Shown here: positions 1 to 64,000 of the stretch, piece after piece
How positions within the stretch are numbered: the first letter of the stretch is position 1
Layout of the letters: each line of letters opens with the position of its first letter
Assembly: GCA_964557535.1 (NCBI GenBank)
Contig: CAZLAD010000004.1
Location: 19,039-83,038, forward strand
Direction of reading: 5' to 3'
Origin: an uncultured Candidatus Saccharibacteria bacterium
GTDB taxonomy: Bacteria; Patescibacteriota; Minisyncoccia; Phycocordibacterales; CSBR16-119
DNA: 64,000 nt
Translations under genes and position numbers: made by a program
Notes under the pieces: generated by a model
What the model was told of the DNA's origin: nothing
What the model saw: only the letters and a program-made list of their open reading frames with translations
Databases searched by the model: none

Positions 1-2419
1 AAGGTTTTTGATTTTTAATTTCTGTTATCTTGTAGAAAATTTTTGGATCTTCTAGATATAACGCATCATTTGGACAGTTGATGATGAAGTTCATGGCAGA
101 CATCGTCATCTGTCGAGTTCGTCCGGTTGTGTTTGGACTAATCTTACTTGGTGCTCCAAGCCATGGCTTGATAATCGTATCCCAGTGCAAAGCTTGGAAA
201 TTGTGAACGGCCTGAGTGGTCGCCCAATCATATGTTCCGTTTACAGTGAGTCCAGCATTCATGTATTCGTTTAGGAATGTCTGGAGAGCTTTGACTTCAC
301 TTTTTGTACTTCCAGTATCGTGATACTGAGTGAATTGAACACAAGCAGTATCAGTTGCACCCAAGACTTCTCCGTCAGATGAAATTCTACTTCCACTAGA
401 TGAAGAAGAACCACCGCCTCCTCCACCGCCGTTATCTTCATCGTCTCCTCCACCGCCATTGTCGTCTTCACAGTCTTCATCGATGGTTAGGGTTTTTACT
501 ACAACGGTCGAATCTTGTCCGTCGTTTGCTGTATAAGTAATCGTGTATACACCATTTGCACCAAAGACTATTGGATCTGGACTAACGACGTAAGTCAATG
601 TAACGGTGTCACCGTCAGCATCACTAGTTGTGACACCACTAGTAAAGTCAAACGATTCTGCTGACCAAAGAATACACTCATCAGCCAAGACAATCGCTGG
701 AGGATTATTGTCGTCTCCGCCCTCATTATCATCGTCGCACTCTTCGTCTAGAGAGTAAGTGTAAGTTGTAGAGAATCTGTCGTCGGCTGTTCCCACGCCA
801 AGGTCAAAATACGCCTTGTCGCCAGTTATCCAAACCAAATCTTCGTGTCCACCAGCTGCTCCCGTTTCCAACTTATTCTGTCCAGTAGCCGAAGTTAAAA
901 CTGTCGGAATACCATTGAAAAATTCAATGTATCCTTCAACGAATTCCTGTCCTGTCCCCTTTGGAAGATGACTTCCGTGAAGTTCTAGAACAATTTTATT
1001 GTCTGCTCGTCTCTTTACTGCAAGTCCAGAAACGTCGGCAAAATTTTCTATATTTTGCATGTCGGCCGGAGAAACTGGGAACCACGCACCGTCCGCAACA
1101 GTATTGATTGATGATCCTAGATAAATAGTATCAGTCAAATCTCCTGCTCCAACATTTGAGTGGGAAGTTACCACGACGCGTGCCCAAACGGCCTGAGATT
1201 CACAAGATGGATTTTCTTCTTCATTATCGTTATTTACAACACGAATTGTTCGAGTCTCCTGATCTGCCGTAAGTCCTTCGGAGTCTTCGACATCGTAAGT
1301 CACGATATAAGTTCCAAGCGTATTACAATCAACTGTTCCCGCGTATTCGATTTCACTTGTGATATCTCCATCCTCAAGATCATCCGCAGTAACTCCGTTT
1401 AAAATGAATGCTTCGTCACAAACAGTTCCAATAAAGACTTCGACAACTTCTGGAACAACTGTTATATCTGGTGGGGTGTTTTTCTTGCCACCGCCGTCGT
1501 CTTCAACACAATTTACACGAACGTCATCTAGAAACATTCCAAATGAATTAGCGTCGCCAAGATCAGCAAAAGTGATTGTGTGTGACGTTGAGTCAGCGGT
1601 GAAATTGTTGGTTTTCTGATACCAGTTTGTATCTGAGTCACCAACGCCGTTAGTCGTTACCGAAAGATCCCAAGGGAAACCATCTATATATAGACCGACC
1701 TTGTTGTCATCCATTCCGTATCCAGGTCGAGCAGAATAGAAGTATGAGATTTCATATTCCTGTCCAGGAACTGTGGTGATAGTTTGAGAGATTCGAGTTG
1801 AGGCAGCTTCGTTTGAGATTGATCCGCCAGGTCCGTCAAAATCAGAATCCAGTTCTAGATACTGTTCACCGGAGTGAGCAGAGTAGATTTGCTGTAGTTC
1901 GGCTTTGGCAGGAGTTTCGTCGCCAGAACCAGCTTGCCACTCAACATCCCAAGCCAAACCTGATGTCCCGTCAGCATAGATATTCCAACCACCAGAAAGT
2001 GTCGGATTTTCAAATCCGCCGTTTTCAAAAAGGTTAATTGAAACGTCACAAGATGGTGCTGGAGTAGGAGTATGTCCGCCACCATTGCCGTCACCAGAAA
2101 CAAGATCAAAAGACTCTGTTTCACTTTCAGAGCTAGTTTCTTCTGTTACTTCTATTTCTGTTTGTTCAACTTCGCCCAGAATTTCTGTTTCTGTTTGCTC
2201 TACCTCAGTCGAGATTTCTGTCTCTGTCTGAGTACCTTCGTCTGTGGTTTCGACTTCTTCAGTAGTTGGTTCTGTAGAAACTTCTACTTCTTCGGTAGTA
2301 TCAACGGCTTCTTGAGCTCTAGCGACTAGAGGCATAAAAGATGTCGTGATAGCGAATTGGAAAATGAAGAATCCATAAAAGACTGTCTTTGAAAGATTCT
2401 TGATCTTGATATTTTTCAT
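1..2419 (-). CDS. Large secreted surface protein, partial (C-terminus beyond left edge). It has a signal peptide, an acidic Thr/Glu-rich linker, a DUF642/CBM-like beta-sandwich, two Ig-like (DUF5011/HYR-like) domains and a C-terminal peptidoglycan-binding domain.
   Basis: Hand translation of the minus strand from the ATG at 2417-2419 gives an uninterrupted frame to position 1 (>=806 aa). The ORF track omits it because there is no in-window stop. The N-terminus MKNIKIKNLSKTVFYGFFIFQFAITTSFMPLVARAQE is signal-peptide-like. The linker is an ETE/QTE repeat. The C-terminal end carries GSTKSEVKALQTFLNEY...GTYDWATTQAVHNFQ, which resembles PG_binding_1. Confidence 0.7.
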   Translation of the reverse strand, partial: MKNIKIKNLSKTVFYGFFIFQFAITTSFMPLVARAQEAVDTTEEVEVSTEPTTEEVETTDEGTQTETEISTEVEQTETEILGEVEQTEIEVTEETSSESETESFDLVSGDGNGGGHTPTPAPSCDVSINLFENGGFENPTLSGGWNIYADGTSGLAWDVEWQAGSGDETPAKAELQQIYSAHSGEQYLELDSDFDGPGGSISNEAASTRISQTITTVPGQEYEISYFYSARPGYGMDDNKVGLYIDGFPWDLSVTTNGVGDSDTNWYQKTNNFTADSTSHTITFADLGDANSFGMFLDDVRVNCVEDDGGGKKNTPPDITVVPEVVEVFIGTVCDEAFILNGVTADDLEDGDITSEIEYAGTVDCNTLGTYIVTYDVEDSEGLTADQETRTIRVVNNDNEEENPSCESQAVWARVVVTSHSNVGAGDLTDTIYLGSSINTVADGAWFPVSPADMQNIENFADVSGLAVKRRADNKIVLELHGSHLPKGTGQEFVEGYIEFFNGIPTVLTSATGQNKLETGAAGGHEDLVWITGDKAYFDLGVGTADDRFSTTYTYSLDEECDDDNEGGDDNNPPAIVLADECILWSAESFDFTSGVTTSDADGDTVTLTYVVSPDPIVFGANGVYTITYTANDGQDSTVVVKTLTIDEDCEDDNGGGGDDEDNGGGGGGGSSSSSGSRISSDGEVLGATDTACVQFTQYHDTGSTKSEVKALQTFLNEYMNAGLTVNGTYDWATTQAVHNFQALHWDTIIKPWLGAPSKISPNTTGRTRQMTMSAMNFIINCPNDALYLEDPKIFYKITEIKNQKP

Positions 2420-2755
2420 AATAAAATATTTTTTAATAATAAAAAATTAAATTAATAAGCTAATTAAACTCTACAATCACAAGACAAGATTTTTAAAAGG
2501 TTTTCAAAACCCTTTGTCTCACCTGGCAATCTTTTTTTTTACAAATTCAAGCGTTAGATACGTTCGAATGTTTATGGCGGGATTATACACCGGCACATTT
2601 GCTTTGTCAAGCGATGCCCCAGAATACTTTGCCAATTTTACTATTTTTGAATTAACTGTCAAAAAGACGCTTTTCTGAAGATTTTAAATTAAAAGACATG
2701 CGCCCCCGGCTGGTGACCGGGGGCGCATCATGATGAGGGGGCATAACTCGCACAA

Positions 2756-3088
2756 CTAGTAGGTTCCTGCCAAATGCGGTCTAGCCTTGTCGATCACCCT
2801 TCTCACCTTCTCGGCACTAAATGGCGAGATGATCTTGTACAGACGGAAGGCCGACACGATGGTGACATCGGAGTACTTCTTTGGCCACCAAGCGGCGTGG
2901 CACATCCTCCAAAGGAAGCTACGCCTCGAGCCATTCCTGTTGCCATATGTCAACTTATGGTCGGATTTGCTCGGCAACACTACCGTTTTGTCGCTGGTTC
3001 TGGCCAAGGGCGCAGACACTGGGATCTTCATTGTTGCGGTGTGCATGAACTTGCGGGTTTTTTGTTTGTGATTGTTGCTGGTCCACAA
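2756..3088 (-). CDS. Hypothetical small protein (about 92-110 aa), GC-richer than its surroundings
   Basis: ORF track 110 aa. Visibly higher GC than flanking DNA. A perfect GC hairpin at 2700-2726 lies immediately 3' of its stop. Internal Met alternatives MHTATMKIPVS and MKIPVS are possible starts. No recognisable family. Confidence 0.35.
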   Translation of the reverse strand: MWTSNNHKQKTRKFMHTATMKIPVSAPLARTSDKTVVLPSKSDHKLTYGNRNGSRRSFLWRMCHAAWWPKKYSDVTIVSAFRLYKIISPFSAEKVRRVIDKARPHLAGTY

Positions 3089-3133
3089 AACACTATATCC
3101 AAGAATTTAATTTTTGTAAACTATCTAAAAGTA

Positions 3134-5008
3134 TTAACACCCCACCAAAATATTGGCATAAGCTGAAGTGGTGATGTACCACCAACCAGTCGAGTGATCG
3201 AGCGTCGGCCAAGGACGAATTATCTGACTGGAATATTTTTCTTGGAATCTTCGAACGGCCCTGTCGGTATCTTCTCCAAAAAATCCATCGACAGTCAAAT
3301 TACTACCGATTTCGTTATTTAAAAATTCCTGCATCTTCATAACCTCTTCTGGATTATTTTTGTTTGATTTCATTCGAAGATACGTTTTAAAGTACGGACA
3401 CGAATCATTTTTATATTCGATACTCAAATAATCTTCGAACATCCCGCCACGCTCATTGTAAAATCTGACATAAATTCTCTTGGCGCCAGCAACACACCCC
3501 ATCGATCCTTTACAGAGATCCCATTCGAGGTTTCTCTTGGTATATTCTCGAAAATAAATTTCTTTGTTGGAAAAATCTGCATTATTAGATATTTCGTAAT
3601 AAGTTATTGTGTATGGGGCCAACACAATCAAATCCACAAACCGAGAGTTTGTTCTTTTGGGATTACCCTCTATCATCACGTTCGGCATTTGAAAACCATA
3701 AATTGTTGATGCATCTGAGAGATTTTCGACGCTCTCATCTTCCTGATCGTAGATAAAGACATCAATTTTGCCGTTCGTGTCGTCCGCCGTCAAATTTGTG
3801 GCACTGGACAAAAATGCAGTATAGCGACTATCCGAGGAAACGGACGATGTCGAGGACGCACCGTTTCCAATCACATCAGAACTATTTTTACTTACAAGCT
3901 CGATAGTATCTGTATTTCTGTCATAAATAAACACATCAGAAACACCATTGGTATCCCCGTCTACTAAATTTGTCGCGTCTGAATAAAATGAAACGTAACG
4001 CCCATCAGGAGAAATCGAAACTTCTGACGATACTCCGTCACCGCCTTCACCATCGTTGTTCACACTCACACGTTCTATTTCTTCGGTATTTCGATCAAAG
4101 ACAAAAATATCAGATTGTCCCTCGATATCACCAGCAACCAAGTTGGTGGCATCAGAGGCGAACGCGATATACCGACCGTCTCCAGAAATGGCTGGGTTAT
4201 AAGAAATATTGTCTTGATCTCCAGCTATTGTTTTACTGACGAGTTCGGTTGTACCAAGCGTGCGATCACGCACATAAATATCTTGAAAAACATTTAGATC
4301 ATCAGCGTGAAGTGAAGACTGCGTGGCAAAAGCGACATATCGTCCATCGGTAGAAATGGCTGGTTCTAGAGACACCGCACTACCTTCTAATTCATCACTA
4401 TCAACACTCACGCGCTCCGTCACCCCAGTTTCTCGATTATGCACAAAAACATCGGCGGCCCCATTGGCGTCGTCATCAACCAAATTCGTCGCTTCGGATC
4501 CAAAAGTCACATACACACCGTCTCCAGAAATTTCAAGATTACTAAAGACGCCATCATCACCTGCTGTCCCATCAGTATGAACACTTACTCTTTCGGTGAC
4601 ACCAGTTTGTCGATCATGAACAAAAACATCCGAAAATCCTTCGACATCTCCCGCGACCAAGTTCGTGGCGCTCGAGTTAAAAGCAACATATCGTCCATCG
4701 GTAGAAATCGAAGGATCAATCGATGCGCCATTTCCAGGCGTCCCGTCAGTGTGAACACTCACGCGTTCTATTTCTTCGGTATTTCGATCGAAGACGAAAA
4801 TGTCAGAGGTGCCAGTATCTCCGGCAATTAAGTTTGTCGCAGTAGAAGCGAAAACAACATACCGTCCATCAGGAGTTATGCGGACGTAAGAGGAATCATT
4901 GTTTGCCTGAACTCCCAGATCGTTTACACTTGCACGTTCAACCGTCCCCGCCACGACGAAAAACGCTGGAATTGAAATAATTGCCAAAAGAAAAAATAGT
5001 GTTCGCAT
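3134..5008 (-). CDS. Secreted beta-propeller repeat protein (TolB/PD40-like repeats, DGRYVAF..ATNLV.GD.NG..DVFV.DR, about 9 copies) with a C-terminal peptidoglycan-binding domain
   Basis: 624-aa ORF. N-terminal hydrophobic signal MRTLFFLLAIISIPAFFVVAG. Regular 40-45-aa PD40-type repeats. C-terminus DGFFGEDTDRAVRRFQEKYS resembles PG_binding_1. Confidence 0.8.
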   Translation of the reverse strand: MRTLFFLLAIISIPAFFVVAGTVERASVNDLGVQANNDSSYVRITPDGRYVVFASTATNLIAGDTGTSDIFVFDRNTEEIERVSVHTDGTPGNGASIDPSISTDGRYVAFNSSATNLVAGDVEGFSDVFVHDRQTGVTERVSVHTDGTAGDDGVFSNLEISGDGVYVTFGSEATNLVDDDANGAADVFVHNRETGVTERVSVDSDELEGSAVSLEPAISTDGRYVAFATQSSLHADDLNVFQDIYVRDRTLGTTELVSKTIAGDQDNISYNPAISGDGRYIAFASDATNLVAGDIEGQSDIFVFDRNTEEIERVSVNNDGEGGDGVSSEVSISPDGRYVSFYSDATNLVDGDTNGVSDVFIYDRNTDTIELVSKNSSDVIGNGASSTSSVSSDSRYTAFLSSATNLTADDTNGKIDVFIYDQEDESVENLSDASTIYGFQMPNVMIEGNPKRTNSRFVDLIVLAPYTITYYEISNNADFSNKEIYFREYTKRNLEWDLCKGSMGCVAGAKRIYVRFYNERGGMFEDYLSIEYKNDSCPYFKTYLRMKSNKNNPEEVMKMQEFLNNEIGSNLTVDGFFGEDTDRAVRRFQEKYSSQIIRPWPTLDHSTGWWYITTSAYANILVGC

Positions 5009-5072
5009 TGCAAATCTATTTTAGCAAAGAAGCGACCTTTGACAGATAAAATATGGGGACAAAAATCTTCGG

Positions 5073-5145
5073 TGGACCCTAGGAGATTCGAACTCCTGAC
5101 CTCCGCTTTGCAAAAGCGGCGCTCTACCAACTAAGCTAAGGGCCC
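5073..5145 (-). tRNA. tRNA-Ala (anticodon TGC)
   Basis: The reverse complement folds as a cloverleaf: acceptor GGGCCCT/AGGGTCC with the diagnostic G3:U70 pair, D-arm GCTT-AGTTGGTAGAGC, anticodon loop TTTGCAA (TGC), T-arm AGGAGTTCGAATCTCCT. Only CC of the CCA end is encoded. Confidence 0.9.
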
Positions 5146-5184
5146 CTCTGCTCGCGAGCAGAGGGGCTAAGGGCCCTCCACTTG

Positions 5185-5439
5185 CTAGCTAATTGAATTC
5201 TTTATTCTCTTCTTAAGCTCTTTGTATCCCGCAGCAAAAGATTTTAGCATGTCTTCACGATGTCGTGCATCAGCTAAAGCCTTGTATGCCTCGTAATAAA
5301 CGAGCTCAAAAGGGGCTTTGTGTTTTGTCGAAAGATTCTTCTTTCCATTGTGTTCAGCAAAACGCCTTTTGAGATCATTTGTATACCCAATATATATCGA
5401 TTCGTCTACCCTGCTCTTTAAAATGTACACGTAAAACAT
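5185..5439 (-). CDS. GIY-YIG nuclease superfamily protein (UPF0213-like)
   Basis: 84 aa. MFYVYILKS...IYIGYTNDLKRRFAEHN is the GIY-YIG motif set. GC hairpin at 5146-5163 lies 3' of the stop. Confidence 0.85.
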   Translation of the reverse strand: MFYVYILKSRVDESIYIGYTNDLKRRFAEHNGKKNLSTKHKAPFELVYYEAYKALADARHREDMLKSFAAGYKELKKRIKNSIS

Positions 5440-5514
5440 AATTTGACAAGCAAACTACCCTAACGTAACGACAGGCAATATTCTATACAATTTTTTCCTT
5501 TTTGCAAAGGTGGT

Positions 5515-5542
5515 TTGACAATTATTCATTTCGGTGTAATGT
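5515..5542 (+). promoter_or_regulatory. Candidate sigma70-type promoter (TTGACA-N16-TAATGT) for the 5583 gene
   Basis: TTGACA at 5515-5520, 16-nt spacer, TAATGT at 5537-5542, about 40 nt upstream of the ATG. Confidence 0.3.
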
Positions 5543-5582
5543 TTTGGACGAACAACAATGTTCACCCTAAAACCTTTACGCC

Positions 5583-5936
5583 ATGAGCATGGAGAACCGC
5601 TTTTTCATCATCACTGAGATCGAGCCACACGGCGCAGAAGCCGTAGAGACCCTCGCAGAAGTCCAGGACTTCCTCGACAATGAACATTACCCTGAGGTCG
5701 AGGAAGCCGGTGGTCCGCGATTACTCGCCAAGATTGTGGTGAAAGGTGGTCCAAGCGATGCCGACGACACCATTACCTACGTACAAGAGATCCAGGGCGG
5801 CATCGAAGGATGGGACAAGTACAACAACGGAAAGCGCCCAGGGCTCAAAGCCAAGTTCAAGGCGAAGCTGGGAGAACGCATGCAAAGAGGAGACTTCAGC
5901 ATGAAACAGAAAGCCTCCAAAGGCATCGTGCTCTAG
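5583..5936 (+). CDS. Hypothetical acidic protein, GC-richer
   Basis: 117-aa ORF with coding-like composition. Followed by the bidirectional terminator at 5962-5981. No family recognised. Confidence 0.5.
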   Translation: MSMENRFFIITEIEPHGAEAVETLAEVQDFLDNEHYPEVEEAGGPRLLAKIVVKGGPSDADDTITYVQEIQGGIEGWDKYNNGKRPGLKAKFKAKLGERMQRGDFSMKQKASKGIVL

Positions 5937-5961
5937 TCAACAACACTGCGATAATTGAAAA

Positions 5962-5995
5962 GGCCCGCCGCATGGCGGGCCTTCTCATTTTATTT
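5962..5995. terminator. Bidirectional intrinsic terminator (GGCCCGCC-GCAT-GGCGGGCC plus T-run) between convergent genes
   Basis: Perfect 8-bp GC stem flanked by an A-run (left) and a T-run (right). Confidence 0.7.
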
Positions 5996-6550
5996 TAATT
6001 CTTTGTATCGAAAACACGTCGTCAGGTGGTCATTTACCATCCCAATTCCTTGCATAAAGGCGTAAGTCACCGTCGAACCGCAAAATTTAAATCCGCGGGA
6101 TTTCATATCAGCGGCAATTTTGTCTGACAGCGGTGTTGTCGCGCGCATATGCGACGAGTGTTTCAATTTATTTTGAATCGGTTTGTTATCGACGAATCCC
6201 CAAATGTATTTTGAAAATGTTCCAAACTCCTCGCGAACTTTTATAAAGGCTTTTGCATTTGCAACCGTGCCGGCAATTTTCAAACGATTACGTATAATTC
6301 CTGGGTCTTTCAAAAGTTTCGCCTCTCTCGCTTTTGTATACTTCGCAATTTTTTGCCAATCAAAATTATCAAAGGCTTTGGCAAAATTTTCTCTTTTATG
6401 TAAAACGATTCTCCACGAAAGCCCAGCCTGAAAAGTATCTAGCACGATGGCACGAAAAATCTTTTTATCATCGCGCTCTGGTTTGCCCCACTCCGTGTCG
6501 TGGTATTTCTGCATCAACACATCTTCCTCTGGCCACGCACAACGTTTCAT
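5990..6550 (-). CDS. tag: DNA-3-methyladenine glycosylase I
   Basis: 186 aa. WGKP...DDKKIF..L.TFQAGLSW.IVL.KRENF..AF..FD and the C-terminal Zn-site cysteines and histidine are typical of Tag. Confidence 0.9.
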   Translation of the reverse strand: MKRCAWPEEDVLMQKYHDTEWGKPERDDKKIFRAIVLDTFQAGLSWRIVLHKRENFAKAFDNFDWQKIAKYTKAREAKLLKDPGIIRNRLKIAGTVANAKAFIKVREEFGTFSKYIWGFVDNKPIQNKLKHSSHMRATTPLSDKIAADMKSRGFKFCGSTVTYAFMQGIGMVNDHLTTCFRYKELK

Positions 6551-7546
6551 CTATTTGATATTCCTAGAAATAAGATGATCGATAAATTCGGCTTCGGACA
6601 TACCAACTGATTCGAGTAAACTATGCATCGGCATCCCACGACCGAGAATTGGCACAGAGTCTACCTCCAAAACAAAAATTTCATCTTTTGGTGAAATGAT
6701 ATATTCGACAAGCGAAAAATCCGCGAGCCCAAATTCCCTGTGTATCTCGCGAGTCATATCTTCGATGCGTTTTTTGTATCTATCATCCTTGCCGACAATA
6801 TAGACTCGGTGAAGTCCCATTGGCCGAGGACCCGCTTTTGGCATGTCTTCCCTCGACAAGACTTCATGAGGTGGCATCACATAATGCGAATCATTTCGAT
6901 AATCTTCGAGAATTGCTGACACGACTTCTTTGCCCTCGACATATTCTTCGATCAAAATTTCGTTGAATATGTCGGCCAAGTGATCGAGAATCGAGATAAG
7001 TTCCGAAAAACTTGTGACCAGATATGTGTGTGTCGAAGCACTCCCCAAAATAGGTTTGACAATCCAACTTCCGCCAAGCTTTTTGAAAACTTCCATCGCC
7101 TTGCGACGGATGTGATTTAGTCTTTCGGTCTCGTCGTTGAATTTCCCTAGATCTTGGAGAACGACATAACGCGGAGTTTTAAATCCAATCGCCCGAAGAC
7201 GTTCTTTGGTGACTCGCTTGTCACCAGTGATAGAAGCCGGCAGAGAATCCGAACCGACAAATGGAATACTTTTGCTTTCCAAGAATTTTTGGATACGTCC
7301 GTCTTCGCCGTCGATGCCATGTAGACAATTAAAAACGACGTCGACGTGTTCGCCTAAATCGTCAGGGCTAAAAGGCACGCCGTTTTGATGCCAGACACCG
7401 TCTCGATCGACAAGTATGTCTATCGGACGATATTTGTCGCGTGAAATATGCGCGAGGACATATGAACCAGTCTCGATTGAAATATTATATTCCGGCCCAA
7501 GTCCACCGCGCAAAACGCCAACACGAGTTTTTTCTCGAATTTCCAT
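6551..7546 (-). CDS. ddl: D-alanine--D-alanine ligase (ATP-grasp)
   Basis: 331 aa. N-terminal VGVLRGGLGPEY...SI.TG, central ATP-grasp and C-terminal EVDSVPILG motifs match Ddl. Confidence 0.85.
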   Translation of the reverse strand: MEIREKTRVGVLRGGLGPEYNISIETGSYVLAHISRDKYRPIDILVDRDGVWHQNGVPFSPDDLGEHVDVVFNCLHGIDGEDGRIQKFLESKSIPFVGSDSLPASITGDKRVTKERLRAIGFKTPRYVVLQDLGKFNDETERLNHIRRKAMEVFKKLGGSWIVKPILGSASTHTYLVTSFSELISILDHLADIFNEILIEEYVEGKEVVSAILEDYRNDSHYVMPPHEVLSREDMPKAGPRPMGLHRVYIVGKDDRYKKRIEDMTREIHREFGLADFSLVEYIISPKDEIFVLEVDSVPILGRGMPMHSLLESVGMSEAEFIDHLISRNIK

Positions 7547-7561
7547 AGAAATATTTTAACA

Positions 7562-8761
7562 TTATTTCATCGACTTGCTGCGAAGGTGCTGGTGATATCT
7601 AACCGCGAATCTGTGTGCCTCGGCGTTGGCGAGGATGATGGATTTTTCGTGTTCTGTTGCAAGTTTTTTATTACCAAGAATTGCCTTTGGTTTATGACGC
7701 TCGTTTTTGACCACAGCAACAACTGTGATTTGCACGCCGAGTTCATTGAAAATATTTTCCACACGACGCTTCTGCGCGACCGACCCGTCGACAACTATGA
7801 GATTTGGATAAAGCCATTCCGGATGCCCAAGCCGACGTTTTATCACTTCGGCGAGCGCACCGACGTCGTTTGATTTGTCATATCCGCGAATCTTAAATTT
7901 TCGATATTCATTTTTGTCGGCCACGCCATCGGTCACGACAGTCATGACGCCGACCATGTTTGTGCCCGAGATGTGCGAGATGTCGTAGGCTTCGACACGA
8001 AAACCGGTCGCCTTTTTGACTAGATCATCTTTTTTGATAAGCGAAATATCATTCAAATGTTTCAAGGCGAGCAATTTTTGCTTTACTTTATTTGCCTCTT
8101 CAAAACGCATTTGTTTGGCCAAGCTCGCCATTTCCTTTTCCAAATTTTTCAGAAGTTCTTTTTTCTTGGCTTTGAAAAACAAAACGATGCTTTCGATATT
8201 TTTCTCATAAGCTTGTTTGGCTTCGATATTTGTCGAGTCCGGCGCAAGTCCAAGTTGTCGATAAAAAGTAAATTGGTCTTTTTTCACCGACGAATCATCG
8301 TGAAATGGAAAAATCCGCCGAACGATTTTCAAACCTTCGCGAATCGCCGGGCCGTTTGGAAAAGGACCGAATGTCTCTCGTAAGTCGTAAGTCGTAAGTC
8401 GTAAGTCACTTTCGCGTTCGAGTAAAACTCTTGGAAAATCTTCATCAGTGATGACCACAAAATAAAAACTCTTATCATCTTTTTCTTTGGTGTTATAAAA
8501 CGGACGGAACTTTTTGATCAGGTTCGCCTCGAGGATAATCGCCTCGAGGACAGAATCGGTTTCAATGTGTTCAACTTTCTTCGCAAGCGTCACCATATCG
8601 ACGAGAAGTGGTCCACGTGTTTCGATGAGATCATCGCCAAAATAGCTCCGCACACGATCGCGCAGAGATGTCGCTCGTCCGACGTACAAGACCTTGTTTC
8701 CAGACTTGAATATGTAGACGCCTGGACCATCCGGCAATTTTGGTAAACCCTTCTTTTTCAT
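7562..8761 (-). CDS. uvrC: Excinuclease ABC subunit C, short form (GIY-YIG + UvrBC-interaction + RNase H-like domain, no C-terminal HhH)
   Basis: 399 aa. N-terminal GIY-YIG (GVYIFKSGNKVLYVGRATSLRDRVRSYF). AYDISHISGTNMVGVMTVV matches the UvrC endonuclease domain. It ends before the usual HhH pair. Confidence 0.8.
   Translation of the reverse strand: MKKKGLPKLPDGPGVYIFKSGNKVLYVGRATSLRDRVRSYFGDDLIETRGPLLVDMVTLAKKVEHIETDSVLEAIILEANLIKKFRPFYNTKEKDDKSFYFVVITDEDFPRVLLERESDLRLTTYDLRETFGPFPNGPAIREGLKIVRRIFPFHDDSSVKKDQFTFYRQLGLAPDSTNIEAKQAYEKNIESIVLFFKAKKKELLKNLEKEMASLAKQMRFEEANKVKQKLLALKHLNDISLIKKDDLVKKATGFRVEAYDISHISGTNMVGVMTVVTDGVADKNEYRKFKIRGYDKSNDVGALAEVIKRRLGHPEWLYPNLIVVDGSVAQKRRVENIFNELGVQITVVAVVKNERHKPKAILGNKKLATEHEKSIILANAEAHRFAVRYHQHLRSKSMK
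8378..8407. repeat. 7-bp tandem repeat (TCGTAAG x4.3) inside uvrC coding sequence
   Basis: tcgtaag at 8378-8384, 8385-8391, 8392-8398 and 8399-8405, then tc. It encodes the LRLTTYDLRE segment. Confidence 0.9.
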
Positions 8762-8807
8762 AATTTTTATCTTACTTGGTTTTCCCCATTTTGACCAATA
8801 TCAAATT

Positions 8808-9014
8808 ATGCGTTATATTTTTGTCCTAAACCTCTTACCCGTGCAAGACGTAATCGAAATCTCAGTCCGCGAGGACATGAAAGCAAATGCCGAACTACTA
8901 TTGTACGGCATAGCGATGAGTGGATTTGGCGTGGCGCTGTTCTACGGAGCGTGTCATGTGATGTTCTTTATCGGCTCGCTCTTCAAGCGCGCCATACGAC
9001 AACGTGGTTTCTAG
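8808..9014 (+). CDS. Small hydrophobic (single-TM) protein, hypothetical
   Basis: 68-aa ORF with a TM-like stretch LLLYGIAMSGFGVALFYGACHVMFFIGSLF. A plus-oriented terminator follows directly at 9030-9066. Confidence 0.4.
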   Translation: MRYIFVLNLLPVQDVIEISVREDMKANAELLLYGIAMSGFGVALFYGACHVMFFIGSLFKRAIRQRGF

Positions 9015-9029
9015 AAGGAAGCCACAAAA

Positions 9030-9066
9030 GAAGCCCTGCGGATTTATTCGCAGGGCTTCCGTTTTT
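9030..9066 (+). terminator. Intrinsic terminator (GAAGCCCTGCG-gatttattc-GCAGGGCTTC plus T-run)
   Basis: 11-bp stem followed by CGTTTTT. Also readable on the minus strand, so a possible uvrA terminator. Confidence 0.65.
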
Positions 9067-9085
9067 AACTTCAAACCCAAGCGAA

Positions 9086-9163
9086 GTAAAATCTGAATTT
9101 TCTGAACCCGAGGACATAGTGCGTAGACACGCTCCCGGAGGGTAAAGAAAATTCAGATTTTAC
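9086..9163. repeat. 17-bp perfect inverted repeat (GTAAAATCTGAATTTTC / GAAAATTCAGATTTTAC) enclosing a 44-nt loop with an internal GCGT-AGAC-ACGC hairpin
   Basis: Arms at 9086-9102 and 9147-9163. Immediately 3' of the uvrA stop (9175). AT-rich stem. Confidence 0.8.
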
Positions 9164-9174
9164 GAAGCGATTTT

Positions 9175-11871
9175 TTACGAAGCCCCCTTCATAGCCTTCT
9201 TGGTCTTCACCAAAACTTTCTTCAAATATTTTCCGGTGTGAGATTTTTCATTGTTTGCCACTTCTTCGGGCGTGCCTTTGGCTACGAGCTTGCCGCCGTT
9301 TTCCCCGCCATCAGGACCGAGATCGATGATATAGTCAGCGACTTTTATAAGATCCAAATTGTGCTCGATGATGACAACCGAATTTCCACGAACAACAAGC
9401 TTGTTTAGAACTTCTATTAGTTTTGCCACGTCGTCATAGTGAAGTCCGACCGTTGGCTCATCGAGGAGATAAATTGTTCTCTCCGTCATCGGACGATAGA
9501 GTTCACTAGAAATTTTCACACGCTGGGCCTCCCCGCCAGAAAGCGTCGTCGCTGGTTGACCAATTTCGATATAGCCAAGTCCGACATCATCGAGTGTTTG
9601 TAGTCTGTCAGCAATCGCCGGAATGTCTTCGAAGAATTTAAGTCCGTCCTCGACTGTCATTTTCAAAATTTCGTAAATATTTTTGCCTTTGTATTTTACT
9701 TTCAAAGTTTCTTTGTCGAAACGCTTACCATCACAGACATCGCATTTTACATAAACTGTCGGCAAGAAATGCATTTCCACAGCCACAAGTCCGCGACCTT
9801 CGCAGGCTTCACAACGACCACCTTTGACGTTGAATGAAAATCGATTCGCCTTCCAACCACGAAGCCGCGCTTCTTCGCTCTCGGCAAACATGTCGCGAAT
9901 ATGCCCCCAGGCTCCGGTATATGTCGCGACATTTGACCTTGGAGTTCGGCCGATTGGTGACTGGTCGATAAGAATCGAGCGCGAAACGCTTTCGGCGCCG
10001 AGAAAAGACGCGCAGTTAAAAGTTTTGGCGCTCCGATAACGTCGGTCAAAACGCGCGCGCAAATTCTTGTCGAGAATTTCGTACATGAAACTAGATTTAC
10101 CCGAGCCCGAAACACCCGTGATGACCGTCATCCGACCAAGTGGCACATCGACGTTTAGATTATCAATGTTAAAAATTTTCCCACCACGGATTTTGATCCA
10201 GCCCTTGTCAGCCTCACGACGTTTTTCGGGGAGAGCGATGTATGCCTCGTCGCGCAAATACGCGAGTGTACGAGATTTTGATTTGTTTGTTTTGGCCGTG
10301 AGAAGTTCGTCGAGATAATCCGCAACCACAATTTCCCCACCATGTACACCGGCTTTGGGACCAATATCGACGATATAATCAGACGCATAAATCGTATCTT
10401 CGTCATGTTCTACGACGACAATTGTGTTCCCAAGGTCGCGCAAATCCTCGAGCGTTTTGATCAGACGATCGTTATCACGCTGATGAAGTCCAATCGTCGG
10501 CTCATCGAGAACATACATCGCCCCAACAAGTCTAGAACCGAGCTGTGAAGCAAGTCTGATGCGTTGCGCTTCCCCGCCCGAAAGCGTATTGGCGCGACGT
10601 TCGAGAGCCAGATAGTCCAAGCCGACGTTTAACATAAATTTCAAACGGTCTTCGATTTCTTTGATGATGACCGCAGAAATCTCGCGTTCTTTCGCCGAGA
10701 GTGGAACGGTTGAAATAAAATCATACGCGTCACGAATCGTCATTTTGGTAAAGTTTACGATATTTACACCCCCGCCCGAACGACCGGATGGGTCATTCGG
10801 TCGGGCGGGTTTAGACTTTCCACCCAAGAAAACGTTCAATGCTTCTTCACGAAGTCTGGCCCCATGACACGTCTCGCACGGCTCAGTGCCGAAAAGATGT
10901 TTAGTCCCCAATCCATTACAGGCTGGACAGGCGCCGTATGGAGAGTTGAAAGAGAAAAGTCTCGGCTCGATTTCTGGAAACACGTATCCATCCTCTGGAC
11001 AAATAAGTTTTGCTGAGAGCAATGTTTCTTCTTGATTTTCGTTTTTAACAATGTCTGGTTCGCCCACAACAATACGGATGAAGCCTTCTGATTCGGAAAT
11101 AGATCGCTCAATCGCTTCACCAAGTCGCATTTCAAAATCCCCTGCATTGTCGCGCATTTCATGAACGGCAAAACTATCGATGAGTAAATCGATTTCGTGC
11201 TTTTTGTTTTTCGAAAGTTCAATCGACTCGCGAAGATTTTTCATCCGACCGTCGATGCGGATTTTCTGATAACCTTTGCCGAGCAAATCATAAAGATATT
11301 GATAGTATTCGCCCTTTCGTCCACGCACGACCGGTGAGAAGATGTGGATTTGAGTATCATTCCATTCCGCTCCCATAATTTTTTTCGTGTTTCCTTTTTT
11401 GGAAAGATCAGAAATTTTGTTTTTGATGAACTCAGAAATTTCTTGGTTTGAAAGTTTTTTTATCTCGAGTCCTGAAATCGGACTGTACGGACGTCCAACG
11501 CGCGCATACAGAACGCGGAGGTAGTCGTAGATTTCGGTGATAGTCGCAACCGTCGAACGCGGATTATTCGAACGAGACTTTTGATCGATTGAAATAGCTG
11601 GTGAAAGTCCCGTAATCTCGTCGACGTCCGGCTTTGGCATTTGCGAAAGAAATTGTCTGGCATAAGAAGAAAGCGATTCGACATATCGACGCTGACCTTC
11701 CGCGAAAATTGTGTCGAACGCGAGCGAAGATTTACCCGAGCCAGAGAGCCCCGTAAATACCACCATTTTATTTCGTGGCATAGAAACAGTCACATTTTTC
11801 AAATTATGTGTTCTGGCACCTTTGACCACGATTTCGCCGTAATCTGGTTTGTTTTCTTGTTTGTTTTTCAT
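9175..11871 (-). CDS. uvrA: Excinuclease ABC subunit A
   Basis: 898 aa. Two ABC ATPase modules ([30 protein letters not shown]), LSGGEAQR signatures twice, Zn-finger CxxC motifs. Confidence 0.95.
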
Positions 11872-12353
11872 AAGATGGCACGTAATTATAGCATTTTCTC
11901 CATATTTGACAAAAAAAGATTATTAGTCTATTATATGCCACGATCACCGTTCTTTGACGTTCTGTTCTCACAAAAAGGTAAAGAGTTCCACCTAAAACGG
12001 GCTCACAAACTAAACTGTTCCAAGGAACAAGAAAAATGCTGACTGTGTATGGAATGTTGTGTCTCGGCACAACTGTGTGGGCCATCGGTACCGGTGGACA
12101 AAACGGTAAACCTTTAAAGCTTTGGAAACGATGATGCAGCCGGATGTAATGTTGGCGGTTGTAATCGTGACAGGGCTTGCGCTTTACCTATTCATACAAG
12201 CTTTTGTGCCAAGGATTTCGATCCGAGGCCGAAGCTGGCAAAAAAGTGAGGATGGGCAGACTGCCTAGCTGACGCGAGGCAGAACAACGTCTTCTGAGGA
12301 CTAGACGATGCGAAAGCATCCCACTGGCGTGGCAAAATCTGGTTCTCAACACT

Positions 12354-12392
12354 GAAGGGGTTTCCACGGGAGTGGAAGCCCCTTCTTTTTTT
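12354..12392 (+). terminator. Plus-oriented intrinsic terminator (GAAGGGGTTTCCAC-gg-GTGGAAGCCCCTTC plus TTTTTTT)
   Basis: 14-bp stem with one mismatch, followed by a 7-T run on the plus strand. No A-run on the other side, so it is oriented for a plus-strand transcript of the uvrA-uvrB spacer. Confidence 0.6.
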
Positions 12393-14421
12393 ATTTATTT
12401 TCCAGAACTTTTATTTCATCTCTCAAAATCGCAGCCGTTTCAAAGTCGAGCTCTTTGACTGCCTGAGCCATCTCTCGTTTTTTCAAAGTAACAAGTTTTT
12501 TAATTCCGGCACGGCGTTTTTTCGGATCAGCAATTTTAAACACGGCCGAATCAACTTCGAGTTCTCGACTGACAGCTTTATCGTGGTCGGATTCCATTAT
12601 TTGGGTGATGTCTTTGATTGTCTTCTTGATTGTCTTTGGCGTGATACCGTGCGCTTCATTATAAGCAATTTGTTTTTCACGGCGACGATTGGTCTCGCCT
12701 ATCGCGCGCTCCATCGAGCCGGTAATGTTATCAGCATAGAGAATCACTCGCCCGTCGACATTTCGCGCAGCACGACCGATGGTTTGGATAAGCGAAGTTT
12801 CGGAACGAAGGAAGCCCTCTTTGTCGGCATCGAGAATGCCAATTAGCGACACTTCCGGCAAGTCGAGTCCTTCGCGGAGCAAATTCACACCAACGAGAAT
12901 ATCAAACTCACCTTTGCGAAATTGTGTCAGAATTTTGATTCGCTCAATCGTTTTGATGTCGCTGTGGATGTATTCGGATTTTATTTTTCGCTCTTTCAAA
13001 TACGCGGCCAAATCTTCTGCCATCTTCTTGGTCAGCGTCGTGGCGAGCACTCGCCCACCCTTCGCAATCTCTGCTTCGGCTTCACTTATAAAATCCTGCA
13101 CCTGACCCTTATATTTGCCACCCTCTAAAATACTTCTGACTTCAAGTTTCGGATCGATAAGACCTGTTGGGCGCACAATCTGCTCGGCGATATTTTGGCT
13201 TTCTTTGAGTTCATATTCGCTCGGTGTCGCAGAAGTATAGACTACTTGTCCCACACGTTCTTCGAATTCTTCATAGCGAAGTGGACGATTATCTTTGGCG
13301 GAGGGCAATCGAAAACCATATTTGACCAAAGTGTCTTTGCGAGAAGCGTCTCCGGCATACATGCCGCGTACTTGTGGCAAGGTCACATGTGATTCGTCGA
13401 TAATCGTTAGGAATTCGGGATTGCCATTTTTATCATGTGGGAAATATGAAAGTAGTGTTTCTGGTGCTTCGCCCGGAAGTTTGCCTGACAAATGCCTCGA
13501 ATAATTTTCAATGCCCGAGCAATATCCAACTTCTTTGATAAGCGCGAGATCATAATTCGTTCGGCGTTTCAAACGTTCGGCTTCAAGCGGAAGTCCGGCT
13601 TTTTCAAGTTTCTTTAATTGCTCTTTCAATTCTTCTTTGATTGACTTGATTGCGGCTTCTTTCTTCGCGCCATCGGTGAGGAAGTGCTTGGCTGGGAAAA
13701 TGAAAACCTGAGCAGGCTTTTCGAGAATTTTTGAGCTAACTGGATCAATGAGTAAAATTTCTTTTATCACATCGCCTTCGAGAACCAATCGGTAAACATA
13801 ATTTTCTGAGATCGGCATGACTTCTACCATCGACGATCCGACGCTTCGAAAATCTCCGGAATTTAAATCAGCATTTGTGCGTTCGTAGTGTATAGCAACC
13901 AACTTCTTCATGATTTCGGTTCGGCCGAGCTTGTCGCCAACTTTGATGAGCATATTACTCGTCTTGTACTCCTCCGGACTTCCGAGGCCGTAAATGCATG
14001 AGACCGACGCGACGATAATAACGTCATTACGAGTGAGGAGTGATTGGGTCGAGGCATGGCGCAGGCGGTCAATCTCTTCGTTAATGCTCGCGTCTTTTTC
14101 GATGTAGGTGTCCGAATGCGGAATGTAAGCCTCCGGCTGATAGTAGTCGTAGTATGAGACGAAATAATGCACGGCATTATCCGGGAAAAATTCCTTGAAC
14201 TCTTGGGCAAGCTGGGCGGCCAAAGTTTTGTTGTGGGCGATCACGAGCGTCGGCTTGCCAATTTTTTCAATCACATTTGCCATGGTGAAAGTTTTACCCG
14301 AACCGGTAACACCAAGAAGGGTTTGTTTCTTGAAACCTTTTTTAAGCCCAGCCAAAAGACTCGAAATAGCTTTCGGCTGATCGCCGGCAGGTTTGTAATC
14401 TGACTTGAGATTAAATGACAT
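12391..14421 (-). CDS. uvrB: Excinuclease ABC subunit B (start probably at the internal Met MSFNLKSDYKPAGDQP; the ORF track extends to 14652)
   Basis: The ORF-track sequence aligns to UvrB from MSFNLKSDYKPAGDQPKAI..GVTGSGKTFT onward (helicase motifs, YYDYYQPEAY, C-terminal UVR domain). The 77 aa before that Met are non-homologous and overlap the divergent promoter region. Confidence 0.93.
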   Translation of the reverse strand: MSFNLKSDYKPAGDQPKAISSLLAGLKKGFKKQTLLGVTGSGKTFTMANVIEKIGKPTLVIAHNKTLAAQLAQEFKEFFPDNAVHYFVSYYDYYQPEAYIPHSDTYIEKDASINEEIDRLRHASTQSLLTRNDVIIVASVSCIYGLGSPEEYKTSNMLIKVGDKLGRTEIMKKLVAIHYERTNADLNSGDFRSVGSSMVEVMPISENYVYRLVLEGDVIKEILLIDPVSSKILEKPAQVFIFPAKHFLTDGAKKEAAIKSIKEELKEQLKKLEKAGLPLEAERLKRRTNYDLALIKEVGYCSGIENYSRHLSGKLPGEAPETLLSYFPHDKNGNPEFLTIIDESHVTLPQVRGMYAGDASRKDTLVKYGFRLPSAKDNRPLRYEEFEERVGQVVYTSATPSEYELKESQNIAEQIVRPTGLIDPKLEVRSILEGGKYKGQVQDFISEAEAEIAKGGRVLATTLTKKMAEDLAAYLKERKIKSEYIHSDIKTIERIKILTQFRKGEFDILVGVNLLREGLDLPEVSLIGILDADKEGFLRSETSLIQTIGRAARNVDGRVILYADNITGSMERAIGETNRRREKQIAYNEAHGITPKTIKKTIKDITQIMESDHDKAVSRELEVDSAVFKIADPKKRRAGIKKLVTLKKREMAQAVKELDFETAAILRDEIKVLENK

Positions 14422-14449
14422 GCATGGATTATATTGTTTTGAAGCTTGA

Positions 14450-14836
14450 TTGACAACTTTCCTTATTAGTTTTAGTATGGCGAAAAACCAAACGGCCATG
14501 AAAATCTTGGATGCGAAGCAATACAGCGATTGCGACCTCGAGTATCTGAAAGGCAACGACAGGTATGTGCGATTGCTCGTGTTGAGCGACCTTGAGGCTC
14601 TATCGCTTGGAGACAAATCATCGAATAACCTCAGGGCCGGCCAAGAATTCATTGGCGTAATTGAGTCGAATCTGGGCTTCGGAAGAAGGCTCGAACTCTA
14701 CGGCCCCATGCTGGAAGAACTGGTTACAATCAAACCAATCTCTTCGGCGATCAAAACCGACTACGGAAGACTGCTTCTGACTGATCGGGATGGTGGTAAG
14801 CTCCTTCTCGAACTTCTACTGCCGCAGAAACCATAG
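14450..14836 (+). CDS. Hypothetical protein
   Basis: 128-aa ORF, divergent from uvrB, followed by the terminator at 14864-14893. An alternative start at MAKNQ is possible. Confidence 0.5.
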   Translation: MTTFLISFSMAKNQTAMKILDAKQYSDCDLEYLKGNDRYVRLLVLSDLEALSLGDKSSNNLRAGQEFIGVIESNLGFGRRLELYGPMLEELVTIKPISSAIKTDYGRLLLTDRDGGKLLLELLLPQKP

Positions 14837-14863
14837 GCAGAAACCGCTCTACAGAACGGTCAG

Positions 14864-14893
14864 GGCCCCTCACGGGGCTCTTTCTGTTTTTTA
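14864..14893 (+). terminator. Intrinsic terminator (GGCCCC-tcac-GGGGCT plus T-run)
   Basis: GC stem then CTTTCTGTTTTTT. Confidence 0.55.
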
Positions 14894-14995
14894 TAAAAAT
14901 AAAATATATCACTTTTCGGCGATAGCAGAGAAATGATATATTTTTCGATAACGAATTTCAGCGATAGCAGAAAAGTGTTATCGTGAAAATTTAAT

Positions 14996-15020
14996 GGATT
15001 AGAGGTCCGACCTCTAATCC
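14996..15020 (-). terminator. Perfect inverted repeat GGATTAGAGGT-ccg-ACCTCTAATCC 3' of the DUF1653 gene
   Basis: 11-bp perfect stem located 2 nt after the stop of 15022..15342. Confidence 0.55.
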
Positions 15021-15021
15021 A

Positions 15022-15342
15022 CTATGAATACATTCCGTCTCTTTTTTGCTCCAACTTTTTGATTATTTCCGGATCAGTGATTTTCTGAAATCTTTCAAAT
15101 GTCTTGCCGTCTTTCGTAACTATTTCCATAAACATACCGAGAGGTCTCACATCCCAATGCTTGCCGATTCCATACACACCCGCTGATTCGTACAACGGCC
15201 GATATACAACCATAGCCGATTCTTCAAGTCCGTCAATTTCTGTATGGTGACCAATATTCAAAACCTCATAAGCATAGTTAAACTCATCCTTGGCTGGGTC
15301 ATGTTTGTAATGATAATAAAATCCTTTTTCTGGTTTTTGCAT
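15022..15342 (-). CDS. DUF1653-like small protein
   Basis: 106 aa. YYHYKHDP...MVVYRPLYESAGVYGIGKHWDVRPLGMFMEIV resembles the DUF1653 core (YRHYKG...MVVY..LY..G.WVRP..MF). Confidence 0.6.
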   Translation of the reverse strand: MQKPEKGFYYHYKHDPAKDEFNYAYEVLNIGHHTEIDGLEESAMVVYRPLYESAGVYGIGKHWDVRPLGMFMEIVTKDGKTFERFQKITDPEIIKKLEQKRDGMYS

Positions 15343-15355
15343 AATTGTGCGAGGT

Positions 15356-17427
<2,072 letters not shown>

Positions 17428-17447
<20 letters not shown>

Positions 17448-18477
17448 ATTGTGTATCAATTATGATGTCTTTATATTTTTCCAAATTTTCAAGCACCACT
17501 CCAGTACCACGCGCGACCGCGGTGATCGGATCTTCGGCAATATGAATTGGCATTTTTACTTTCTGGTGCAAAAGTTTATCAAGACCCTTGATCATCGCCC
17601 CACCGCCCACGAGCACAATTCCGCGATGCATGATGTCGGCCAAAATCTCCGGCGGTGTATTTTCGAGAACTTCGCGGATGCCTTCGACGAGAGAATTTAT
17701 AGACGGCGCCATCGCCTCGCGAATATCATCATCGGTGACAACAATCTCGCGTGGAAGTCCCGTGACCAAGTCTCTTCCACGAACCTCGATTTCAACCGTA
17801 TCACCAAAAGGGATTGCTGAGCCGATAGCGATCTTGATATTTTCAGCGGTTTTTTCGCCGATGAGAAGTTTAAACTGATCTTTGAAGTACGACATGATAT
17901 CGGTGTTTAACTTGTCACCAGCAATAGTCAGATTTTTTGACTGAACAATTCCGCCGAGTGAGATAACAGCAATGTCCGTCGTACCGCCACCAATATCCAC
18001 TATCATCGAACCAACCGGATCGTGAATCGGTAAACGAATTCCCACGGCCGCGGCAGTTGGCTCTTCGACGATATAAACTTCGCGCGCGCCGGCACTTTTC
18101 GCAGCGTCATAGACGGCGCGCGTTTCAACAGAGGTGATAGCCGACGGCACACCGATAACCACACGTGGTCGAAAAAATTTCGGCGACATCTTTTCAATTT
18201 TGTTGATGAGATACCCGAGCATTTCTTCGGTAACTTCATAATCCGAAATCACGCCATCGACAAGTGGACGTACGGCCTTGATGTGCGGAGGAGTTCGTCC
18301 GAGCATTTGTTTGGCTTCGGCACCGACAGCGACAATCGTTCCCGTTTTCTTGTTCACGGCCACAACTGACGGCTCGGAGATGACGATGCCTTTACCCTTC
18401 AAGTAAACAAGGGTATTTGCAGTACCCAAGTCTATGCCGATGTCATTTGAAAATAATTTATAAAGTCTCTCAAACAT
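17428..18477 (-). CDS. mreB: Rod shape-determining protein MreB (actin-like ATPase)
   Basis: 349 aa. IGIDLGTANTLVY, DIGGGTTDIAVISLGG and VLVGGGAMIKGL motifs. Confidence 0.95.
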
Positions 18478-19726
18478 AATTTTTTAATTCTTCGACAATA
18501 TTTTCAATCTTCACCATTTTCGTCTTTTCATCACGGCGTTCCTTGATTTCAACTTCGCCGGCTTCGAGCGAACGTTTCCCGACAACTACACGTAACGGTA
18601 TGCCGATAAGGTCGGAATCATTGAATTTCTCTCCGGCGCTCGCATCGCGATCGTCAAACAAAACTTCAACACCAGCGTTTTGCAATTTCTGATAAATTTC
18701 TTCTCCCGCTTTCAAAACATTTTCATCATTTCCAGCGGTAATCAAATGCACCGCAAACGGCGCAATTTCCTTCGGCCAAATAAGTCCGTTGTCGTCAGAG
18801 AGAACTTCGGCGACAGTTCCCATGATACGAGATGGACCAATTCCATAAGAACCCATAAAGACAAACTGATCTTTCCCGGCTTCGTCTTTGTATTTGAGTT
18901 CGAGGGGTTCAGAAAATCGAGTACCGAGCGTAAAAATATTTCCAACTTCAACAGCTTTATTTTCGATCAAAGTTTCTCGTTTAAGATTGAGTTCTGACAA
19001 AACTTCATCATTTAGAACTTCTTTGTTTACGGCAAGCGATTGCGCTTCGTCTAGATAAATCAAATCTTCACCGGCGCTCGTGATGGTTTGAAACTCGTGA
19101 GAATATTTGGAGAAACTTCCACCCGAAGCAAATGTGATATATGTCAGATGCCCAAGTCCGACTCGATCGAAAACATTTTTATAGGCCTTTTTAACTTTTT
19201 CATAAAATTCCAAATGCTCGGCTTCATTTTTAGAAAACGAATACATATCTTTCATCAGAAATTCTCGTCCACGCATGACGCCAGACTTGGCACGAAGCTC
19301 ATTTCGAAACTTCGCTTGAATCTGATATGCCGCAACCGGCAAATCTTTGTACGATGAGATGTGATTTTTCAAAATATCGGTCAACGGCTCTTCATGTGTG
19401 AAGCCAAGTCCGAGCTCAGAATCATTTTTAAGTTTGGTCTTAAACCAATTGTCGACAACGTCATCACTCCAGCGATCTGTCGCTTTCCAAATTTCTGGAT
19501 CTTGGAGAACAGTGAGCTTCATCTCTACGGCACCAAGTTTATTCATCTCGTCGCGAATAACGTTTGAGATCTTGTTCATGACACGAAGTCCAAGTGGTAG
19601 GTACGCATAAACTCCGGCCATTTCTTTATGCACAAATCCGGCGCGGATCAAAAGTTCGGCGTTTTTTGAAGTCTCATCAGCTGGAGCTTCTTTACGGGTC
19701 TTCGTAAATAGTTTTGATTGTCTCAT
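18470..19726 (-). CDS. proS: Proline--tRNA ligase, compact bacterial type without an editing insertion
   Basis: 418 aa. The N-terminus MRQSKLFTKTRKEAPADETSKNAELLIRAGFV aligns with the ProRS N-terminus. Class II motifs and a C-terminal anticodon-binding domain are present. Confidence 0.9.
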   Translation of the reverse strand: MRQSKLFTKTRKEAPADETSKNAELLIRAGFVHKEMAGVYAYLPLGLRVMNKISNVIRDEMNKLGAVEMKLTVLQDPEIWKATDRWSDDVVDNWFKTKLKNDSELGLGFTHEEPLTDILKNHISSYKDLPVAAYQIQAKFRNELRAKSGVMRGREFLMKDMYSFSKNEAEHLEFYEKVKKAYKNVFDRVGLGHLTYITFASGGSFSKYSHEFQTITSAGEDLIYLDEAQSLAVNKEVLNDEVLSELNLKRETLIENKAVEVGNIFTLGTRFSEPLELKYKDEAGKDQFVFMGSYGIGPSRIMGTVAEVLSDDNGLIWPKEIAPFAVHLITAGNDENVLKAGEEIYQKLQNAGVEVLFDDRDASAGEKFNDSDLIGIPLRVVVGKRSLEAGEVEIKERRDEKTKMVKIENIVEELKNYV

Positions 19727-19812
19727 GGATTACATATTACTTGAAAATCAAAGTTTTTACTATATTTGACATATTATACTTAAAATGTTACTGTGAAGAA
19801 AACCCCCACGCC

Positions 19813-20175
19813 ATGAGAGCCATTCTGTATGTGATTCTTTCATTTGGCTTTGGATCCTTGATCCAAGCCCAAGACCGCGAGATCAATCTCAAAGGAGTGC
19901 GTTTCGCGATCGAAAGCGAGTACCACCCCGATAGCACTGGTGAATTCACCAACAGAGTCGACAAGCTCTATATGGTCTCGCCAACCGAACGAACGCGGAT
20001 TGAACTTTCAAACCATCCGTGTGGAAACCAGCTTGTGCGAATCGAACGCCTGCGAATGTTCAATCGCAAAGGACACAAGGTCCTCGAGGTACACTACACA
20101 TGCTTCGTTCAACAAAAGACCGAGCGCTTTCGGATATTCAGCGAAACATTCGCCCTCAGGATACCCGATAAGTAA
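19813..20175 (+). CDS. Small secreted hypothetical protein (start at MRAILYVILSFGFGSLIQAQ; the ORF track starts earlier at 19714)
   Basis: Signal-peptide-like N-terminus from the internal Met. Followed by the terminator at 20198-20228. Confidence 0.5.
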   Translation: MRAILYVILSFGFGSLIQAQDREINLKGVRFAIESEYHPDSTGEFTNRVDKLYMVSPTERTRIELSNHPCGNQLVRIERLRMFNRKGHKVLEVHYTCFVQQKTERFRIFSETFALRIPDK

Positions 20176-20197
20176 GCACCTCATCTACCGCAGAAGT

Positions 20198-20228
20198 CCC
20201 CGGCCACGAGCCGGGGTCTTCATTTTTT
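20198..20228 (+). terminator. Intrinsic terminator (CCCCGGC-cacga-GCCGGGG plus T-run)
   Basis: 7-bp GC stem, then TCTTCATTTTTT. Confidence 0.65.
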
Positions 20229-20256
20229 GCCCATTGATCAATATTATTAAAAACCA

Positions 20257-20295
20257 TGTAACAAATTCCAGCTATAGCACGAAATCGTTACAATT
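20257..20295. promoter_or_regulatory. Imperfect palindrome TGTAACaaattccaGCTATAGCacgaaatcGTTACA, 3' of the PaaX-like gene
   Basis: Shares its TGTAAC ends and GCTATAGC centre with the perfect palindrome at 20859-20896. Confidence 0.6.
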
Positions 20296-20851
20296 ATTTT
20301 AAATCAAATTCTTTTAGAAATTTTCTTTCATCGCTTGTGGCACTGGCGACAATAAATTTTATTGACGGAAAAACTTTATAAAACTCCGCGATAAATTTAA
20401 TCTCTTTCTCGCACGGATAAGGATAAATAAAAACCGATTTTTGATACTCGACAAGTCCAATACTTTTGAAATGGAAACGAACCGCTTCCCTAACCTTCTT
20501 TATTTTTTCGGGAATATCAAACATAACAATTCGCCATTTCCCATCCCAATTTTTCTGCTTGGGAATTTGTAAATTTTCTAGATCGAGTCTTTTGCTTATC
20601 TTTTTCCCTTGTTCAGAAAGAATTATTTCAAATCCATCCCCTTTTGGTTTCAAACTAACGAGTCTCGAATTGTACATAGAATCGAGACTTCGCTTAAGTG
20701 ACATTCGATTTATTTCTCGCCACTCCTTGGCAACTTCACCAATTATTCGCCACTGTTTGCCCAAAGACTTGTTGGCGCTCAAAACAACTCCGGCCGAAAG
20801 AAGCAAAATAATTTTCTTTTTAACCGAACTTAAATAATATTTCTCCCTCAT
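20294..20851 (-). CDS. PaaX-like transcriptional regulator (N-terminal winged helix + Cas2-like PaaX_C domain)
   Basis: 185 aa. The C-terminus WDGKWRIVMFDIPEKIKKVREAVRFHFKSIGLVEYQKSVFIYPYP matches the PaaX C-terminal pattern W.G.W....F..PE....R..LR..L...GF..L..SVF. Confidence 0.6.
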   Translation of the reverse strand: MREKYYLSSVKKKIILLLSAGVVLSANKSLGKQWRIIGEVAKEWREINRMSLKRSLDSMYNSRLVSLKPKGDGFEIILSEQGKKISKRLDLENLQIPKQKNWDGKWRIVMFDIPEKIKKVREAVRFHFKSIGLVEYQKSVFIYPYPCEKEIKFIAEFYKVFPSIKFIVASATSDERKFLKEFDLK

Positions 20852-20858
20852 AAAAGAA

Positions 20859-20896
20859 TTGTAACATATTCATGCTATAGCATGAATATGTTACAA
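20859..20896. promoter_or_regulatory. Perfect 38-bp palindrome TTGTAACATATTCATGCTA|TAGCATGAATATGTTACAA, 8 bp upstream of the PaaX-like start codon (candidate operator)
   Basis: The reverse complement equals itself; verified base by base. Confidence 0.8.
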
Positions 20897-20983
20897 TGAC
20901 ATTTTGGTAAATTAGTTTATTTGGAGTTGTTTTTGTTTATTTTAAATATTATTTTAAATAAATGATTTGGGGTAAAAAACGAA

Positions 20984-21009
20984 GAAGCCGCCGGTAAACC
21001 GACGGCTTC
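20984..21009 (-). terminator. Intrinsic terminator (GAAGCCG-ccggtaaaccg-ACGGCTTC) 3' of the 21017..22138 gene
   Basis: GC stem with a T-run on the minus side (plus-strand AAAAAAC before the stem). Confidence 0.6.
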
Positions 21010-21016
21010 GTGTTCG

Positions 21017-22138
21017 CTATGCAATTTTCTGCACAGGGTAAGAAAGAACGAAGTACGTCTTTAGAGCACTACTGCGAATTTGCTCCATGTTTCCGTTCCA
21101 GTGTCGAAGATCGTTCGCAAGCTCGTACAGCTTTCTGGCTTCTTCCGGACCTGTTACTTCTTGAATCGCCTCACTGAAGAGCTCCACGAACTTATCATGT
21201 TCTTCACTACTCGCGAACGGAAACCAAATCCAGTGGCTTTTTGCCCGAGCATTTTGAACGGCATCTCGGATACTTCGACACAGCTTGCTGACCAGTTCAA
21301 TCTTCGAGAGCTTGGAAACTTGCACGATCTTGATGAAAAGCTTGCTGATCAGTTTCTGTTGATGGGAATCGGCCTTGCCCGACATCCGTTCAAGGAGGTT
21401 GAGCAAAACAAATCCATCATCAGTACAATCAATAAGCTTGGTCCAGAGACTTGTGTAGGCGAAGCTCCACTGCCCATCTGTGCTCGATCTCGTGAAGACA
21501 GCCCACAATGCACCCCAGCCTTCAGTCAGTAAAACGATCTTCTCAAATGCTTGGGTCTTGTTCGTAGAGCTCGCATCTTTCGAATCAATAACGCCCCACA
21601 AAACATCCACGCTCTTGGTCGGATTGATGACATCGTTTTCGTAACGAAGCTGAATGGCCCAGTTGAGACTACTTCTCAGATTTTCCGTACCTTGAGTTCT
21701 CCAGTCGGAGGGCAATTTAGACAAAAGCCACCTGAGTTTCTTCAGGCTCGCTCCTTGCATCTGTCGCCTGATGGTTCCATGAACCCAAGACTGTACCCGA
21801 TATTTCATGTCGCTTGATGCCCAATCCTCTATTTGGAGTTGAAAATCAACACTCCTTTCCGATCTCAGAAGCATCTTCTCAATGACTTCATTGATACGCT
21901 GATCCGTTCTCGAAGTCATTTGCCAGATATCGTCCCTGTATCCTTCGGACTTCCTGACCGCAGCAAGACCATTTCGAATACTCCATAGACGAGGAACATT
22001 CTCTGTCTGCAGGAGTTGATCAAGCTCTTCAGAAGTCGGCAATCCAATTCCGCAAGATTCGACAATGTGACCCATCGGCAGCTTCCGCTCTTTGGCGGCC
22101 GCAAGTGCCTTCACAAACGTATTTACGCTCGTTTTCAT
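21017..22138 (-). CDS. Hypothetical Trp-rich protein, GC-richer than its neighbours (about 50% vs about 40%); no recognisable family
   Basis: 373-aa ORF with its own terminator and coding-like composition. No motif I can assign. Confidence 0.5.
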   Translation of the reverse strand: MKTSVNTFVKALAAAKERKLPMGHIVESCGIGLPTSEELDQLLQTENVPRLWSIRNGLAAVRKSEGYRDDIWQMTSRTDQRINEVIEKMLLRSERSVDFQLQIEDWASSDMKYRVQSWVHGTIRRQMQGASLKKLRWLLSKLPSDWRTQGTENLRSSLNWAIQLRYENDVINPTKSVDVLWGVIDSKDASSTNKTQAFEKIVLLTEGWGALWAVFTRSSTDGQWSFAYTSLWTKLIDCTDDGFVLLNLLERMSGKADSHQQKLISKLFIKIVQVSKLSKIELVSKLCRSIRDAVQNARAKSHWIWFPFASSEEHDKFVELFSEAIQEVTGPEEARKLYELANDLRHWNGNMEQIRSSALKTYFVLSYPVQKIA

Positions 22139-22208
22139 GGAACTTTGTTTTTCTTAGCCCACCGAAATGGAGAGCTTTCTGAACGAACTTTACTCCCCCA
22201 AAACCCCC

Positions 22209-22236
22209 TTGTCAAACCGCCTTTTTCATGTAATAT
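22209..22236 (+). promoter_or_regulatory. Candidate promoter TTGTCA-N16-TAATAT upstream of rpsB
   Basis: TTGTCA at 22209-22214, 16-nt spacer, TAATAT at 22231-22236. Followed by the inverted repeat CCACGTC-a-GACGTGG at 22255-22269 in the predicted leader. Confidence 0.3.
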
Positions 22237-22344
22237 GTGTGGGTCTGTAACTAACCACGTCAGACGTGGTGTCCAGCGGCAAGTCACCCTGGATCAAACG
22301 AGAATCAATTAAAATAACTTAGATTCTTGTGCAGATTTATAAAA

Positions 22345-23016
22345 ATGGAAAGTAAATTAATTAACGATATTTTAGCTGCTGGAGGACATTTTGGATATTC
22401 CAAAACAAGACGTCACCCTTCAACAAAAAGCTACGTTTTCGGCACAAAGAACAACGCCGACATAATCGATGTCACACAAACAGCAGAAATGCTTGAAACG
22501 GCGATGAAATTCGTCAAAGGTTTGGGCGAGGAGAAAAAAACAATTCTTTTCCTCAGTTCAAAACCTGAAGCCAAAAAAATAATGGAAGCGGCCGCGAAAT
22601 CACTCGGGATGCCATATGTCGAAAATCGCTGGATCGGCGGAACGCTTACCAACTTCACTCAAATAATCAAAAGAATCAATGTCCTCATTGATCTAAAAAA
22701 CAAACAAGCAAAAGGAGACCTCGCCAAATACACAAAGAAAGAGCAATCAGATTTCGCTCGACAAATTGAGAAAATGGAAAAAAACTTTGGCGGACTTGTC
22801 GGTATGACCAAGCGTCCCGACGCCGTATTCATCGTTGACACAAAGAAAGAGCGCATTGCCCTAACCGAAGCCAACATGATGAAAATCCCAGTTATCGCAA
22901 TTGCAAATACCGACAACGACCTACGCGGAATCGACTTTCCAATAGTTGCAAATGACGCTTCTAGAACAAGTGTACAATTTTTCGTAGACAAAATCGTCGA
23001 AGCCTATAAAGCCTAA
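22345..23016 (+). CDS. rpsB: 30S ribosomal protein S2 (start at MESKLINDILAAGGHFGY; the ORF track begins 18 nt earlier)
   Basis: LLAAGVHFGHQTRRWNPKM-type N-terminus and the conserved S2 core. Confidence 0.93.
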   Translation: MESKLINDILAAGGHFGYSKTRRHPSTKSYVFGTKNNADIIDVTQTAEMLETAMKFVKGLGEEKKTILFLSSKPEAKKIMEAAAKSLGMPYVENRWIGGTLTNFTQIIKRINVLIDLKNKQAKGDLAKYTKKEQSDFARQIEKMEKNFGGLVGMTKRPDAVFIVDTKKERIALTEANMMKIPVIAIANTDNDLRGIDFPIVANDASRTSVQFFVDKIVEAYKA

Positions 23017-23078
23017 ATAAAAGTTTGGTATAATAGCCAAATCCGTATTAGCCGTTCTTTATCTTTAATCTAAAAAAT

Positions 23079-23846
23079 ATGATTACAACCGAACAATTGA
23101 AAACTTTACGAGACGAAACCGGCATCTCTGTGATGCAATGTAAAAAAGCCCTCGAAGAAGCCGGTGGTGATATTGAGAAAGCTCGCGTTATCTTGAAGAA
23201 GAAATCAGGCGACGTCGCGGCCAAGAAAGCTGACCGAGAACTAGGGAGCGGACTTATCGTTACAACCCAAAACGCAGATAAGGTAGTCATGCTTACCCTA
23301 CTTTGCGAAACTGACTTCGTGGCGAAAAATGACGACTTTGTGAACATGGCCAAATCTATGGCTGACAAAGTCCTAATGAGTGGAAAAGACTCCGTCGAAA
23401 CTGACGGACTAAACGAGCTCATGCAAAAAGTCGGCGAAAATATCAAACTTGGCGAAATAATCGAAATAGAATCTGCCAACGCTGGAATTTATAATCACAA
23501 CGGACATTTCGCTGCGGTTGTTGTTTTGAAAGATGCCAATGCTGAACTAGCAAAAGACATTGCTATGCACACCACAGCCATGCGCCCAACATACCTCGCC
23601 GAAACCGATATCCCAGACACTGACAAAGAAAACGCCAAAGCAGTTCTCGCCAAAGAAGTCGAAGAACAATCAGTTGGAAAACCCGAAGAAATGAAAGCGA
23701 AAATACTGGAAGGAAAAATGAATGCTTATTTCAAAGAACAAATACTTCTAAACCAGGCATTTATCAAAGATCCAAGCAAAACAATTGCTCAGCTTCTAAA
23801 AGAATCTGGTAATGAAATTGAAAGTTTCAAAATACAACAAATTTAA
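23079..23846 (+). CDS. tsf: Elongation factor Ts
   Basis: 255 aa. LR..TG.S.M.CKKAL.E..GDIEKA...LKKK at the N-terminus. Canonical rpsB-tsf order. Confidence 0.95.
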   Translation: MITTEQLKTLRDETGISVMQCKKALEEAGGDIEKARVILKKKSGDVAAKKADRELGSGLIVTTQNADKVVMLTLLCETDFVAKNDDFVNMAKSMADKVLMSGKDSVETDGLNELMQKVGENIKLGEIIEIESANAGIYNHNGHFAAVVVLKDANAELAKDIAMHTTAMRPTYLAETDIPDTDKENAKAVLAKEVEEQSVGKPEEMKAKILEGKMNAYFKEQILLNQAFIKDPSKTIAQLLKESGNEIESFKIQQI

Positions 23847-23849
23847 CCA

Positions 23850-24344
23850 ATGATAGACGTATCTGTAATCATATTTATTTTATCTCTGCTCGGCATCACG
23901 TGGATGTTTGTTTCTCAGGCCAAAAAACTAAAACGTGGTGTTGTATCTGAGGATGCTTTTTCGTCAAAAGACTTGTCTTATGAAAACCTCAAAATAATAA
24001 ACGATAAAATAAAAATGATGTGGCTACGATTTATCCATGTGGTCGCCATCGTCATATCTAAATCGTGGGCTAGACTTACGCATCACACCGTCTCTTGGTT
24101 CCACAAAGGGATTCGTCGTGTCGAGAATCAACTTATAAAGCATGAAAAGAAAAATGGAGGTGACGGCATTGGCCAAAAATCAGTATTTCTAACCACAATC
24201 AAGGCCTATAAAAGTGAAATCAAAAAACTAAAAGGAAAAGTCGAAGAAGAATTGCCACGCCCACGCGTCGCTGAAGAATCGACTCCTTCGGTTGACAATA
24301 TGACGGATATGAATACAATTGATGAGTCGAAATTGCCGGAATAG
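23850..24344 (+). CDS. Hypothetical membrane protein (N-terminal TM)
   Basis: 164 aa. MIDVSVIIFILSLLGITWMFV is a TM segment. The stop abuts the tRNA-Thr 5' end. Confidence 0.45.
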   Translation: MIDVSVIIFILSLLGITWMFVSQAKKLKRGVVSEDAFSSKDLSYENLKIINDKIKMMWLRFIHVVAIVISKSWARLTHHTVSWFHKGIRRVENQLIKHEKKNGGDGIGQKSVFLTTIKAYKSEIKKLKGKVEEELPRPRVAEESTPSVDNMTDMNTIDESKLPE

Positions 24345-24406
24345 CTCAACGGTAGAGCAACTGTTTTGTAAACAGTAGGTTGTGGGTTCAAGTCCCTCTT
24401 CCGGCT
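24335..24406 (+). tRNA. tRNA-Thr (anticodon TGT)
   Basis: Acceptor GCCGGAA/TTCCGGC, D-arm GCTCAACGGTAGAGC, anticodon stem ACTGT/ACAGT with loop TTTGTAA (TGT), T-arm TGGGTTCAAGTCCC. CC is encoded after discriminator T. Confidence 0.9.
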
Positions 24407-24416
24407 CCGTAAATCA

Positions 24417-24445
24417 AAAGCCCCGTGAGGGGGCTTTTGATTTAT
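24417..24445. terminator. Bidirectional terminator AAAAGCCCCGTGAGGGGGCTTTT
   Basis: GC stem flanked by A-run and T-run, between the tRNA-Thr and the convergent HAD-like gene. Confidence 0.7.
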
Positions 24446-24798
24446 TTAATCCCCTTCCAGCTTTTCTTGAAAAGCGTTGTTTTGATTGGATGGTTATCGA
24501 TCCAATGATAATTCCCCCCGCGAGGCTTATCCATCAGAAGCGCGTGATATTTGAAACCGTGTTTCCGAAGCCATGTTTCGGTGATCTTCTTGTGCTCCCT
24601 GGTCGTGCGCGAGGTAAAAAACGTAATTATATTACCATCGTCGTACAGCTTATCTATCGCCTCTTTGGCACCATCATAAGGTTTGCACGTCACCATCCTT
24701 TTTGGTTCTTCGTTTGGCACGTCATCAGTAATCGTGCCGTCGATGTCGATGAGATAATTTTTTACACCCGATTTTAAAATGGGACTCTTTTTCTTCAT
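24442..24798 (-). CDS. HAD-superfamily phosphatase-like small protein (DxDGT motif)
   Basis: 118 aa. LIDIDGTIT at the N-terminus is the HAD motif I. Confidence 0.6.
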   Translation of the reverse strand: MKKKSPILKSGVKNYLIDIDGTITDDVPNEEPKRMVTCKPYDGAKEAIDKLYDDGNIITFFTSRTTREHKKITETWLRKHGFKYHALLMDKPRGGNYHWIDNHPIKTTLFKKSWKGIK

Positions 24799-24801
24799 AA
24801 A

Positions 24802-25524
24802 TTACTGAGTTGTTGTGGTAGATGACGAATCTTTCATGTTTGTCGTGTCTTCTTCGTCTACTGTTTCAGATACAACGAACACTTTTGGAGCAATATTTTG
24901 AATGTCTTCAAATTCCTGAAGACCATAATAAACTTTACCATTTACGATAAGTGCTGGTAATCGCTCTGGTTCTTTGACTCTGTAGATAGTTTTTAGCGCC
25001 GACAAGGCGGAAAGATCGAGGTTATAGTCAAACGCATACACTCTGACATTTGGATAATTCTGGCGAATATCGGTGAGAATATAGCCCTGCTTTTCACAAT
25101 CAGAACAATCTACTTTGTTCGAATAAAAATAAATAATGTTTGTTATTCTCAGACCACATTTCTCTTCGGTCTTCTTCATCAACAGATAATCCTTGATTTG
25201 AAGGATTGAATAATATTTTCGCAGAGACAAAAGTTCTTCTTTGGAACCGATATTGTTCTGTTCACCGTATTCAATTTTTGACGCGAGTTCATTCAATTCT
25301 TTTGATAGAAGTGAGTCATCGATGTTACTACAAGAAAGCTCAGACAACAGATTGTATTGGGTTTCTGAGGATAGAATGTCTAGAGAGATTGAGTCTTGAA
25401 TTGATCTAATGGCTTCGATTTTTTTGTTATTGAAAAAGTTTGACAGCACAAAAGCCATCCCAAACAAAAAAGCAGTGATCAAAAACGCTACAAAATATCT
25501 CTTCCAATCAGTATTTGATTTCAT
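24802..25524 (-). CDS. Membrane-anchored thioredoxin-fold (DsbA/glutaredoxin-like) protein with a CSDC motif
   Basis: 240 aa. N-terminal TM. CSDCEKQGYILTDI...LPALIVNGKVYYG resembles a CxxC thioredoxin-like fold. Confidence 0.45.
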   Translation of the reverse strand: MKSNTDWKRYFVAFLITAFLFGMAFVLSNFFNNKKIEAIRSIQDSISLDILSSETQYNLLSELSCSNIDDSLLSKELNELASKIEYGEQNNIGSKEELLSLRKYYSILQIKDYLLMKKTEEKCGLRITNIIYFYSNKVDCSDCEKQGYILTDIRQNYPNVRVYAFDYNLDLSALSALKTIYRVKEPERLPALIVNGKVYYGLQEFEDIQNIAPKVFVVSETVDEEDTTNMKDSSSTTTTQ

Positions 25525-25529
25525 GTTAC

Positions 25530-26771
25530 TTATCTCCAGGCTACACCCTTGCGGACAAAGACTGAATTATATATGGCTTTTAATATCCAGAAAGGTGCAA
25601 CTATGCTGAAAATGATCATAAACGGAATCGTATAATAGTCAATCCCGTGACGACCATAGACCATTTTGCGACCGATTGATATAGAAATGAACAAAAATAA
25701 ATACAAAATCACTATTATAAATGTTTGACCACTAGATGATAGGAAAAACGGATCAAAACTACCAACATTGAAATGAAATCCGGTAACTCCTATCTGCTCA
25801 AAATTTTTCTGAGCAGCCACAGCCGTGTTCACAAGGAAAAGCGACAGTATGTACGGCACAGCGATGATGGAAATCACACCAGCTGGCACAGAAAACATAG
25901 AGAAGGCGCCGAACTTTGGACGCAAAATTATTTTTCTGTAATCCCAAGCATTCATTATAAATCCGTAAATCCAGCGTAGTCGTTGCTTGTACAGTTTCTT
26001 CACTGTGTTTGGCACTTTGGTATAAACAAACGCGTCCTCGCATTGTTCGATCTTGAAATAATTTTGTTGCATACGAAAAGCGATTTCCATGTCTTCGGTA
26101 TTGTGGGCCTTGCGAAAATATCCGAGGCGTTCGAAAACTTCTTTCTTAAAAATCGAAAAAGGTCCAGGTGTCACGTAGTTTGCCCCGAGCATCCCCAGAA
26201 TCTTTTTACGAAACACGGCCCAATCGTATTCGACTCGTTGAACGATCTGGATCAAGCCTTTTGGTTTGTGGACGATAATCGATGGACAGACGGCCATGGT
26301 CTTGGCATCATTCTCAAAAAAAGTCATGATGCGTTTCAAAGCCTGACTATCGACAAATGAATCAGAATCAAGGCAACCAACAAATGGTGTGTTGGCGAGC
26401 TTGAGTCCCATGTTTACCGCGGTGTGCTTGCCACCATTTTCCTTGCGCAATATTTCTATTTGCGGATGTCCAGCAAAAAATTGCATGATACTCCAAGTAT
26501 TGTCCGTCGACCCATCATCAACGAGAAAAAACTTTAATTTTTCTTTTGGATAGTCGAGAGCGAGAAGTGACTCCACCGTACCCTCGATGGTTGTCTCCTC
26601 ATTCCAACACGGCACGACAATAGTTACTCCGGGATACGATTTGAGATCAATTTCGCCTGACCGGCGCTTAATTTCTTGACGTTTTTCCAAGAAAGTTATG
26701 AGAAATACCACCTGGATAAAAACAGACATAAATGACAAGATATATAGGATTATGGCCGAAACTTCAGGCAT
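25530..26771 (-). CDS. Integral-membrane family 2 glycosyltransferase (processive type, QxxRW)
   Basis: 413 aa. VVPCWNEE...FLVDDGSTDNT (DxD region), QRLRW motif, N- and C-terminal TM helices. Confidence 0.85.
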   Translation of the reverse strand: MPEVSAIILYILSFMSVFIQVVFLITFLEKRQEIKRRSGEIDLKSYPGVTIVVPCWNEETTIEGTVESLLALDYPKEKLKFFLVDDGSTDNTWSIMQFFAGHPQIEILRKENGGKHTAVNMGLKLANTPFVGCLDSDSFVDSQALKRIMTFFENDAKTMAVCPSIIVHKPKGLIQIVQRVEYDWAVFRKKILGMLGANYVTPGPFSIFKKEVFERLGYFRKAHNTEDMEIAFRMQQNYFKIEQCEDAFVYTKVPNTVKKLYKQRLRWIYGFIMNAWDYRKIILRPKFGAFSMFSVPAGVISIIAVPYILSLFLVNTAVAAQKNFEQIGVTGFHFNVGSFDPFFLSSSGQTFIIVILYLFLFISISIGRKMVYGRHGIDYYTIPFMIIFSIVAPFWILKAIYNSVFVRKGVAWR

Positions 26772-26843
26772 TTATAGCTAAAACAATAGCATTTTATGGC
26801 CCTTTTAGCAATCCATCTTCGCTTCTGGCTGGCTAGGAGACGT

Positions 26844-26878
26844 GGAAAAGCCCCCCGACGTAGTCGGGGGGCTTTTCC
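26844..26878 (-). terminator. Intrinsic terminator GGAAAAGCCCCCCGAC-gta-GTCGGGGGGCTTTTCC 3' of the DUF378 gene
   Basis: 16-bp GC-rich stem with flanking A/T runs. Confidence 0.7.
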
Positions 26879-26894
26879 CAATAGATTTCCCGTA

Positions 26895-27122
26895 TTACAT
26901 AGATTTAGCTCCAGAGTCACAAGCCTTGCATCCACACTTACCCATAGCCACCATCACAGCAGATACTCCGACAAGGAGGTAAACGAGAGCTTCGATCATC
27001 ATCCACTGTCCAAGGATCAGATGGACGATATTCCAATCTTTGCCACCCAAGATCCAGCCGAGACCGACAAGACCCCAGTTTAGGGCTCCGATAATAACTA
27101 ACCACCAAGCAATTTTCTTCAT
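26895..27122 (-). CDS. DUF378-family small membrane protein
   Basis: 75 aa. MKKIAWWLVIIGALNWGLVGL matches the DUF378 signature (IGALNWGLVG). Confidence 0.7.
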   Translation of the reverse strand: MKKIAWWLVIIGALNWGLVGLGWILGGKDWNIVHLILGQWMMIEALVYLLVGVSAVMVAMGKCGCKACDSGAKSM

Positions 27123-27301
27123 AATATTACGAAATAAATTATTACTAATAATTACGAGACCTTTAATCCTATTATACCACTATCAATTTTTGAGCAAGGA
27201 GTTAGTAACAGGGGTTATTAATCAAAATAAAAGCCTTGTTTCACAATTTTATATTTCGACGTCGCTCACATCTTGTACGAGCAAACTTGCACAGATGCTC
27301 G

Positions 27302-28594
27302 CTAGTCGAAATGATTCCTGAGTCTTATGATCTTCTCGTTCGAACGGAGTTTTTCGTGGACTTTGGCTTCGATTTGGCGAATACGTTCACGGGTGACGCC
27401 GAATTCGTGCCCGACTTCTTCGAGCGTATGCTGGATGCCATCTTCTAGTCCGTAGCGCATCTCGAGAATTTTCTTTTCTTTTGGAGAAAGTTCGTTCAAA
27501 ACCTCTTTGATTTGATCAGAGAGGATTCGTTGCGCAGATTCTTGATCTGGTCGCATGATTTTGTCATCGGCAATAAATTCACCGAGCGTTGATTTGTCTT
27601 CGTCGTCGCCAATCGGTTTTTCGAGAGACGCTGTTGTCTGACTGATTTTTTCAATTACGTGAATTTTCTCTACCTCGACACCCATTTCGGTTGCAATTTC
27701 TTCGGCGAGTGGTTCTCTACCCAAATCCTGGAAAAGTCGGCGATAGACTTGTTTGTACTTCGAAATTGTTTCCACCATGTGAACGGGGATGCGGATAGTT
27801 CGAGATTGATCGGCAAGTGCACGCGTGATTGATTGGCGAATCCACCACGTTGCATATGTCGAGAATTTGTAACCCTTTTTCCAGTCGAATTTCTCGACGG
27901 CTTTGAAAAGTCCCAAGTTTCCTTCCTGGATGAGATCGAGAAGTGTGAGATCAGACGAGCGTCCGGCGTATTTCTTGGCAATCGACACGACAAGACGCAG
28001 GTTGGCGCGAGCAAGCAAATTTTTCGCTTCCAAATCTCCAAGCTCAATACGCTTCGCCAAATCTTTTTCTTGCTGAGCTTTGATGAGTGGATATTGGCCG
28101 ATTTCTTTCAGATACATCTGAATCGAGTCGCGAGATTTTTTGTCTTTGGTGTATTTGTCGATTGTCTTCTTGTCGATGACGTCCATGTCGAGCAAATTAC
28201 CACCCTCGATCACGTCAATCGAGGCTTCCATGAACTGAGAATACAAATCATCGAGCATGATAACGTCTGTTTCGATGTTTGGGAAAGTTTTTAGAATTTC
28301 GTCGTAGGTGATAAATCCACGCTTTTTGCCTTTGGTCACCAAATCATCAATTTTGGCTTTTATGGCGATGACTTTCGGATTCTTGGACTCGACTTTGGCT
28401 TTCGGTTGTGGCGCGGGTTTTGCTCCGCCCTTTTTCAAAGTTCGAGCAGGCTTTTTAACCGACTTTTTGACGGCCTTTTTCAACGTTTTTTTGACTTTCT
28501 TGACCTTTTTGACAACTTTCTTCGGCTTTTTGGCCTTCCCGCCTGCGCGGACAGATTTGATCGGCTTCTTGGAGTTCTTTTTTTTCATTTGCAT
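27302..28594 (-). CDS. rpoD: RNA polymerase sigma factor RpoD with a lysine-rich (histone H1-like) N-terminal tail
   Basis: 430 aa. Regions 2-4 are conserved ([28 protein letters not shown]...[18 protein letters not shown]). The N-terminal 70 aa are a K/A/V/P-rich low-complexity stretch. Confidence 0.95.
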
Positions 28595-28608
28595 AGTATA
28601 CGTTATTT

Positions 28609-30327
28609 TTAAAATTTGTGAAGATGCCGACTATTTTTAATCTCGGAGAGTCTTTTGACTAGATTTTGATACTCGGCTGACAATTTCTCGGCTTCGGCGT
28701 CGTCACTTTGCCCTTCGGCGTTTTTGAGTCGCATCTTCAATTCATCGATCTTTCTCGACAGATAATCTTCTTCGAGATTTTTTAACATTTCCGCAAATGT
28801 AATTTCTCCCGATTCGTCCGTCGCCATTTCTCTTTCAAAAATAAGTTCTTGTTTAATGGATTCATATTTGGCAATCAGGTTTTTTAGTTTGTCTTCGCCC
28901 ATGATTTTCCCAAGTTCCGTTTCAATATTTTTGTCTTCGCTTTTCCCGAAATAAATTCCCATAATTTTGCGTTCGATTGTTTCAGTTCGACCAATCTCTT
29001 GTTTTGATTTTTCTGGAGCGACAACTTCACCCTGCGGTGGAACATTTATTTTTTCCAAGTCTTGCCAAATGGCCGTTTCTGAAAGTCCGGTCATGCTGGA
29101 AACTTTTTTGACGAAATATGATTTTTCTATCTGGCTTCGAAGTGTGGCTATTTCGGGCAAAACTTCGGCACGAATTTTGTTACCCAGATCTCGTTCGTCT
29201 TTGGACGTTTCCTTGATTTTGTCAGTTTCAAATTCGATGATATGTTTGGCTTCACGCAAGAGCGCGCTCCAAGCATCTTTGCCTTGGTCTTTTATAAATT
29301 CAGCTGGATCTTTGGCGCCAGGGATTGCCACGACTTTCACATCCATTCCAAGCGTAAGAGCGATATGCGCCGAACGTTTGGCGGCTTTTACCCCAGCCGT
29401 ATCAGCATCGAATGCGAGAATCAGATTATTTGAAAGCCTTTTAACTAAACCTAAATTATTGACGCCGTTGGTGCCGGCCAAACTATCAGAAAGTGCCGTA
29501 CCAGAAACACCAACCGTATTTCGAAATCCGGCTTGATGCATCATAACAACGTCAAACTGTCCCTCAACGAGCGTGGTGAAATTATATTTCCGGATGAAAT
29601 TTTTGGCCTTGTCGAGCCCGAATAGAACGTCGGATTTGTTGAATAGCGGTGTATCGGGAGAGTTCACGTATTTGGCTGACTTTTCGTCCGGATGAAGAAT
29701 GCGTCCAGAAAAAGCAATTGGTCGCCCAGCCGAGTCGGTGATAGGAAACATGATTCGATCACGGAAAGTGTCGTAGATCCCCTTTTCACTTTTCTTGCCA
29801 AGTCCACCCGCAACAATATCCGCGTCCGAGAAATCTTTTTTCAGTTCATCATACAAATGTCGCCACGTTCCCGGCGCATAACCAATCCGAAAATCGCGAA
29901 TGACGTGATCTTCGACTCCCCTGTCGCGCAAATATTTTTTGGCTTCTTCGTTTTCGGTCAGAGCTTTTTCGAAAATCTGAGTAGCCTTTTCGGTCATATC
30001 ATAAAGCCTGTCGCGAAGTTCGCTCGCTTTGACATCAACTGGACCAAGTTTCACTCCCGCGCGCTCGGCCAAGACTTTGAGTGCGCCACGAAAATCAAGC
30101 CCCTCCATCTCTTGGACAAAAGTAAAAATGTCTCCGCCCTTGCCCGTCGAAAAGCAATGATAAAGTCCCTTGTCCGGCGCGACGAAAAACGACGGTGTGC
30201 GTTCGTTCGTAAACGGCGATTTACCCTTCATGTTTTTCCCCGCAGGTGAAAGGGTTACATACATCGATACAACGTCGACAATATTGAGCCTGTCTTTAAT
30301 TTGTTCGACGGGAGTCATGCCACCCAT
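28609..30327 (-). CDS. dnaG: DNA primase (start likely MGGMTPVEQ; the ORF track extends to 30363 through a terminator hairpin)
   Basis: Zinc-ribbon-region homology ([14 protein letters not shown]...[13 protein letters not shown]), TOPRIM ([15 protein letters not shown]), classic dnaG-rpoD order. The Zn ligands are degenerate (see findings). Confidence 0.9.
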
Positions 30328-30354
30328 TCTATGTGATTTTAAGCGAAACGAAAA

Positions 30355-30373
30355 GGGTCCCAAAATGGGACCC
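30355..30373 (-). terminator. Hairpin GGGTCCCAAAATGGGACCC 3' of the 30379..30834 gene
   Basis: Perfect 7-bp stem with a T-rich minus-strand trail. Confidence 0.55.
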
Positions 30374-30378
30374 TTCGT

Positions 30379-30834
30379 TCAAGCGGTCTGCAAGGCATTC
30401 GCCTCTTCGAAAGCGACAGAGTACGAACCTCGGCTGGCAAAGATCAGGACGACCTTATCACGCCTCGAGTTCTTGATCGTGGAAACTGCCGGCTCGATGA
30501 CATGTTCCTTAACGTCATGAAGTCGTCTTCCTACATAAGCCTCGGGAAAATGCTTCGGCATCAGAATCGTGATGGAGGCAGCTTCCTTACGTCCCGCGAA
30601 TGCCAAGATGTTCCTGATAATCTCGTCGATCGGGAATTTCGGATGCCAAGGCACGTAGACGTGATCGCGATGTCCGGGCATGACCCTTGTCGCCTCAAGA
30701 GAAATTCCCGACATCGGAACCCCTGTCCAGACCGTGGGTTCCCGCTGCTCTTCAATGTAGCAGAGCATGTCTGTCCGTTCGATACGAGGTTTCGGCTTGT
30801 TTGTCTCAAAATACACGATCTCAAGTTGCGCCAT
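30379..30834 (-). CDS. Hypothetical protein, GC-richer
   Basis: 151-aa ORF bounded by hairpins at 30355-30373 and 30898-30921. No family recognised. Confidence 0.5.
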   Translation of the reverse strand: MAQLEIVYFETNKPKPRIERTDMLCYIEEQREPTVWTGVPMSGISLEATRVMPGHRDHVYVPWHPKFPIDEIIRNILAFAGRKEAASITILMPKHFPEAYVGRRLHDVKEHVIEPAVSTIKNSRRDKVVLIFASRGSYSVAFEEANALQTA

Positions 30835-30897
30835 GTTTGTTCAGTTTTGAGTTTTCTCGAAATTACCACGCAATACATAAAAAGTAAAGTAACAGCA

Positions 30898-30921
30898 AAG
30901 CCCCGGCGCGCCGGGGCTTTG
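30898..30921 (-). terminator. Perfect hairpin AAAGCCCCGGCGCGCCGGGGCTTT
   Basis: 24-nt perfect palindrome with A/T flanks, 3' of 30944..31483. Confidence 0.7.
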
Positions 30922-30943
30922 TGATTCCAGAATTTGGCAAGGT

Positions 30944-31483
30944 TCATTCGACAGATGGAACGACTTTTTCGGCCAGCTCCAACCTTCGCTTGATCTCACG
31001 GAGAACTCCCCGCCAAGTGGTAACGCCCTTGGGTCTTTCTGGGAGAAGAAACGCCCACCAATACCCACTCCGAAGATCACCTTCATGGTCACTCCGAAAA
31101 TAGAAGTCGAGACCGAGAGCAAAATTGTAATAACAGAAGACGAAGGTATCTTCTGGCTTCGGCTTGCCGTCAGCTAGTGGCGACATATCGATACCGATAG
31201 CGAAAGCAATATTCTCAGGTTCCGGCCAGTCTCGGACTTCCGCCAGATGCCTTTTCTCTACACCGATGCCACCTCGTTGGTGTAATTCCCAGAACCATGC
31301 TTTCAACTTCTCTTCGAATTCTGTTTTCGTGCCGATAATTCGTTCAACTCTGATCCGAGGAGACATTTCCCGGATATAAGTAATCCATTCCTCGACCCTG
31401 TTTGCATTCTTCAATTCGATCACTATCTGATTCTTCGGAACACGTGGAACCGAAAGAGTTTTTGTGCGGTCTTGCGTTGCCAT
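30944..31483 (-). CDS. Hypothetical protein, GC-richer
   Basis: 179-aa ORF with coding-like composition. No family recognised. Confidence 0.5.
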   Translation of the reverse strand: MATQDRTKTLSVPRVPKNQIVIELKNANRVEEWITYIREMSPRIRVERIIGTKTEFEEKLKAWFWELHQRGGIGVEKRHLAEVRDWPEPENIAFAIGIDMSPLADGKPKPEDTFVFCYYNFALGLDFYFRSDHEGDLRSGYWWAFLLPERPKGVTTWRGVLREIKRRLELAEKVVPSVE

Positions 31484-31590
31484 GTGTTGGGTGATTTTCG
31501 TTGTTTAGACGGATAGTACTCCAAAATAATCTGAGTGTAAAGCAGCTTTGACAAGGGAGATTTTGAGAGTAATATAAACAAAAAAACACC

Positions 31591-31932
31591 GTGGAAAAGC
31601 GCTACTTCATCACACACATCAGTACTGGAGATTTAGGCGTCCCCAAGACGGGTAAGAAGAAACTTTACTTCTACACCAGAATAGAGGGCGTTCCCGGGGA
31701 GTGGTACTTTGGGACAGACAACAATTCATTCTCGAAGGATCAAATGGATACCCGGTGCAAAAACGGGACGGTGATTGCTCTCCCCGAAGAGGTTGAACTC
31801 AAACCCCAAAAGGGTCTCTGGTTCAACAACAAAGGAGAGGTATTCTACGGAAGCCTGATGCCCTGGAAAGAACCAGGTCATAAATGGCAACTTCTCTTTA
31901 AAAGCGAAAAGCTTCTTGATCTCATGAGATGA
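31591..31932 (+). CDS. Hypothetical protein
   Basis: 113-aa ORF followed by the hairpin at 31949-31970. Confidence 0.5.
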   Translation: MEKRYFITHISTGDLGVPKTGKKKLYFYTRIEGVPGEWYFGTDNNSFSKDQMDTRCKNGTVIALPEEVELKPQKGLWFNNKGEVFYGSLMPWKEPGHKWQLLFKSEKLLDLMR

Positions 31933-31948
31933 AGATGCGTCGAACAGC

Positions 31949-31970
31949 AAAGCCCCGCATGCGGGGCTTT
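31949..31970. terminator. Perfect hairpin AAAGCCCCGCATGCGGGGCTTT (bidirectional; also 3' of rpoC)
   Basis: 22-nt perfect palindrome flanked by A/T runs. Confidence 0.7.
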
Positions 31971-31990
31971 CTGCTATTAACAGTAATTTT

Positions 31991-34900
31991 CTAGAACCCT
32001 CTTTCTTCTCCGAATTCGTCTTTGTCTAGGTGTTTGTATTCACCGCGTAGACCTGTTCCAGCTGGAATAAGCCGGCCGATGATGACGTTTTCTTTAAGTC
32101 CTCGGAGATTATCAACTCCGCCCTTGATGGCATTGTTGATAAGCACGCGGTTGGTGTTTTGGAACGACGCGGCTGAAAGCCATGATTTTGTCGTGAGGGA
32201 AACATCGGTAATTCCACGAACAATGTATTCCGCTGTCGCCGGTTTTCCACCTTCGTTTTTGATAATCTCGTTTTCCTTTTCGAATTCGATGTGTTCGATA
32301 ATTTCGTTTGGGGAAAACATTGTATCGCCTGGATCAATAACTTTCTTTCGAGAGAACATTTGGCGTACGATGATTTCTAGGTGCTTGCGACCAATTGGCG
32401 CACCCTGAAGTTCGTAAACCTTGTTGATTTCATCAATAATATAATTTTCTGCCATTTCTTTACCTCCGGCTTTGAAAATTTCTGTAATCTTGGCAGAACC
32501 GTCGGTTAGAAGCTGACCTTTCTTTACCTTTTCGCCTTTTTTGACTACAGTCATACGTCTAAACGGAATGACATATTCTATTTCGTTATCTTTTTTATCA
32601 CCCTTTGAGTCGGACAGGACTTTGATGATTCGGTCTTTGCCTTCTTCACGAATATCAATTACCTCGCCATCAGTTTCTGAAACTACGGCTGGGTTTTTCG
32701 GATTTCGACGTTCAAAGATTTCTTCGACACGAGGAAGACCCTGGGTAATGTCAGATGCTCCTGCCACACCTCCCTGGTGGAAAGTTCGAAGTGTAAGCTG
32801 TGTACCTGGTTCACCGATCGCTTGAGCGGCGATGATACCCACGGCCTCACCGAGTTTGACGAGTTTTGATCGTCCAAGATCAAGTCCGTAACATTGCTGA
32901 CAAACTCCATGTGTAGTCTTGCAGGTAAGTATTGTGCGAACCTTTACTTCTTTGACACCAGATTCATCAATGCGTGCAGCGATATCCTTGTCGACGATTG
33001 TACCCTTTTTGTAGAGCAGTTCGCCTTCTGGACTTTTCACATCTTCGGCCAAAGTTCTACCGAAAATATTTTTGGCCAAACTAATTTCCAAACCTGAAAT
33101 ATTTTCTGCCGTTGCAACTTTTGAATCTTTTGATCCACAGTCTTCTTCACGCACGACGACATCCTGTGACACGTCAACGAGTCTACGTGTGAGGTATCCG
33201 GCCTGAGCAGTTTTCAAGGCGGTGTCGGCTAGACCTTTTCGAGAACCGTGTGTAGTGATGAAATATTCGAGTGGTGAGAGACCTTCTTTGTATGATGGGA
33301 TAATCGGGAAGTCGAGAGTTCGTCCGGAAGTGTTGATGATGAGACCTTTCATACCGGCCATTTGCACCACCTGTCCAATCGAACCTCTGGCGCCAGAATC
33401 AAGCATGTCTTTGGTTGGACCATTTTTCTTGAGAGTTTCTGGGATAACTTTCTGAATCTCAATTTTGGCTTGTTCCCAGACAGACAATGTCTTTCGATAC
33501 TTTTCATCTTCTGACAAAAGTCCTTCGTTGAACTGTCCTCTGATTTCAAGTTCTTTGGCGCGAGCGGCCGCGATAATGCCCGGCTTTTCTTTTGGCACAA
33601 GGATGTTGTCGATTCCCCAACTGATACCAGATCGGGTCATGAATTTAAATCCGAACGATTTAATCATGTCGAGAACTTTTGGTGTTTCGTCGACTCCGTA
33701 TCGAGTGATGACTTCTTCGACGAGACGTGAAAGTCTTTTCTGGTTCATTTCTTCGTTGATGAAACTAAAGTCTTTTGGAAGAGATGAGTTGAACATTAGT
33801 CGTCCGACTGTCGTTTCAAATATTTTGCCTTCAAATTTAGCGTAGCGTGGGCTGTCTGTAGGCAAAACTTTTATCTTCGCACGGAAAGAAACGATACCGT
33901 AATCATAGGCGGTCATGGCTTCGTTTGGTGAAGCAAAGAATTTGCCTTCACCCTTTTCGCCTTCTACGGATTTGGTCATCCAGTAAGTTCCCAAAACAAT
34001 GTCCATGCGTGGGTGAACGATAGGATTACCGTCTTGTGGACGAAGAAGATTTTTGTTTGAGGCCATAAGATCTCGTGCTTCAGCCTGAGCCGCTTCGGAT
34101 AGTGGTAGATATACCGCCATCTGGTCTCCGTCGAAGTCAGCGTTGAACGCCGCACAGACAAGAGGGTGAACTTGGATAGCTTTACCTTCGATAAGAACTG
34201 GTTGAAAAGCCTGAATACCGAGTCGGTGAAGTGTCGGCGCACGGTTTAGGAGTACGTGTTTGCCTTGGATGCATTCTTCGAGAATCGCCCAAACTTCAGC
34301 CACGCCGTCTTCGATGAGTTTGTTTGCTCCGCGAATGTTAAAGGCCAGTTCTCTTTCGAGAATTTTCGAGATGACAAATGGTTTGAACAATTCAAGCGCC
34401 ATCTTTTTCGGAAGACCACACTGGTTGAGTCGAAGCTGTGGACCAACCACGATCACAGATCGTCCGGAGTAGTCGACGCGTTTACCGAGCAAGTTCTGTC
34501 GGAAGAGACCTTGTTTTGATTTCAAGTTATCAGAGAGAGATTTGAGTGCGCGTTTCTGAGATTGATTTGTCGCGGTGTCTGATTTGGCAATCGAATTATC
34601 GACGAGAGCATCTACCGCTTCTTGCAAAATTCTCTTTTCGTTTCGCAAGATAACGTCTGGAGCATTGATCTCGAGAAGTTTCTTTAGACGATTGTTTCTG
34701 TTGATGACGCGTCGGTACAAGTCGTTGATATCAGATGTCGCGTGTCGTCCACCCTCGAGGGCGACCATCGGTCGAAGTCCCGGCGGGATAACTGGTAAAT
34801 TCTTTAGGAACATCCATTCTGGTCGAACACCAGAATTTATCATCGAGCGGATGAGGCCTAGGCGTTTCTTTAACTTAACTTTTTCTAAAGTCGAAGCCTT

Positions 34901-35617
34901 TTCAATCATTTCTTCGGTTGCGATACGAAGTTTTTCTAGATCGGTATTTTTGAAAACGTTGTAGATAGCTTCGGCGCCAATTGAGGCCTCAAAAGCAGAA
35001 CTATAACGCATAGAATAATGATGGTATTCGATTTCATTCAAGACTTTACCGACGACAATGTCACCAAGTTCACGTTTGGTGTTTGAGAATAGTTCTTTCA
35101 ACTTTTCTTTTGTTTCGTCATCCTGTGAACTTTTGATTTTGTTTTTGTACTCATTTTCCAAATCTTTGATAATTCGGTTTTTCTCATCTTCGTTTACTTT
35201 GTGAATGATGTATCCAGCAAAGTAGACGACTTTCTCCAAATCAACCAAATTTATATTTAGAAAAACACTCATGCGAGACGGGACGCCACGCAAAAACCAA
35301 ATGTGCGCCACCGGTGTAGCAAGTTTGATGTGACCCATTCTTTCACGTCGAACTATCGCTTTTGTGATTTCGACGCCACATTTTTCACAGACGATACCCT
35401 TGTACTTTACGCCACGATATTTTTTACAGTAACATTCGAAGTCTTTTTCTGGACCGAAAATTTTCTCATCGAAGAGTCCTCCGCGTTCTGAGCGACCAGT
35501 TCGGTAGTTGATGGTTTCGGGTTTTTGAATTTCGCCATAAGACCATTCTTCGATTTTTTCAGGACTTGCGAGTTCGATCGATATTTTGTTGAAATCTTTT
35601 GAATCTAAATTTTTCAT
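31991..35617 (-). CDS. rpoC: DNA-directed RNA polymerase subunit beta'
   Basis: 1208 aa. NADFDGD catalytic motif, Zn-binding CxxC N-terminus, trigger loop, clamp. Confidence 0.97.
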   Translation of the reverse strand: MKNLDSKDFNKISIELASPEKIEEWSYGEIQKPETINYRTGRSERGGLFDEKIFGPEKDFECYCKKYRGVKYKGIVCEKCGVEITKAIVRRERMGHIKLATPVAHIWFLRGVPSRMSVFLNINLVDLEKVVYFAGYIIHKVNEDEKNRIIKDLENEYKNKIKSSQDDETKEKLKELFSNTKRELGDIVVGKVLNEIEYHHYSMRYSSAFEASIGAEAIYNVFKNTDLEKLRIATEEMIEKASTLEKVKLKKRLGLIRSMINSGVRPEWMFLKNLPVIPPGLRPMVALEGGRHATSDINDLYRRVINRNNRLKKLLEINAPDVILRNEKRILQEAVDALVDNSIAKSDTATNQSQKRALKSLSDNLKSKQGLFRQNLLGKRVDYSGRSVIVVGPQLRLNQCGLPKKMALELFKPFVISKILERELAFNIRGANKLIEDGVAEVWAILEECIQGKHVLLNRAPTLHRLGIQAFQPVLIEGKAIQVHPLVCAAFNADFDGDQMAVYLPLSEAAQAEARDLMASNKNLLRPQDGNPIVHPRMDIVLGTYWMTKSVEGEKGEGKFFASPNEAMTAYDYGIVSFRAKIKVLPTDSPRYAKFEGKIFETTVGRLMFNSSLPKDFSFINEEMNQKRLSRLVEEVITRYGVDETPKVLDMIKSFGFKFMTRSGISWGIDNILVPKEKPGIIAAARAKELEIRGQFNEGLLSEDEKYRKTLSVWEQAKIEIQKVIPETLKKNGPTKDMLDSGARGSIGQVVQMAGMKGLIINTSGRTLDFPIIPSYKEGLSPLEYFITTHGSRKGLADTALKTAQAGYLTRRLVDVSQDVVVREEDCGSKDSKVATAENISGLEISLAKNIFGRTLAEDVKSPEGELLYKKGTIVDKDIAARIDESGVKEVKVRTILTCKTTHGVCQQCYGLDLGRSKLVKLGEAVGIIAAQAIGEPGTQLTLRTFHQGGVAGASDITQGLPRVEEIFERRNPKNPAVVSETDGEVIDIREEGKDRIIKVLSDSKGDKKDNEIEYVIPFRRMTVVKKGEKVKKGQLLTDGSAKITEIFKAGGKEMAENYIIDEINKVYELQGAPIGRKHLEIIVRQMFSRKKVIDPGDTMFSPNEIIEHIEFEKENEIIKNEGGKPATAEYIVRGITDVSLTTKSWLSAASFQNTNRVLINNAIKGGVDNLRGLKENVIIGRLIPAGTGLRGEYKHLDKDEFGEERGF

Positions 35618-35641
35618 AAATATTTTTATTAGTTTTAAATT

Positions 35642-38600
35642 TTATTGTTTCAAGTCAATATCGAGTCCAAGTCCGCGCAAGTAGTTGAGCATCACCTTAA
35701 ACGATGCCGGAATATTTGGCTCGCGGAGTTTCTGACCCTTGATAATCGAATCAAACGCCTGACTTCGACCCATGATGTCGTCAGATTTGATAGTTAACAT
35801 TTCACGAAGTGCATGAGCCGCACCGTATCCTTCGAGAGCCCAAACTTCCATTTCTCCGAATCGTTGACCTCCTGACTGAGCCTTACCTCCAAGTGGTTGT
35901 TGGGTGATGAGTGAGTATGGTCCGATGGCGCGCGCATGGACTTTGTCTTCCACCATGTGGTGAAGTTTCAAGATGTACATATAACCGACAGCAATTTCTT
36001 GTTCGAAAGCTTCGCCGGTTCGTCCATCAAAAAGTTTCATTGTACCGGTGTCGCTTAGTCCTGCTTTGACTAGCTCTTGTTTGATTTCGTCGTTACTTGC
36101 TCCACCAAACAACGGAACGATAGCCTGGTAATTAAGCGTGTGAGCCGCCATACCAAGATGCATTTCCAAAATTTGTCCCAAGTTCATACGTGATGGAACA
36201 CCAAGCGGAGTGAGGATTACGTCAACTGGTGTACCGTCAGCCATGTATGGCATTTCTTCTTCTGGAAGGATGGTCGAGATGACGCCCTTGTTTCCGTGTC
36301 GACCGGCAAGCTTGTCTCCGACCGAAATGTTTCGGACCTGCGCAACTTCGACAATGATTTTCTTGATGATTCCTGATTCGAGCTGATGACCCTTGTCGCG
36401 TGAGAAAACTTTCACGCCGATTACGCGTCCTTCGTTTCCTGGACTTACGCGCATAGAGGTGTCTTTGACGTCACGAGCTTTTTCGGCAAAGATTGATCGG
36501 AGAAGTCTTTCTTCTGGAGTAAGTTCTGTTTCGCCCTTTGGCGTAATTTTACCGACAAGAATGTCGTTTTCACGAACTTCGGCACCAATACGCACGATTC
36601 CTTCTTCGTCGAGGTCTTTTAGTTTTGCTTCACCGACGTTTGGGATGTCAGGAGTGGTTTGTTCAGGTCCAAGTTTTGTATCACGAACAACGCAAGTAAA
36701 TTCTTCAACATAAATAGAAGTGAAGACAGAATTCTTTACCAAACGTTCTGACAAGATGATGGCGTCTTCGTAGTTTCGTCCATCCCATGACATAAATGCG
36801 ACTAGGGCGTTTTGACCAATCGCGGCTTGACCTTCGGCTGTTGACGGAGCATCGGCCAAGACGTCGCCCTTTTTGACTTTGTCACCCATATTTACCGATG
36901 GTCGCTGTCGCATTAGAGAGAATTTGTTGGTGCGAACAGTATGGATAAGTTCGTAAGTTTTTGGCTTGCCTGATGCTGGAGTTACGACGACTTTTTTGGC
37001 ATCCACATAAGTAACTTCGCCAGACTCTTCGGCAATAACCAGTCGTCCTGAATCACGCGCAATTACTTCTTCGACACCAGTTCCGACAAGCGGTGCCATA
37101 GGGATGACACACGGCACAGCTTGCTTTTGCATGTTACTTCCCATGAGTGCGCGGTTGGCGTCATCGTGTTCGAGAAACGGAATCATCGAGGTACCAAGCG
37201 AAAATGCTTGGTTTGTAGCGACATCGATAAAATCAATTTCTTTTTTGGAAATTAGTCCTGGAGAAGTTTTGACTCGCGCTTCGACAAGTTCTGGAATAAT
37301 ATTTCCAGCCTCATCTCGAGGAACACCTCCGTGAGCGATGTTGTACTTTTCTTCTTCCAAGGCGTTCATGTATACAATTTCACCTGTGATCTTGCCGTTT
37401 TTTACCCGAACATACGGAGTTTCGATAATGCCGAATTCGTTTATCTTTGCATATGTAGAAAGGTGAAGAACCAGACCGATGTTTGGACCTTCTGGAGTGT
37501 GAATCGGGCAAACGCGACCGTAGTGACTGGTGTGAACGTCGCGAACTTCAAGTCCAGCTCTTTCACGAGTAAGTCCTCCAGGTCCGAGCGCAGAAAGGAT
37601 GCGCAAGTGTTCGAGTTCGGAAATAACATTTTCCTGATCCATGAATTGTGAAAGTTGGTTCGTGGTGAAAAATTCTTTGACACGAGCCTGAAGTGGTCTT
37701 TGATTGATGACGGTGACAGGCGCGGCGACATCTGACTCGATTGTCGACATGCGGTCCTGAATATTTCGCTTGATCTGAGTCATACCCACGCGGAATTTTT
37801 GTTGGAGAAGTTCGCCAACGTATTTTACGCGTCGTCGGCCCAAGTGATCGATGTCATCAGCCTTGGCGTTTTTGTCATTGTTTAAATCAAAAATGTTTTT
37901 GACGATTGTGACGACGTCGTCGGCATTTAGAGTTTGGCGCTCGAGTTCAGCTTTTTCCATTGATTTCTCAAATCGCTGATTGAATCGGTGTCGGCCAACT
38001 TTTGAGAAGTCATATCGTTCTGTGGTAAAAATACTATCAACAAATTCCTTGGCGTTTTCTGCCGTCGCCATATCACCATCTCGAAGACGTTTATAGATAT
38101 CGACGTAGGCTTCTTCGACAGTTTTGGCATGATCTTTCTCAAGCATCACGGCAACCAATTTCTCCATTTCAGGATTGCCCTTGAAAGCTTTCAAGATTTT
38201 CTCATTCGTATCAAGTCCCATGACACGGAGCAAACTAGTGACTGGGAATTTTCGTTTCTTGTCGATGCGGGCGAAAATCGTGTCGTCTTTGTCTGTCTCG
38301 ATCTCAATCCAGACACCGCGATTTGGGATTATTTTTGCGCCAAATTTACGTCGACCTTTTAGATCAACGGCAGTAAAAAATACTCCTGATGAACGTGTAA
38401 GCTGAGCGACGATGACACGTTCGACACCATTTATGATGAATGTACCGTTACTTGTCATAAGCGGGAAATCTGTCATGAAAATTTCCTGCTCTTTCTTGGA
38501 ACCATTCAATTTGTTGAGGAGTTTGGCGCGAACTTTTAGAGGCGCTTCGTAGGAGAGTTTGTTTTCCTTGGCGTAGTGAGGATCGAATTTTGGTTCACCT

Positions 38601-38809
38601 AATTCGTAGGCGTCGAATCGTAGTTCGAATTTTTTACCCGAGTAATCTTCGATTGGAGAAAATTCTTTAAAAACTTCTTTTAGTCCATCGGTAATCAACC
38701 ACTTGAAAGAATTCAACTGGGTTTCGAGCATGTTTGGATATGCAACCAACGGCTCTTTATACTTCGCAAAATACTTCTTCTCTCGCTTCAACGTCTTTGT
38801 TTTTGCCAT
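35642..38809 (-). CDS. rpoB: DNA-directed RNA polymerase subunit beta (compact, 1055 aa)
   Basis: Conserved beta regions throughout (GPNIGLV..., rifampicin-cluster region, C-terminal clamp). Confidence 0.97.
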   Translation of the reverse strand: MAKTKTLKREKKYFAKYKEPLVAYPNMLETQLNSFKWLITDGLKEVFKEFSPIEDYSGKKFELRFDAYELGEPKFDPHYAKENKLSYEAPLKVRAKLLNKLNGSKKEQEIFMTDFPLMTSNGTFIINGVERVIVAQLTRSSGVFFTAVDLKGRRKFGAKIIPNRGVWIEIETDKDDTIFARIDKKRKFPVTSLLRVMGLDTNEKILKAFKGNPEMEKLVAVMLEKDHAKTVEEAYVDIYKRLRDGDMATAENAKEFVDSIFTTERYDFSKVGRHRFNQRFEKSMEKAELERQTLNADDVVTIVKNIFDLNNDKNAKADDIDHLGRRRVKYVGELLQQKFRVGMTQIKRNIQDRMSTIESDVAAPVTVINQRPLQARVKEFFTTNQLSQFMDQENVISELEHLRILSALGPGGLTRERAGLEVRDVHTSHYGRVCPIHTPEGPNIGLVLHLSTYAKINEFGIIETPYVRVKNGKITGEIVYMNALEEEKYNIAHGGVPRDEAGNIIPELVEARVKTSPGLISKKEIDFIDVATNQAFSLGTSMIPFLEHDDANRALMGSNMQKQAVPCVIPMAPLVGTGVEEVIARDSGRLVIAEESGEVTYVDAKKVVVTPASGKPKTYELIHTVRTNKFSLMRQRPSVNMGDKVKKGDVLADAPSTAEGQAAIGQNALVAFMSWDGRNYEDAIILSERLVKNSVFTSIYVEEFTCVVRDTKLGPEQTTPDIPNVGEAKLKDLDEEGIVRIGAEVRENDILVGKITPKGETELTPEERLLRSIFAEKARDVKDTSMRVSPGNEGRVIGVKVFSRDKGHQLESGIIKKIIVEVAQVRNISVGDKLAGRHGNKGVISTILPEEEMPYMADGTPVDVILTPLGVPSRMNLGQILEMHLGMAAHTLNYQAIVPLFGGASNDEIKQELVKAGLSDTGTMKLFDGRTGEAFEQEIAVGYMYILKLHHMVEDKVHARAIGPYSLITQQPLGGKAQSGGQRFGEMEVWALEGYGAAHALREMLTIKSDDIMGRSQAFDSIIKGQKLREPNIPASFKVMLNYLRGLGLDIDLKQ

Positions 38810-39286
38810 GCTGTGTCCTGCCGTAGCTTATTAAGCGAAGGCGGAATAATAATTATTAAAATTAACTCGACTCCAAAAAAGCAAAAGTCAACAAGGCTAC
38901 GACCTCATTGTCTCAATGATCTCTTGGTTTTATAAAATTTTACTTAGCAATGCTTTGTATTATTTACCCCGACCAAAGTGGAAGGGGCCGCGCCTATTAA
39001 TACAATTGCTTTTCCGCCAAAACTCAATCTGGGCAATTAGTTTCTCTAGTATATCCGAAATCTAAAATCTGTCAAACCGTACGACCGTTAAAAATATTGC
39101 GTTTAAAAACCAAGCTAGTTTGCCTTAAAAGTCCGTACTGTTTGAGAAGAGCTCAAGCTCTTCGAGTTTACGGATCTTTTTGGCTTAAACTAACTTGGTT
39201 TTAGCAAATATTTTTTCAGGTCAAAGGAGTTTTTGGTTACTTTTTTCTCCGTAAAAAAGTAACGTCCGGTCATCGCTTGCGATGGC

Positions 39287-39622
39287 TTATCGTGGAGTTA
39301 CATCTATAACATTCGAATCATCTACTTTTTTCTTCGCCGATCGGACGAGTGCTTTGTATCCACGAAAAACCGACCAAAGAGTTAGATCAATGAGAAGAAA
39401 TGGAATTCCGAGAATCCAAAAGACGACTTTGAAAAATCCAAAGTCGTTACCGAAAACTTCCGTGTAGCCAAGCAAAAACATAAGCACGAAAAACAGCGCT
39501 CCGACAATCGTGAAAACAAGTATCGGTCCCCGGACCAAATCCTCGGCCATCTCTGCCCCAAACCCACTTGGATCCTTGACCCCCTTCCTGACATCGCGAA
39601 TTGTTTTGAAAATAGTGAACAT
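39287..39622 (-). CDS. Hypothetical small membrane protein (2 TM)
   Basis: 111-aa ORF with two hydrophobic helices. Confidence 0.45.
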   Translation of the reverse strand: MFTIFKTIRDVRKGVKDPSGFGAEMAEDLVRGPILVFTIVGALFFVLMFLLGYTEVFGNDFGFFKVVFWILGIPFLLIDLTLWSVFRGYKALVRSAKKKVDDSNVIDVTPR

Positions 39623-39652
39623 GCCGACATTCTAACATATCCACCCAGACGA

Positions 39653-40528
39653 ATGGAGGTCCTCCGTTCGTTGCTTGACGAGAACCGTCAATACAGGTAC
39701 CTTAAACCAAGACACAAAAACCAAAACCACCAGCACATGAAACGCTCTTTGGAACGAACCAACAAAATGTTCGCCGTTTGCCTTGTCGGTATCCTCCTTG
39801 GAGGTCTTCTTATGTGGGTAAACTGGCCGGCAGTATATGAACGCGACTTTGCAGAATTCCTCTTGGGAGGATTATTCATCTTCGTGAGCATCGTCGCCAT
39901 CAGCCTCTACATACGAGAGCGCAATGCTTGGAAGAATTTCCTCAAAGAAGCAACGAGCGAAGACCTGAGCCCGAAGAGAACGATCGCCCTCATCGAGGAA
40001 GCCGGGGAATTCGAAGCGAGACAGATCATTCTTCAGCACTGCATCCAGTATAGAATAGAAAGGTCAGGTAACTACGCCTGGGGGTTGGCTTTCTGGGTAT
40101 GGGAGTCAAGCAACATCCTGCCAATGGATTGCCTAAAGTGGATAATGAGTATCATTCATTACGAACTTGGGCTCAAGCTCCACGCCAAGCTGGATGATGT
40201 ACGGGAGCAGATTGAGAAAGGGGGCAAAGACCTGTCGCACCCAGAAAACCAAGAGTTCGCAGCAAACCTCATCAAGAAGGACATTGCTATGATGCTCGAG
40301 GTCTGTGGTGAGGATCGCCCCTATGCATCGATCATCCCCATCTTGGCGGAAGCATCACCAGCAGTCCGCGAGGAGATCATGAAGAAAGCAAGAGAAGGAC
40401 GTGAATTTCCCAAGGACGCTGACCTCACTGATCAGATGATGCAGGCGGCCAAGGAAGTCTATGACGAGCTCTTGGACACGATCGAGGAAAAATTACGGAC
40501 GTGGCCAACGGCAGAACCAGTGTCGTAG
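39653..40528 (+). CDS. Hypothetical membrane-anchored protein (2 N-terminal TM + soluble helical domain); true start may be MKRSL at 39737
   Basis: 291-aa ORF followed by the terminator at 40549-40585. Confidence 0.5.
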   Translation: MEVLRSLLDENRQYRYLKPRHKNQNHQHMKRSLERTNKMFAVCLVGILLGGLLMWVNWPAVYERDFAEFLLGGLFIFVSIVAISLYIRERNAWKNFLKEATSEDLSPKRTIALIEEAGEFEARQIILQHCIQYRIERSGNYAWGLAFWVWESSNILPMDCLKWIMSIIHYELGLKLHAKLDDVREQIEKGGKDLSHPENQEFAANLIKKDIAMMLEVCGEDRPYASIIPILAEASPAVREEIMKKAREGREFPKDADLTDQMMQAAKEVYDELLDTIEEKLRTWPTAEPVS

Positions 40529-40548
40529 CAACACGCGAACATTCACAA

Positions 40549-40585
40549 GGGCCGGGGAAACTTCCCCGGCCCTTAGTGCTTTTTC
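40549..40585. terminator. Bidirectional terminator GGGCCGGGG-aaacttc-CCCGGCCC plus T-run
   Basis: 8-bp GC stem between convergent genes. Confidence 0.7.
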
Positions 40586-40599
40586 AAATTTAGAATTCC

Positions 40600-41001
40600 T
40601 TAGAAAATCGACAAGAAATATGTCCCGAGAAGGGCCAAGGCAAACATCGAAATAGCTGGGAGAGTTTTCGTGAGCGAGTCGCGGACCTTTATATGCATAC
40701 TGATAGCACCGAGCATGAGCACGCCGAGGAGCACAAAAGCCACCATACCAAACGGATACATGATTTGTGGTTTAAACAGGCCGATGACCATCATGAGCGC
40801 GATGACGATTTTCAAAAACCCGACGACATACACAGACCACGCAGGCAACCCATACACAGAAAATTCTTCTTTCATATTCTTCGCACTTCCCCCGCGATAC
40901 TTGGTAGCGCGCCCAGAGCGCACCAACCAGACGTTCACGAGCCCAAGGGCGATCAATACTTGGATGACAGCCATGATCCAAACAAATGTTATTTCTGACA
41001 T
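40600..41001 (-). CDS. DoxX-family membrane protein
   Basis: 133 aa, 4 TM. YGLPAW motif and overall DoxX-like topology. Confidence 0.55.
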   Translation of the reverse strand: MSEITFVWIMAVIQVLIALGLVNVWLVRSGRATKYRGGSAKNMKEEFSVYGLPAWSVYVVGFLKIVIALMMVIGLFKPQIMYPFGMVAFVLLGVLMLGAISMHIKVRDSLTKTLPAISMFALALLGTYFLSIF

Positions 41002-41076
41002 ATAAAAATATTAATTATAAATTGGTTTTATTCTATTCTAAATAATTTTAATATATTATGAGAATTATCAAAATTA

Positions 41077-43767
41077 TTATTGATTAAATAGTCTAATTAA
41101 TTCATCAAAGTTTTTTGCCAGATTTTCTTCATATTCTTCTTGTTGTACATATAAAGCCCTATATATAACTCGACTTTGTCGATCATTCACATCCGCACAC
41201 CACTGCTTCAATCGTTCAAACTTGATTTTGTCGTTTTCTTCTTCGCGTCCCTTTGTTTCTATGATGTACACCTGCTTGTCATCAACCTTCACAAAGAAGT
41301 CAGGATAATAAGTCGCAATGAACCCTTCTGCATTTTTATACTCAATACGAAGAGCGGTTGCTTCTTTGTTTTGAAAGTTCTTTGCAAATGAAATGATATC
41401 ATCGCAACCTTCAAGGAAGTTTGCAAATTCAAGCTCAAAGTTACTATCACCCACAATGTGGTTAAAGACAGTCTTTTTAGGATGCGCTAAGAACGCCTTA
41501 TCATTAACAACAAACGGACGTGCTTCACTAATTTTGATATAGTTTTTTATTTCAGTATCTCCTATATCTTGTACGGTCAATTCATTGATATGTTTTTTGA
41601 ATACATCCTTGATGAGTTTTATATACTCAACTTCAGACAAATTGCGGAGCACATTGAGGTCTGCAAGGTCCACAGATTGCTCGAACATATTGTTTGCAAT
41701 AAAATCTTTCACCTTACCGAAAAGAATGTCGTAACAGCTAAATAAGCGCATTTCGCGCATTATTGCTTGAGTAAAGAACCCAACTACACTCTGATAATTT
41801 GGCTCAATGTCACCATTCAAAATGGTAGTGTGATGAACCGATTCAGCAACCACATCTTTGAAGACAATCTCTCGTTTTTCTTGCTCGGAGAATGTCTTTA
41901 TTTTTACCTTCTCGTTTCCGAAAGTAGAAACGTCTAGGTTTGCAAGATTTTTGTATTCTCGTTGTATACGAGCTGTCATTACAGGGAGCTCAATATCAAG
42001 CTTCTCAATGTCTTTCTTTTCGTTTTCCTTATCAACTTCAATGACCATCGGTGATATAGGTTTTGAACCAGTTCCCATCAATCGCTTCTCAAGGAGCACG
42101 CCTTCACCCTTGATACTTTCAACAAAATCCATAAAGGCAGGAGTGCCAATCACGCTCACATATTCATCAATATCATCTCTCCCGAAATACATTCTTCGCA
42201 AACCCCGCCCAAGTGTTTGCTCAGGAAGGATTTTACTATCAGAAGCGTACGGACGAAGCCCTACAATAGTGGTCACATTTTTCACATCCCAACCCTCCTT
42301 GAGCATCATTACTGAAACAATGGCTTTATACGGACTTTCCCAGCTATCGATTTCATTTGATTCTTTTCGAAGTTTATCAAGCTCATCTTTATTTTTTGCT
42401 GTTACACTTTCTGATATTTCTCCTTTCTGGTTTGTATGAATAGTAAGGACAGCGCCTTTAAGTTCTGGATAGTTCATCTCCAAATAATCTGCAACATCAT
42501 CACAGTTTTTGGTGTCATCAGTCATTATAAAAAGAAGTGATTTCTTTCCAGTTGGTTCAAGTCGCTTGAAAGTTTTTCTCCATTCTTCAACTCCAAGGTT
42601 GATATGGTCTCTCCATTTTTCCGTAAAGACTACACTTTGACCTTCTTTGAGTTTTCCCCGACTCGCTTCATCAGGTACAACTGGCTGTTTTACTACTCGT
42701 TGGTGAATTGCTTCAACCAAAGGATAATCAGAAATTGTTTGAACAAAAATTGAGCCTTTACTGTTTTTTGGAGTAGCGGTAACATCAAGCTGAAGTGAAA
42801 GCCCTCCACCTTTTTGTTTGAGTTTGTTATCAATATCACGAATAGATTTGAGCCACGCATTTTCTTCGTGAATATGATGAGCCTCGTCATTGATAACAAT
42901 AAGTTCATCAATATCTCTGACCACCATCCCTAAATCAACCGTACCTTCGTTTGTCTTTGTTACAGGTTTATCGCCAAGGAAGTATTCTGAACTATCTTCA
43001 TCTTCAGCACTATAATCTTTTACATCACTTTCAAATACTCTGTGGATGTTGGTAAGAAATATGTTCCCAGTATCAGAAACGTTCTTAAGATCATCTTGGA
43101 GGTGTAGTGTAATCTGAAAATCGTCCTGCCAGTTTTGACCCATATAACCATTATCAGGAAGAACAGGGTCTTGAAAGAATATCTTGTTGCCTTCAAAGTC
43201 ATTCTTGATACGCTCAAACACGATAACGTTTGGAGCAATGAGTAAGAAGTTCTTTGCTAGATTAGAGCCTTCTTCGTATAGTTCATGGAAATATGCCCAA
43301 GCGACAACAAGGCTCATTACCTTGGTTTTACCAGCTCCTGTGGCCATTTTAACAACAAATCGAAGCCACTCTTCAGTAAACATTTGAGCACTTAAAATCC
43401 CACTTGAATTGTATCTCATTAGATGGTGTTTGTCTCTTACTTTAGCAACCTCATAGAGCCACACAACAGTCTCAATTGCTTCTCTTTGAGAGAAATAATA
43501 TCGGAAATTATAGGAAAAACCGTCCTGATTGTAGAGGATGTGTTCTTCCTTGAACCACCACGTCAAAAGGGCTTTTGAGGTCTCACTTGCTCCTTCATAG
43601 TTATTATCCCGCCACGATTTAACTTGTCTTCTAAGTTCAGCGACCAGAGGAGGAATTAATCTCTCATAATCAGCTGTATTTCTTAAATCCTCAGTAGCAG
43701 GAAACCACCTGATTTCAGGGTTGAGAATTGCATATGGGTCTTTTGGAAAATCTTTGTGTAGTGCCAT
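41077..43767 (-). CDS. res: Type III restriction enzyme Res subunit (SF2 helicase + C-terminal PD-(D/E)xK nuclease)
   Basis: 896 aa. Walker A TGAGKT, DEAHH box (INDEAHHI), motif VI QTLGRGLRR, C-terminal YYPDFFVKV...ETKGRE nuclease core. Confidence 0.9.
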   Translation of the reverse strand: MALHKDFPKDPYAILNPEIRWFPATEDLRNTADYERLIPPLVAELRRQVKSWRDNNYEGASETSKALLTWWFKEEHILYNQDGFSYNFRYYFSQREAIETVVWLYEVAKVRDKHHLMRYNSSGILSAQMFTEEWLRFVVKMATGAGKTKVMSLVVAWAYFHELYEEGSNLAKNFLLIAPNVIVFERIKNDFEGNKIFFQDPVLPDNGYMGQNWQDDFQITLHLQDDLKNVSDTGNIFLTNIHRVFESDVKDYSAEDEDSSEYFLGDKPVTKTNEGTVDLGMVVRDIDELIVINDEAHHIHEENAWLKSIRDIDNKLKQKGGGLSLQLDVTATPKNSKGSIFVQTISDYPLVEAIHQRVVKQPVVPDEASRGKLKEGQSVVFTEKWRDHINLGVEEWRKTFKRLEPTGKKSLLFIMTDDTKNCDDVADYLEMNYPELKGAVLTIHTNQKGEISESVTAKNKDELDKLRKESNEIDSWESPYKAIVSVMMLKEGWDVKNVTTIVGLRPYASDSKILPEQTLGRGLRRMYFGRDDIDEYVSVIGTPAFMDFVESIKGEGVLLEKRLMGTGSKPISPMVIEVDKENEKKDIEKLDIELPVMTARIQREYKNLANLDVSTFGNEKVKIKTFSEQEKREIVFKDVVAESVHHTTILNGDIEPNYQSVVGFFTQAIMREMRLFSCYDILFGKVKDFIANNMFEQSVDLADLNVLRNLSEVEYIKLIKDVFKKHINELTVQDIGDTEIKNYIKISEARPFVVNDKAFLAHPKKTVFNHIVGDSNFELEFANFLEGCDDIISFAKNFQNKEATALRIEYKNAEGFIATYYPDFFVKVDDKQVYIIETKGREEENDKIKFERLKQWCADVNDRQSRVIYRALYVQQEEYEENLAKNFDELIRLFNQ

Positions 43768-43771
43768 AAAA

Positions 43772-44725
43772 TTAAAACGGATTTTCGGCGAATAATTCTT
43801 GTTTTCTTTTTAAAACCTGTTCATTAACAGCAAATCCTTTACTTAATAATTCCTCTCCTAACCAATGATAACCAGATATTTCTTTGAATTGATTATTAAC
43901 AGTTGATTCAATATAAAAATGCTCCCAATCTTCCAACTGAAGTTTTCCATTTTTAAACAATTCATTAAAAAATGTTTTACCTGAACTAGACTCAATAATC
44001 TGATTATACATACCACCATTTTTAAGAGAGTTAACAAGTATTTTTTTCTGGTTTTCTATACTTATTGATTCTAAATTTTTTTCTAAAAACTTAAGCGGCG
44101 CCTTCGCAGCCTCAAAACTTGGTATGGTTGGCAAGCTATCAATTAATTTTGCAATTAGAAAATCCTTGTCATCATTAGATAAGCTAATTTCCCCAGAATA
44201 AAATTTAGAAAAATCTGTTGGGGAGATATATGTATTTCTATGTTCTTCTTGTAATTTTTGGAAAATTACACATATTTCTCTTAAGAAATTTACTATGTCA
44301 TTTTCTTGATTAGCTAGAGTTGGATCACAAACATGGCCAGCAGTATGACGATCTTGTTTTAAGCTTTTTAATTTTTTTAAAAAATTACTATCGATGGGAT
44401 AAAGAATGTTTAGAAAATTTATAACCTCATCATCATCGAGCTGGTTATATGCATACAAATTTTTTTTATCATATTTTGCTATATCATATTTTTCAGCCTT
44501 AAAAATAGTGTTCCATTTTTGAGTAAAAACATCTTCATCGATTATATACCGTACCTGTTGTATCTTTTCATAAACAAAAAGCATAAAAAGTTTCCAAAAT
44601 AAAATTACAGAAAAATCAAAAATCTTGTTTTCTAGTGAGCCATCAAGCTGGCTACCGTAATTAGAATAGTTAATTATCAATCTTGGCAAATTTTCTATTT
44701 TCTGTTTAAAGTCTTCGTTAATCAT
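43772..44725 (-). CDS. Hypothetical protein embedded between mod and res; candidate HEPN-like (Rx4H) domain protein. The Abi_2/DUF4145-like assignment is tentative.
   Basis: 317-aa ORF. Its ATG overlaps the mod stop (ATGA at 44722-44725) and its stop lies 4 nt before the res start. The only motif I can recognise is LKQDRHTAGH (R-x4-H). It is the most AT-rich gene in the window. Confidence 0.6.
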   Translation of the reverse strand: MINEDFKQKIENLPRLIINYSNYGSQLDGSLENKIFDFSVILFWKLFMLFVYEKIQQVRYIIDEDVFTQKWNTIFKAEKYDIAKYDKKNLYAYNQLDDDEVINFLNILYPIDSNFLKKLKSLKQDRHTAGHVCDPTLANQENDIVNFLREICVIFQKLQEEHRNTYISPTDFSKFYSGEISLSNDDKDFLIAKLIDSLPTIPSFEAAKAPLKFLEKNLESISIENQKKILVNSLKNGGMYNQIIESSSGKTFFNELFKNGKLQLEDWEHFYIESTVNNQFKEISGYHWLGEELLSKGFAVNEQVLKRKQELFAENPF

Positions 44726-46836
44726 AACTTTACATCAATTACTCTGGTAGTGTCGTTTCCGAATATGTCTACGACCTTTATTGCAATCTTGTAGTCTCCT
44801 TTGGGAAGCTCTTTGGGAGCAGAGACCAGTTCAAGATTTCTATTCTTCTTAGTACGGAATGTTTGCCATTCGTTATCGAAGATATAGTCTCCAGTCCAGA
44901 CTTCTTTCTCTTCACCATCCTCAATAACCTTGATGATTTCCTTACGGTCCGTAAAGTTATAATCAACCGCCCAGTAATCAATCCAGTCACTCCATTTCTT
45001 TGTGAGTTGCTCCGGTGGATTACTATTCCCTTCTTTATCAGTGGTTACTTTCCAGATTTGTCCTTGATCTACAATAATTTTTGTTTTATTTTTTTGACCT
45101 GTCAAATCCTCTACTACACTATCTAAAACATTTTGTGAGTAAAATACAGAGAAATCAGTGAGCTCAATTGAAAGCTCTTTCATATTTCCACGTCCAGAAA
45201 TAATTGGTTTGATGTCGATATATGCAACATCATAGAAGTTCACGTGACCACGCTCTACAGCTCGTTTATCGAATACTTCACGAGGAATAATCTTGAAAGC
45301 AACATCAATACCTTCGTCAGCGTATTCACTGAAGTTCATTCCCATTTCGTAGTCAAAGCCGAGAACATCAATCTTAGTGAGATTTTTGCTCTTACATTCA
45401 TCAACAATCTCACGAATAAACTTTGAAGATACAGGGAGGTTGATTGGACCCACCGCAACCAAACGGTCACGCTTTTTACCTACAATATGAGCGAAGCTTT
45501 CTACGGCTTCTGCTTTGTATGCAGAAAGAATAAGTTTGATAAAATCTTTCTCTTTTCGTTCTGCTTGTTTTGCTTTTTCTTCAGCTCGCAAGTCATCGTT
45601 GGTAGTGAGGAAGCTTTCTCGTTCATATTTACCGATGTTCAAAATCTCAAAAGCACGGAAGTCTTTTCCAGCTTTTTTGAGTTCACGCTGAACACCCACC
45701 ATTCGCTTTCGTGATGTATGAATACCAAACTTTCCAAGGTCTGTACCAATCCACTTACGACCAAGCTTTTCTGCAACAGCTAAAGTTGTACCTGAGCCAC
45801 AGAAGAAATCAGCAACTAAATCACCTTGATTAGAAGATGCACTGATAATTCGTTCAAGAAATGCTTCAGGCTTTTGTGTTGGATACTTTACTGCTTCATC
45901 GTGACTAGATACTACAATGTTGAACTCAAAAACATCTGTTGCAGGTTTTCCTTGTTCATTCATATAGGTGTTATAGACCCTACCGTCTGACATTCTGTTT
46001 TCTTTGTACCTACGACCATTTTCATCAACTTTATTGAAACGAGCGAGAGTTGCTTCAGCAAACTCTTCAAACTGCTGATTGAATTGATAATTTTCAGATT
46101 TTGAATAAAAGAAAACAGTATCGTGCTTTCTTGCAAAAAAACGAGTTGAGCTTGCACCTCCGCTATATTTCCAAATAATTTCATTTCTGAAATTATCCTT
46201 ACCAAAAATCTCATCAAGAACCAATCTTATATGTCCTGAAAGTCTCCAGTCACAATGAACATAAATACTTCCATCTTCAGCAAGTAATGAGTGCATCAGC
46301 TTGATACGCTCATAAATCATCGCAATAAAACTATCTGCACCTTTACCCCAAGTGTCTCTATATGCGATTTCTTCAATTACAGATGGTTTTTTAGTGAAGC
46401 TCTCGGCATCTCCACCATCACCAATTTCTATATCCATTGAGAAGTCAGCCCCAACGTCAAACGGTGGGTCGATATAGATGAGCTTGAGCCCACCTTGAGC
46501 CTCAATCTCTTTACGCATAGGACCATTCTTGAGGGATGAGAGGATGAGTTTGTTATCTCCCCAAATGAGCTTATTGGTCCAACCAGTTATTTGTTTACCA
46601 GAGAAATCAAAGAGAGTTCCTTTATCTCCAAACTCTTTACCTTCACGAGGTTCATCAATCTGCTCGATTACTTGGAATGGAAGAACTACGTTAGTGACTT
46701 CGTTAGACTTTCCATTCCAAACAAGCTCAACTTCACGGTCATCTTTGAAGAGCAGGAAGCGATATTTCTCTGGGAGAGGTTTACCAGCTTCTAGGTATTT
46801 TATGATGTCTCGTTTTTCTGAATCCGTAAGTTTCAT
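44722..46836 (-). CDS. mod: Type III R-M Mod subunit (beta-class N6-adenine methyltransferase with a long C-terminal extension)
   Basis: 704 aa. DPPF (IYIDPPFDVG) precedes the AdoMet motif FFCGSGTT, which is the beta-class order. Confidence 0.9.
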   Translation of the reverse strand: MKLTDSEKRDIIKYLEAGKPLPEKYRFLLFKDDREVELVWNGKSNEVTNVVLPFQVIEQIDEPREGKEFGDKGTLFDFSGKQITGWTNKLIWGDNKLILSSLKNGPMRKEIEAQGGLKLIYIDPPFDVGADFSMDIEIGDGGDAESFTKKPSVIEEIAYRDTWGKGADSFIAMIYERIKLMHSLLAEDGSIYVHCDWRLSGHIRLVLDEIFGKDNFRNEIIWKYSGGASSTRFFARKHDTVFFYSKSENYQFNQQFEEFAEATLARFNKVDENGRRYKENRMSDGRVYNTYMNEQGKPATDVFEFNIVVSSHDEAVKYPTQKPEAFLERIISASSNQGDLVADFFCGSGTTLAVAEKLGRKWIGTDLGKFGIHTSRKRMVGVQRELKKAGKDFRAFEILNIGKYERESFLTTNDDLRAEEKAKQAERKEKDFIKLILSAYKAEAVESFAHIVGKKRDRLVAVGPINLPVSSKFIREIVDECKSKNLTKIDVLGFDYEMGMNFSEYADEGIDVAFKIIPREVFDKRAVERGHVNFYDVAYIDIKPIISGRGNMKELSIELTDFSVFYSQNVLDSVVEDLTGQKNKTKIIVDQGQIWKVTTDKEGNSNPPEQLTKKWSDWIDYWAVDYNFTDRKEIIKVIEDGEEKEVWTGDYIFDNEWQTFRTKKNRNLELVSAPKELPKGDYKIAIKVVDIFGNDTTRVIDVKL

Positions 46837-46883
46837 TACTTAGATAATGCCTTAAATGGGTGGTTTTTACAAGAAACGAAAAA

Positions 46884-46907
46884 CCCGGGAGCGCACGCGC
46901 TCCCGGG
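46884..46907. repeat. Perfect hairpin CCCGGGAGCGC-ac-GCGCTCCCGGG in the mod upstream region
   Basis: 11-bp GC stem preceded by AAACGAAAAA. Confidence 0.6.
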
Positions 46908-47208
46908 GCGGATGGCTGGATTTTTCCCGGTCCTGTTCTGAGCGTACAAGGACGATCAGAACGTAGGCTCTCTTATTCCTTTTCGCTCGCCACTACTCAG
47001 GGGGTCCGTCGTCGCCTTGGAATGCATTACTGCCCCAACTAGCTGTTGGCCACCGTCCTAAACGCTTGTTAGTCAAAATCTGAATTACTTTCTTTTTAAA
47101 TTTCTCACATCTTCAATATTGTTATTTCTCCGCATATGCGAACTCATAACAATACAGTTTTATTTATTCTTTTTGTACTCCTCCAAACTTTTTAAATGAA
47201 ACGAAAAA

Positions 47209-47239
47209 GCCCCCGCCGGTTTTGCAACCTAGCGGGGAC
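47209..47239 (-). terminator. Terminator for the 47266..47751 gene: interrupted stem CCCCGC..GGTT-GCAA-AACC..GCGGGG (GNRA tetraloop) plus T-run on the minus strand
   Basis: The minus-strand reading gives a stem followed by CTTTTTCGTTTC. Confidence 0.55.
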
Positions 47240-47265
47240 TTGAACAAAGACCGAAAGTGGTGGAA

Positions 47266-47751
47266 TCAATTGAGCCACCACCGACCGTTCTTGCGATCTG
47301 CATCACCAGTGCTCGACGGGCTATCGGTGTCGGTGTCGCGCTTCATGCTATAGAAAGCGCGTCTCATCGTCTCCGAATACAATACGAGGATCGGGACCTT
47401 GTTGGATCCACCACCAGCTGTGACGTGACCACGCAGTACCCAGTTCTTGCTACCGAAGGTGACGAAGTGGAGCATCTCGTACATAATCCGAGGGAAAGCT
47501 TGGCTCCAATAGTTCTCCCCTTTTACCGGAGGACGACCAAAGCGAGAGTTGAAGAGATTCTCTTCTTCTGTTTCAACCACGCCAGCACCTTCAATGTACA
47601 GATTCATCCTCGCATCATCACCGGTGTTGAGTTTGACCGTGGCCGAAACTTCGATCTTGGGCAAAACACCTTTTTCCGCAAGATCCCACATGTGAGGATC
47701 AAAATCCACTTTCATCACGCCTTCCGAGAGGACGAACTTTTTCTTCTGCAT
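47266..47751 (-). CDS. Hypothetical protein, GC-richer
   Basis: 161-aa ORF with its own terminator. No family recognised. Confidence 0.5.
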   Translation of the reverse strand: MQKKKFVLSEGVMKVDFDPHMWDLAEKGVLPKIEVSATVKLNTGDDARMNLYIEGAGVVETEEENLFNSRFGRPPVKGENYWSQAFPRIMYEMLHFVTFGSKNWVLRGHVTAGGGSNKVPILVLYSETMRRAFYSMKRDTDTDSPSSTGDADRKNGRWWLN

Positions 47752-47827
47752 CTGTGTGTGGGTTTTATTCTGCTTTTATTATATATACTTTTATAATTCT
47801 GTCAATATACACAACTATAACGAACGA

Positions 47828-48493
47828 TTATTTCCCCTTCTTGTACTCCTCCAAATCTTTGTGGTTGCCGGAGAGGAAGACTTTTGGGACTTTGTGTCTT
47901 TTGCCCTTATGTTCGTAAATTTCTGGGCGGGTATACATTTCCCCGCTTGAGACGCGTGATTCTTCGAGTGATTCGATTTTCCCAAGCACTCCTGGGATCT
48001 GACGTGAGACGGTGTCGATCACAATCATCGCTGGGATTTCTCCGCCGGTCAGGACATAATCGCCGACAGACAATTCTTGCGCTTTTGTGATTTTCTTCAC
48101 GCGCGCGTCGATGCCCTCGTAGCGTCCACAAATCAAAATCAAATCCGTGTATTTTTTCGCCGAAGTTTTCGCGTATTCTGTCGTGAGTTTTTTACCCCCC
48201 GGCGCAAAGATGATTGTCTTTGGCTTTTCTAAATTCTTGCTCGCTTTTTCCCACGCGCGAATAATCGGATCAGCGATCATCACCATCCCCGGACCTCCGC
48301 CGTAAGGTCTGTCGTCGATTTTCGACGAAATATTTCCATCTGGCCAGACTTTGCGGAGTTTGCCACGCACAAAATCCCGCGGGTTATAAAACTTCACTTT
48401 TATCTTCTTCTCCTTGATCGCCCGCGCCAAAATAGACTCGGATAAATAAGCCTCTACAACGCTTGGAAATAATGTAATTACATGAAAATTCAT
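47828..48493 (-). CDS. trmD: tRNA (guanine37-N1)-methyltransferase
   Basis: 221 aa. ITLFP...GPGMVM, LICGRYEGIDARV, GEIPA SPOUT-knot motifs. Confidence 0.95.
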   Translation of the reverse strand: MNFHVITLFPSVVEAYLSESILARAIKEKKIKVKFYNPRDFVRGKLRKVWPDGNISSKIDDRPYGGGPGMVMIADPIIRAWEKASKNLEKPKTIIFAPGGKKLTTEYAKTSAKKYTDLILICGRYEGIDARVKKITKAQELSVGDYVLTGGEIPAMIVIDTVSRQIPGVLGKIESLEESRVSSGEMYTRPEIYEHKGKRHKVPKVFLSGNHKDLEEYKKGK

Positions 48494-48636
48494 ACTTGAA
48501 AATTGTACTTGCCCGTCCGAAGCTTTAGCGAAGGCGGGATGATGTGAAATATCATTGAATAGCCGTTAGCTGTTGGCCATTAGCCTTTAGCGAAACGTTA
48601 TTAAAGATTATATTTTTTAGGAAAAATTGCAATGAA

Positions 48637-48660
48637 GAAGCCCCGGGCGAACCGGGGCTC
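48637..48660 (-). terminator. Hairpin GAAGCCCCGG-gcgaa-CCGGGGCTC 3' of the 48681..49148 gene
   Basis: GC stem with AT-rich flanks. Confidence 0.55.
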
Positions 48661-48680
48661 CACACTGAATGATCAGTCGG

Positions 48681-49148
48681 TCACTGCTTCTTCCTCCACG
48701 CCGGGCCTTTTTCCCTAGAGACGAACACGCGTCCGTCATTTAGGGTATCGATGACCTCTAAGTATACGATACGACCTGTGGGGTCGTATTCGTAACCTTC
48801 CAGCGGAGAAGCCTCTCTGATGGAGTCTTGCCGGCGCTCTTCGACGAGCGCCTTTTCGACCTCCAGCCGAATCATCTCCTCGACGGAGATGGTCGCGACA
48901 GAATCAGTCGCGGTGCTGTCCGAGGCGGCAGTCTCGGCAGAGGTGCCGTCCTGACCTTCGTCGGTCGAAGACCAGAACTTCCAGGAGTCTGGGTAGAAAT
49001 TCCAGGAAGACGGCCAGTAGGTGTAGGCGACCACCAAGACGATCCCTACGAGGATCAACTTGACGGCCTTCCACACGCTAGCCGAATTCTGGGAAGACCA
49101 CTCCCGGATTCGTCCCCACCTTGTGGTGTAATCAGCGGTACGTTGCAT
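48681..49148 (-). CDS. Hypothetical membrane-anchored protein (GC-rich) occupying the position where rimM normally sits
   Basis: 155 aa. TM LILVGIVLVVAYTYW. Not PRC-barrel-like by eye. Confidence 0.5.
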   Translation of the reverse strand: MQRTADYTTRWGRIREWSSQNSASVWKAVKLILVGIVLVVAYTYWPSSWNFYPDSWKFWSSTDEGQDGTSAETAASDSTATDSVATISVEEMIRLEVEKALVEERRQDSIREASPLEGYEYDPTGRIVYLEVIDTLNDGRVFVSREKGPAWRKKQ

Positions 49149-49295
49149 GTTGGTGTGTTTGTGTTAGGTGCTAGTGCTGTCGGTCGAATCATAGCATAAT
49201 CAATGCCCTCTGTCAAGTAACAAGACTTCCCCAACAAACTAGCAAAAACCACCCAGAAATGGGTGGTTTTTGCTAGTTTACGTACTACGTACTTA

Positions 49296-49622
49296 TTAAA
49301 TTCCTTTTAGATCTTCCATCGTCTGGTCAACATCAGCAGATGCTACTGGTGTGCCCATTCCGGCTGGTTTGACATATCCTTCTGGTTCTTCGATTTTCAA
49401 GTTTACACGTGAATTGTTCTTCATACCGATGACTCGTAGAAGTGTACGCATAGCTTTCGCTGTGTTTCCTTGTCGGCCGATGATTTTGCCCATGTCTTCG
49501 CCATTTACTGACAAAGTTAGAAGCACTCCCATTTCGTCAACTTTTCTGTCGAGCTTTACATCATTTGGATGGTCTACTAATGCCTTTACTACATACTCTA
49601 GAAATTCCTGATCTCTTTCCAT
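49296..49622 (-). CDS. KH-domain RNA-binding protein (KhpA/YlqC-like); start at MERDQEF
   Basis: VDHPNDVKL...LSV...DMGKIIGRQGNTAKAMRTLL is the KH fold signature. Conserved position after rpsP. Confidence 0.8.
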   Translation of the reverse strand: MERDQEFLEYVVKALVDHPNDVKLDRKVDEMGVLLTLSVNGEDMGKIIGRQGNTAKAMRTLLRVIGMKNNSRVNLKIEEPEGYVKPAGMGTPVASADVDQTMEDLKGI

Positions 49623-49719
49623 AATTATCTGTCTACTATTTTCTAATGAACGCAGTTCTCTGACTAAGAAAACCTGCTGTGTACATTGTACCACGATTAA
49701 ATGAAAACAAAAAGCAGTA

Positions 49720-49797
49720 GCCGGCGAGGTTCGTTTGATTTCCGACCGTTTGGTTGGGTTAGGTTTGGAGGGAGTAAAGCAAATGAACCGAGCCGGC
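49720..49797 (+). ncRNA. Copy A of a repeated ~80-nt structured element (outer GC stem, tandem G.A, inner stem, G-rich interior), followed by TTTTT
   Basis: GCCGGC-GA-GGTTC ... GAACC-GA-GCCGGC closing helix. Internal GACC-GTTT-GGTT hairpin. Homologous to 60938-61022. Confidence 0.45.
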
Positions 49798-49808
49798 TTT
49801 TTAAATTA

Positions 49809-50111
49809 TTATTTTGCTTCGGCTTCTTTCTTGGCCTGCTTGGTGCGTTTTGGCAAGACGTTCTTTTTCTTGGCGTCGACGATTTTTTGATCTACGAGAA
49901 AATTGTGAATCGTTCCCGATGCCTGCGCGCCCATTTTCAGCCAGTACTTTATACGGTCGGCTTTCAATTCTACGAGACCAGCCTTTGGATTGTAATTGCC
50001 AAGAATTTCCTGGAATTTACCACTCTGAGCAGAATCTGTGGACTCAGTCAAAACAACCCGAAATGCCGGGGTATTTACGCGTCCAGTTCTTTGTAATCTG
50101 ATTTTTAACAT
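49809..50111 (-). CDS. rpsP: 30S ribosomal protein S16 (start at MLKIRLQR)
   Basis: MLKIRLQRTGRVNTPAFRVVLTES is the S16 N-terminus. The ORF track extends 12 codons upstream. Confidence 0.95.
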   Translation of the reverse strand: MLKIRLQRTGRVNTPAFRVVLTESTDSAQSGKFQEILGNYNPKAGLVELKADRIKYWLKMGAQASGTIHNFLVDQKIVDAKKKNVLPKRTKQAKKEAEAK

Positions 50112-50160
50112 GTGATGGATATTAGCAGATATATGTTGAGGCGTCAATAAAAATGGATTG

Positions 50161-50184
50161 GCCCCGACCTTACGGGATCGGGGC
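50161..50184 (-). terminator. Hairpin GCCCCGA-ccttacggga-TCGGGGC
   Basis: 7-bp GC stem between the K-rich protein gene and rpsP. Confidence 0.5.
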
Positions 50185-50207
50185 GCAGAAAGTTTTGTAC
50201 TTATTGA

Positions 50208-50513
50208 TCATCGAGCGTAGCTCGGTCTCGATCTTGGCTTCGGTCTTTGGACAGAAGGTCGGTTGAAGCGCCTCTTCTTTCCTTTCTTCTTTCGAGCCTC
50301 GATCTTTTTGTCCCGTTTCTCCTTTTTCCTCTTTTCTCGCTCTTGGCGAAGCTTCTCGATAGTCTCATGATTGACACGAGCATCGATATCGCTAAATGTC
50401 AGGCTTTCGTCTTGATCAGCTTGACCTATCGCGAGTTTGTCAGAGATGCTCACAGTTCTACGAGCATCATCGAGTAGGAGTTCAGGAACTCTGCCTTTGA
50501 TCTCACTGGGCAT
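50208..50513 (-). CDS. Hypothetical protein with a highly basic K/R-rich C-terminus
   Basis: 101-aa ORF upstream of rpsP, where ffh is often found. It is not Ffh. Confidence 0.4.
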   Translation of the reverse strand: MPSEIKGRVPELLLDDARRTVSISDKLAIGQADQDESLTFSDIDARVNHETIEKLRQEREKRKKEKRDKKIEARKKKGKKRRFNRPSVQRPKPRSRPSYAR

Positions 50514-50583
50514 GGCTTGGATGATTTGTCTCTATTCTACCACACCTCTATAAAGGACAAAAGTAATATGTTAATATTGCCCT

Positions 50584-52533
50584 ATGCACAAAAAGAAAAG
50601 CCCTCCACCCCAAAGCCTAACCGGCATCATTCGTGTAAGCCAGCGCGGAACTGGCTATTTTCGTCTACCCGAAGGTCAGGCTGACGCCGAGATAAGTTAC
50701 GACGATTTGGGCACCGCGCTTCATGGCGACACAGTAAAAATTGAAAAAATCGGCGGTAAAATCCGTGACGGTGGTCCGCGCGCAAAAGTCATTGCCGTTA
50801 CAAAAAGAGCCAAGCGCGGATTTGCTGGAGAACTCGTTCACAATGGTCAGGATTTCGCTCTCAAGGCTTCTGACCCGCGCATGTACACACGAATCGTCAT
50901 CCCGAAGAAACTCGCCAAGGGCGCCAAAGTCGGTGACAAAATTTTTGTGACCCTAAGCACCTGGAAAGACATGAAATCAATTCCGCTTGGAAAAGTCGAC
51001 AAAATCCTTGGCCGTGCCGGTGAACACGAGGCCGAGATGCAGGGCATCATCTTAGAAAGGGGGTTCGAGTCCGGCTTCCCCGCCCTAGTTGAACGCGAAG
51101 CCGAAAAGATCAAACGCACACCACTTTCAGACGCAGAAATAAAACGTCGTCGTGACATGCGACACGTAACAACTTTTACCATTGATCCCGAAGACGCCAA
51201 AGACTTTGACGACGCACTATCATTTCGAAAGTTAGAAAGCCCGTCCGGCCAAAGTGAAAAATACGAAATCGGAATTCACATTGCCGACGTTAGTCACTAC
51301 GTAACCCCGGGAACAAATCTCGACAAAGAAGCTCTCGAACGGGCGACATCTGTGTATCTGGTCGACCGGACCATCCCGATGCTCCCAGAAATTCTCTCGA
51401 ACGATTTGTGTAGTCTAAATCCAGGCGTTGACAAGCTCGCCATGAGCGCCGTCTTTGAGATGGATGCAAACGGCCACGTATCAAAAGAATGGTTTGGGAA
51501 AACAATCATCAATTCAGACAAAAGATTCACATATGAAAATGCTCAAAAAGTTCTAGACGACGGAGGAGGCGAGTTTTTTGATGAACTAGACACGCTGAAC
51601 AAAATTGCAAAAAAACTAAATGCTCAAAGGATCAAAGACGGCGCAATTCTCATGGAGTCTGACGAGGTCAAATTCCGGCTCGACGAAAAAGGTAAACCAA
51701 TTTCTGTGTATATAAAAACTCGCGGAGATACAAACAAACTTATCGAAGAATTTATGCTCTTGGCCAATCGCCGAGTCGCCAAATGGGGTGGCAAAGACTC
51801 TTCGGGCAAGGACCGAGTTTTTATCTATCGCATCCATGACACACCAGACAAAGAAAAGGTAAAACTTCTAAAAGATTATCTCAAACTTCTGGGCTTTGAT
51901 TTGGCTGAACAAAAGGGCGTAGTAAAACCACACGAATGGAATCGACTCTTCAAAGATCTCGAAGGCCGAGCCGAACGAGACACTATCCAAACGACCGTCA
52001 TCCGTTCGATGGCCAAAGCAATTTATTCAACCAAAAACATGGGACACTATGGACTTGCTTTTGAATTTTATACCCACTTTACGTCGCCCATCAGACGTTA
52101 TCCAGACATCATCGCCCACAGACTACTTATGGACTACGTAAATGGTGTAAAAATTCCAAATGATCATATTGCCAAATTTCAAAAGATGTCCGAACATTGT
52201 TCCATGCGCGAAGTCGAAGCCGCCGAAGCTGAACGAGCGAGTATCAAATATAAACAAATGGAATACATGGCCGAGAGAATCGGACAAGATTTTGATGGAA
52301 TTATCACGGACATAAACGAATGGGGCATGTACGTCGCGGAAAAGACGACCAAGTCCGAAGGCGTTGTCCGTCTGCGTGATATTACAACCAACTCTTTTGT
52401 CTACGAAGAGAAAAAACTAATGCTAATCGACAAAAAAACCGATACGACTATGCGTATTGGCGACAATGTTCGCATCAAAGTAAAAAATGTGAACATCGAA
52501 AAACAACAAATAGACTATCTTTTGGTATCATAG
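50584..52533 (+). CDS. rnr: Ribonuclease R / RNase II-family exoribonuclease
   Basis: 649 aa. N-terminal cold-shock-like region, RNB catalytic core (DPEDAKDFDDALS, YRIHD, GHYGLAFEFYTHFTSPIRRYPD), C-terminal S1 domain. Confidence 0.9.
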   Translation: MHKKKSPPPQSLTGIIRVSQRGTGYFRLPEGQADAEISYDDLGTALHGDTVKIEKIGGKIRDGGPRAKVIAVTKRAKRGFAGELVHNGQDFALKASDPRMYTRIVIPKKLAKGAKVGDKIFVTLSTWKDMKSIPLGKVDKILGRAGEHEAEMQGIILERGFESGFPALVEREAEKIKRTPLSDAEIKRRRDMRHVTTFTIDPEDAKDFDDALSFRKLESPSGQSEKYEIGIHIADVSHYVTPGTNLDKEALERATSVYLVDRTIPMLPEILSNDLCSLNPGVDKLAMSAVFEMDANGHVSKEWFGKTIINSDKRFTYENAQKVLDDGGGEFFDELDTLNKIAKKLNAQRIKDGAILMESDEVKFRLDEKGKPISVYIKTRGDTNKLIEEFMLLANRRVAKWGGKDSSGKDRVFIYRIHDTPDKEKVKLLKDYLKLLGFDLAEQKGVVKPHEWNRLFKDLEGRAERDTIQTTVIRSMAKAIYSTKNMGHYGLAFEFYTHFTSPIRRYPDIIAHRLLMDYVNGVKIPNDHIAKFQKMSEHCSMREVEAAEAERASIKYKQMEYMAERIGQDFDGIITDINEWGMYVAEKTTKSEGVVRLRDITTNSFVYEEKKLMLIDKKTDTTMRIGDNVRIKVKNVNIEKQQIDYLLVS

Positions 52534-52627
52534 AGCCATGGATCCTGCGAGTGACCGAGGTCGCTTGGGGTGATATTTAAAAAACACAGGATCAAGCAAA
52601 AATTATTACAAATTAATTCGGGAAGCG

Positions 52628-55165
52628 GTGAGACCGCAACCTGTCACTATCGGGATGGATTCAGGTTCAAAAAAAAGCTGGGTGAAAGTTTTCTTGTGGA
52701 GCATTATTGCTATTGGTTTTGGACTGGCTTTTTCGGCGCTGGTGGTTCAGGCTTTTAGCGAGATCTCTACGAGAACCAAAACCCAAACGCAGACGAGCGA
52801 AAGCCTCACCGAAACGACAGGAAACAATCTACTAGCACAATTAAAAGACTTTAAATATAGAACTTTTAATAGAGCCAAAAATATTGCCGGGTCTTTGAAT
52901 TTTAGCTACATCACCCAAGCTCCGGTAAGAAAATATCATCTCGAGGACGAATCATTACGCCCTCATGTCGGGGCTTTGGCTTATGTGGTTGGAGATGCCG
53001 ACACCGGACAAATAATCATATCGAAAAACGGGGACACGGTTTCGCCGATAGCATCGGTGACCAAACTAATGACCGCGCTTACATCGCTTGAGAGTCTAGA
53101 CCAAAGCGAAACAACCAAAGTTTCGAGAAAAGCTGTCGAAACTCTGGGTCAAAGTGGTCTATCTCAGGGTGATCGCATGAAAATATCTGACCTTATCTAC
53201 CCACTTCTTCTCGTCTCGTCAAACGATGCTTCGGAAGTTTTGGCCGAACATGCCGGTCGTGAAAAATTCTTGGGCTGGATGAATCAACACGCCAAAGATA
53301 TCGGTATGGAAAATACAAATTTCAATGATCCGAGCGGTCTTTCGGCAAAAAACTCTTCCACGGCCGAAGATTTATTTTCGATGGCTCATTATTTGTTTAC
53401 CAAACATCGCACCGTCTTTAACATCACAAATCTAGAACGTTATAGTGCCGAAGGCAGAACTTGGGTCAATGCCAATCGTTTTTCGAGAAGGGACGATTAT
53501 CTGGGTGGCAAAACCGGCTACACCGACGCCGCTCATCGCACTGGTGTATTTATTTTCTCTAGTCCAATCGCCAACGGAGAAATTCGAAATATCGCTATCG
53601 CGTTACTAAAGACAGACGATCGTGTTTCTGACATCAACAGAATTTTGGATTATGTGAAAGAAAATGTTTATTATTCATACGAAAATTCTACACAAGAAAA
53701 AGAAAGTGAAGTTACTCTTGGATTTGTTGGCGACATCATGCTTGATCGAGGTGTAAAAACTTCAATCATAAAAAACTTTGGTGGAAATTATGAAAAAATA
53801 TTGGCCGAAGCGCCAAGAATTCTCCAGCCAGATATTATGTTTGGAAATCTAGAAGGTCCAATTTCTGACAAAGGCACAAAAATTGGTAGCATCTACTCTT
53901 TTCGAATGGACCCGCTTTCGACCAAGGCTTTGAAAGAAGCTGGATTTGATGTCTTGTCTTTTGCTAACAATCACGTCGGTGATTATTCGACTCCCGCTTT
54001 TCTCGACACACTCGGCAGACTCAAAGAAGAAAACATCCTTTACGTCGGGGCTGGAGAAAACCACGCAGAAGCTTCTCGGGCGACAATCGTGGAAAGAGAC
54101 GGTGTCCGAATTGGATATTTGGCAATGTCGGACGTTGGCCCAGAATTTATGAAAGCGACCGAAGAAAAAATGGGCATACTTTTGGCGAGCGACAAAAATC
54201 TCGACGCTATTGTGAAGGAGGCAAAAGAATTGTCGGATATTTTAGTTGTGTCTGTTCACTGGGGCGACGAATACAAACCTCATAACAAAAAACAAGAAGT
54301 GCTAGCCAAGAGGTTGATTGATAACGGTGCAAATATTGTTGTCGGACATCATCCTCACGTTCCGCAAGATGTCGTAAATTACAAAGACGGCTTGATATTT
54401 TATTCTCTCGGTAATTTTGTTTTTGACCAATATTTCTCAAAAGAAACAATGGGCGGACTTTATGCCGAAGTTGTTGTGACCAAAAAAGGAATAAAAAGCC
54501 ACACCGAAACACCTTTTGTAATAAATGAAAAATATCAACCGATTCTGGGCAACAAAAAGACGGCCTCTTCCCCATCGACGGTATTTGAACGAGGATCTTG
54601 TCCTGTCGGAAACTCCGAAACAAACGAAACTTTTACAAATGTAAGTAATAAAAAATCTGTTGGTAAGTATATTCCAGAAAATCTAGTCGAAATCAGTAAA
54701 GTAATCCCGACAAAAGAAGGTAGAGAAATATGTCTTCTCGAGGAATCCGCCGTGGAACTTGAAAAAATGATTGTTGATGCAAAAAACAACAACGTCGACA
54801 TCTCTATAACTTCTGGTTTTCGAAGTTTTGAAATCCAAGAAATACTTTACGAAAACAGAAACACAACCGCCGAAGAAGAGTCAATTGCTATCCCTGGGCA
54901 TTCGGAACATCAGCTAGGTACAACCATAGATATAACGAGTGCCGAGATTGGAAACGCCTCAGCTAGCACGTTACTTAAAAACACCAAAGCCTTTGAGTGG
55001 ATGTCAGAAAATGCTCACAAATATGGCTTCGTCATGAGCTACCCAGAAAATCGTGATACGGGTTATATTTTCGAACCATGGCATTGGCGATATGTCGGTG
55101 CTGAAACTGCCAAAGAAATCAAAACAAAAAACCTAACAATCCAACAATATTTAGGGGAGATATAG
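52628..55165 (+). CDS. Tri-domain membrane-anchored cell-wall enzyme: S11 PBP5-like DD-carboxypeptidase (SVTK, SSND, KTG) + CapA-like metallophosphoesterase + VanY-like M15 DD-carboxypeptidase
   Basis: 845 aa. S11 motifs SVTKLMTALT / SSNDAS / GKTGYT. CapA-like GDIMLDRG...FANNHVGDY...VHWGDEY...VVGHHPHV. M15 SGFRSFEIQ...HSEHQLGTTIDI...EPWHWRY. Confidence 0.85.
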   Translation: MRPQPVTIGMDSGSKKSWVKVFLWSIIAIGFGLAFSALVVQAFSEISTRTKTQTQTSESLTETTGNNLLAQLKDFKYRTFNRAKNIAGSLNFSYITQAPVRKYHLEDESLRPHVGALAYVVGDADTGQIIISKNGDTVSPIASVTKLMTALTSLESLDQSETTKVSRKAVETLGQSGLSQGDRMKISDLIYPLLLVSSNDASEVLAEHAGREKFLGWMNQHAKDIGMENTNFNDPSGLSAKNSSTAEDLFSMAHYLFTKHRTVFNITNLERYSAEGRTWVNANRFSRRDDYLGGKTGYTDAAHRTGVFIFSSPIANGEIRNIAIALLKTDDRVSDINRILDYVKENVYYSYENSTQEKESEVTLGFVGDIMLDRGVKTSIIKNFGGNYEKILAEAPRILQPDIMFGNLEGPISDKGTKIGSIYSFRMDPLSTKALKEAGFDVLSFANNHVGDYSTPAFLDTLGRLKEENILYVGAGENHAEASRATIVERDGVRIGYLAMSDVGPEFMKATEEKMGILLASDKNLDAIVKEAKELSDILVVSVHWGDEYKPHNKKQEVLAKRLIDNGANIVVGHHPHVPQDVVNYKDGLIFYSLGNFVFDQYFSKETMGGLYAEVVVTKKGIKSHTETPFVINEKYQPILGNKKTASSPSTVFERGSCPVGNSETNETFTNVSNKKSVGKYIPENLVEISKVIPTKEGREICLLEESAVELEKMIVDAKNNNVDISITSGFRSFEIQEILYENRNTTAEEESIAIPGHSEHQLGTTIDITSAEIGNASASTLLKNTKAFEWMSENAHKYGFVMSYPENRDTGYIFEPWHWRYVGAETAKEIKTKNLTIQQYLGEI

Positions 55166-55223
55166 GTGCTTGACAAAAGATAAGATATATGTTAGGGTCT
55201 AGCCAAACCTGAACCCCAACAAC

Positions 55224-55571
55224 ATGGCAATCAAGAAAAGTGCTAAGTCCCTCGCGGACAACTCGACCAAGAAGGATGGGCCCACCCACCCGAAAAAGAG
55301 CCCACGGAAGCGCAAATCGCCAGTGAGCACTCGGCCATTCCGAGTGACCCGTGGCTTCGCCAAGAATCGTCGGGTGAAGTTCTGGATGGACCTCCTGATG
55401 ACCTTCGAACCGGTAGATCAGAAAGCGTGCCTCGAGGCAATCAGCTGGCGCATACCGAAAGACAACGGTCGCAACAAAACAGCTGAACAGGCACTGAAGT
55501 CCCTCTTGCGGAACCATGTGGTGGTGCCCATGGACGCTATCGTGCCGGCGCTCAAGAAGCGCTCACTCTGA
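55224..55571 (+). CDS. Hypothetical basic protein, GC-richer
   Basis: 115-aa ORF followed by the terminator at 55630-55667. Confidence 0.45.
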   Translation: MAIKKSAKSLADNSTKKDGPTHPKKSPRKRKSPVSTRPFRVTRGFAKNRRVKFWMDLLMTFEPVDQKACLEAISWRIPKDNGRNKTAEQALKSLLRNHVVVPMDAIVPALKKRSL

Positions 55572-55629
55572 CCACGCACGATCAACCGGCTACTCATGAA
55601 AAAGTGAGCCGGCAAAGCCATGCATGCAT

Positions 55630-55667
55630 GAAGCCCCCGACCTCGTCGGGGGCTTCTTCTTTTTTTA
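55630..55667 (+). terminator. Intrinsic terminator GAAGCCCCCGAC-ctc-GTCGGGGGCTTC plus T-run
   Basis: 12-bp stem followed by TTCTTTTTTT. Confidence 0.7.
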
Positions 55668-55720
55668 CTTCGCGTAATTTTCGGCTTCGGAGAATTTGAT
55701 GGAGGAGCTTGGAACCGCCA
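55661..55720. repeat. Direct repeat copy 1 (about 60 bp, about 85% identical to 56891-56950, which is the smc 3' end)
   Basis: TTTTTTACTTcGCGTAaTTTTCgGCtTCgGAGAATTTGAT... aligned position by position to the second copy (36 of 41 identities in the core). Confidence 0.8.
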
Positions 55721-55849
55721 AAACAAAGTCATTTTCCAAGAATATTCAGAGAGGTTGTAGAAAAAAAATCTAAAAATTAAATCATCCTAAAATGAAGAAT
55801 GGTTCTAGAATACTGAGCCATTATATAACCTTGACATTAGCTATCTTCT

Positions 55850-56857
55850 ATGATAGAAGTAAATCAAACCAGAACAAACATGCGAACCGAAGATCTTCTA
55901 GACACACCTGATCTCGAGGAAAGAAGTGACTCTTTGATACCAGGCTTTAGAAGATTTTACTTCGAAAGCATCAAAGGGATTCGACTCCTGTCTCGCGACG
56001 AAGAATACGATCTGGGCGTAAAAAGCTCAAAAGGTGATAAAGTAGCGACCCAGAAGCTTGTCTACCATAACCTGAAATTCGTGGCCTGGAAAGTTCTCGA
56101 ATTTCTTGGATACCTAAGATACGACCGAGCTCTGTCTTTCGAAGACCTATTCCAACACGGGTCAATCGGACTCTGGAAAGCTGCAAAAAACTACAGACCC
56201 AGGAAAGACGTTAAATTCTTGAGCTATGCTGTCTTCAGCGTTGATGAAGCAATCATGACAGCAATCAGGAACAACCGTTTGATCAGAGTAAAGTCTGTGG
56301 GTCGCAAGTTAATCAAGAAATACGACCATGCTTTCGATCTCATTACCCATGATGTCGAAACCAACTACGCGCTGATTGAAGACGTGGCTGACGAAATGAA
56401 AATCGACGAGGAAAAAGTGCGGAAGATTTGCCTTTGGAAAGAACTTCTCCGTGTCGATAACCTAGATCAGCTTGCGTCTGAAGAAGATGGCGCCATCTGT
56501 TTCGATATCCTCGACAAAGATGCGCTAGAGCCAGACTCAGCTGCCCACGAAACGAGCCTGAAGGAGTTTCTTGAGATTTACTTGGGGAAGCTTTCCAACC
56601 TGACTACCAAGGAACAAGAAATAGTGACGATGTATTTCGGGCTAGCTGATCAAGAGAAGGTGAGCATGGAAGATATCGCCAAGATGTACGACCTACAAAG
56701 AGAGCGCGTGCGGCAAATAAAGGAGAAAGCACTACGGAGACTTCGATGGGGTGCTGGTCGATTACTCTTGGAGGTGTACCTTGATGATCCTTATGTGAGC
56801 GAGAGGATCAAGCACAGATTAGCCATGAGCCTGCGGAGTATTTTCGTAAGCCATTGA
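55850..56857 (+). CDS. Sigma-70-family RNA polymerase sigma factor (alternative, about 38 kDa)
   Basis: 335 aa. Region 2 (LVYHNLKFVAWKV...IGLWKAAKNY), region 3, region 4 HTH (MEDIAKMYDLQRERVRQIKEKALRRLR). Confidence 0.85.
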   Translation: MIEVNQTRTNMRTEDLLDTPDLEERSDSLIPGFRRFYFESIKGIRLLSRDEEYDLGVKSSKGDKVATQKLVYHNLKFVAWKVLEFLGYLRYDRALSFEDLFQHGSIGLWKAAKNYRPRKDVKFLSYAVFSVDEAIMTAIRNNRLIRVKSVGRKLIKKYDHAFDLITHDVETNYALIEDVADEMKIDEEKVRKICLWKELLRVDNLDQLASEEDGAICFDILDKDALEPDSAAHETSLKEFLEIYLGKLSNLTTKEQEIVTMYFGLADQEKVSMEDIAKMYDLQRERVRQIKEKALRRLRWGAGRLLLEVYLDDPYVSERIKHRLAMSLRSIFVSH

Positions 56858-56862
56858 GCAAG

Positions 56863-56898
56863 AACCGCTGACCCTTCGGGTCGGCGGTTCTGTTTTTT
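56863..56898. terminator. Bidirectional terminator GAACCGCTGACCC-ttcg-GGTCGGCGGTTC plus T-run
   Basis: 13-bp stem between the convergent sigma gene and smc. Confidence 0.7.
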
Positions 56899-56950
56899 AC
56901 TTGGCGTAGTTTTCAGCGTCTGAGAATTTGATTGATAGGAGTTTTGATCC
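56891..56950. repeat. Direct repeat copy 2 (includes the last 14 codons of smc)
   Basis: See copy 1 at 55661-55720. Confidence 0.8.
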
Positions 56951-59134
56951 GCCGTCAGATCCAATTGTTACACCGTAAATGACATCGGCACGAGACATTG
57001 TTTCTCTGTTGTGAGTGACGGTGATAAGTGAAGAATATTTCGAAAGAATTTCGATCATATCGCCATAACGTTTAGAATTGGCTTCGTCGAGTGCCGCATC
57101 CGTTTCATCGAGAACCAAAAATGGCGGCGGGTTAACTTGAGTCATGGCAAAGACAAGCGCGATAGAAGTAAGTGAGCGTTCGCCACCAGAAAGCATGGCC
57201 AGGTCTTTCACCTTCTTTTGTGGCAAAGTCACGTTAATCTCAATACCATAATCAAGTCTCTCTTCCTCGTCCGCATCCGAACTTTCTCCAGACTCATCGT
57301 CTTCTTCCGAATCATTTTTCTTTGATCCCTGAACAATGCTAGACAGATAAGCTGCGCCACCACCAAACATAAGTTTGAAAAATTCCTCAAAACGAACATT
57401 GATTTTCTCCATGCCTTCTTTGAATTCTCTGTCCAGAGTTTCTTTAAGATCGTCAATAAGTGTACGTAAATTGGAAATACTTTTTTCTAAATCTTCGAGC
57501 TCTTTGACCAAGAAATTATCTCGTTCTGTAATACTTTGATATTCTTTCATTACGTCATCGCCAGAGCCAGTACCCGCGTCTTCGAGTTTGATTTTGAGAC
57601 GCTCAATGTTGTGACGCATCTCGTCAGTGACTTCGACAATCGAAATATCACTTGTTCGAAATTGTAAAATTTCTTGACCAACCAAAACGACAGCTTCTTT
57701 GACTCCTTCTTCAAAAGAAGCTTTTCGCTTTTTGAAAAATTCATTTCGGTTTTGGAGAATTTCTTCTTCGGCCAAAATCTTGTTCTTTTTATTTTCAAGA
57801 GCAAATTTTTCTTCTTGGTCTTTGAACATCGTCACTCTATTTGACTCAATCGAAGAACGCAAAGAATTCATTTTTTCCAAATGAACTTTTCTTACTCTTT
57901 CAATTTCTTCTAGCTGAGCCGCGACTTCACGCTTTGTAACTTCTAGATCCTTGAAAGAGTTTGGTTTGTTTTCAGCTTTATTTTGTTTAAATCTCTGGCC
58001 AAAGTCCGTTATAGCTTTTCTCAAATACTTGAGATTTGATTTTATAACTTCGAGGTTTGAATCCGCCAAAGATCTTTCGAGAGTGCTTTCCATCTCACTA
58101 ATGAACGTCTCGAGGTCGCTTGATTTGATTGAAATACTGTCTGGTTTATCAGTTGTCGATCGATTCTCAAATTCGATCATACCTTCGATACGTCCAAGCT
58201 TTCTGGATAAATCATCTTTGGTTCGTTCAAGCGAAACAATTTCTTTTTCCAAATTACTGATTTCGATATTTTTTGAAGACTCGAAATCATTTGTTGAGAC
58301 ATCTTTCATCGAAGCTAATTTGACTTCAATTTCTTTTAGTTCGCGTTCTCGATCGTGATTTTTACTTTTCAGGAAAGCTTCTTCGTTTTGTAAAAACTTT
58401 TCTTCTGATTTGAAAAAGGTTAAATAAAGTTTAGAAAGTTCACTTCGAAGCTCGACGCTTTTTTCAACTTTTTCAACTTGTTTCTTGAGATATTTTATAT
58501 GTGGCGCAAGTTCACGACGAAGCATTCCGACTTCTTTCATGTTCTCTTCGGTCTTTTCAAGTTTCTTGTGCGATTCTTTGAGTTTGTTTTGATAAACTTT
58601 GAGACCTAAAGCATCCTCAATCATGATCCGACGATCTTTGGCTGAACTTGTGAGAATCCTGTCGGCTTGACCCTGAGAAATAATATGGTGACCCGAAGCA
58701 CCGATATTTACCGAAGCCAACATTTCGACAATGTCTTTCAAACGAACAGCTGAATTGTTGATGTAGTAGATATTATTTCCGTCGGCAAAGACTTCACGCT
58801 TCAAAATTATTTCGTCGAAATCTAGATTGATTGGCTCGGAACGTTCACCCAATTTAAAAACGCGATCTTTGTTATCAAAAGTTATTTCGACTGACGCACG
58901 TGAGCCTTTTGGTAAATCTTTTGAGCCTTTGAATATAAGGTCCGAGCCCGACTTTCCACGCAGAGATTTCATTGATTGTTCGCCAAGGACAAACCGGAAA
59001 GCTTCAACAACGTTTGATTTTCCAGATCCGTTTGGCCCGACGATTCCAACAACCGGCACGTCAAAATCCAGTCTGCTTTTTTTGGCAAACGACTTAAACC
59101 CGAGAAGTTCAATCCTCTTTAATTTCACCCCCAT
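56897..59134 (-). CDS. smc: SMC-family chromosome segregation ATPase (short, 745 aa)
   Basis: N-terminal Walker A GPNGSGKSN, C-terminal signature LSGGERSLTSIALVFAM and Walker B LVLDETDAALD, long coiled-coil middle, rnc-smc synteny. Confidence 0.85.
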   Translation of the reverse strand: MGVKLKRIELLGFKSFAKKSRLDFDVPVVGIVGPNGSGKSNVVEAFRFVLGEQSMKSLRGKSGSDLIFKGSKDLPKGSRASVEITFDNKDRVFKLGERSEPINLDFDEIILKREVFADGNNIYYINNSAVRLKDIVEMLASVNIGASGHHIISQGQADRILTSSAKDRRIMIEDALGLKVYQNKLKESHKKLEKTEENMKEVGMLRRELAPHIKYLKKQVEKVEKSVELRSELSKLYLTFFKSEEKFLQNEEAFLKSKNHDRERELKEIEVKLASMKDVSTNDFESSKNIEISNLEKEIVSLERTKDDLSRKLGRIEGMIEFENRSTTDKPDSISIKSSDLETFISEMESTLERSLADSNLEVIKSNLKYLRKAITDFGQRFKQNKAENKPNSFKDLEVTKREVAAQLEEIERVRKVHLEKMNSLRSSIESNRVTMFKDQEEKFALENKKNKILAEEEILQNRNEFFKKRKASFEEGVKEAVVLVGQEILQFRTSDISIVEVTDEMRHNIERLKIKLEDAGTGSGDDVMKEYQSITERDNFLVKELEDLEKSISNLRTLIDDLKETLDREFKEGMEKINVRFEEFFKLMFGGGAAYLSSIVQGSKKNDSEEDDESGESSDADEEERLDYGIEINVTLPQKKVKDLAMLSGGERSLTSIALVFAMTQVNPPPFLVLDETDAALDEANSKRYGDMIEILSKYSSLITVTHNRETMSRADVIYGVTIGSDGGSKLLSIKFSDAENYAK

Positions 59135-59280
59135 ATTTTACCACACCAGGCAAAGAAAAATCCTCATAAAAAGGACTCTCGCAAGAAAAAGCCCGCCTTT
59201 TGAAGGGCGGGCTTTTCGAGAGGGAGAAGTTTGTCGTTTACAGACAAAACTTCGTGCCTTTTTATGAGTATTTTTCTTTG

Positions 59281-59973
59281 CTAATCCAACCACTTTTTTA
59301 GCTTGAGTGCTTCCTGAGCCGCAGCCTGCTCACCTTCTTGTTTGGATTTGCCGGAGCCTTTGGCAATAAGTTCATCTCCAAAAAATACACCGATAGTAAA
59401 ATTCTTATCATGGTCTGGGCCGGTTTCTTCAAGCACTTCATAGCGCGGCGTAATGTTCACAATCTCTTGAGCTTTTTCTTGGATTAGAGACTTGGAATCG
59501 CGCCAAAGTTTCTGAGCAACGATTTTTTCAATCTTGCCAAACAAAGCATCGGCTATGAATTTCTTGGCCGCATCATAACCAGCGTCTAGAAATATCGCGC
59601 CGATAACTGATTCGAAAGTGTTAGCGAGAATGTAGTCACGTGCCTTGCCTGTATCTTTGGCTTCGCCTTTGGACAAAAGAAGATAGTCGTTCATGCCAAG
59701 CTCCACCGCCGCAGCAGAAATCGAAACGGTATTAACGACAGCCGCACGGATAGCGGTTAGGTCGCCCTCTGATTTACCTGGGTAGCGTGCAAAAAGCTCT
59801 TCAGTTGTGACGAGTTCAAGCACCGCATCGCCCAAAAATTCTAGGCGTTCATTGTGAGACCCTGCACCAGCGTTTTCGTTTATATATGATCGATGAGTAA
59901 AAGCTTGTTTTAGTAGATCCTTGTCTTTGAAGTCTAAGTTATTTTCGGTTTCAAATTTCGCGAAGTTCGGCAT
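59281..59973 (-). CDS. rnc: Ribonuclease III
   Basis: 230 aa. ERLEFLGDAVLELV signature, C-terminal dsRBD. Confidence 0.95.
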   Translation of the reverse strand: MPNFAKFETENNLDFKDKDLLKQAFTHRSYINENAGAGSHNERLEFLGDAVLELVTTEELFARYPGKSEGDLTAIRAAVVNTVSISAAAVELGMNDYLLLSKGEAKDTGKARDYILANTFESVIGAIFLDAGYDAAKKFIADALFGKIEKIVAQKLWRDSKSLIQEKAQEIVNITPRYEVLEETGPDHDKNFTIGVFFGDELIAKGSGKSKQEGEQAAAQEALKLKKWLD

Positions 59974-59979
59974 AATTTT

Positions 59980-60879
59980 TTATTTATTGGTAACGTAGTC
60001 GATTGACTGCGCCAGAAGCGGCAGTATATCGTCGTAGGTGTTTATACTTTCTAATTCGGAGAGCTTGAACCACCTGGCGTCATCGAGTCCGCCGTTTGAA
60101 TGAAGGTCCATCTCCTTCCAGGGCGTCTTTACCAGATAGTAGCTAACCTGTTTTAGGATTTTACCTTTTTCCGGATGAGATGCAACATATTCATTTTCAC
60201 CCAAAAGTTTAACGATTTCGACATCCAGTCCGGTCTTTTCTTTTATCTCGCGGATTGCGCCCTCTTCGGAAGTTTCATTTCCTTCCACTCCACCCTTGGC
60301 TAGCGTCCAATAACCAAAAACATCGTGCACGAGCCCGACCAAAGTTTCTCCATCTTTCTCTGTAATGATTACTCCGCCGGCTTTCTTCTCTTTTGGAAGT
60401 TTTTCTGGATCGTCTTCGTTATTTGCGCGTTTCTTTGGAGTGATCTGATCTTTGCCTGGTTCCCCCATTTCTTTGTAAACTGCGCCCAAAACACCGTTGA
60501 CGAATTTGCCAGATTTCTCGCCACCGAAAGTTTTTCCAAGTTCGATGGCTTCGTTGATAGCAACCTTTGGCGGAACCTCATCTTTGTTTGAAAACAAAAG
60601 TTCAGCCAGACCAATGCGCAAAACATTGCGATCAACAATCGCAATTTTATCCATTGGCCAATCAGGCGCGGCTTTTTCTATGATCTCATCGATGAGAACA
60701 TATTTTTTTAAAACCTGATCAAGCAGGTGTTTGGTAAAGGAGACTTCTTTCATTCCTGGCGCAAACTCGGCAAGATTGCGTTCGAGATATTCTGGAGCAG
60801 ATTCATTTTTCTGCCCATTAAAATCCCACTCAAAAAGTGTTTGTAAAACGACTGATCGTGCAAGGTGCCTATTGGCCAT
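59980..60879 (-). CDS. nusB: NusB antitermination factor fused to a C-terminal NUDIX hydrolase domain
   Basis: aa 1-140 are NusB-like (ARSVVLQTLFEWDF...KFVNGVLGAVYKEMGE). aa about 165-299 carry a Nudix box GGVEGNETSEEGAIREIKEKTGL. Confidence 0.8.
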   Translation of the reverse strand: MANRHLARSVVLQTLFEWDFNGQKNESAPEYLERNLAEFAPGMKEVSFTKHLLDQVLKKYVLIDEIIEKAAPDWPMDKIAIVDRNVLRIGLAELLFSNKDEVPPKVAINEAIELGKTFGGEKSGKFVNGVLGAVYKEMGEPGKDQITPKKRANNEDDPEKLPKEKKAGGVIITEKDGETLVGLVHDVFGYWTLAKGGVEGNETSEEGAIREIKEKTGLDVEIVKLLGENEYVASHPEKGKILKQVSYYLVKTPWKEMDLHSNGGLDDARWFKLSELESINTYDDILPLLAQSIDYVTNK

Positions 60880-60937
60880 AATGATAAGAACAAATTCTAT
60901 TAAAAGACTCTAATATTCTAACAAAGAAATAACTTAA

Positions 60938-61022
60938 GTGCGAGGTTTGATTGTGATTTTCCGACCGTTTGGTCTGGTTAGGTTAGGAGGAAGGAAAATT
61001 ACAAGCAAACCGAGCGCGAGCC
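60938..61022 (+). ncRNA. Copy B of the repeated ~80-nt structured element, immediately 3' of rpmF
   Basis: GTGC-GA-GGTTTG ... CAAACC-GA-GCGC closing helix with a U.G wobble on the plus strand. Internal GACC-GTTT-GGTC hairpin and GGTTAGGTTAGGAGG tract. Confidence 0.45.
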
Positions 61023-61024
61023 AA

Positions 61025-61216
61025 TTACTTGGCTTTTGATTTCTTGTCGCTAGATTTAACAACTGCCAAGACTTGTTTGCCTCGGTATTTGCCAGTTTCG
61101 AGTGAGACGCGATGACGAAGATGAGGAGTATTTGTCTCCTTATCGATAACGATATTCGCCATCGGTGCTCTATGATGAGACCTACGATTTTTCGTATGGG
61201 CTCTTGTGTGTCGCAT
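61025..61216 (-). CDS. rpmF: 50S ribosomal protein L32 (start at MRHTRAHTKNRRSHH; the ORF track extends to 61336)
   Basis: KNRRSHHRAP...THLRH...YRGKQV matches the L32 consensus (K.S.SRR..RRAHHAL......TG..HLRHH....G.YRG..V). Confidence 0.85.
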   Translation of the reverse strand: MRHTRAHTKNRRSHHRAPMANIVIDKETNTPHLRHRVSLETGKYRGKQVLAVVKSSDKKSKAK

Positions 61217-61294
61217 TCGGACTACCATGGCAACCAGTATACGGAAAACAGGGATTTTTGCAAGTTTTTGAGCTTTTACACAATTGTCTGGATT

Positions 61295-61579
61295 ATGGAG
61301 CCGTGGTATCCTTGGCCCATGGATGGTCTTGAACAAAAAATAGACAAGCTAATAAATACTATTGAAGGAATCGACAAAAAACTCGACGGCCATATTGAAT
61401 TTGTCGCTGAACGCATGACGAAGATCGAAGACCGTCTTGATGGCATGTCGACTAAAGCTGATTTGCAAAATGCCAAACAAGAACTCTTTGATAAGATTTC
61501 CGAAAATAAATACGAGATCCAGGGCAAAGTTAATGATCACGAAGTTCGTATCCAAAAATTAGAAACTAACATCGCCTAA
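61295..61579 (+). CDS. Hypothetical coiled-coil protein (start at MEPWYPWPMDGLEQKIDK)
   Basis: The trimmed 94-aa version of ORF 61112..61579 avoids overlap with rpmF. Heptad-like composition. Confidence 0.4.
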   Translation: MEPWYPWPMDGLEQKIDKLINTIEGIDKKLDGHIEFVAERMTKIEDRLDGMSTKADLQNAKQELFDKISENKYEIQGKVNDHEVRIQKLETNIA

Positions 61580-61580
61580 T

Positions 61581-61769
61581 ATGACCCCAAATAATTTACA
61601 TAATTTGATGACACAGATGACCCAAGAGCAGAAGTCTCTCTGGCGCATCGAACAAAACTATATAAAAGAAGCCGGTAGCGACGTCGAGAAAGCTTTCTGG
61701 GAAAGCCTCCACAACGAAAAGAAAATGCATATCGAGGAATTGCGGAAATTGATTAAAGAAAATATTTAG
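61581..61769 (+). CDS. Hypothetical small protein
   Basis: 62-aa ORF followed by a weak hairpin plus T-run at 61776-61805. Confidence 0.3.
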   Translation: MTPNNLHNLMTQMTQEQKSLWRIEQNYIKEAGSDVEKAFWESLHNEKKMHIEELRKLIKENI

Positions 61770-61805
61770 CTAAACAAAAAACCCTATTCGGGTATTTTTT
61801 GTTTT

Positions 61806-63020
61806 CTAGATAATTTCAACTCTTTTCTTTATTTCTATATTCATAGATTTTATAAATTCGACGAAATCTTTCTTGGCTTTTTTTCTTAGCAGCCAACCAG
61901 GAAGCTTATCGCGATATTCGTCAGAAATTTTTCCATAAAAAGATGCGTACTTTTGTATTAATTCCGCTTCTTTTTTCTTTACCTCTTCTGGCATTTCAGA
62001 ACTGCTAAAACTACGCGCGTCAGAGGATGCACCCCAACTCTCTTCCACATCTTTTAATAGTCTATCGACTTCGGCAATATTTATAAGTTCCTCTTTGACC
62101 TGCTGGACAAACAAATTAATAGCAGACGTTCGTAACTCCAAGACTAAACCCCAATCTAAAGATTTATACAGAACATCGAGTTTCTGCTGCATGTCTCTTT
62201 CCACCAGATCAAATTCCCCACGATCCCATTTTAAAATTTCTTCTTTTATTTTAGATCGCAAAGAACCAATATCAACGCCTATCGAACCCATGGATTCAAT
62301 AATCAATTTTATTTCTTCCTTTTTCTTTCCTTTGAGATCAAACAAAGAATCTAGAGATTCTTCTTTGTTGGAAATCTTCTCAAAAAAATCTATTTTTTCA
62401 TCTTCAGACATTTCACGAATATCTGGAATCTCTTCGAGAATCTGATCTTTAACGACAGTTTCTCCATGCTCTTGAATCCCTTGAATAGCTTCCGACATCT
62501 TAGCGGAATAAAGTTGTGAAGATTTTAATGTATCGATTTTTTCTTTTGGGGCGTTGTAGAGACGGATTGATTGATCATATAGTTTATCCATGAGCTTCTC
62601 GGTCATCGGATTTTGGAGGAGTGAAAAAACATACCCACGCACTGTTCCCTCGAGTGGTCTATTACGTGGCGACCCTTTAAGACCAACACGATCTAGCCCT
62701 TCAAAAACACCCAAGCTTTTTAAAAGTTCATATTTAGATTTCTTATCCAAAGAATAATAGTCATCGAAACTCTGGAACCCAAAAGTTTTTAAGGCTCCAA
62801 CAAATTCTTTTGGGGTTAAAAGTGAGCCTGGCCATGCCCAATTACCTTTTTCTGCCATTTCAAGCCACTCTTCATCATCAAAAGCAGGTAGTGGTTTAAT
62901 TTCTCCAGATCTTTCCTTCTTCATCGTCTCGGTCCAATATTCGGGCATATCAACCAAAGGCTGTTCAGTATCTTTAGCTTTTTCTTTCTTTGCTCCAGGT
63001 TTTGGAATATTTCCTTCCAT
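61806..63020 (-). CDS. Hypothetical protein (404 aa, acidic, helical) immediately downstream of gyrB
   Basis: Long ORF 4 nt after the gyrB stop. No family recognised. Confidence 0.55.
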   Translation of the reverse strand: MEGNIPKPGAKKEKAKDTEQPLVDMPEYWTETMKKERSGEIKPLPAFDDEEWLEMAEKGNWAWPGSLLTPKEFVGALKTFGFQSFDDYYSLDKKSKYELLKSLGVFEGLDRVGLKGSPRNRPLEGTVRGYVFSLLQNPMTEKLMDKLYDQSIRLYNAPKEKIDTLKSSQLYSAKMSEAIQGIQEHGETVVKDQILEEIPDIREMSEDEKIDFFEKISNKEESLDSLFDLKGKKKEEIKLIIESMGSIGVDIGSLRSKIKEEILKWDRGEFDLVERDMQQKLDVLYKSLDWGLVLELRTSAINLFVQQVKEELINIAEVDRLLKDVEESWGASSDARSFSSSEMPEEVKKKEAELIQKYASFYGKISDEYRDKLPGWLLRKKAKKDFVEFIKSMNIEIKKRVEII

Positions 63021-63023
63021 AAT

Positions 63024-64000
63024 TTAAATATCAATCTCCGCCATTTTGGCATTTGATTGGATGAAAGATTTTCGTGGCGGAACTTCGGATCCCATCAAGA
63101 TGTCGAAAGTCTTGTCCGCCTCGACGGCGTCTTCGATTTTGACTTGAAGGAGTATTCGGTTGTTCACGTCCATCGTCGTTTCTTTGAGTTCGTCTGGGTT
63201 CATTTCTCCAAGACCCTTGTAACGCTGAACAGAAAACTTCGGAACTTTCTTCTCTGTACCCTCTTCGGACGCAGATTCATTTTCTTCTTCGGCTTCTTTC
63301 ATGTCATTTTCGCCAATACCTTCGGCTTTCAAGAATTTATTTTTATCTTCATCAGAATACAAGTACGTAACGGTCTTGCCTTTTGTTATTTTGTAAAGTG
63401 GTGGTTGAGCGATGTAGATATATCCCGCTTCGATGACTGGTTTGAAATATCGGTAGAAAAGCGTGAGCAAAAGTGTTCGAATGTGCGCACCGTCAACGTC
63501 GGCATCAGTTGCGATGATGATCTTGTGATAGCGGATGTCTTCGATGTTAAACGTATCGCCGATTGAAGTTCCGAGCGCGATAACAAGAGATTTTACTTCT
63601 TTGGAATCAAGCATCTTGTCGAGGCGTGCGCGTTCAACGTTTAGGATTTTACCTTTGAGCGGAAGCACGGCCTGAGTGCGACGATCGCGTCCCATTTTCG
63701 TCGAGCCACCAGCCGAGTCTCCCTCGACGATGAACAGTTCTGATTCTGACGGGTCTTTTGATTGACAGTCGGCGAGTTTTCCTGGAAGGGTTAGGCCTTC
63801 GAGCGCACCTTTGCGTAGGACCGAGTCTTTGGCAGCTTTGGCCGCTTTGCGGGCTTTTAGAGCAAGCACGGCTTTGTTCAAGATTGAGCGAGCTTCGTCA
63901 GGATTTTCTTCGAGGAATGTCGAGAACGCGGCCGAGAACACTGTTTCAACGGCTCCACGAGCTTCGGGACTTCCGAGTTTGTCCTTGGTCTGACCCTCGA
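63024..64000 (-). CDS. gyrB: DNA gyrase subunit B, C-terminal part (N-terminus beyond right edge)
   Basis: TOPRIM and tail motifs [55 protein letters not shown]-terminal AEIDI. The reading frame stays open to 64000 ([16 protein letters not shown]...). Confidence 0.95.

Follow-up and report, generated by a model that had tools for sequence, protein, structure and literature searches.

A PaaX-like regulator gene between two related palindromes in a Candidatus Saccharibacteria bacterium: a candidate autoregulatory module of Patescibacteria

PaaX of E. coli and Pseudomonas (PDB 8a39, 3l09) is a phenylacetyl-CoA-responsive regulator of about 310 aa, in which a winged helix is followed by a Cas2-like PaaX_M domain and which also carries PaaX_C. 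Its operator, a long palindrome of widely spaced inverted hexamers, is TGATTC-N27-GAATCA, from which it represses its own promoter, Px, by sterically excluding RNA polymerase (PMC9493321). The 185-aa protein described here, for which PaaX is the best structural match, shares the winged helix and the PaaX_M domain but not PaaX_C. Compared with the PaaX operator, its predicted operator, TGTAAC-N24-GTTACA over a predicted -10, has N24 spacing and an added conserved centre, and a second predicted operator stands right after the stop codon. Unlike PaaX, this protein occurs as several paralogues per Patescibacteria genome and has no linkage to paa genes, none of which were found near the module in the window or in the loci examined.

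Three other kinds of described system invite comparison. Cas2 is a CRISPR adaptation protein homologous to VapD-type toxins; its ferredoxin fold and Cas2-like motifs are common to the C-terminal domain of the present protein, which, unlike Cas2, is fused to a winged helix-turn-helix (wHTH), scores below the cas2 cut-offs and is accompanied by neither cas1 nor an array. A promoter site combined with a second cognate site hundreds of bp away is likewise known for LacI (O1-O2), GalR, DeoR and protein roadblocks. The auxiliary operators of LacI, GalR and DeoR lie within the gene they help to regulate or past it, and selection maintains both sites, whereas the second site described here is located directly after the regulator's own stop codon in most family members. 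REP/RAYT elements (REPtrons) and IS200/IS605 likewise have a small gene between related, element-specific palindromes, encoding a protein of ferredoxin-like fold. Unlike these, the family described here has no HUH motif or catalytic Tyr, its palindromes are not dispersed, multiple identical copies are absent and the orientation of the sites is not fixed.

The window, that is the whole stretch of 64,000 nucleotides analysed here, derives from an uncultured Candidatus Saccharibacteria bacterium, and the features located in it are collected in Table 1.

Table 1. Features of the regulator module and its surroundings, in positions of the window
Feature	Position	Strand	Remarks
Regulator gene, 185 aa	20294..20851	-	wHTH and Cas2-like PaaX_M
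Upstream palindrome, perfect, 40 bp	20858-20897	.	Predicted operator over regulator-gene promoter
Extended -10, TGtTACAAT	20858..20866	-	Gene-proximal palindrome end, read from sequence
Downstream palindrome, imperfect, 36 bp	20257-20292	.	Predicted second (auxiliary) binding site, between convergent genes
Intrinsic terminator of upstream 373-aa gene	20984..21009	-	11-pair stem, then T run
Intrinsic terminator of convergent 153-aa ORF (19714-20175)	20198..20228	+	Far edge of the module's intergenic space
palA, degenerate family-type palindrome	14901..14944	.	Centre GCGATAGC; without adjoining family gene
palB, second gene-less palindrome	14946..14984	.	Between two convergent terminators

A first-pass annotation of this DNA had described two related palindromes bracketing the 185-aa gene, and both were found where it placed them. 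The upstream one, given as 38 bp, is indeed perfect but extends over 40 bp, with ATTGTAACATATTCATGCTA and TAGCATGAATATGTTACAAT as its two halves and a conserved core of 36 bp (20860-20895). It ends 6 nt from the ATG of the regulator gene (20851-20849, minus strand), and for the 38-mer itself the gap to the start codon is 7 nt rather than the annotated 8 bp. The downstream palindrome (TGTAACAAATTCCAGCTATAGCACGAAATCGTTACA) had been correctly placed 1 nt past the stop, a single nucleotide separating position 20292 from the TAA at 20296-20294. The pattern TGTAAC-N20-28-GTTACA has exactly two matches in the whole 64 kb, these being the bracketing pair, and none in 100 shuffles, and a metagenome-wide scan for TGTAAC-N8-GCTATAGC-N8-GTTACA returned a single match, unrelated and of high GC content. 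If their inner flanks are included, the two sites make up an inverted repeat of 45 nt with 82% complementarity. A longer similarity of the window's two flanks (GTTACAATT[A/C]TTTTA) is not kept in L003, a homologous locus. The idea that the downstream site is a promoter copy, whether inverted or direct, was rejected, flank identity being at background past position 21 in both directions.

The encoded protein is a two-domain "mini-PaaX", composed of a winged helix and a Cas2-like PaaX_M domain without PaaX_C, and its modelled fold is PaaX-like. PaaX_M (PF20803) was recognised by Pfam at residues 100-172 (E = 2.2e-19, 69.7 bits against a cut-off of 24). In the AlphaFold2 model (pLDDT 88.8) three helices (9-24, 30-46 and 49-61) and a beta wing (65-78) make up a winged-helix N-terminus at residues 9-78, followed by a linker helix (80-92) and a ferredoxin domain (106-181). 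The best Foldseek matches were E. coli PaaX (8a39, aligned over 194 columns) and Rv0674 (3kfw), and next came Cas2 proteins (5xvn, 5zyf and 3exc), with type II-A Cas2 among the structural matches. The Pfam PaaX N-terminal domain had no sequence-level match in the protein, and neither did PaaX_C (PF08223), the protein stopping at residue 185 directly after the Cas2-like domain. The annotated wHTH N-terminus and Cas2-like fold were therefore upheld, but the domain that had been named PaaX_C is PaaX_M. Scores fell under the cut-offs for TIGR02277 (PaaX equivalog, 23.1 bits against 264.55), TIGR01573 (cas2, 20.1 against 24.5) and PF09827 (16.5 against 23.8), and a PDB sequence search with the protein gave nothing significant. 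Cas2-like motifs are present (h-h-h-F-D-I-P...R..LR..L...GF...QKSVF), and some homologues carry the NCBI annotation Cas2. Directly after the strand formed by residues 106-111 lies D112, invariant in the family, which we take to be at the position of the Cas2 metal-binding/catalytic Asp.

The neighbours in the window are proS, mreB, mreC, tgt, rpsB, tsf and ORFs without known function, and elsewhere the family gene is found near NUDIX, tmk, alaS, PIF1 helicase, smc and ksgA genes. Neither cas1, other cas genes nor a repeat array occurs in the 64-kb window, and neither cas genes nor arrays were found in the homologous loci whose neighbours were checked; a CRISPR link was rejected, the array being absent from the window. 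The 373-aa gene upstream of, and co-directional with, the regulator gene had been regarded as GC-rich and as a possible regulated target. Its GC content of 47.6% equals that of mreB and tgt in a window of 43.2%, and it is the regulator gene that is the outlier (34.9%). As a target it is disfavoured by the strong terminator that parts it from the module, by its own promoter-like site 1.3 kb away and by an adjacency that is not kept in relatives. No genes controlled by the regulator other than itself were found.

Promoter geometry was conserved around the upstream site. Between the extended -10, at the palindrome's gene-proximal end, and the ATG there are 6 nt, and on this predicted promoter the regulator transcript is probably leaderless. 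The same geometry (TAnnnT, 6-7 nt, start codon) was observed in 16 homologous loci, where the start lies 26-27 nt from the dyad; loci of the leaderless type include L001, L003, L009, L018, L036 and L044, and the arrangement recurs in L096 and L086. At least seven other loci have an arm at the -35 position, the start codon being 45-46 nt from the dyad. After 36 of the 55 upstream sites comes a TAnnnT with an in-frame start 5-8 nt further on, and TAnnnT at offset 31-36 was found in 24/45 of the upstream gene-ward flanks, compared with 6-10/45 in the other three directions. An upstream palindrome that overlaps the predicted core promoter fits autorepression as in E. coli PaaX. The earlier reading, in which both palindromes are operators through which a dimeric wHTH protein regulates its own gene, is well supported for the upstream site, by promoter overlap, PaaX-like fold and covariation (see below), whereas binding of the downstream site by the same protein is suggested by concerted evolution.

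The layout is widespread. Both palindromes were found at 51 of 74 homologous loci and at least one at 67, with an upstream-type palindrome at the same place in 61 and a site right after the stop in 57, against a background of 0/574 control windows. Within 482 kb, 85 of 86 strict palindromes flank a family gene (0 in shuffled sequence), and only two sites lie in the window, so that the generic repeat at many unrelated loci that had been allowed for in the first-pass annotation was rejected. Within 3 kb, family-type palindromes that do not adjoin a family gene are almost absent. Such a near-absence of unlinked sites is not what one expects of an ordinary transcription factor. The 257 close homologues belong to Patescibacteria without exception, all in metagenome-assembled genomes, and the family comprises 5535 clusters at 50% identity, with 2-3 or more paralogues per genome. 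Large orthologous groups hold the same neighbours (NUDIX with thymidylate kinase, alaS, PIF1 helicase). PaaX-type repressors are already known, and no paper tying PaaX to Cas2 or to Patescibacteria was found in the literature searched; the layout is that of a large, undescribed regulator family.

Each site consists of an outer box (TGTAACAT in the window; family consensus TAGCAWTA), four variable inner nucleotides and a conserved centre reading RCKA and TMGY on the two sides of the dyad. Across the aligned loci, changes in the outer box go along with changes in the predicted recognition helix. The top mutual-information pair joins site positions 13-16 with residue 50, in the first turn of helix 49-61, and high scores also go to residues 54 and 58, which lie on the same face of the helix. 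Q50 goes with TAGCAT in 16/16 loci, N50 mostly with CAGCAAT, R/H50 with TAC/TAT and M50 with GTAACAT. The covariation is confounded by phylogeny, and some residues of the C-terminal domain score nearly equally. It was also observed that the four half-sites of a locus shift together in orthologous groups (e.g. GAGCATAC, GAGCTTAC, GAGCATGC), the window's own clade included; the arms are lineage-specific, and the two copies within a locus change in step. Symmetry peaks at positions 3-4 and 9-16 and is lower at 5-8, a pattern that favours double-stranded DNA over a hairpin as the form recognised. It often runs past the 36-bp core, and the added symmetric stretches are not the same in the two copies of one locus. 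Symmetry beyond the core is not required by a protein site. The asymmetric centre has the same orientation in some loci and the opposite one in others. Internal symmetry of the half-sites averages 0.38 against about 0.25, which lends weak support to the idea that each half-site is itself palindromic (four boxes, two dimers).

We consider it probable that the gene encodes a minimal PaaX-type autorepressor with 36-bp palindromic sites at its promoter and after its stop codon, the whole forming a self-contained module. In this proposal the winged helix would contact DNA and the Cas2-like domain would most likely dimerise, and the protein would sit on the 36-bp palindrome, probably in dimeric form or as two dimers. 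Transcription would begin at or beside the ATG and give a leaderless mRNA. Since the upstream site lies over the core promoter, bound protein would exclude RNA polymerase and exert negative autoregulation, as we infer from the geometry and from knowledge of PaaX. The downstream copy is neither promoter, terminator nor RNA hairpin; it would be a second cognate site, held in step with the first, and is a predicted auxiliary operator that might tighten repression by closing a DNA loop of about 600 bp. Alternatively, it could act as a roadblock shielding the regulator gene from convergent or neighbouring read-through. Gene and sites would occasionally be relocated as a unit.

A purely structural role for the palindromes, as RNA hairpins at transcript ends (serving stability, attenuation or termination) or as DNA cruciforms, appears highly unlikely, although several features invite it. 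The upstream site would give a stem of 18-20 bp and folds as single-stranded DNA at -17 kcal/mol (z = -9.3), a terminator scan marks it as a hairpin followed by TCTTTTAT, and transcription from a weak promoter-like site at 20976-20948 could pass across it; the conserved geometry of -10, 6 nt and ATG would nevertheless leave most of this palindrome untranscribed. The downstream site of the window keeps its ends and centre yet folds weakly (-4.9 kcal/mol, z = -2.4), and Rfam gave no match above threshold. Compensatory arm changes between loci, and symmetry past the core with extensions unlike between the two copies, would suit a structure. Perfect symmetry can also arise neutrally, by template-switch correction of quasi-palindromes. 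One orthologous group has G-T wobble-type mismatches on the sense strand, but the mismatches overall comprise 67 transversions, 42 G-T and 16 A-C, and outside that group the G-T excess is gone (19 against 15 A-C). The mismatch spectrum, the variable orientation of the asymmetric centre and the weak downstream fold do not support RNA hairpins. Intrinsic terminators were rejected, the stems being AT-rich and T runs not enriched (5/45 downstream sites against a 6% background). It is also decidedly unlikely that the downstream palindrome is an operator of the neighbouring gene and the protein an ordinary local regulator of that gene. The downstream neighbour is co-directional in 22/42 loci, a few of which have promoter-like geometry, such as L011 with TATTAT, 6 nt and an ATG 44 nt from the dyad, and the -35 of a divergent NUDIX gene adjoins the upstream palindrome in the largest orthologous group. 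Against this, the neighbour is convergent in the other 20/42, including the window, downstream sites have none of the -10 enrichment found at upstream sites, and co-directional neighbours vary between groups, with alaS, smc, ksgA and PIF1 helicase mostly having their own promoter further downstream.

Mobility requires closer weighing. A transposase binds inverted repeats flanking its gene, and specific sites almost solely around their own gene are a classic transposase signature; the module might therefore be, or recently have been, a small mobile cassette whose palindromes are ends for its own product or for a recombinase acting in trans, a reading we regard as unlikely. Four relatives are collinear with the window over proS-mreB-mreC...tgt-uvrB at 54-87% identity and carry the module after mreC, with a protein 69-72% identical, whereas in the window gene and palindromes lie upstream of proS, with mreC and tgt abutting. 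About two-thirds of locus pairs at 70% protein identity or more lack common flanking genes, and in 97% of loci the family gene has a GC content 5.9 points lower than its flanks, which the lysine-rich composition of the protein can explain. The invariant D112 and a gene-less pair of related palindromes (see below) point the same way. On the other hand, wHTH and PaaX_M are the only domains recognised in the protein, where DDE, HUH, serine- and tyrosine-recombinase domains, an HUH motif and an invariant Tyr are all absent. Neither target-site duplication nor outer direct repeat is visible beside the window's palindromes, no identical or near-identical copies were found, and paralogues within a genome are diverged, each with different palindromes. 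Large orthologous groups moreover retain their neighbours in long-term synteny, one identical protein on 24 contigs has a constant upstream context, and viral contigs gave one distant homologue only. With that single viral match and only sub-threshold Cas2 and LmuC from PADLOC, a phage or defence element was rejected. Large serine recombinases lie beside the module in L087-L094, but for these loci the downstream palindrome was rejected as an attachment site because the contigs diverge at the neighbouring tRNA-like gene and not at the palindrome. Of the first-pass proposal of a tiny mobile cassette moving as a unit, what stands is the displacement relative to the four relatives: circumstantial evidence suggests that the module was relocated as a unit, and an active transposon is not indicated. 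The least probable reading considered is that the Cas2-like domain is an active nuclease or DNA-processing domain, aimed by the winged helix at the bracketing palindromes. If so, this would be a Cas2-derived, self-recognising element that could nick or resolve extruded cruciforms, which would explain arm homogenisation, palindromic extensions, relocation as a unit and the gene-less pair; modules of the kind that supplied Cas2 to the CRISPR adaptation machinery would then have a free-living relative in it.

Recognisable regulators are very scarce in the tiny genomes of Patescibacteria. The present family, whose clusters at 50% identity number in the thousands and which has several paralogues in each genome, may be one of the main DNA-binding protein families there. 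The predicted cognate site of each member is written twice beside it, which would provide dozens of natural protein-operator pairs for a recognition code. A regulator gene between its own operators and with a leaderless promoter may be an insulated autoregulatory unit that suits compact genomes, and the Asp kept at the catalytic position of the Cas2-like domain suggests a possible link to Cas2.

Distances between the paired sites of a locus show weak helical phasing (R = 0.32 at 10.5 bp; p about 0.01, without correction and with loci that are not independent). The window contains no second family gene, and the two gene-less palindromes in it span 14901-14984 with their centres 42 nt apart. The first, palA, has TGaTATATT at the same offset as the -10 of the upstream site and folds at -9.3 kcal/mol (z = -5.3), and the arms of palB are like those of the window's own sites (TAACGAATTTCAGCGATAGC compared with TAACGATTTCGTGCTATAGC).

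Two related palindromes bracket the PaaX-like gene, as the first-pass annotation had described and as a reading of the window sequence confirmed. The upstream copy is indeed perfect, but is two bases longer than the 38 bp first seen. The pattern TGTAAC-N20-28-GTTACA occurs at only two places in the 64 kb, both flanking the regulator gene, and in none of 100 shuffles. The neighbouring genes are of the housekeeping type, namely mreC, mreB and proS on one side and rpsB and tsf on the other. The arrangement is one instance of a conserved Patescibacteria module, in which a predicted minimal PaaX-like repressor lies between two copies of its probable cognate 36-bp palindrome.

Positions of the regulator gene, palindromes and terminators in the window
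Feature	Position	Strand	Remark
185-aa regulator ORF	20294-20851	minus	ORF in window sequence
Upstream perfect palindrome, 40 bp	20858-20897		Halves ATTGTAACATATTCATGCTA/TAGCATGAATATGTTACAAT; window sequence
Downstream imperfect palindrome	20257-20292		TGTAACAAATTCCAGCTATAGCACGAAATCGTTACA; 1 base past TAA stop of regulator gene
Terminator of 153-aa ORF	20198-20228		After ORF 19714-20175
Terminator closing 373-aa gene	20984-21009		Strong
Degenerate family-type palindromes without family gene	14901-14944 and 14946-14984
Terminator beside gene-less pair	14862-14893	plus	Intrinsic, convergent
Terminator beside gene-less pair	14995-15021	minus	Intrinsic, convergent

The regions before and after the gene were extracted from 74 homologous loci and scanned with a detector that called a palindrome where the centre read RCK[AG]/[TC]MGY and positions 5-16 gave no fewer than 8 symmetric pairs out of 12. 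Both palindromes were found in 51 of the 74 loci, the upstream one alone in 10, the downstream one alone in six and neither in seven, while none of 574 control windows scored. A strict version (at least 10 of 12 pairs) detected 86 palindromes in 481,622 bases and none in shuffled loci. Called family genes have 43 of these on their upstream side and 36 on their downstream side. Another six bracket the matched gene of three loci in which the motif-based gene finder had failed (L038, L064 and L077, where the bracketing was seen separately), and one is probably a distant downstream site. Thus 85 of the 86 flank family genes, as opposed to the many unrelated loci that the first-pass annotation had named as the sign of a generic repeat.

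The palindrome unit is 36 bp, with a half-site consensus, from position 16 to position 1, of T-A-g-C-A-w-T-a, four variable bases and R-C-K-A. Its arms vary among loci and also among paralogues of one genome; the two copies in one locus are 73-98% identical out to position 16, beyond which identity decays to background. All four half-sites change together within orthologous groups. The inner arm of the alaS-linked group reads GAGCATAC in L062, GAGCTTAC in L071 and GAGCATGC in L073, in both arms of both copies, and the same concerted change is seen in the window's own clade (TGTAACATATTCAT in the window, TGTAACATCTTCTT in L003, TGTTCATTAGTGCG in L001, GTACATTAGTGCG in L086 and L095, and ACTCAACTTCACG in L096). 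Locus L043, where smc is the next gene, has three palindromes (1716-1751, 1782-1817 and 2427-2462); the distal upstream one has the arms of the downstream one, and the promoter-proximal one differs in its inner stretch. The sole metagenome match to the exact pattern (L084, 1045-1080) lies behind a small ORF on a high-GC contig and is an inverted repeat of unrelated kind. A tendency of the inner box to be an inverted copy of the outer box (fractions of 45 loci: T16/A1 0.64, G14/C3 0.44, C13/G4 0.51) hints that each 36-bp site may hold four boxes and two dimers.

The only Pfam match of the 185-aa protein is PaaX_M, the Cas2-like central domain of PaaX (E = 2e-19); PaaX_C, the domain assigned in the first-pass annotation, gave no Pfam match. 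NCBIfam matches to PaaX (23 vs 264.55 bits) and cas2 (20.1 vs 24.5 bits) were below threshold, and a profile search of PDB sequences gave no significant match. In a confident AlphaFold2 model (pLDDT 88.8), built from 40 homologues, residues 106-181 form a beta-alpha-beta-beta-alpha-beta ferredoxin domain, preceded by a linker helix and, N-terminal to that, a winged helix (helices 9-24, 30-46 and 49-61; wing 65-78). The model's top Foldseek matches were E. coli PaaX (8a39) and Rv0674 (3kfw), with many Cas2 structures further matching the C-terminal half. D112, which closes the first strand, is among the invariant residues of the family, and we take its position to be that of the metal-binding Asp of Cas2. 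The protein is neither a PaaX orthologue nor a Cas2. The family comprises 5535 clusters at 50% identity (E <= 1e-3; 3071 at E <= 1e-10) and more than 580 loci in species-representative genomes, often two or three per genome, and all homologues found come from Patescibacteria (Candidate Phyla Radiation) metagenome-assembled genomes. Literature searches returned no paper linking PaaX with Cas2, and none of the top-ranked papers in a PaaX/Patescibacteria search mentioned PaaX; the module is apparently undescribed.

On the gene strand the upstream palindrome ends in TGtTACAAT, an extended -10, with the ATG six bases on. Given the usual spacing from -10 to start, transcription would begin with the A of the ATG or a base beside it, so the regulator mRNA would be leaderless, with no room for a Shine-Dalgarno sequence. 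The start codon is 26-27 nt from the dyad, with TAnnnT at positions 15-20, in 16 loci from different subgroups; in seven loci it is 45-46 nt away, with a TATAAT-like hexamer at positions 33-38 and the palindrome arm (ATTGCT...) at the -35 place. TAnnnT, 5-8 nt and an in-frame start follow 36 of 55 upstream sites. Of the 45 flanks that run from an upstream site towards the gene, 24 have TAnnnT at offset 31-36, compared with 6-10 of 45 in the other three directions. Since the upstream palindrome overlaps the promoter, a bound protein would occlude RNA polymerase, and this promoter-proximal copy seems placed for autorepression of a leaderless gene, the 185-aa protein presumably binding it as an operator, blocking the polymerase and so repressing its own synthesis. 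Such occlusion matches the published mode of PaaX, a repressor that recognises TGATTC-N27-GAATCA and sterically hinders transcription from its own Px promoter (review PMC9493321), and we infer that the 185-aa protein works likewise at its own promoter, in both binding and repression. Among the 46 long ORFs of the window, 17 show TAnnnT at 6-8 nt ahead of a candidate start, whereas a 4-mer of Shine-Dalgarno type precedes only 12; the organism may thus often use leaderless starts.

When 61 protein-site pairs were compared, normalised mutual information was highest between residue 50 and the outer box (positions 13-16). Helix 49-61, the third in the winged helix, holds this residue in its first turn; residues 54 and 58, one and two turns on along the same face, also ranked highly. 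Q50 pairs with TAGCAT or AGCAAT (16 of 16 loci), N50 mostly with CAGCAAT, R50 or H50 with TAC or TAT, M50 (window and L003) with GTAACAT and I50 (L001) with GTTCATTAG. The covariation is suggestive of a protein that reads the site, although shared ancestry inflates the scores and some C-terminal-domain residues scored almost as high.

The compensatory changes in the arms at first pointed to a hairpin rather than a double-stranded site, but several tests argue against this. Arm mismatches comprised 67 transversions, 42 G-T and 16 A-C; without one orthologous group the counts were 19 G-T and 15 A-C, so the wobble expected of an RNA stem is not a general feature of the arms. Symmetry peaks at positions 3-4 and 9-16 and is lower at 5-8, as separate contact boxes would give. 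Whether the two copies carry their asymmetric centres (GATA, GACC) in the same or in opposite orientation differs from locus to locus. Furthermore, the downstream site of the window keeps its ends and centre although its folding energy is a mere -4.9 kcal/mol (upstream site, -17), T runs after the palindromes are no commoner than background, and Rfam gave no match above threshold. Symmetry does extend beyond the core (0.42-0.62 at positions 19-22 vs about 0.26 expected), with extensions that are unlike between the two copies of one locus. Template-switch correction of quasi-palindromes is a known mutational process, which could produce such symmetry without selection.

The downstream palindrome is centred 11-103 nt past the stop, most commonly 21 nt. 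The gene that follows is co-directional in 22 loci and convergent in 20, including the window, where it is the 153-aa ORF (19714-20175). Co-directional neighbours come from a varied set of housekeeping genes (PIF1-type helicase, alaS, smc, ksgA, VTT-domain protein), most with promoter-like sequence of their own farther on. These orientations, the diversity and the separate promoter-like sequences indicate that the downstream site belongs to the regulator gene, not to the promoter of a target. That it co-evolves with the upstream copy suggests that its binding would matter, probably as an auxiliary operator. It may loop with the promoter site (the two lie 603-773 bp apart, with a weak phasing at 10.5 bp: R = 0.32, p ~0.01, uncorrected and from non-independent loci), or act as a roadblock that stops outside transcription running into the regulator gene. 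In the window, similarity between the sites reaches their gene-side flanks (20257-20301 vs 20851-20895; GTTACAATTATTTTA vs GTTACAATTCTTTTA), so that the downstream site carries an inward-facing copy of the -10 and spacer, from which antisense transcription of the gene could start; neither L003 nor the family at large conserves this extension. The largest orthologous group (L006, L020, L044, L046 and L058), and also L005, have nucleotide-metabolism neighbours. In that group a divergent NUDIX hydrolase promoter (TATAAT, 6 nt, ATG) has its -35 adjoining the palindrome, and the convergent downstream gene encodes a thymidylate kinase or dNK-like kinase; in L005 it is ndk.

The 373-aa gene, described in the first-pass annotation as GC-rich and a possible regulated target, is of average GC. 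It was rejected as the target, being upstream of and co-directional with the regulator gene, closed by a strong terminator, and not found next to the module elsewhere. The gene-less palindromes of the window lie between two convergent terminators, and 42 nt separate their centres, GCGATAGC. TGaTATATT stands in the first at the offset of the gene-linked site's -10, and the second has arms similar to those of the window's own sites. The 64 kb contain no further family gene, and the pair may represent additional binding sites or what is left of a lost module.

Whether the module is a mobile cassette, the other reading offered initially, was assessed from its surroundings. In four relatives whose regulators are 69-72% identical to the window protein, it lies directly after mreC (L001, L003 and L086) or after one small extra post-mreC gene (L096), in a block otherwise collinear with the window (identities: ProS 80%, MreB 87%, MreC 54%, Tgt 81-86%, UvrB 83%). 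In the window, mreC and tgt abut without a scar (16668, 16666) and the module is upstream of proS, within a segment (19727-22138; 153-aa ORF, module and 373-aa ORF) with no counterpart in these relatives; the two ORFs have no Pfam or NCBIfam match. The differing place shows that gene and both palindromes changed place as a unit, but evidence for mobility beyond this is thin. About two-thirds of locus pairs of at least 70% identity share no flanking genes, while large groups keep the same neighbours and an identical protein on 24 contigs always has the same upstream genes. The 185-aa protein has no recombinase domain, and neither target duplications nor identical copies of the module were found. 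The family gene averages 5.9 GC points below flanking DNA and is lower in 97% of 76 homologous loci, but the protein is lysine-rich, which can account for the low GC; in the window the gene has 34.9% GC, the window as a whole 43.2%. In L087-L094 (about 3690-3900), a tRNA-like gene that lies beyond the gene for an identical family protein is a hot spot of integration. What follows it varies with the sample: a large serine recombinase, in one orientation or the other, an IS110 transposase or unrelated genes. The point of divergence among the contigs is this tRNA-like gene rather than the palindrome.

Follow-up and report, generated by a model that had tools for sequence, protein, structure and literature searches.

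A HEPN-fold gene between mod and res of a Patescibacterial Type III restriction-modification operon: a probable defence effector in an apparently exchangeable slot

Three co-oriented genes, mod, X, and res, were found on the minus strand at positions 41077 to 46836 of the window, which is the whole 64,000-nucleotide stretch of DNA analysed here. According to the open reading frames, mod (44722..46836) encodes a Type III beta-class N6-adenine DNA methyltransferase of 704 aa, X (43772..44725) a two-domain protein of 317 aa, and res (41077..43767) a Type III restriction subunit of 896 aa. A motif search placed DPPF at residue 123 and FCGSG at residue 345 of Mod, which is the beta-class order, and Mod matched PF01555 in Pfam (5.7e-49) and MTase_III in PADLOC (1.9e-117). 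Weak matches to DUF4625 and Big_13 in Pfam suggested a weak Ig-like domain at its C-terminus (residues ~641–704). Res combined an SF2 DEAH helicase with a C-terminal PD-(D/E)xK nuclease, as seen from its motifs (GAGKT 144, DEAH 294, TAT 330, QTLGR 517, and PD...ExK 822–839) and its profile matches (ResIII at 2e-17 and RE_endonuc at 6.7e-5 in Pfam, and REase_III at 4.3e-19 in PADLOC). Its match to the NCBIfam model BPTD_3080 (4.3e-80) was under the cut-off of that model. With a beta-class Mod that has a target-recognition region and a co-oriented Res, the operon contains a complete Type III restriction-modification (R-M) system. It departs from a two-gene mod-res layout with no extra subunit in that X lies between the two genes.

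The junctions of X with both neighbours were read directly from the sequence. At the mod/X junction (...GTTATGATTAAC), the ATG of X was overlapped by the TGA of mod in an ATGA at 44722..44725 on the minus strand, a signature of translational coupling. At the X/res junction (...TTTTAA-TTTT-ATGGCA), the stop codon of X (43772–43774) was followed by a 4-nt TTTT spacer (43768..43771, minus strand) and the res ATG at 43767. An earlier reading of this DNA, made from the sequence only, had described three packed minus-strand genes with an ATGA overlap and a 4-nt gap, a 704-aa beta-class methyltransferase with DPPF before FxGxG, and an 896-aa protein with a DEAH helicase and a PD-(D/E)xK nuclease. The open reading frames, junction reads, motifs, and profile matches confirmed all three.

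A strong intrinsic-terminator hairpin (46884..46907, minus strand), with 10 pairs of which 9 are G-C and a T-run, lies on the upstream side of mod, 48 nt from its ATG. The transcription unit is delimited by this hairpin at its 5' end, and the operon promoter would therefore have to be within 46837–46883. The intergenic region 46837–47265 contained two terminators only; no Rfam family, no tRNA or tmRNA, and no credible ORF were detected there, and the folding z-score was −1.0. A promoter scan yielded fewer sites than in shuffled sequence and nothing above chance, so it is the gene packing that points to a single mod-X-res transcript.

The GC content of the operon was 36.6%, compared to 43.8% in the remainder of the window. 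By gene, GC contents were 38.8% for mod, 38.1% for res, and 27.9% for X, and the GC3 of X was 21%. The block had been described as AT-rich with 30–37% GC; the difference from the surroundings stood, but the range needed refining, given these gene-level values. Relatives of the operon occupied different chromosomal sites, which together with the low GC content shows that the operon is horizontally mobile.

X is composed of an N-terminal part (44222..44725, minus strand), which precedes an all-helical C-terminal module (residues 169–317; 43775..44221, minus strand) that was delimited by alignment and has a conserved YNQ (Q242), W267, and F270. Exactly one R-x4-H was present in X, RHTAGH at residues 126–131 (44333..44350, minus strand), located at the C-terminal end of helix 3 according to the translation and alignments. 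This is the signature that had been pointed out within LKQDRHTAGH. R126 and H131 were invariant or at least 90% conserved in alignments of 43, 20, and 23 sequences, and Rx4H was the most conserved feature of the X family, the residue after the motif arginine being N, D, H, or K. The site closes the helix spanning residues 113–130, a position that fits the HEPN definition in PMC3710099. The acidic residue of helix 2 in HEPN domains is probably represented by E53 (helix 36–61), which was at least 90% conserved in the alignments and stood in the context E-x3-Q, compared to the more usual E-x3-[KR]. At the level of fold and active site, X had all of the HEPN superfamily features that were tested, and a check for the absence of a HEPN-like fold or catalytic dyad found both to be present. 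The protein has a HEPN fold and an intact Rx4H site that does not vary within the family, and its gene lies between mod and res in the same orientation, in tight coupling with both.

When the full-length model of X (pLDDT 80) was searched against the PDB by Foldseek, nothing was found below E 0.8. The second-best structural match of X was the HEPN domain of AbiA (PDB 8oz7), and HEPN toxins of toxin-antitoxin systems were also among its matches (7ae2, 8xdj, and 5yep). In the C-terminal module, residues 190–279 of X aligned with residues 261–361 of the protein P0041 at 32% identity (E 1e-10). PIN_12 proteins matched X in this module only, which was also found fused to PIN_12-type N-termini. X ends in AENPF (43775..43789, minus strand; from the translation), a degenerate copy of the acidic ...[D/E]-D-I-P-F terminus of the family.

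As a single sequence, X had no match in Pfam, PADLOC, NCBIfam, PHROGs, or PDB sequences: the Pfam search at E ≤ 1 returned only a noise match (Med21), and the PADLOC search at E ≤ 1 returned 0 families, PD-T7-3 included. The 43 members of the X family matched 39 Pfam families at E ≤ 0.1; no HEPN family was among the 25 listed, and one PIN_12 fusion was. The profile searches suggested by the sequence-only reading (Abi_2 PF07751, DUF4145 PF13643, Swt1, and RiboL-PSP) were all negative. Since none of the Pfam HEPN models matched, X is not filed under any Pfam HEPN family. The X family profile gave a marginal best match in the PDB (E 0.044, over residues 18–71 of X) to a chain named 'Dandelion-hepn', an entry on which a literature search found no paper. 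Profiles of the N- and C-terminal domains of X were also compared by hhalign with 71 proteins encoded between mod and res in sister operons, including DUF4145, ApeA, and HepT proteins, and the probabilities were at most 3.2%; since single-sequence templates are weak, this comparison carries little weight in either direction. No sequence profile (Pfam, hhalign, or PDB) connected X to a known HEPN family, which counts against reading it as a HEPN effector. X founds a HEPN family that is missing from current profile libraries (Pfam, NCBIfam, PADLOC, and PHROGs). By analogy with the PrrC model, it would be a new family of a known type, that is, a predicted abortive-infection RNase embedded in an R-M operon.

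The X family consisted of five close and 44 distant representatives (44 among 1.8 billion). The mod-X-res arrangement recurred on independent contigs (loci L001, L002, L005/6, and L012/13), with X identities of 35–61%. Members of the family were found within R-M operons of all three types (I, II, and III), usually directly 3' of the methylase or specificity gene. Type I operons had the order HsdM-HsdS-X-HsdR in L031 and were also found in L018, L019, and L042; Type II operons were represented by Dam-X-DpnII (L023/L024), MTase-MjaI-X (L030), and L014, and Type III-like operons by L027/28 and L022. The 4-nt overlap of the upstream M or S gene with X was also seen in L012/L013, L031, and L018. 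The idea that the gene never co-occurs with R-M genes elsewhere was thus refuted, both by the independent mod-X-res contigs and by the distant members in Type I, II, and III-like operons. An R-M neighbour was absent at five to six X-family loci (L026/29 and L035–L038), and the C-terminal module was found on a PIN-type protein outside R-M operons (L009). No match to X was found by tblastn in annotated plasmids and phages. Searches with the close-family alignment likewise detected no relatives among viral contigs or among contigs of GTDB genomes; the broad alignments had diverged too far to be used for scanning loci.

The mod/res junctions of this abundant Patescibacterial Type III lineage were compared. 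New here is that 46 of about 70 sampled operons carried cargo between mod and res, comprising 45 unrelated clusters with one to four genes per occupied operon. Many clusters were without annotation, while others included Schlafen, NYN, OLD/ABC ATPases, DUF3800, and four known HEPN families (DUF4145, ApeA, HepT-like, and integron-type). In 22–23 related operons, mod and res abutted with a gap of 3–10 nt. X had been said to have no counterpart in canonical mod-res operons, which is in line with these abutting pairs, but an occupied junction is the majority state in the lineage. Near-identical backbones were found with an empty slot (L043), with X (the window), and with other cargo (L086 and L044), all with precise stop-to-start junctions. 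The identity of X was 57–61% where that of Res was 78–81%, and the GC content of X was about ten points below the ~38% of mod and res. Because mod and res abut each other in some sister operons, X is cargo and not an integral Type III subunit, and it appears to be an exchangeable cassette in the mod/res slot. Judged from these comparisons, a wide variety of defence genes seems to be exchanged at the same operon position. Conservation at the mod 3' and res 5' ends was only slightly above the gene-wide level (82 vs 75% and 75 vs 66.5%, respectively), so we make no claim that they are special recombination anchors. A docking tail common to X and the other cargo was considered and rejected: 21 of the 43 X members end in [ILVN]-P-[FLW], compared to 0 of 71 unrelated slot proteins.

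The four sister HEPN families (DUF4145, HEPN_Apea, HepT-like, and HEPN-like_int) resemble X in occupying the identical position between mod stop and res start, in operons whose Res is 62–88% identical to that of the window. Unlike X, they are recognised by Pfam and are without the C-terminal module and tail, and they gave no hhalign signal. An association of HEPN genes with R-M operons has been on record since 2013 and comprises at least 16 clades (Anantharaman et al. 2013, PMC3710099). The locus had been proposed as an uncharacterised composite defence system; the X family is indeed uncatalogued, but the arrangement is less singular than was thought, given this record and the other HEPN genes in sister slots.

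The closest functional precedents are PrrC of EcoPrrI and the R-M-linked HEPN clades (PMC3710099), which share with X a HEPN gene within an R-M operon, an intact Rx4-6H, and a predicted latent RNase that backs up restriction. In PrrC, which belongs to a Type IC hsd locus, the HEPN domain is C-terminal and preceded by an ABC-ATPase, whereas X has an N-terminal HEPN domain, a novel helical C-terminal module, and no NTPase, and lies in a Type III locus. No sequence similarity between X and the catalogued HEPN families could be detected. X does not have the ABC-ATPase fused to HEPN that characterises PrrC, and since it has no NTPase domain it is not a PrrC/RloC homologue. It does have the hallmark of guardian systems, an effector gene embedded in an R-M operon. 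Two further systems, Ronin (HsdMS and RonA), in which a methylase complex cages a death effector, and EcoR22I, a Type III R-M system that causes cell death on Ocr (bioRxiv 10.1101/2023.04.06.535777), differ from X in that RonA is a 61-aa membrane peptide, EcoR22I is without an accessory gene, and neither has a HEPN domain.

Taken together, X is probably the effector of a two-layer defence operon, a latent RNase behind Type III restriction. In such a scheme, X would dimerise via its HEPN domain, as HEPN nucleases do, and form a metal-independent RNase site. In uninfected cells the site would be kept silent, either by the Mod/Res complex or by the C-terminal helical module and acidic tail of X itself. 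X would be released once a phage defeats or overloads restriction, and the freed X would cleave tRNA, mRNA, or rRNA, so that translation stops and infection is aborted, as in the PrrC-EcoPrrI model. Both the RNase activity of X and its control by the R-M complex are predicted here, and X would be a second line of defence triggered by blocked restriction. A precedent is given by the PrrC and Ronin effectors, which are held by R-M methylase complexes (PMC3710099; bioRxiv 10.1101/2023.04.06.535777), and another by DARNA, which cleaves tRNA and also has a HEPN domain at its N-terminus and helices at its C-terminus. Against a catalytic X stands AbiA, whose HEPN domain has an intact Rx6H but showed no RNase activity in vitro (PMC11077055); unlike X, it is fused to an RT-like polymerase.

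Somewhat doubtful, though the best of the alternatives, is that X acts as an autonomous abortive-infection RNase like DARNA/PD-T7-3 or AbiD/F, with the C-terminal module turning on the HEPN site in response to a phage nucleic acid or protein. The R-M operon would then provide expression and co-mobilisation only, with X as a defence-island passenger linked to Mod/Res neither physically nor by regulation. DARNA, an abortive-infection tRNase (bioRxiv 10.64898/2026.02.22.705581), has the same order of domains, with an N-terminal HEPN domain of ~160 aa, Rx4H residues at R117/H122 (R126/H131 in X), and an all-helical, non-catalytic C-terminus. However, DARNA has 456 aa, is encoded by a stand-alone gene, and binds ssDNA through its Pds5-like C-terminal domain (~300 aa), while the C-terminal domain of X is ~150 aa and X is embedded in an operon. 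X had no PADLOC PD-T7-3 match, and its likeness to DARNA is architectural only. Autonomy is also favoured by the X-family members without R-M neighbours and by the C-terminal module being joined to PIN-type N-terminal parts in surroundings that are non-R-M or Type IV-like, so that the data do not require X to be under direct control of the R-M complex. The slot moreover holds known or predicted self-acting systems (OLD/Gabija-like ATPases, Schlafen, and NYN), and the X family serves three R-M types that differ in mechanism, which speaks against a single dedicated docking partner. On the other side, X genes lie inside R-M operons and not beside them, usually after M or S and before R and often with a 4-nt overlap, in Type I, II, and III systems alike, a placement tighter than ordinary island clustering.

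We consider it unlikely that the mod/res junction of this lineage is a dedicated cargo slot for interchangeable guard effectors that are both translationally coupled to Mod/Res and controlled by it. X would then be a new two-module RNase whose C-terminal module, together with an acidic ...DDIPF tail resembling the SSB tip, serves as decoy or sensor for SSB-tail-docking proteins, such as phage replication or recombination factors, linking the sensing of fork proteins to HEPN activation. If the slot reading is true, a Type III R-M system would be a general platform on which bacteria with reduced genomes mount second-line immunity.

It is improbable that X is a non-catalytic accessory whose HEPN domain is a dimerisation or nucleic-acid-binding scaffold, as reported for AbiA and MtlR, that modulates Mod/Res assembly, the timing of Res expression, or target choice. 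The AbiA HEPN domain, the second-best structural match, was inactive and structural in vitro, and X is positioned where translational coupling could set the Mod:X:Res stoichiometry. However, non-catalytic HEPN domains typically lose Rx4-6H (PMC3710099), which in the X family is the best conserved motif. About one third of the sister operons work with an empty slot and the rest have unrelated proteins in it, which excludes X as a required subunit. Least probable is that X stabilises the cassette as a toxin (post-segregational killing by an addiction module), with loss of the operon freeing a long-lived RNase from a labile inhibitor: HEPN toxins are among the structural matches and the operon is mobile and low in GC, but the ORF list shows no adjacent small antitoxin-like or MNT gene, R-M systems are addictive in their own right, and the other slot cargo resembles defence genes and not toxin-antitoxin pairs.

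R-M-embedded HEPN RNases were predicted as PrrC-like back-ups in 2013, and to our knowledge almost none beyond Type I loci has been tested. X is small (317 aa) with clear catalytic residues for mutation, and it has natural controls in the near-identical Type III backbones with an empty slot, X, or other cargo. The mod/res slot may outvalue X itself, being a ready discovery list of defence effectors for CPR bacteria, about whose immune repertoire little is known, and a direct route to test whether R-M complexes guard embedded effectors generally.

The gene X, encoding a 317-aa protein, lies between the methyltransferase (mod) and restriction (res) genes of a Type III restriction-modification (R-M) operon. 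ORF finding placed mod (44722–46836, 704 aa), X (43772–44725) and res (41077–43767, 896 aa) on the minus strand, in exact agreement with an earlier sequence-only reading. As that reading had described, the junction sequence showed an ATGA at 44722–44725, where the X ATG is overlapped by the mod TGA, and a 4-base spacer (TTTT) between the X stop and the res ATG. Mod matched PF01555 (5.7e-49) and PADLOC MTase_III (1.9e-117), and its assignment to the beta class was confirmed by DPPF at residue 123 ahead of FCGSG at 345. Res, described earlier as a DEAH helicase with a PD-(D/E)xK nuclease, indeed matched ResIII and PADLOC REase_III and carried GAGKT, DEAH, TAT, QTLGR and a C-terminal PD...ExK. 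The reported AT-richness held for the operon as a whole (36.6% GC versus 43.8% in the remaining window) but was uneven, with ~38% GC in mod and res and 27.9% (GC3 21%) in X.

The operon unit is delimited on its 5' side by a strong terminator hairpin at 46884–46907, 48 nt before the mod ATG. Together with a second strong terminator hairpin (47204–47251), this hairpin flanks the intergenic region 46837–47265 (430 nt), which has a GC-rich core of ~200 nt and a folding z-score of −1.0, and in which no Rfam family, tRNA, tmRNA or credible ORF was found. A weak promoter-like pair (TTGTAA-N17-CATTAT) was seen immediately 5' of the mod ATG. The operon is flanked by core housekeeping genes, namely a short 1055-aa rpoB, trmD and rpsP (35642–38809, 47828–48493 and 49809–50147); its chromosomal site differs among relatives.

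Profile searches of the kind suggested by the earlier reading placed X in no Pfam HEPN family: X had no match in Pfam, PADLOC, NCBIfam, PHROGs or PDB sequence searches. Only five close relatives were found among 5.8 billion clustered proteins, and when 1.84 billion representatives were searched exhaustively with a profile, 44 belonged to the X family. Across 43 aligned members, some with ~20% identity, the most conserved positions were R126, H131 and V132, giving the motif consensus R-[N/D/H]-x-x-A-H-V; Y52/E53 in the long helix preceding the motif and Q242, W267 and F270 in the C-terminal half were conserved too. According to a 2013 superfamily survey (PMC3710099), HEPN proteins are defined by a core of four helices, the second and third separated by an insert, by an Rx4-6H motif that lies where helix 3 ends and extends into the loop leading to helix 4, by a polar residue directly following the motif's R, and by an acidic residue in helix 2. 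All four features were found in X, which, together with the conservation of R126 and H131, upholds its description as HEPN-like with an R-x4-H signature. In our view the HEPN fold and the intact catalytic motif are established, and RNase activity is predicted. The motif of AbiA is likewise intact, yet AbiA was inactive in vitro (PMC11077055).

Residues 169–317 of X form a separate helical module, and PIN_12-type proteins match X solely there (for example, X 190–279 and P0041 261–361, 32% identity, E 1e-10). The module is carried on PIN_12/PIN_8-type N-terminal domains in proteins P0041 and P0049–P0052 (loci L009–L011 and L123), which adjoin Mrr_cat/PDDEXK_3 (Mrr/PD-(D/E)xK) genes or a DUF4268 gene. 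Its presence on both HEPN and PIN-type proteins indicates that the module is mobile between two RNase-type heads. Half of the X family, including the PIN-fused P0041, ends in an acidic run and I-P-F (P0006, P0008, P0011, P0013–P0016, P0018–P0022, P0025 and others); the tail of the window X is degenerate (AENPF, 43775–43789). The acidic I-P-F ending of the family is the same hexapeptide as DDDIPF, the C-terminal docking tip of SSB (PMC5872125), and may serve to mimic the SSB tail or to autoinhibit the protein.

Related loci were mostly on short metagenomic contigs. The mod-X-res synteny that the earlier reading had proposed to look for recurred in L001, L002, L005/6 and L012/13 (X identity 35–61%), and in L004 a DUF3800 gene (1539–2321) directly follows X. 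Distant members were embedded in other R-M architectures: Type II (Dam-type MTase-X-DpnII in L023 and L024, MTase-MjaI-X in L030, MTase-?-X-MTase-MutH-like in L014), Type I (HsdM-?-HsdS-X-HsdR in L031/32, HsdS-X in L018, HsdS-X-AAA_15 ATPase in L042, HsdR-fused M/S-X in L019), Type III-like (MTase-X-ResIII in L027/28 and L022) and others (ResIII-type helicase-X in L033/34, GmrSD-like-X-Cas4-like in L041). In most R-M cases a methylase or specificity gene immediately precedes X, several times with a 4-nt overlap, while five or six loci (L026/29, L035–38) had no R-M neighbour. On the L033 contig, a radical-SAM protein (371–2179) and a 989-aa ResIII-type helicase (2227–5196) precede the X homologue (5207–6148), and no recognisable methylase was found; the locus may represent a restriction-like system of another, non-classical type.

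The window Res, used as query against GTDB species genomes, recovered >587 loci, overwhelmingly Patescibacteria/CPR MAGs, of which we analyzed the best-scoring 80 (Res identity 62–88%), not a random sample. This predominance makes a CPR origin of the window probable. Of the 80 loci, 70 had Mod upstream. In 22–23 of the 70, mod and res abut, mostly 3–10 nt apart, whereas in 46 a gap of 0.4–2.4 kb is filled by one to four co-directional genes, called with a simple ORF finder. This slot, equivalent to 43768–44725 in the window, always runs exactly from the mod stop to the res start. In these best 80 loci, its 71 proteins fell into 45 unrelated sequence clusters; neither tblastn nor HMM searches found X-family members among them, nor was an I-P-F-type tail found in these unrelated proteins. 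Pfam and PADLOC annotated Schlafen/AlbA_2 with HATPase_c_4 (8), NYN (6), AAA_15/AAA_21 ABC-type ATPases like AriA, PtuA, GajA and Old (5, one with an OLD TOPRIM domain), KTSC (4), DUF3800 (4, including L077 and L081), DUF4145 (2), HEPN_Apea, HepT-like and HEPN-like_int (1 each), as well as WYL, Bro-N, a trypsin-like protease and a KAP NTPase; many were unannotated, and four known HEPN families were represented. Since DUF3800 recurs in the slot and also follows X in L004, cargo genes can stack. Locus L043 has a near-identical backbone (Mod 86%, Res 88%) with an empty slot, and the near-identical backbones of L086 and L044 carry different cargo. X also diverges faster than Res (57–61% versus 78–81% identity). 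Taken together, the slot pattern, the separate base composition and the faster divergence identify X as a cassette that can be exchanged, not as a subunit of the Type III system. As the mod and res ends were only slightly more conserved than the whole genes, we claim no specific recombination site.

The arrangement had been proposed as an uncharacterised composite defence system. As early as 2013, linkage to R-M operons had been reported for at least 16 HEPN clades (PMC3710099), and known HEPN families occupy the same slot in sister operons, so X belongs to a known kind. What X adds is a new family of that kind: current libraries do not detect it, its C-terminal module is novel, and it occurs in Type I, II and III contexts. 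In the open-access papers searched, no Type III lineage was described as having a variable cargo position between its mod and res genes.

With moderate confidence, our analysis favours X as a latent HEPN RNase that would back up the Type III system by abortive infection, forming a second defence layer behind restriction in the manner of PrrC-EcoPrrI. Caging of effectors by R-M complexes has experimental precedent in Ronin, and coupling of a Type III system to cell death in EcoR22I (bioRxiv 10.1101/2023.04.06.535777). The main rival, which we consider unlikely, has X acting on its own, as DARNA does, and gaining only expression and mobility from the operon. DARNA has the domain layout of X, an N-terminal HEPN and a helical C-terminal domain, the latter being a sensor that binds ssDNA presented by phage SSB, leading to tRNA cleavage (bioRxiv 10.64898/2026.02.22.705581). 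A non-catalytic accessory or an addiction toxin is less probable still, since no feature of the family is more conserved than the catalytic motif and one third of sister operons have no cargo.

Four ~70-aa slot proteins (L056:4930–5142, L063:4930–5139, L074:6119–6331, L095:4799–5011) always lie upstream of an NYN-domain gene and are probably the KTSC-domain set (a 70-aa cluster of four). In hhalign they bear a faint, non-significant resemblance to the conserved Y-N-Q-V-L-x-A-S motif of X (E ~0.014–0.023, probability ≤3.2%), and three of them were among the top matches. At the Mod C-terminus (~641–704, 44722–44916), an Ig-like domain was weakly matched (DUF4625, E 3.7e-4; Big_13, E 0.09), an uncommon feature among Type III methylases; the final ~25 residues of Mod show good conservation throughout the lineage.

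Follow-up and report, generated by a model that had tools for sequence, protein, structure and literature searches.

The spacer between rpsP, which codes for ribosomal protein S16, and a khpA-like gene located downstream of it holds a long imperfect palindrome (copy A), and a homologous element (copy B) is found in the spacer between rpmF, coding for ribosomal protein L32, and a nusB-NUDIX fusion gene. A sequence-only reading of this DNA had proposed that the two elements represent a regulatory or antisense RNA that is tied to small ribosomal-protein genes. The question that this locus raises is whether copy A is indeed such a dedicated regulator or is better explained in another way. To address this question we utilize a combination of folding, covariance modeling and comparison of orthologous loci in related genomes, covering the whole 64,000-nt stretch of DNA (hereafter the window, to which all coordinates and strands refer unless another contig is named). 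On balance we consider it probable that copy A belongs to a small family of duplicative imperfect palindromes that is limited to a narrow clade and is analogous to REP, RPE and MITE-like repeats, and that it is not a ribosomal-protein-specific regulator. The features of the two loci are as follows.

49720-49797, plus strand (the G-rich strand): copy A, a 78-nt imperfect palindrome in the rpsP-khpA spacer
49720-49725 paired with 49792-49797: outer stem of copy A
49726-49727 facing 49790-49791: outer GA/GA loop of copy A
49728-49737 paired with 49780-49789: middle stem of copy A
49739-49743 paired with 49774-49778: inner stem of copy A
49744-49773, plus strand: apical module of copy A, kept in A, B, L007 and L017 (the last two being relatives described below)
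49748-49769: apical loop of copy A
49809-50111, minus strand: rpsP (S16), the upstream gene, with copy A at its 3' end
49296-49622, minus strand: khpA-like KH-domain gene, downstream of copy A
60938-61017, plus strand: copy B, an 80-nt paralogue in the rpmF-nusB spacer
61025-61228, minus strand: rpmF (L32), its stop codon within a small pre-existing hairpin, GCCAATTACTTGGC (61020-61033)
59980-60879, minus strand: nusB-NUDIX fusion gene, on the other flank of copy B

Copies A and B are homologous long hairpins

Copy A reads GCCGGC-GA-GGTTCGTTTG...CAAATGAACC-GA-GCCGGC on the plus strand, where it is followed by TTTTT, and the rpsP stop codon is located 11 nt from its end. Copy B has the form GTGC-GA-GGTTTG...CAAACC-GA-GCGC, is a little shorter than the 60938-61022 originally assigned to it, and is separated from the rpmF stop codon (61025) by 7 nt. 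The common core that had been recognized in the two hairpins is 88% identical over 40 nt, and exact matches of the 15-mer TTCCGACCGTTTGGT in the 64-kb window are limited to the A and B sites. For A and B, the plus strand folds with -35 and -38 kcal/mol and the minus strand with -25 and -24 kcal/mol (z from -4 to -7), which gives the plus strand an advantage of 10-13 kcal/mol. Against shuffled sequences A and B have z-scores of -5.1 and -7.2, respectively, with none of 200 shuffles folding as well. The closing stems also exhibit the compensatory change that had been claimed for them, with GGTTC/GAACC in A corresponding to GGTTTG/CAAACC in B. Copy A is additionally present in contigs L001-L006, which derive from the same species, and two of these have two substitutions in the copy A loop, one of which restores a C-G pair. 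The organism is represented in ERZ4208449, SRR12487045, DRR685533, DRR685535, DRR404984 and SRR12900997.

The statement that the elements match no known RNA family was checked against Rfam 15. A scan of the whole window at the gathering threshold returned two tRNAs only and left A and B unmatched, while local scans around A and B at E values up to 10 gave generic hairpin and miRNA noise of at most 19 bits versus thresholds of 43-150. We thus confirm that A and B are real, strongly folding, homologous long hairpins without an Rfam family.

Copy B is an insertion at rpmF

Comparison of the rpmF-nusB spacer with its counterparts in close relatives established that copy B is a clean 75-nt insertion. 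The element is missing from L181/L182, in which NusB is 91% identical, as well as from L179/L180 (87%), which belong to the same species as L007. The flanks of the spacer in both pairs align base for base with the window on either side of the element, and this places the insertion point between the rpmF terminator hairpin and the U-tract of that hairpin. There is a possible microhomology, AGCG, at the right junction. Alignment of filled and empty sites revealed no target-site duplication at copy B, and none is evident at the tgt locus described below.

The hairpin at the rpmF stop codon (GCCAATTACTTGGC, within window 61018-61035) is followed by TTTTGATTT on the plus strand. Relatives have an equivalent AAAGTAAATTACTTT hairpin at rpmF, indicating that the rpmF terminator overlaps the end of the coding sequence. 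On the other side of copy B, NusB and a NUDIX hydrolase form a fusion protein of 299 aa; in precomputed Pfam annotations, PF01029 and PF00293 are fused in 120 of the 120 homologues listed.

The rpsP-khpA spacer is variable among relatives

Searches with S16, Tgt and NusB assign the window to Patescibacteria, where its relatives are Paceibacteria/Nomurabacteria-like genomes. The rpsP site of these relatives is occupied as follows.

L007-L012 (S16 86%): hairpin with an entirely different 19-bp stem and a related apex, UUUUUC-GA-CU...GG-GA-GAAAAA; the A-type core is oriented as in copy A (L007)
L017 (S16 84%): another unrelated stem; the A-type core is inverted relative to rpsP
L174 (S16 81%): a different (U-type) hairpin
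L013, L019 and L022 (S16 77-82%): plain, short A-tract/hairpin/T-tract (bidirectional) terminators
L177 (S16 77%): no hairpin

Every hairpin at the rpsP site is flanked by an A-run and a T-run, with the khpA promoter (TGGTACAAT / TGGTATAAT) coming next on the sense strand. In the window, the khpA-like gene is served by an extended -10 box of its own, TGGTACAAT, at about 49688-49696 of the minus strand, just past the copy A hairpin. A and B are both stable stem-loops at the end of a transcription unit, as is characteristic of Rho-independent terminators. The L007 and L017 hairpins have immediate U-tracts on both strands. For copy A, UUUUU comes straight after the stem on the plus strand and UUUUUGUUUU is located 6 nt past the stem on the rpsP sense strand; given this spacing, copy A fits the canonical terminator poorly in the direction of rpsP. 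The sense-strand sequence after copy B is the U-rich UUAAGUUAUUUCUUUGUU. The terminator scan tool cannot score loops of more than 8 nt.

Diverged relatives near uvrA and within tgt

A covariance model (R1) was built from the A-type hairpins and run over the window without filters. This recovered two additional elements, designated T (34.9 bits, E = 4e-7) and U (25.5 bits, E = 2e-4).

9086-9163, plus strand: U, located 12 nt 3' of the uvrA stop codon; 18-bp stem GTAAAATCTGAATTTTCT/AGAAAATTCAGATTTTAC, GA/AA internal loop and ACCC/GGGT helix
16227-16312, plus strand: T, located inside the tgt ORF (15356-16666, minus strand); 17-bp perfect stem and GA/GA internal loop

The U loop (9108-9133; CCGAGGACATAGTGCRTAGACACGCT) matches the hairpin 3' of rpsP in L174 (L174 1137-1215) at 25 of 26 nt (E = 5e-6), so that one loop type is present at non-orthologous loci in different species. 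T has a motif in common with A and B, which takes the form AUUUUUC-GA-GUGUCUGGUUGAGG in T versus AUUU(U)CC-GA-CCGUUUGGUUGGG in A and B. Judged by the covariance-model scores together with such short motifs, T and U are probably homologous to A and B. The family in 64 kb would then have four members, of which A and B are closely similar and U and T more diverged.

T is contained within an in-frame segment of 96 nt (32 codons) that is translated as part of Tgt, and the closest tgt orthologue (L183, 95% identical) is without this segment. The insert is patchy among 23 orthologues, the proteins being either 402-410 or 436-448 aa in length. In those that have it, the residues on its flanks covary in the way expected from the arms of an inverted repeat (FSRSS...QTLE). 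A search of the T peptide against 1.84 billion representative proteins (50%-identity representatives only) returned one unrelated repeat protein and no other family.

Several further observations concern this region of tgt, the palindromic insert of which spans window 16199-16324. P0142, P0160, P0162 and P0167 have a second, different type of Tgt insert (ARPVRSSDE...EPIRAD) at this site. Additionally, other Paceibacteria have unrelated long hairpins at the same Tgt loop (L146 2890-3021; L148 3764-3892; L116 2824-2907; L151 10340-10393), with folding energies of up to -56 and -68 kcal/mol, and the L148 insert has an in-frame stop codon. The length of this loop in most genomes is just 15-60 nt. 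The Tgt loop appears to be a hotspot for palindromic inserts.

An apical module is conserved and strand-specific

The stems covary, as had been proposed. An alignment of five distinct A-type variants (A, B and three from relatives), on which RNAalifold was also run, has 96.5% of its cells paired and exhibits both-sided changes in 12 of 27 pairs. This value was reached by none of 500 shuffles, and slid controls gave at most 1.

No common sequence is found in the outer stems when the variants from the window, L007 and L017 are compared. All seven of the seven hairpins examined share an architecture in which a main stem leads into a GA/GA or GA/AA loop, a short helix and an apex. In the A-type variants, what is conserved is the apical module AUUUUCC-GA-CC...GG-GA-GGAAAAU, which is present on the G-rich strand only. 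This module is a helix broken by a symmetric 2x2 loop, in which 5'-GA faces 5'-GA (GA/AA in B). For example, the GA of CC-GA-CC (49744-49745) in copy A faces the GA of GG-GA-G (49772-49773), and the module is closed by CC/GG with 49746-49747 paired to 49770-49771. The approximately 22 nt that separate the two halves of the module drift across the variants.

These comparisons modify several details of the sequence-only reading. Its tandem G.A pairs in the closing stem are present in A and B but are limited to these two window copies, and it is the inner GA/GA loop that is kept across species instead. The inner CCGACC/GGUUGG hairpin that it described is not conserved. Nor is the G-tract pattern from which it suggested a G-quadruplex, as A, B and L017 have at least four GG runs (two tetrads at best) while L007 and U have only three. 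Its k-turn-like motif is rejected as well: 5'-GA/5'-GA mismatches between Watson-Crick helices are indeed a likeness to kink-turns and tandem sheared G.A motifs, but a kink-turn is defined by a 3-nt bulge that is missing here, the GA/GA loops being symmetric 2x2 loops.

The same reading had assigned the active strand from wobble pairs. We find that G.U pairs and G.A mismatches do occur on the plus strand only (G.U pairs are on the G-rich strand in 4 of 4 cases, with 0 A.C counterparts), and the strand asymmetry is real, but four G.U events make for a weak argument. The elements are furthermore G-rich on a strand that is otherwise C-rich (GC skew is negative throughout), and the G-rich strand is antisense to the neighbouring or host gene for all four of the four window copies. 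The strand-specific GA loops and G.U pairs suggest that the G-rich strand is under selection in a single-stranded form.

Distribution of the family

Pattern searches for members elsewhere gave few results. The exact core pattern CCGACCGTTTGGTNNGGTTAGG had 0 matches in metagenome_contigs and genome_contigs. A looser pattern, TTCCGACCN{18,26}GGAGGRAGGAAA, had 0 matches in viral contigs and 70 in the metagenome collection, and all but one sequence type among the latter were chance Shine-Dalgarno-like matches with no flanking stem. The one exception (L028 308-380 / L032 4098-4170) is a hairpin with a 15-bp stem and the loop-closing motif GAUUUUCC-GA-CC...GG-GA-GGAAAAUC. Its contig is 61% G+C and contains ORFs that, judged by eye from their translations, are SNF2-family-like helicase and glutathione-transferase-like. 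This resemblance may be due to convergence, chance or distant homology and is treated here as unproven.

The search for further copies with covariance model R1 was productive within the window, where it recovered T and U, and variants are also present in relatives, but the model had 0 matches among 80 loci from other Paceibacteria (1.3 Mb) and detected no new copies in 56 kb of close relatives. The elements were also unmatched when blastn was run against phages and plasmids, a strict script for hairpins with 2x2 loops was too rigid to inform, and a search of the literature on palindromic or MITE elements of Patescibacteria/CPR found nothing relevant. As far as sampled, which for this genome is about 64 kb, the family is that of a narrow clade and is low in copy number, with 2 (at most 4) copies in 64 kb.

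A probable family of spreading palindromes

Rickettsia, enterobacteria and Neisseria are known to have small dispersed palindromes that double as terminators and that at times form a translated part of conserved enzymes. What distinguishes a dispersed repeat is the occurrence of copies at non-orthologous loci together with presence/absence polymorphism, and both are observed here in the A/B and T/U sets, in the occurrence of the U loop in L174 and in the lack of B and T in the closest relatives. Sister species differ by the gain or loss of copies at precise sites, and the orientation of the element can flip. Intergenic copies would be kept at sites that tolerate or benefit from a hairpin, these being the positions of intrinsic terminators with an A-tract on one side and a T-tract on the other. 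At such positions the element would form the 3' end of the mRNA transcribed from the upstream gene (rpsP, rpmF or uvrA) and would probably function in part as a bidirectional terminator and as a barrier to 3'-exonucleases. Copy A would in this manner set the expression of rpsP apart from that of the downstream khpA-trmD genes, while the in-frame copy would be tolerated in a variable surface loop of Tgt.

The closest analogues are small bacterial repeats of the RPE, ERIC, Correia and YPAL type, which are long stem-loops with A-G mispairs that have intergenic and in-frame intragenic copies and whose transcripts can affect the mRNA of adjacent genes (PMC2229807). The family described here resembles RPE and ERIC, Correia/NEMIS, YPAL and RUP in consisting of short, dispersed, long stem-loops with non-Watson-Crick mispairs, in having intergenic copies as well as, in one case (tgt), what may be an in-frame fusion of this kind to a conserved protein gene, and in exhibiting filled versus empty sites between close relatives. 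It differs in length (66-86 nt versus about 100-200 nt), in its very low observed copy number, in the lack of terminal inverted repeats and of a TA or other target-site duplication, and in that the apical module is conserved rather than the ends. The host group, Patescibacteria, is also different, and the likeness is one of properties, as sequence homology is not expected. A classical MITE, with conserved terminal inverted repeats and a target-site duplication, is rejected since neither was found. Conserved termini or terminal inverted repeats are absent across the variants, no partner transposase was seen in the window, and the combination of a conserved apex with outer stems that are fully divergent between species is the reverse of what a classical MITE exhibits.

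REP and BIME elements are likewise imperfect palindromes at the 3' ends of genes with strand-specific imperfections, and roles in transcription termination and mRNA stabilisation have been proposed for them. REPs are, however, 20-40 nt in length, are present in hundreds of copies, are tagged by GTAG or CGTC and occur in association with RAYT genes (PMC3733652); in the window the tag is found at copy A only, the elements are 66-86 nt, there are few copies and no RAYT was seen in the ORF map. With bidirectional Rho-independent terminators the elements have in common an A-tract, a stem containing G+C and a T-tract at the end of a gene. They differ from these terminators in a total length of 78-80 nt, in 22-30 nt of apical sequence, in two internal loops, in the U-tract offset of 6 nt on the rpsP sense strand and in one relative being located within a coding sequence.

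To the extent of the searchable literature, such a family is apparently undescribed for the reduced genomes of Patescibacteria. Its recognition avoids the annotation of these hairpins as riboregulators of ribosomal-protein operons, and it provides natural filled and empty sites for studying the gain and loss of palindromes in ultra-small genomes. Among the by-products of the analysis, the in-frame copy in tgt stands out most.

Alternative explanations

The elements could instead be ordinary terminators that are inherited vertically without any mobility, with an apex recognized by a host factor (a termination, Nus or RNA-binding protein) and with B as a one-off duplication or gene conversion from A. 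Copy A is located exactly where relatives have A-tract/hairpin/T-tract terminators, the apex is conserved and the outer stem is replaced through compensatory changes, as if only pairing and apex matter, and the sites have no target-site duplication or transposase, with a possible AGCG microhomology at the B junction in place of a footprint of transposition. We nevertheless regard this explanation as unlikely. The U-type loop is common to the 3' ends of uvrA in the window and of rpsP in L174, a copy is in frame within tgt, a place in which termination would do harm, L017 has the core inverted, and B was inserted beside an rpmF terminator that already existed. These four observations point to repeated spread rather than to a single duplication.

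Neither a purely selfish repeat nor a terminator predicts the conservation of the apex rather than the termini, the strand-specific imperfection, the G-richness on an otherwise C-rich strand or the antisense placement. The invariant asymmetric module is the best candidate for a recognition determinant. It is conceivable, but rather unlikely in our estimation, that this module is the recognition element of an undescribed strand-specific system of Patescibacteria, involving either a mobility enzyme that acts on hairpin DNA or an RNA-binding protein, and that this system drives the hairpins to spread not only into terminators but also into coding sequences, an example being that of the Tgt surface loop. 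If such a system did exist, then the hairpin inserts that other Paceibacteria have at this Tgt loop would hint at a wider phenomenon, and the GA/GA module would offer a concrete handle for finding the factor that recognizes it.

The proposal with which the analysis of this locus began, that of a small structured RNA transcribed from the plus strand and thereby antisense to the operons of rpsP and rpmF, appears doubtful. The helix/tandem-GA/helix core of such an RNA might act, for example, as a protein-binding site or as a decoy containing GGAGG. In its favour are the 10-13 kcal/mol by which the plus strand of A and B folds better, the G.U pairs and GA/GA loops that make sense on the plus strand alone, the invariance of the module in four species variants, the UUUUU directly after copy A on the plus strand, the G-richness of the elements on an otherwise C-rich strand and the lack of a match to any known family. 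However, copy B is missing from both sister species, the core in L017 is opposite in orientation to rpsP, and other relatives have plain terminators or another type of hairpin at the site. T lies within a coding sequence, where an antisense promoter would be unlikely, and there are 0 homologues in the 1.3 Mb of other Paceibacteria. Furthermore, no promoter was detected on the plus strand in sigma-70 scans of A and B, and the apparent plus-strand terminators (the T-run after A and the GCCAATTACTTGGC hairpin after B) pre-exist in relatives that do not have the element. A dedicated regulator of ribosomal-protein genes is thus unsupported given the recent origin of copy B, an orientation that is not fixed, plain terminators in relatives, plus-strand terminators that pre-exist and the lack of a plus-strand promoter; the relatives at uvrA and in tgt and the variability of the rpsP site likewise go against a tie to these genes. 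An independent antisense sRNA gene is unlikely in view of the lack of a plus-strand promoter in these scans, the reversed orientation in L017 and the absence of copy B in sister species.

Quite improbable is the suggestion that the elements are single-stranded DNA hairpins for an HUH-type enzyme, acting in the manner of REP/RAYT or of an IS200/IS605 derivative, with the GA/GA loop marking the active strand and with spread mediated by the enzyme. Such an enzyme would fit the conserved, strand-specific imperfection of an otherwise perfect palindrome, the variable termini and lack of target-site duplication (as for REPs), the extragenic location at the 3' ends of genes, and a GTAG that precedes copy A and that is the tag of many REP families (PMC3733652). 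This tag, however, is missing from B, L007, L017, T and U, the elements (66-86 nt) are longer than typical REPs and low in copy number, no RAYT, TnpA or TnpB-like ORF stood out upon inspection of the window ORF map, and the G-rich strand would not be the predicted lagging-strand template here. A DNA-uptake sequence is rejected as the stems are without a common 10-12-mer and the density is far too low, and an integron attC site, a retron and a hammerhead core, judged from sequence only, do not fit.

Other structured sequences in the window

Three other long compound inverted repeats are located in or near intergenic spacers (window 59149-59281, 39106-39202 and 5298-5380). They have no detectable kinship to the A/B family, and both of their strands fold equally well. 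The repeat at 59149-59281, in the rnc-smc spacer, has 25-nt arms around two inner hairpins and a folding energy of -70 kcal/mol.

The 5' leader of the khpA-like gene (window 49623-49685, minus-strand sense) is strongly conserved in sequence in eight species, namely that of the window and those of L007, L013, L017, L019, L022, L174 and L177. It has no Rfam match. The conserved blocks are GYAGGTTTTCTTAGTCAGAGAACTGC...TTAGAAAA...AGATAA, and the leader, which is situated just downstream of an extended -10 box, contains a small hairpin closed by GCAG/CUGC. It is a candidate cis-regulatory leader.

Follow-up and report, generated by a model that had tools for sequence, protein, structure and literature searches.

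A conserved Patescibacteria protein that joins two peptidoglycan peptidase families to a CapA-like domain

Little is known of the envelope biology of the ultra-small Patescibacteria, a very large group of which almost no member has been cultured. A stretch of 64 kb of their DNA (hereafter the window) contains a gene that raises two questions: whether three enzyme domains normally associated with separate proteins are genuinely joined in one polypeptide, and, if so, what such an enzyme would do at the cell surface. A sequence-only reading of this DNA had described a single 845-aa protein with three enzyme domains behind an N-terminal anchor, and had proposed that it serves as a dedicated machine for remodelling peptidoglycan or a poly-gamma-glutamate-like polymer.

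Architecture and distribution of the tri-domain protein

The open reading frame is continuous and uninterrupted, and both it and a Pfam scan agree with the earlier description. The three domains found, Peptidase_S11, PGA_cap and VanY, belong to the families that had been named, do not overlap, and all score far above the curated gathering cut-offs, while each of the motifs reported earlier is present in one place in the protein. The features are as follows, with residue numbers counted from the GTG codon.

52628..55165, + strand: open reading frame of the tri-domain protein, 845 aa from GTG, as given in the ORF list
52682..52756, + strand: N-terminal signal-anchor/transmembrane helix, residues ~19-43
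52763..52924, + strand: T/Q/S-rich, poorly conserved stalk, residues 46-99
52961..53542, + strand: Peptidase_S11 domain, Pfam residues 112-305, fold ~100-351; motifs SVTK 143-146, SSND 197-200 and KTG 295-297
53714..54430, + strand: PGA_cap domain (CapA/PgsA/MslH-like, calcineurin fold), Pfam residues 363-601, fold ~358-640; motifs GDIMLDRG 368-375, NNHVGDY 447-453, HWGDEY 544-549 and GHHPH 573-577
54548..54694, + strand: linker, residues 641-689, mean identity 39%
54668..55156, + strand: VanY/LdcB-type M15B zinc peptidase domain, Pfam residues 705-824, LdcB alignment 681-843; motifs SGFRS 729-733 with Q737, HSEHQLGTTID 758-768 and EPWHWRY 816-822
50584..52533, + strand: RNase R gene (Pfam RNB, CSD2 and S1), the co-directional upstream neighbour

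The true start is likely the ATG at 52655 (Met10), which would give a protein of 836 aa, because Met10 is nearly invariant among relatives and is the start used by P0001, an 836-aa database protein 100% identical to the one encoded here (two source labels, lgn and ena, 3 member sequences and 1 contig in the public database). Residues ~19-43 constitute the sole Kyte-Doolittle window above 1.6, the AF2 model places a helix at residues 17-49, and the remainder of the protein is placed outside the membrane by this anchor. The stalk that follows has a mean identity of 16% and a pLDDT below 50 over residues 47-98. Cys658 in the linker and Cys702 both occupy invariant alignment columns and may pair with one another. 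The pTM of the AF2 model is 0.45, with the inter-domain arrangement predicted without confidence, and we therefore make no claim of substrate channelling between the domains.

A total of 216 species genomes contain relatives of the tri-domain protein, and Patescibacteria account for all of the 80 best matches. Complete or near-complete genomes with a family member include RAAC4_OD1_1 (AWSN01000001.1), the 840 kb contig CBFHKH010000001.1 and LBRL01000001.1. Among the best 120 homologue clusters, the arrangement S11-CAP-VanY was found in 44, S11-VanY-CAP in 24, S11-CAP-CAP-VanY in 13 and S11-CAP in 38, some of the last with an N-terminal YkuD domain. More than 80 clusters hold multi-domain relatives, at 44-75% identity and with few indels; aligned relatives keep the domain junctions in colinear positions (899 columns in alignment A1 for a protein of 845 aa), and the catalytic and metal-binding residues of all three domains are invariant across relatives in this identity range (for T296, in a 20-sequence alignment). 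Forms with two CAP domains keep the key residues in both copies. Forms with CAP and VanY but no S11 domain also exist, so the coupling of the three activities is not obligatory. At what is a conserved genomic slot, the family genes differ in the order and composition of their domains, and PGA_cap is the constant element.

That a frameshift or assembly error joined adjacent genes has negligible probability, as nothing was found in its favor and it is refuted by the identical public protein, the multi-domain clusters and the colinear junctions. The database search for the same architecture that had been called for earlier recovered it in dozens of independent protein clusters. The accompanying statement that the three enzymes usually occur as separate proteins is correct for model bacteria, but not here, where the fusion is the norm in the lineage and occupies a conserved slot of the core genome. 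One homologue labelled 'Burkholderiales' (P0110) was considered as a sign of spread outside Patescibacteria and was rejected, given that its contig carries the slot and neighbors of a Patescibacteria locus. No paper describing or analyzing the fusion was found in the literature, where searches with 'CapA' were noisy because this word start also catches 'capacity'.

The serine and zinc peptidase domains

The S11 domain matches PF00768 with 133.5 bits (cut-off 27.6; E 1e-38) over residues 112-305, and it and the CAP domain, with mean identities of 60% and 62%, are the best-conserved parts of the protein. S143, K146, S197, N199, K295 and G297 are invariant in a 66-sequence alignment, whereas T296 is invariant in the 20-sequence alignment only and is not even nearly invariant in the 66-sequence listing. 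The PDB sequences include a match in B. subtilis DacB (3mfd, E 1.4e-28), and Foldseek matched the domain to DacB, K15 and PBP5. There was no Pfam match in the protein to the C-terminal beta-sandwich domain of PBP5-type enzymes (PF07943); the domain is similar to PBP7, K15 and Lmo2812, which are short forms, and its best NCBIfam match is a DD-endopeptidase model. It would be expected to remove the terminal D-Ala5 and convert pentapeptide to tetrapeptide stems or, alternatively, to cleave DD cross-links.

The zinc domain matches PF02557 with 124.6 bits (cut-off 25; E 2.8e-36) over residues 705-824. The zinc triad, the catalytic Glu and the carboxylate-binding Arg (H761-x6-D768, E816-x-x-H819 and R732) are all invariant in the 20-sequence alignment; the roles of these residues are taken from a study of LdcB, whose R120, H153, D160, E204 and H207 all have equivalents here (PMC4087270). 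The sequence-only reading had assigned both peptidase domains as DD-carboxypeptidases, one serine-based and one zinc-based. The assignment to S11 and zinc peptidase families stands, but a DD activity is probably not the preferable assignment for the zinc domain, given that Bacillus LdcB enzymes are its closest relatives of solved structure. The LdcB structures 4mph, 4jid and 4ox3 match the domain at E 1e-27 to 1e-28. Against PDB sequences, Bacillus LdcB scored 102 bits and VanY/VanXY chains 57-61; a family-profile comparison gave 130 bits for Bacillus LdcB versus 89, and the BaLdcB structure superimposes with a TM of 0.88 at 35% identity. These comparisons suggest that the zinc domain is an LdcB-like LD-carboxypeptidase rather than a second DD-carboxypeptidase.

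A true VanY-type DD-carboxypeptidase, which would leave the protein with two redundant or differently regulated removers of D-Ala5, one penicillin-sensitive and serine-based and the other penicillin-insensitive and zinc-based, is nonetheless the alternative that survives best, and we regard it as doubtful but worth serious consideration. The Pfam family is itself VanY, and the NCBIfam models nearly tie, at 83.5 bits for LdcB (NF041194) and 81.8 for VanY-A/F/M, both far below cut-off (275 for NF041194, so that LdcB is the nearest family and the domain is not a curated member). In addition, some chains whose deposited name is D-alanyl-D-alanine carboxypeptidase, and which are presumably VanY-type, score above S. 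pneumoniae LdcB. Against this stand the clear proximity of Bacillus LdcB described above and the replacement of the zinc domain by YkuD in sister variants. YkuD enzymes need tetrapeptide donors, so the swap fits a partner that uses the tetrapeptide. Because its nearest solved relatives are Bacillus LdcB, stepwise trimming from penta- to tetra- to tripeptide appears likelier than two redundant DD-carboxypeptidases. The LdcB-like domain would then take off D-Ala4 after the S11 domain had acted, and in the sister variants the YkuD LD-transpeptidase in its place would use the same tetrapeptide. Such a sequence has a precedent in DacA and LdcB, which act one after the other to convert penta- to tetra- to tripeptide (PMC4087270).

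The CapA-like domain

The PGA_cap domain, the constant core of the family, matches PF09587 over the full profile (positions 1-255 of 255; 226 bits, cut-off 27; E 6.5e-67), and D369, E409, N448, H449, D452, H544, E548, H575 and H577 are invariant across 66 sequences. The only sequence relative in the PDB is MslH, a Ca-dependent epimerase of the C-terminal residue of a peptide (PMC10406935). MslH is also the top Foldseek match (E 3e-21, TMq 0.80), the next match having an E-value of 1e-10; 5'-nucleotidases and YmdB-type phosphatases follow at E 1e-10 to 1e-9 and TMq ~0.55-0.6.

MslH N87, H88, D91, H259 and H295 align to N448, H449, D452, H544 and H577. For the two MslH dyads, His88/Asp91 and His295/Asp11, direct alignment therefore covers H449/D452 and H577, with D369 placed by motif order. 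Among the MslH Ca ligands Glu44, Asn87 and His259, the second and third align to N448 and H544, and E409 is assigned to the first by position. The matching of D369 and E409 to D11 and E44 relies on motif order and spacing only, as phmmer aligned only residues 74-115 of the MslH N-terminal part. A further Ca ligand, His261, corresponds to Gly546 here, with the invariant Glu548 two residues on. The NCBIfam model for MslH itself (NF038314) gave 73 bits, far short of its cut-off of 700, and the gene context of a RiPP (lasso peptide) is absent, the neighbors of the tri-domain gene being housekeeping genes.

It is unlikely, in our estimation, that the domain is instead a metallophosphoesterase acting on a wall phosphodiester or pyrophosphate (a teichoic-acid-like linkage or a lipid-PP carrier) or on extracellular nucleotides. 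The calcineurin-like fold and the nucleotidases and phosphatases ranking next after MslH would be in keeping with such an activity. However, the protein has no match to Pfam Metallophos (PF00149); motif I reads G-D369-I-M, without the classical DxH His, and in motif II (N-L-E409-G) a Glu replaces the bridging Asp. The E-value for MslH is better by about 10 orders of magnitude and its TMq is clearly higher, and all of the fused partners act on the stem peptide, none on phosphoesters.

Because MslH is by far the nearest relative and the His/Asp dyads are kept, and because the classical phosphoesterase His is lacking and neither PgsB nor PgsC was found nearby (see below), we propose that the PGA_cap domain may be a peptide-directed enzyme whose substrate is the stem peptide and whose reaction might be an epimerisation. 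As a metal-dependent MslH/CapA-type enzyme working on the same stem peptide as its partners, the domain would target a residue with a free alpha-carboxylate, either the gamma-linked iso-Glu, where the local chemistry is the same as in poly-gamma-glutamate, or the C-terminal residue. The likeliest reaction would be C-alpha epimerisation; this role of the PGA_cap domain is the weakest step of the scheme. The more specific proposal, that the domain is an extracytoplasmic metal-dependent epimerase editing stem-peptide stereochemistry (at iso-Glu or the C-terminal Ala) after export, alongside the fused trimming enzymes, is one that we advance only tentatively and regard as doubtful. It has parallels in the literature, where the discoverers of MslH proposed that Glu residues of poly-gamma-glutamate are epimerised by CapA (PMC8179263) and B. 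subtilis without pgsA was found to make L-only polymer (PMC6029982). The evidence there is indirect, and proof that PgsA is an epimerase was not found in the literature.

Genomic setting, proposed role and known systems

Eighty genome loci, up to 8 kb on each side, were searched only by similarity to the housekeeping genes of the window. In most of these the order is trmD-KH-rpsP / RNase R, the family gene / SMC-RNase III-NusB, with the SMC gene in reverse direction. RNase R lies upstream of the family gene in 67 of the 80, in L048 and L083 its stop codon directly adjoins or overlaps the following start codon, and no strong terminator was found between RNase R and the tri-domain gene, so the two probably share an operon. 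In the YkuD variant, a Polysacc_deac_1 gene follows directly. The window also holds Ddl (D-Ala-D-Ala ligase), MreB and MreC, and pentapeptide stems are therefore expected to be available. A split gyrB, suspected at the right window edge, was rejected, the frame being open to the window end.

It was also considered whether the enzyme is aimed at the cell wall of a host or neighbor, in attack or for the harvest of D-Ala by an episymbiont that bears Ddl. An episymbiotic way of life is generally assumed for Patescibacteria, and S11, LdcB and YkuD enzymes all release D-Ala, so each of the three partner types could yield the free amino acid. Related Paceibacteria, moreover, show high expression of extracellular proteins with peptidoglycan-binding domains (PMC10936435). 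Conversely, the N-terminal membrane anchor of the protein has a long hydrophobic segment, and a separate module for targeting or for binding peptidoglycan is lacking; its core syntenic slot among housekeeping genes and probable operon with RNase R are typical of self-maintenance; and the hosts of some Paceibacteria are archaea that lack murein (PMC10936435). On these grounds a host-directed function appears improbable. The sequence-only reading had suggested a possible link to many peptidoglycan-binding surface proteins at the left end of the window, which found no support; two such proteins were found there, at 1 to ~2450 and 3134-5008, both on the - strand and ~48 kb from the tri-domain gene, and no peptidoglycan-binding gene was detected among the called neighbors within 6 kb in L081 and L083.

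A role in making or anchoring a poly-gamma-glutamate-like wall polymer, the other function raised at the outset, is suggested by the family name and by homology to CapA/PgsA, but found no support and is very unlikely. No PgsB or PgsC was detected among the larger ORFs scanned in the 64-kb window or in the three loci whose genes were individually assigned with Pfam (L081, L083 and L084; L082 repeats L081), and the neighbors identified in the 80 loci, by similarity to window genes, are housekeeping genes.

Taken together, the data make plausible the earlier proposal of a dedicated peptidoglycan-remodelling enzyme, with three catalytic domains of the stated families behind an N-terminal anchor. 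The reading that we favor, and consider reasonably probable as a whole, is that of a vertically inherited core gene of Patescibacteria of the Paceibacteria type, encoding a membrane-anchored extracytoplasmic enzyme that matures the cell's own peptidoglycan stems by trimming and a PGA_cap step. A lineage-specific cell-wall maturation enzyme is thereby marked out in Patescibacteria. The CapA-like domain has been fused repeatedly, in several orders and at one slot, to three types of enzyme acting on the stem-peptide end (S11, LdcB-like and YkuD), a recurrence that hints that CapA-like enzymes are able to act on cell-wall peptides and provides a testable substrate hypothesis for the CapA/PgsA family. 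To our knowledge, MslH is the only characterised relative of CapA/PgsA, whose own role has been unclear for decades. If the epimerase proposal is true, it would represent a new class of cell-wall-modifying reaction and the first functional context for CapA/PgsA beyond poly-gamma-glutamate and lasso peptides; if the middle domain brings no new chemistry, the protein would be an unusual but unsurprising fusion of known wall enzymes.

Among known systems, database entries from Patescibacteria MAGs named 'CapA family protein', 'cap protein' or 'D-alanyl-D-alanine carboxypeptidase/LdcB' are of the same family and architecture, but these automatic annotations consist of names only. MslH (PDB 8GQ9) is the nearest solved structure, and equivalents of its Asn-His...Asp motif, His259 and His295 are kept in the PGA_cap domain; it differs in having ~20% identity to that domain, in being cytoplasmic, and in belonging to a RiPP cluster with a MslB1 partner. 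With CapA/PgsA of the Bacillus PgsBCA system, the protein shares the Pfam family (a full-length PGA_cap match), membrane anchoring and an extracytoplasmic location, and CapA/PgsA has been proposed to act on a gamma-glutamyl residue whose alpha-carboxylate is free (PMC8179263, PMC6029982). In contrast with that system, in which the biochemical role of CapA is itself unproven, the domain is here fused to peptidoglycan peptidases, with no PgsB or PgsC found nearby. Finally, while DacA and LdcB of S. pneumoniae and B. subtilis are separate from one another, the protein described here unites the two enzyme types, the second with a putative LD specificity, in a single chain; in the arrangement encoded in the window they flank a CapA-like domain, and the S11 domain lacks the PBP5 C-terminal domain; the protein shares with DacA and LdcB the same two enzyme families, the conserved catalytic residues, an extracytoplasmic location and, as proposed, stem peptides as the substrate.

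Domain architecture and membrane topology

The open reading frame at 52628-55165 (+) is unbroken and encodes 845 aa counted from the GTG codon. The in-frame ATG at 52655 (Met10) is more likely to be the real start, since Met10 is nearly invariant among relatives and a protein database search returned a protein of 836 aa (P0001) with 100% identity. Strong hydrophobicity is confined to a single stretch, residues ~19-43, which forms a long helix in the AlphaFold2 model, bearing out the N-terminal transmembrane anchor proposed in the sequence-only reading. Given that this sole stretch is near the N-terminus, the remainder of the protein should be located outside the membrane, as an S11 penicillin-binding-type domain requires.

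All of the previously proposed motifs were found, in one copy each, and a Pfam scan confirmed the three families to which they had been attributed, with no overlap between domains and scores far over the curated cut-offs.

Domains of the fusion protein (Pfam; motif positions are residue numbers)
Residues 112-305: Peptidase_S11, 133 bits; SVTK 143, SSND 197, KTG 295
Residues 363-601: PGA_cap (CapA-like), 226 bits, entire 255-position profile covered; GDIMLDRG 368, NNHVGDY 447, HWGDEY 544, GHHPH 573
Residues 705-824: VanY (zinc domain), 125 bits; SGFRS 729, HSEH...D 758-768, EPWHWRY 816

The same scan detected neither a PBP5 C-terminal domain nor a Metallophos match. The protein reaches the cut-off of no NCBIfam model, the top matches below cut-off being LdcB, VanY-A, a DD-endopeptidase and the lasso-peptide epimerase MslH. 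The nearest solved structure to the S11 domain is Bacillus subtilis DacB (3mfd), those nearest to the zinc domain are the LdcB LD-carboxypeptidases of Bacillus anthracis and B. subtilis (4mph, 4jid, 4ox3), and MslH (8gq9) was the only match to the middle domain in a sequence search of solved structures. In the AlphaFold2 model of the whole protein the domains are confident (mean pLDDT 87), but their mutual arrangement is not (pTM 0.45). A Foldseek search of the PDB with this model placed MslH first, followed by S11 enzymes and then BaLdcB (TM 0.88, 35% identity). Modeled alone, the middle domain is very confident (pLDDT 95, pTM 0.93) and matches MslH with E ~3e-21 and TMq 0.80, the next matches being 5'-nucleotidases and YmdB-like phosphatases (from 1e-10, TMq 0.53-0.6).

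A conserved family at a syntenic position

A search of 5.8 billion proteins (E <=1e-10) identified 1133 relatives, and domain order was classified for the best 120 of these (clusters).

Domain orders among the best 120 of 1133 relatives
S11-CAP-VanY, as in the window: 44 clusters
S11-CAP, ~630 aa, some with an N-terminal YkuD LD-transpeptidase domain (~780 aa): 38 clusters
S11-VanY-CAP, permuted: 24 clusters
S11-CAP-CAP-VanY, ~1180 aa: 13 clusters
CAP-VanY: 1 cluster

The recurrence of the same architecture in 44 of these clusters refutes an artificial joining of adjacent genes; the fusion is a conserved lineage-specific family. When one genome per species was scanned, relatives were present in 216 genomes, and the best 80 were all Patescibacteria MAGs (labeled Paceibacteria, Parcubacteria, Nomurabacteria, Wolfebacteria, Minisyncoccia or generic 'Saccharibacteria', and including RAAC4_OD1_1).

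Synteny was examined by tblastn of the neighboring window proteins against the 80 best genome loci. Most share the arrangement trmD <- KH <- rpsP / RNase R -> X / SMC <- RNase III <- NusB-Nudix, with RNase R upstream of slot X in 67 of the 80 and SMC downstream in 65; what differs at slot X is domain content.

Domain content at slot X
L001-L007: full tri-domain form
L008-L015: S11-CAP
L016-L053: CAP-VanY, leaving no room for S11
A related locus: YkuD-S11-CAP, with a polysaccharide deacetylase gene after it

The RAAC4 protein at this position is a 542-aa TM-CAP-VanY form. Content thus varies around PGA_cap as the invariable core, its partners being exchangeable and of three kinds, all stem-peptide enzymes. 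One relative labeled 'Burkholderiales' proved to be a mislabeled member of this lineage, its gene occupying slot X. RNase R and the fusion gene likely form one operon, as in several genomes the first codon at slot X overlaps the RNase R stop or lies right next to it, and the window has no strong terminator between the two.

Catalytic residues were compared in an alignment of 20 co-linear relatives (44-75% identity) and in one of 66 sequences that included two-domain forms without VanY. Invariant in both were S143, K146, S197, N199, K295 and G297 of S11 (T296 only in the 20-sequence alignment) and D369, E409, N448, H449, D452, H544, E548, H575 and H577 of PGA_cap. R732, H761, D768, E816 and H819 of VanY were invariant in the 20-sequence alignment. 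Mean identity was highest in CAP (62%) and S11 (60%), followed by VanY (52%) and the stalk and linkers (16-39%). In two-CAP forms the key residues are kept in both copies, even though the second has diverged as a paralogue. Cys658 (54599-54601), within the linker, and Cys702 (54731-54733), at the beginning of the VanY-type domain, are also invariant in the 20 tri-domain relatives and could form an extracytoplasmic disulfide fixing the linker.

Genomic surroundings

The window covers housekeeping genes of a bacterium with a small genome (UvrABC, TGT, RpoB/C, DnaG, RpoD, ribosomal proteins). Since D-Ala-D-Ala ligase, MreB and MreC are encoded there as well, stem peptides with D-Ala-D-Ala ends are expected.

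Other features of the window
1 to ~2450 (-), off the left edge, and 3134-5008 (-): large secreted/surface proteins with C-terminal PG_binding_1
20294-20851 (-): small PaaX_M/Cas2-like protein (PF20803)
~41000-46900 (-): low-GC island (0.35-0.38 versus ~0.43-0.46 elsewhere)
55224-56857, between the fusion gene and SMC: 115-aa basic ORF without Pfam match, plus an additional sigma-70-type gene that has only regions 2 and 4
55630-55656 and 56861-56891: strong terminator-like hairpins, one after each of these two genes
56887-61801: SMC, RNase III, NusB-Nudix and ~900 nt more
59980-60879 (-): NusB-NUDIX fusion protein
61806-63020 (-): 404-aa ORF without Pfam match, directly downstream of gyrB

One PG_binding_1 protein is acidic and repeat-rich and the other is rich in PD40 repeats; surface proteins of this kind are reported to be highly expressed in archaea-parasitising Paceibacteria (PMC10936435). 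They lie ~48 kb from the fusion gene and are not among the called neighbors in the two related loci with gene tables (L081, L083); the analysis turned up nothing in favor of the suggested link between them and the fusion gene. A PF20803 protein also adjoins slot X in L083 (7482-7868), and no CRISPR context was seen near either. The low-GC island, encoding a ResIII helicase/endonuclease, a 317-aa ORF without Pfam match and an N6/N4 DNA methylase, is probably a horizontally acquired type III-like restriction-modification system. The 4.9-kb tract at 56887-61801 is 97.9% DNA-identical to L002 (CAZSFS010000002.1), while its flanks reach only 70-83% (fusion gene 69.9%, RNase R 72.5%, 63025-64000 83%), a pattern suggestive of recent recombination or transfer between two species that are otherwise distinct. 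Bordering this tract, the 404-aa ORF constitutes a precise insertion compared with L002 (window 61801/63025 = L002 15844/15846) and may be a mobile gene. The 115-aa ORF and extra sigma-70-type gene are absent at that position in L001 and L002. NusB-NUDIX, whose location is conserved throughout the lineage (L081 and L083 included), is a further example of unrelated functions fused in a lineage-specific way.

Predicted roles of the zinc and CapA-like domains

The sequence-only reading posited two DD-carboxypeptidases. Both enzyme families stand, but the zinc domain is closer to LdcB LD-carboxypeptidases: Bacillus LdcB chains score ~40 bits over VanXY chains and chains deposited as D-alanyl-D-alanine carboxypeptidases. 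The NCBIfam LdcB and VanY-A scores are nearly tied, both far under cut-off. YkuD, which needs tetrapeptide donors and so would likewise use up the S11 product, stands in for the zinc domain in sister variants. LdcB employs a zinc triad (His153, Asp160, His207) plus Arg120 and Glu204, and removes D-Ala4 from tetrapeptides once DacA has removed D-Ala5 (PMC4087270); each of the five has an invariant counterpart here. Based on this proximity, the retained residues and the fit of the YkuD swap with tetrapeptide use, we favor sequential trimming, in which S11 would convert penta to tetra and the LdcB-like domain tetra to tri, over two DD-carboxypeptidases.

The main interest of the fusion is the substrate implied for its CapA-like domain. 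MslH is a Ca-dependent epimerase of a peptide C-terminal residue, with dyads His88/Asp91 and His295/Asp11 and metal ligands Glu44, Asn87, His259 and His261 (PMC10406935). In the HMMER alignment, N448-H449...D452, H544 and H577 correspond to MslH Asn87-His88...Asp91, His259 and His295, while D369/E409 correspond to Asp11/Glu44 by motif order and spacing only. The ligand His261 is replaced by Gly546, with invariant Glu548 two residues further, and the classical phosphoesterase DxH histidine is missing, as motif I reads D-I-M.

The discoverers of MslH proposed that CapA epimerises Glu within poly-gamma-glutamate (PMC8179263), and B. subtilis without pgsA makes an L-only polymer (PMC6029982). Polymer synthesis is not the reading we favor here: the suggested poly-gamma-glutamate-like role found no PgsB/PgsC partner among the larger ORFs scanned in the window or in those related loci whose genes were individually called by Pfam, and the neighbors identified around slot X in the 80 loci are housekeeping genes. 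In gamma-linked Glu the epimerised carbon bears a free alpha-carboxylate, a group that the iso-Glu in all stem peptides and C-terminal D-Ala likewise carry. Together with the pattern of fusions, these points are most economically read, though only tentatively, as a peptide-directed and probably epimerising activity that would act on the stem peptide. That a CapA-type epimerase might edit peptidoglycan stereochemistry after export we regard as less likely than not.

All three domains come from known families, and the architecture is already in databases, auto-named 'CapA family protein' or 'cap protein'; a literature search found no paper describing S11-CAP-VanY. In Firmicutes the logic of S11 plus LdcB is known from separate proteins, whereas here an S11 and an LdcB-like domain share one polypeptide.
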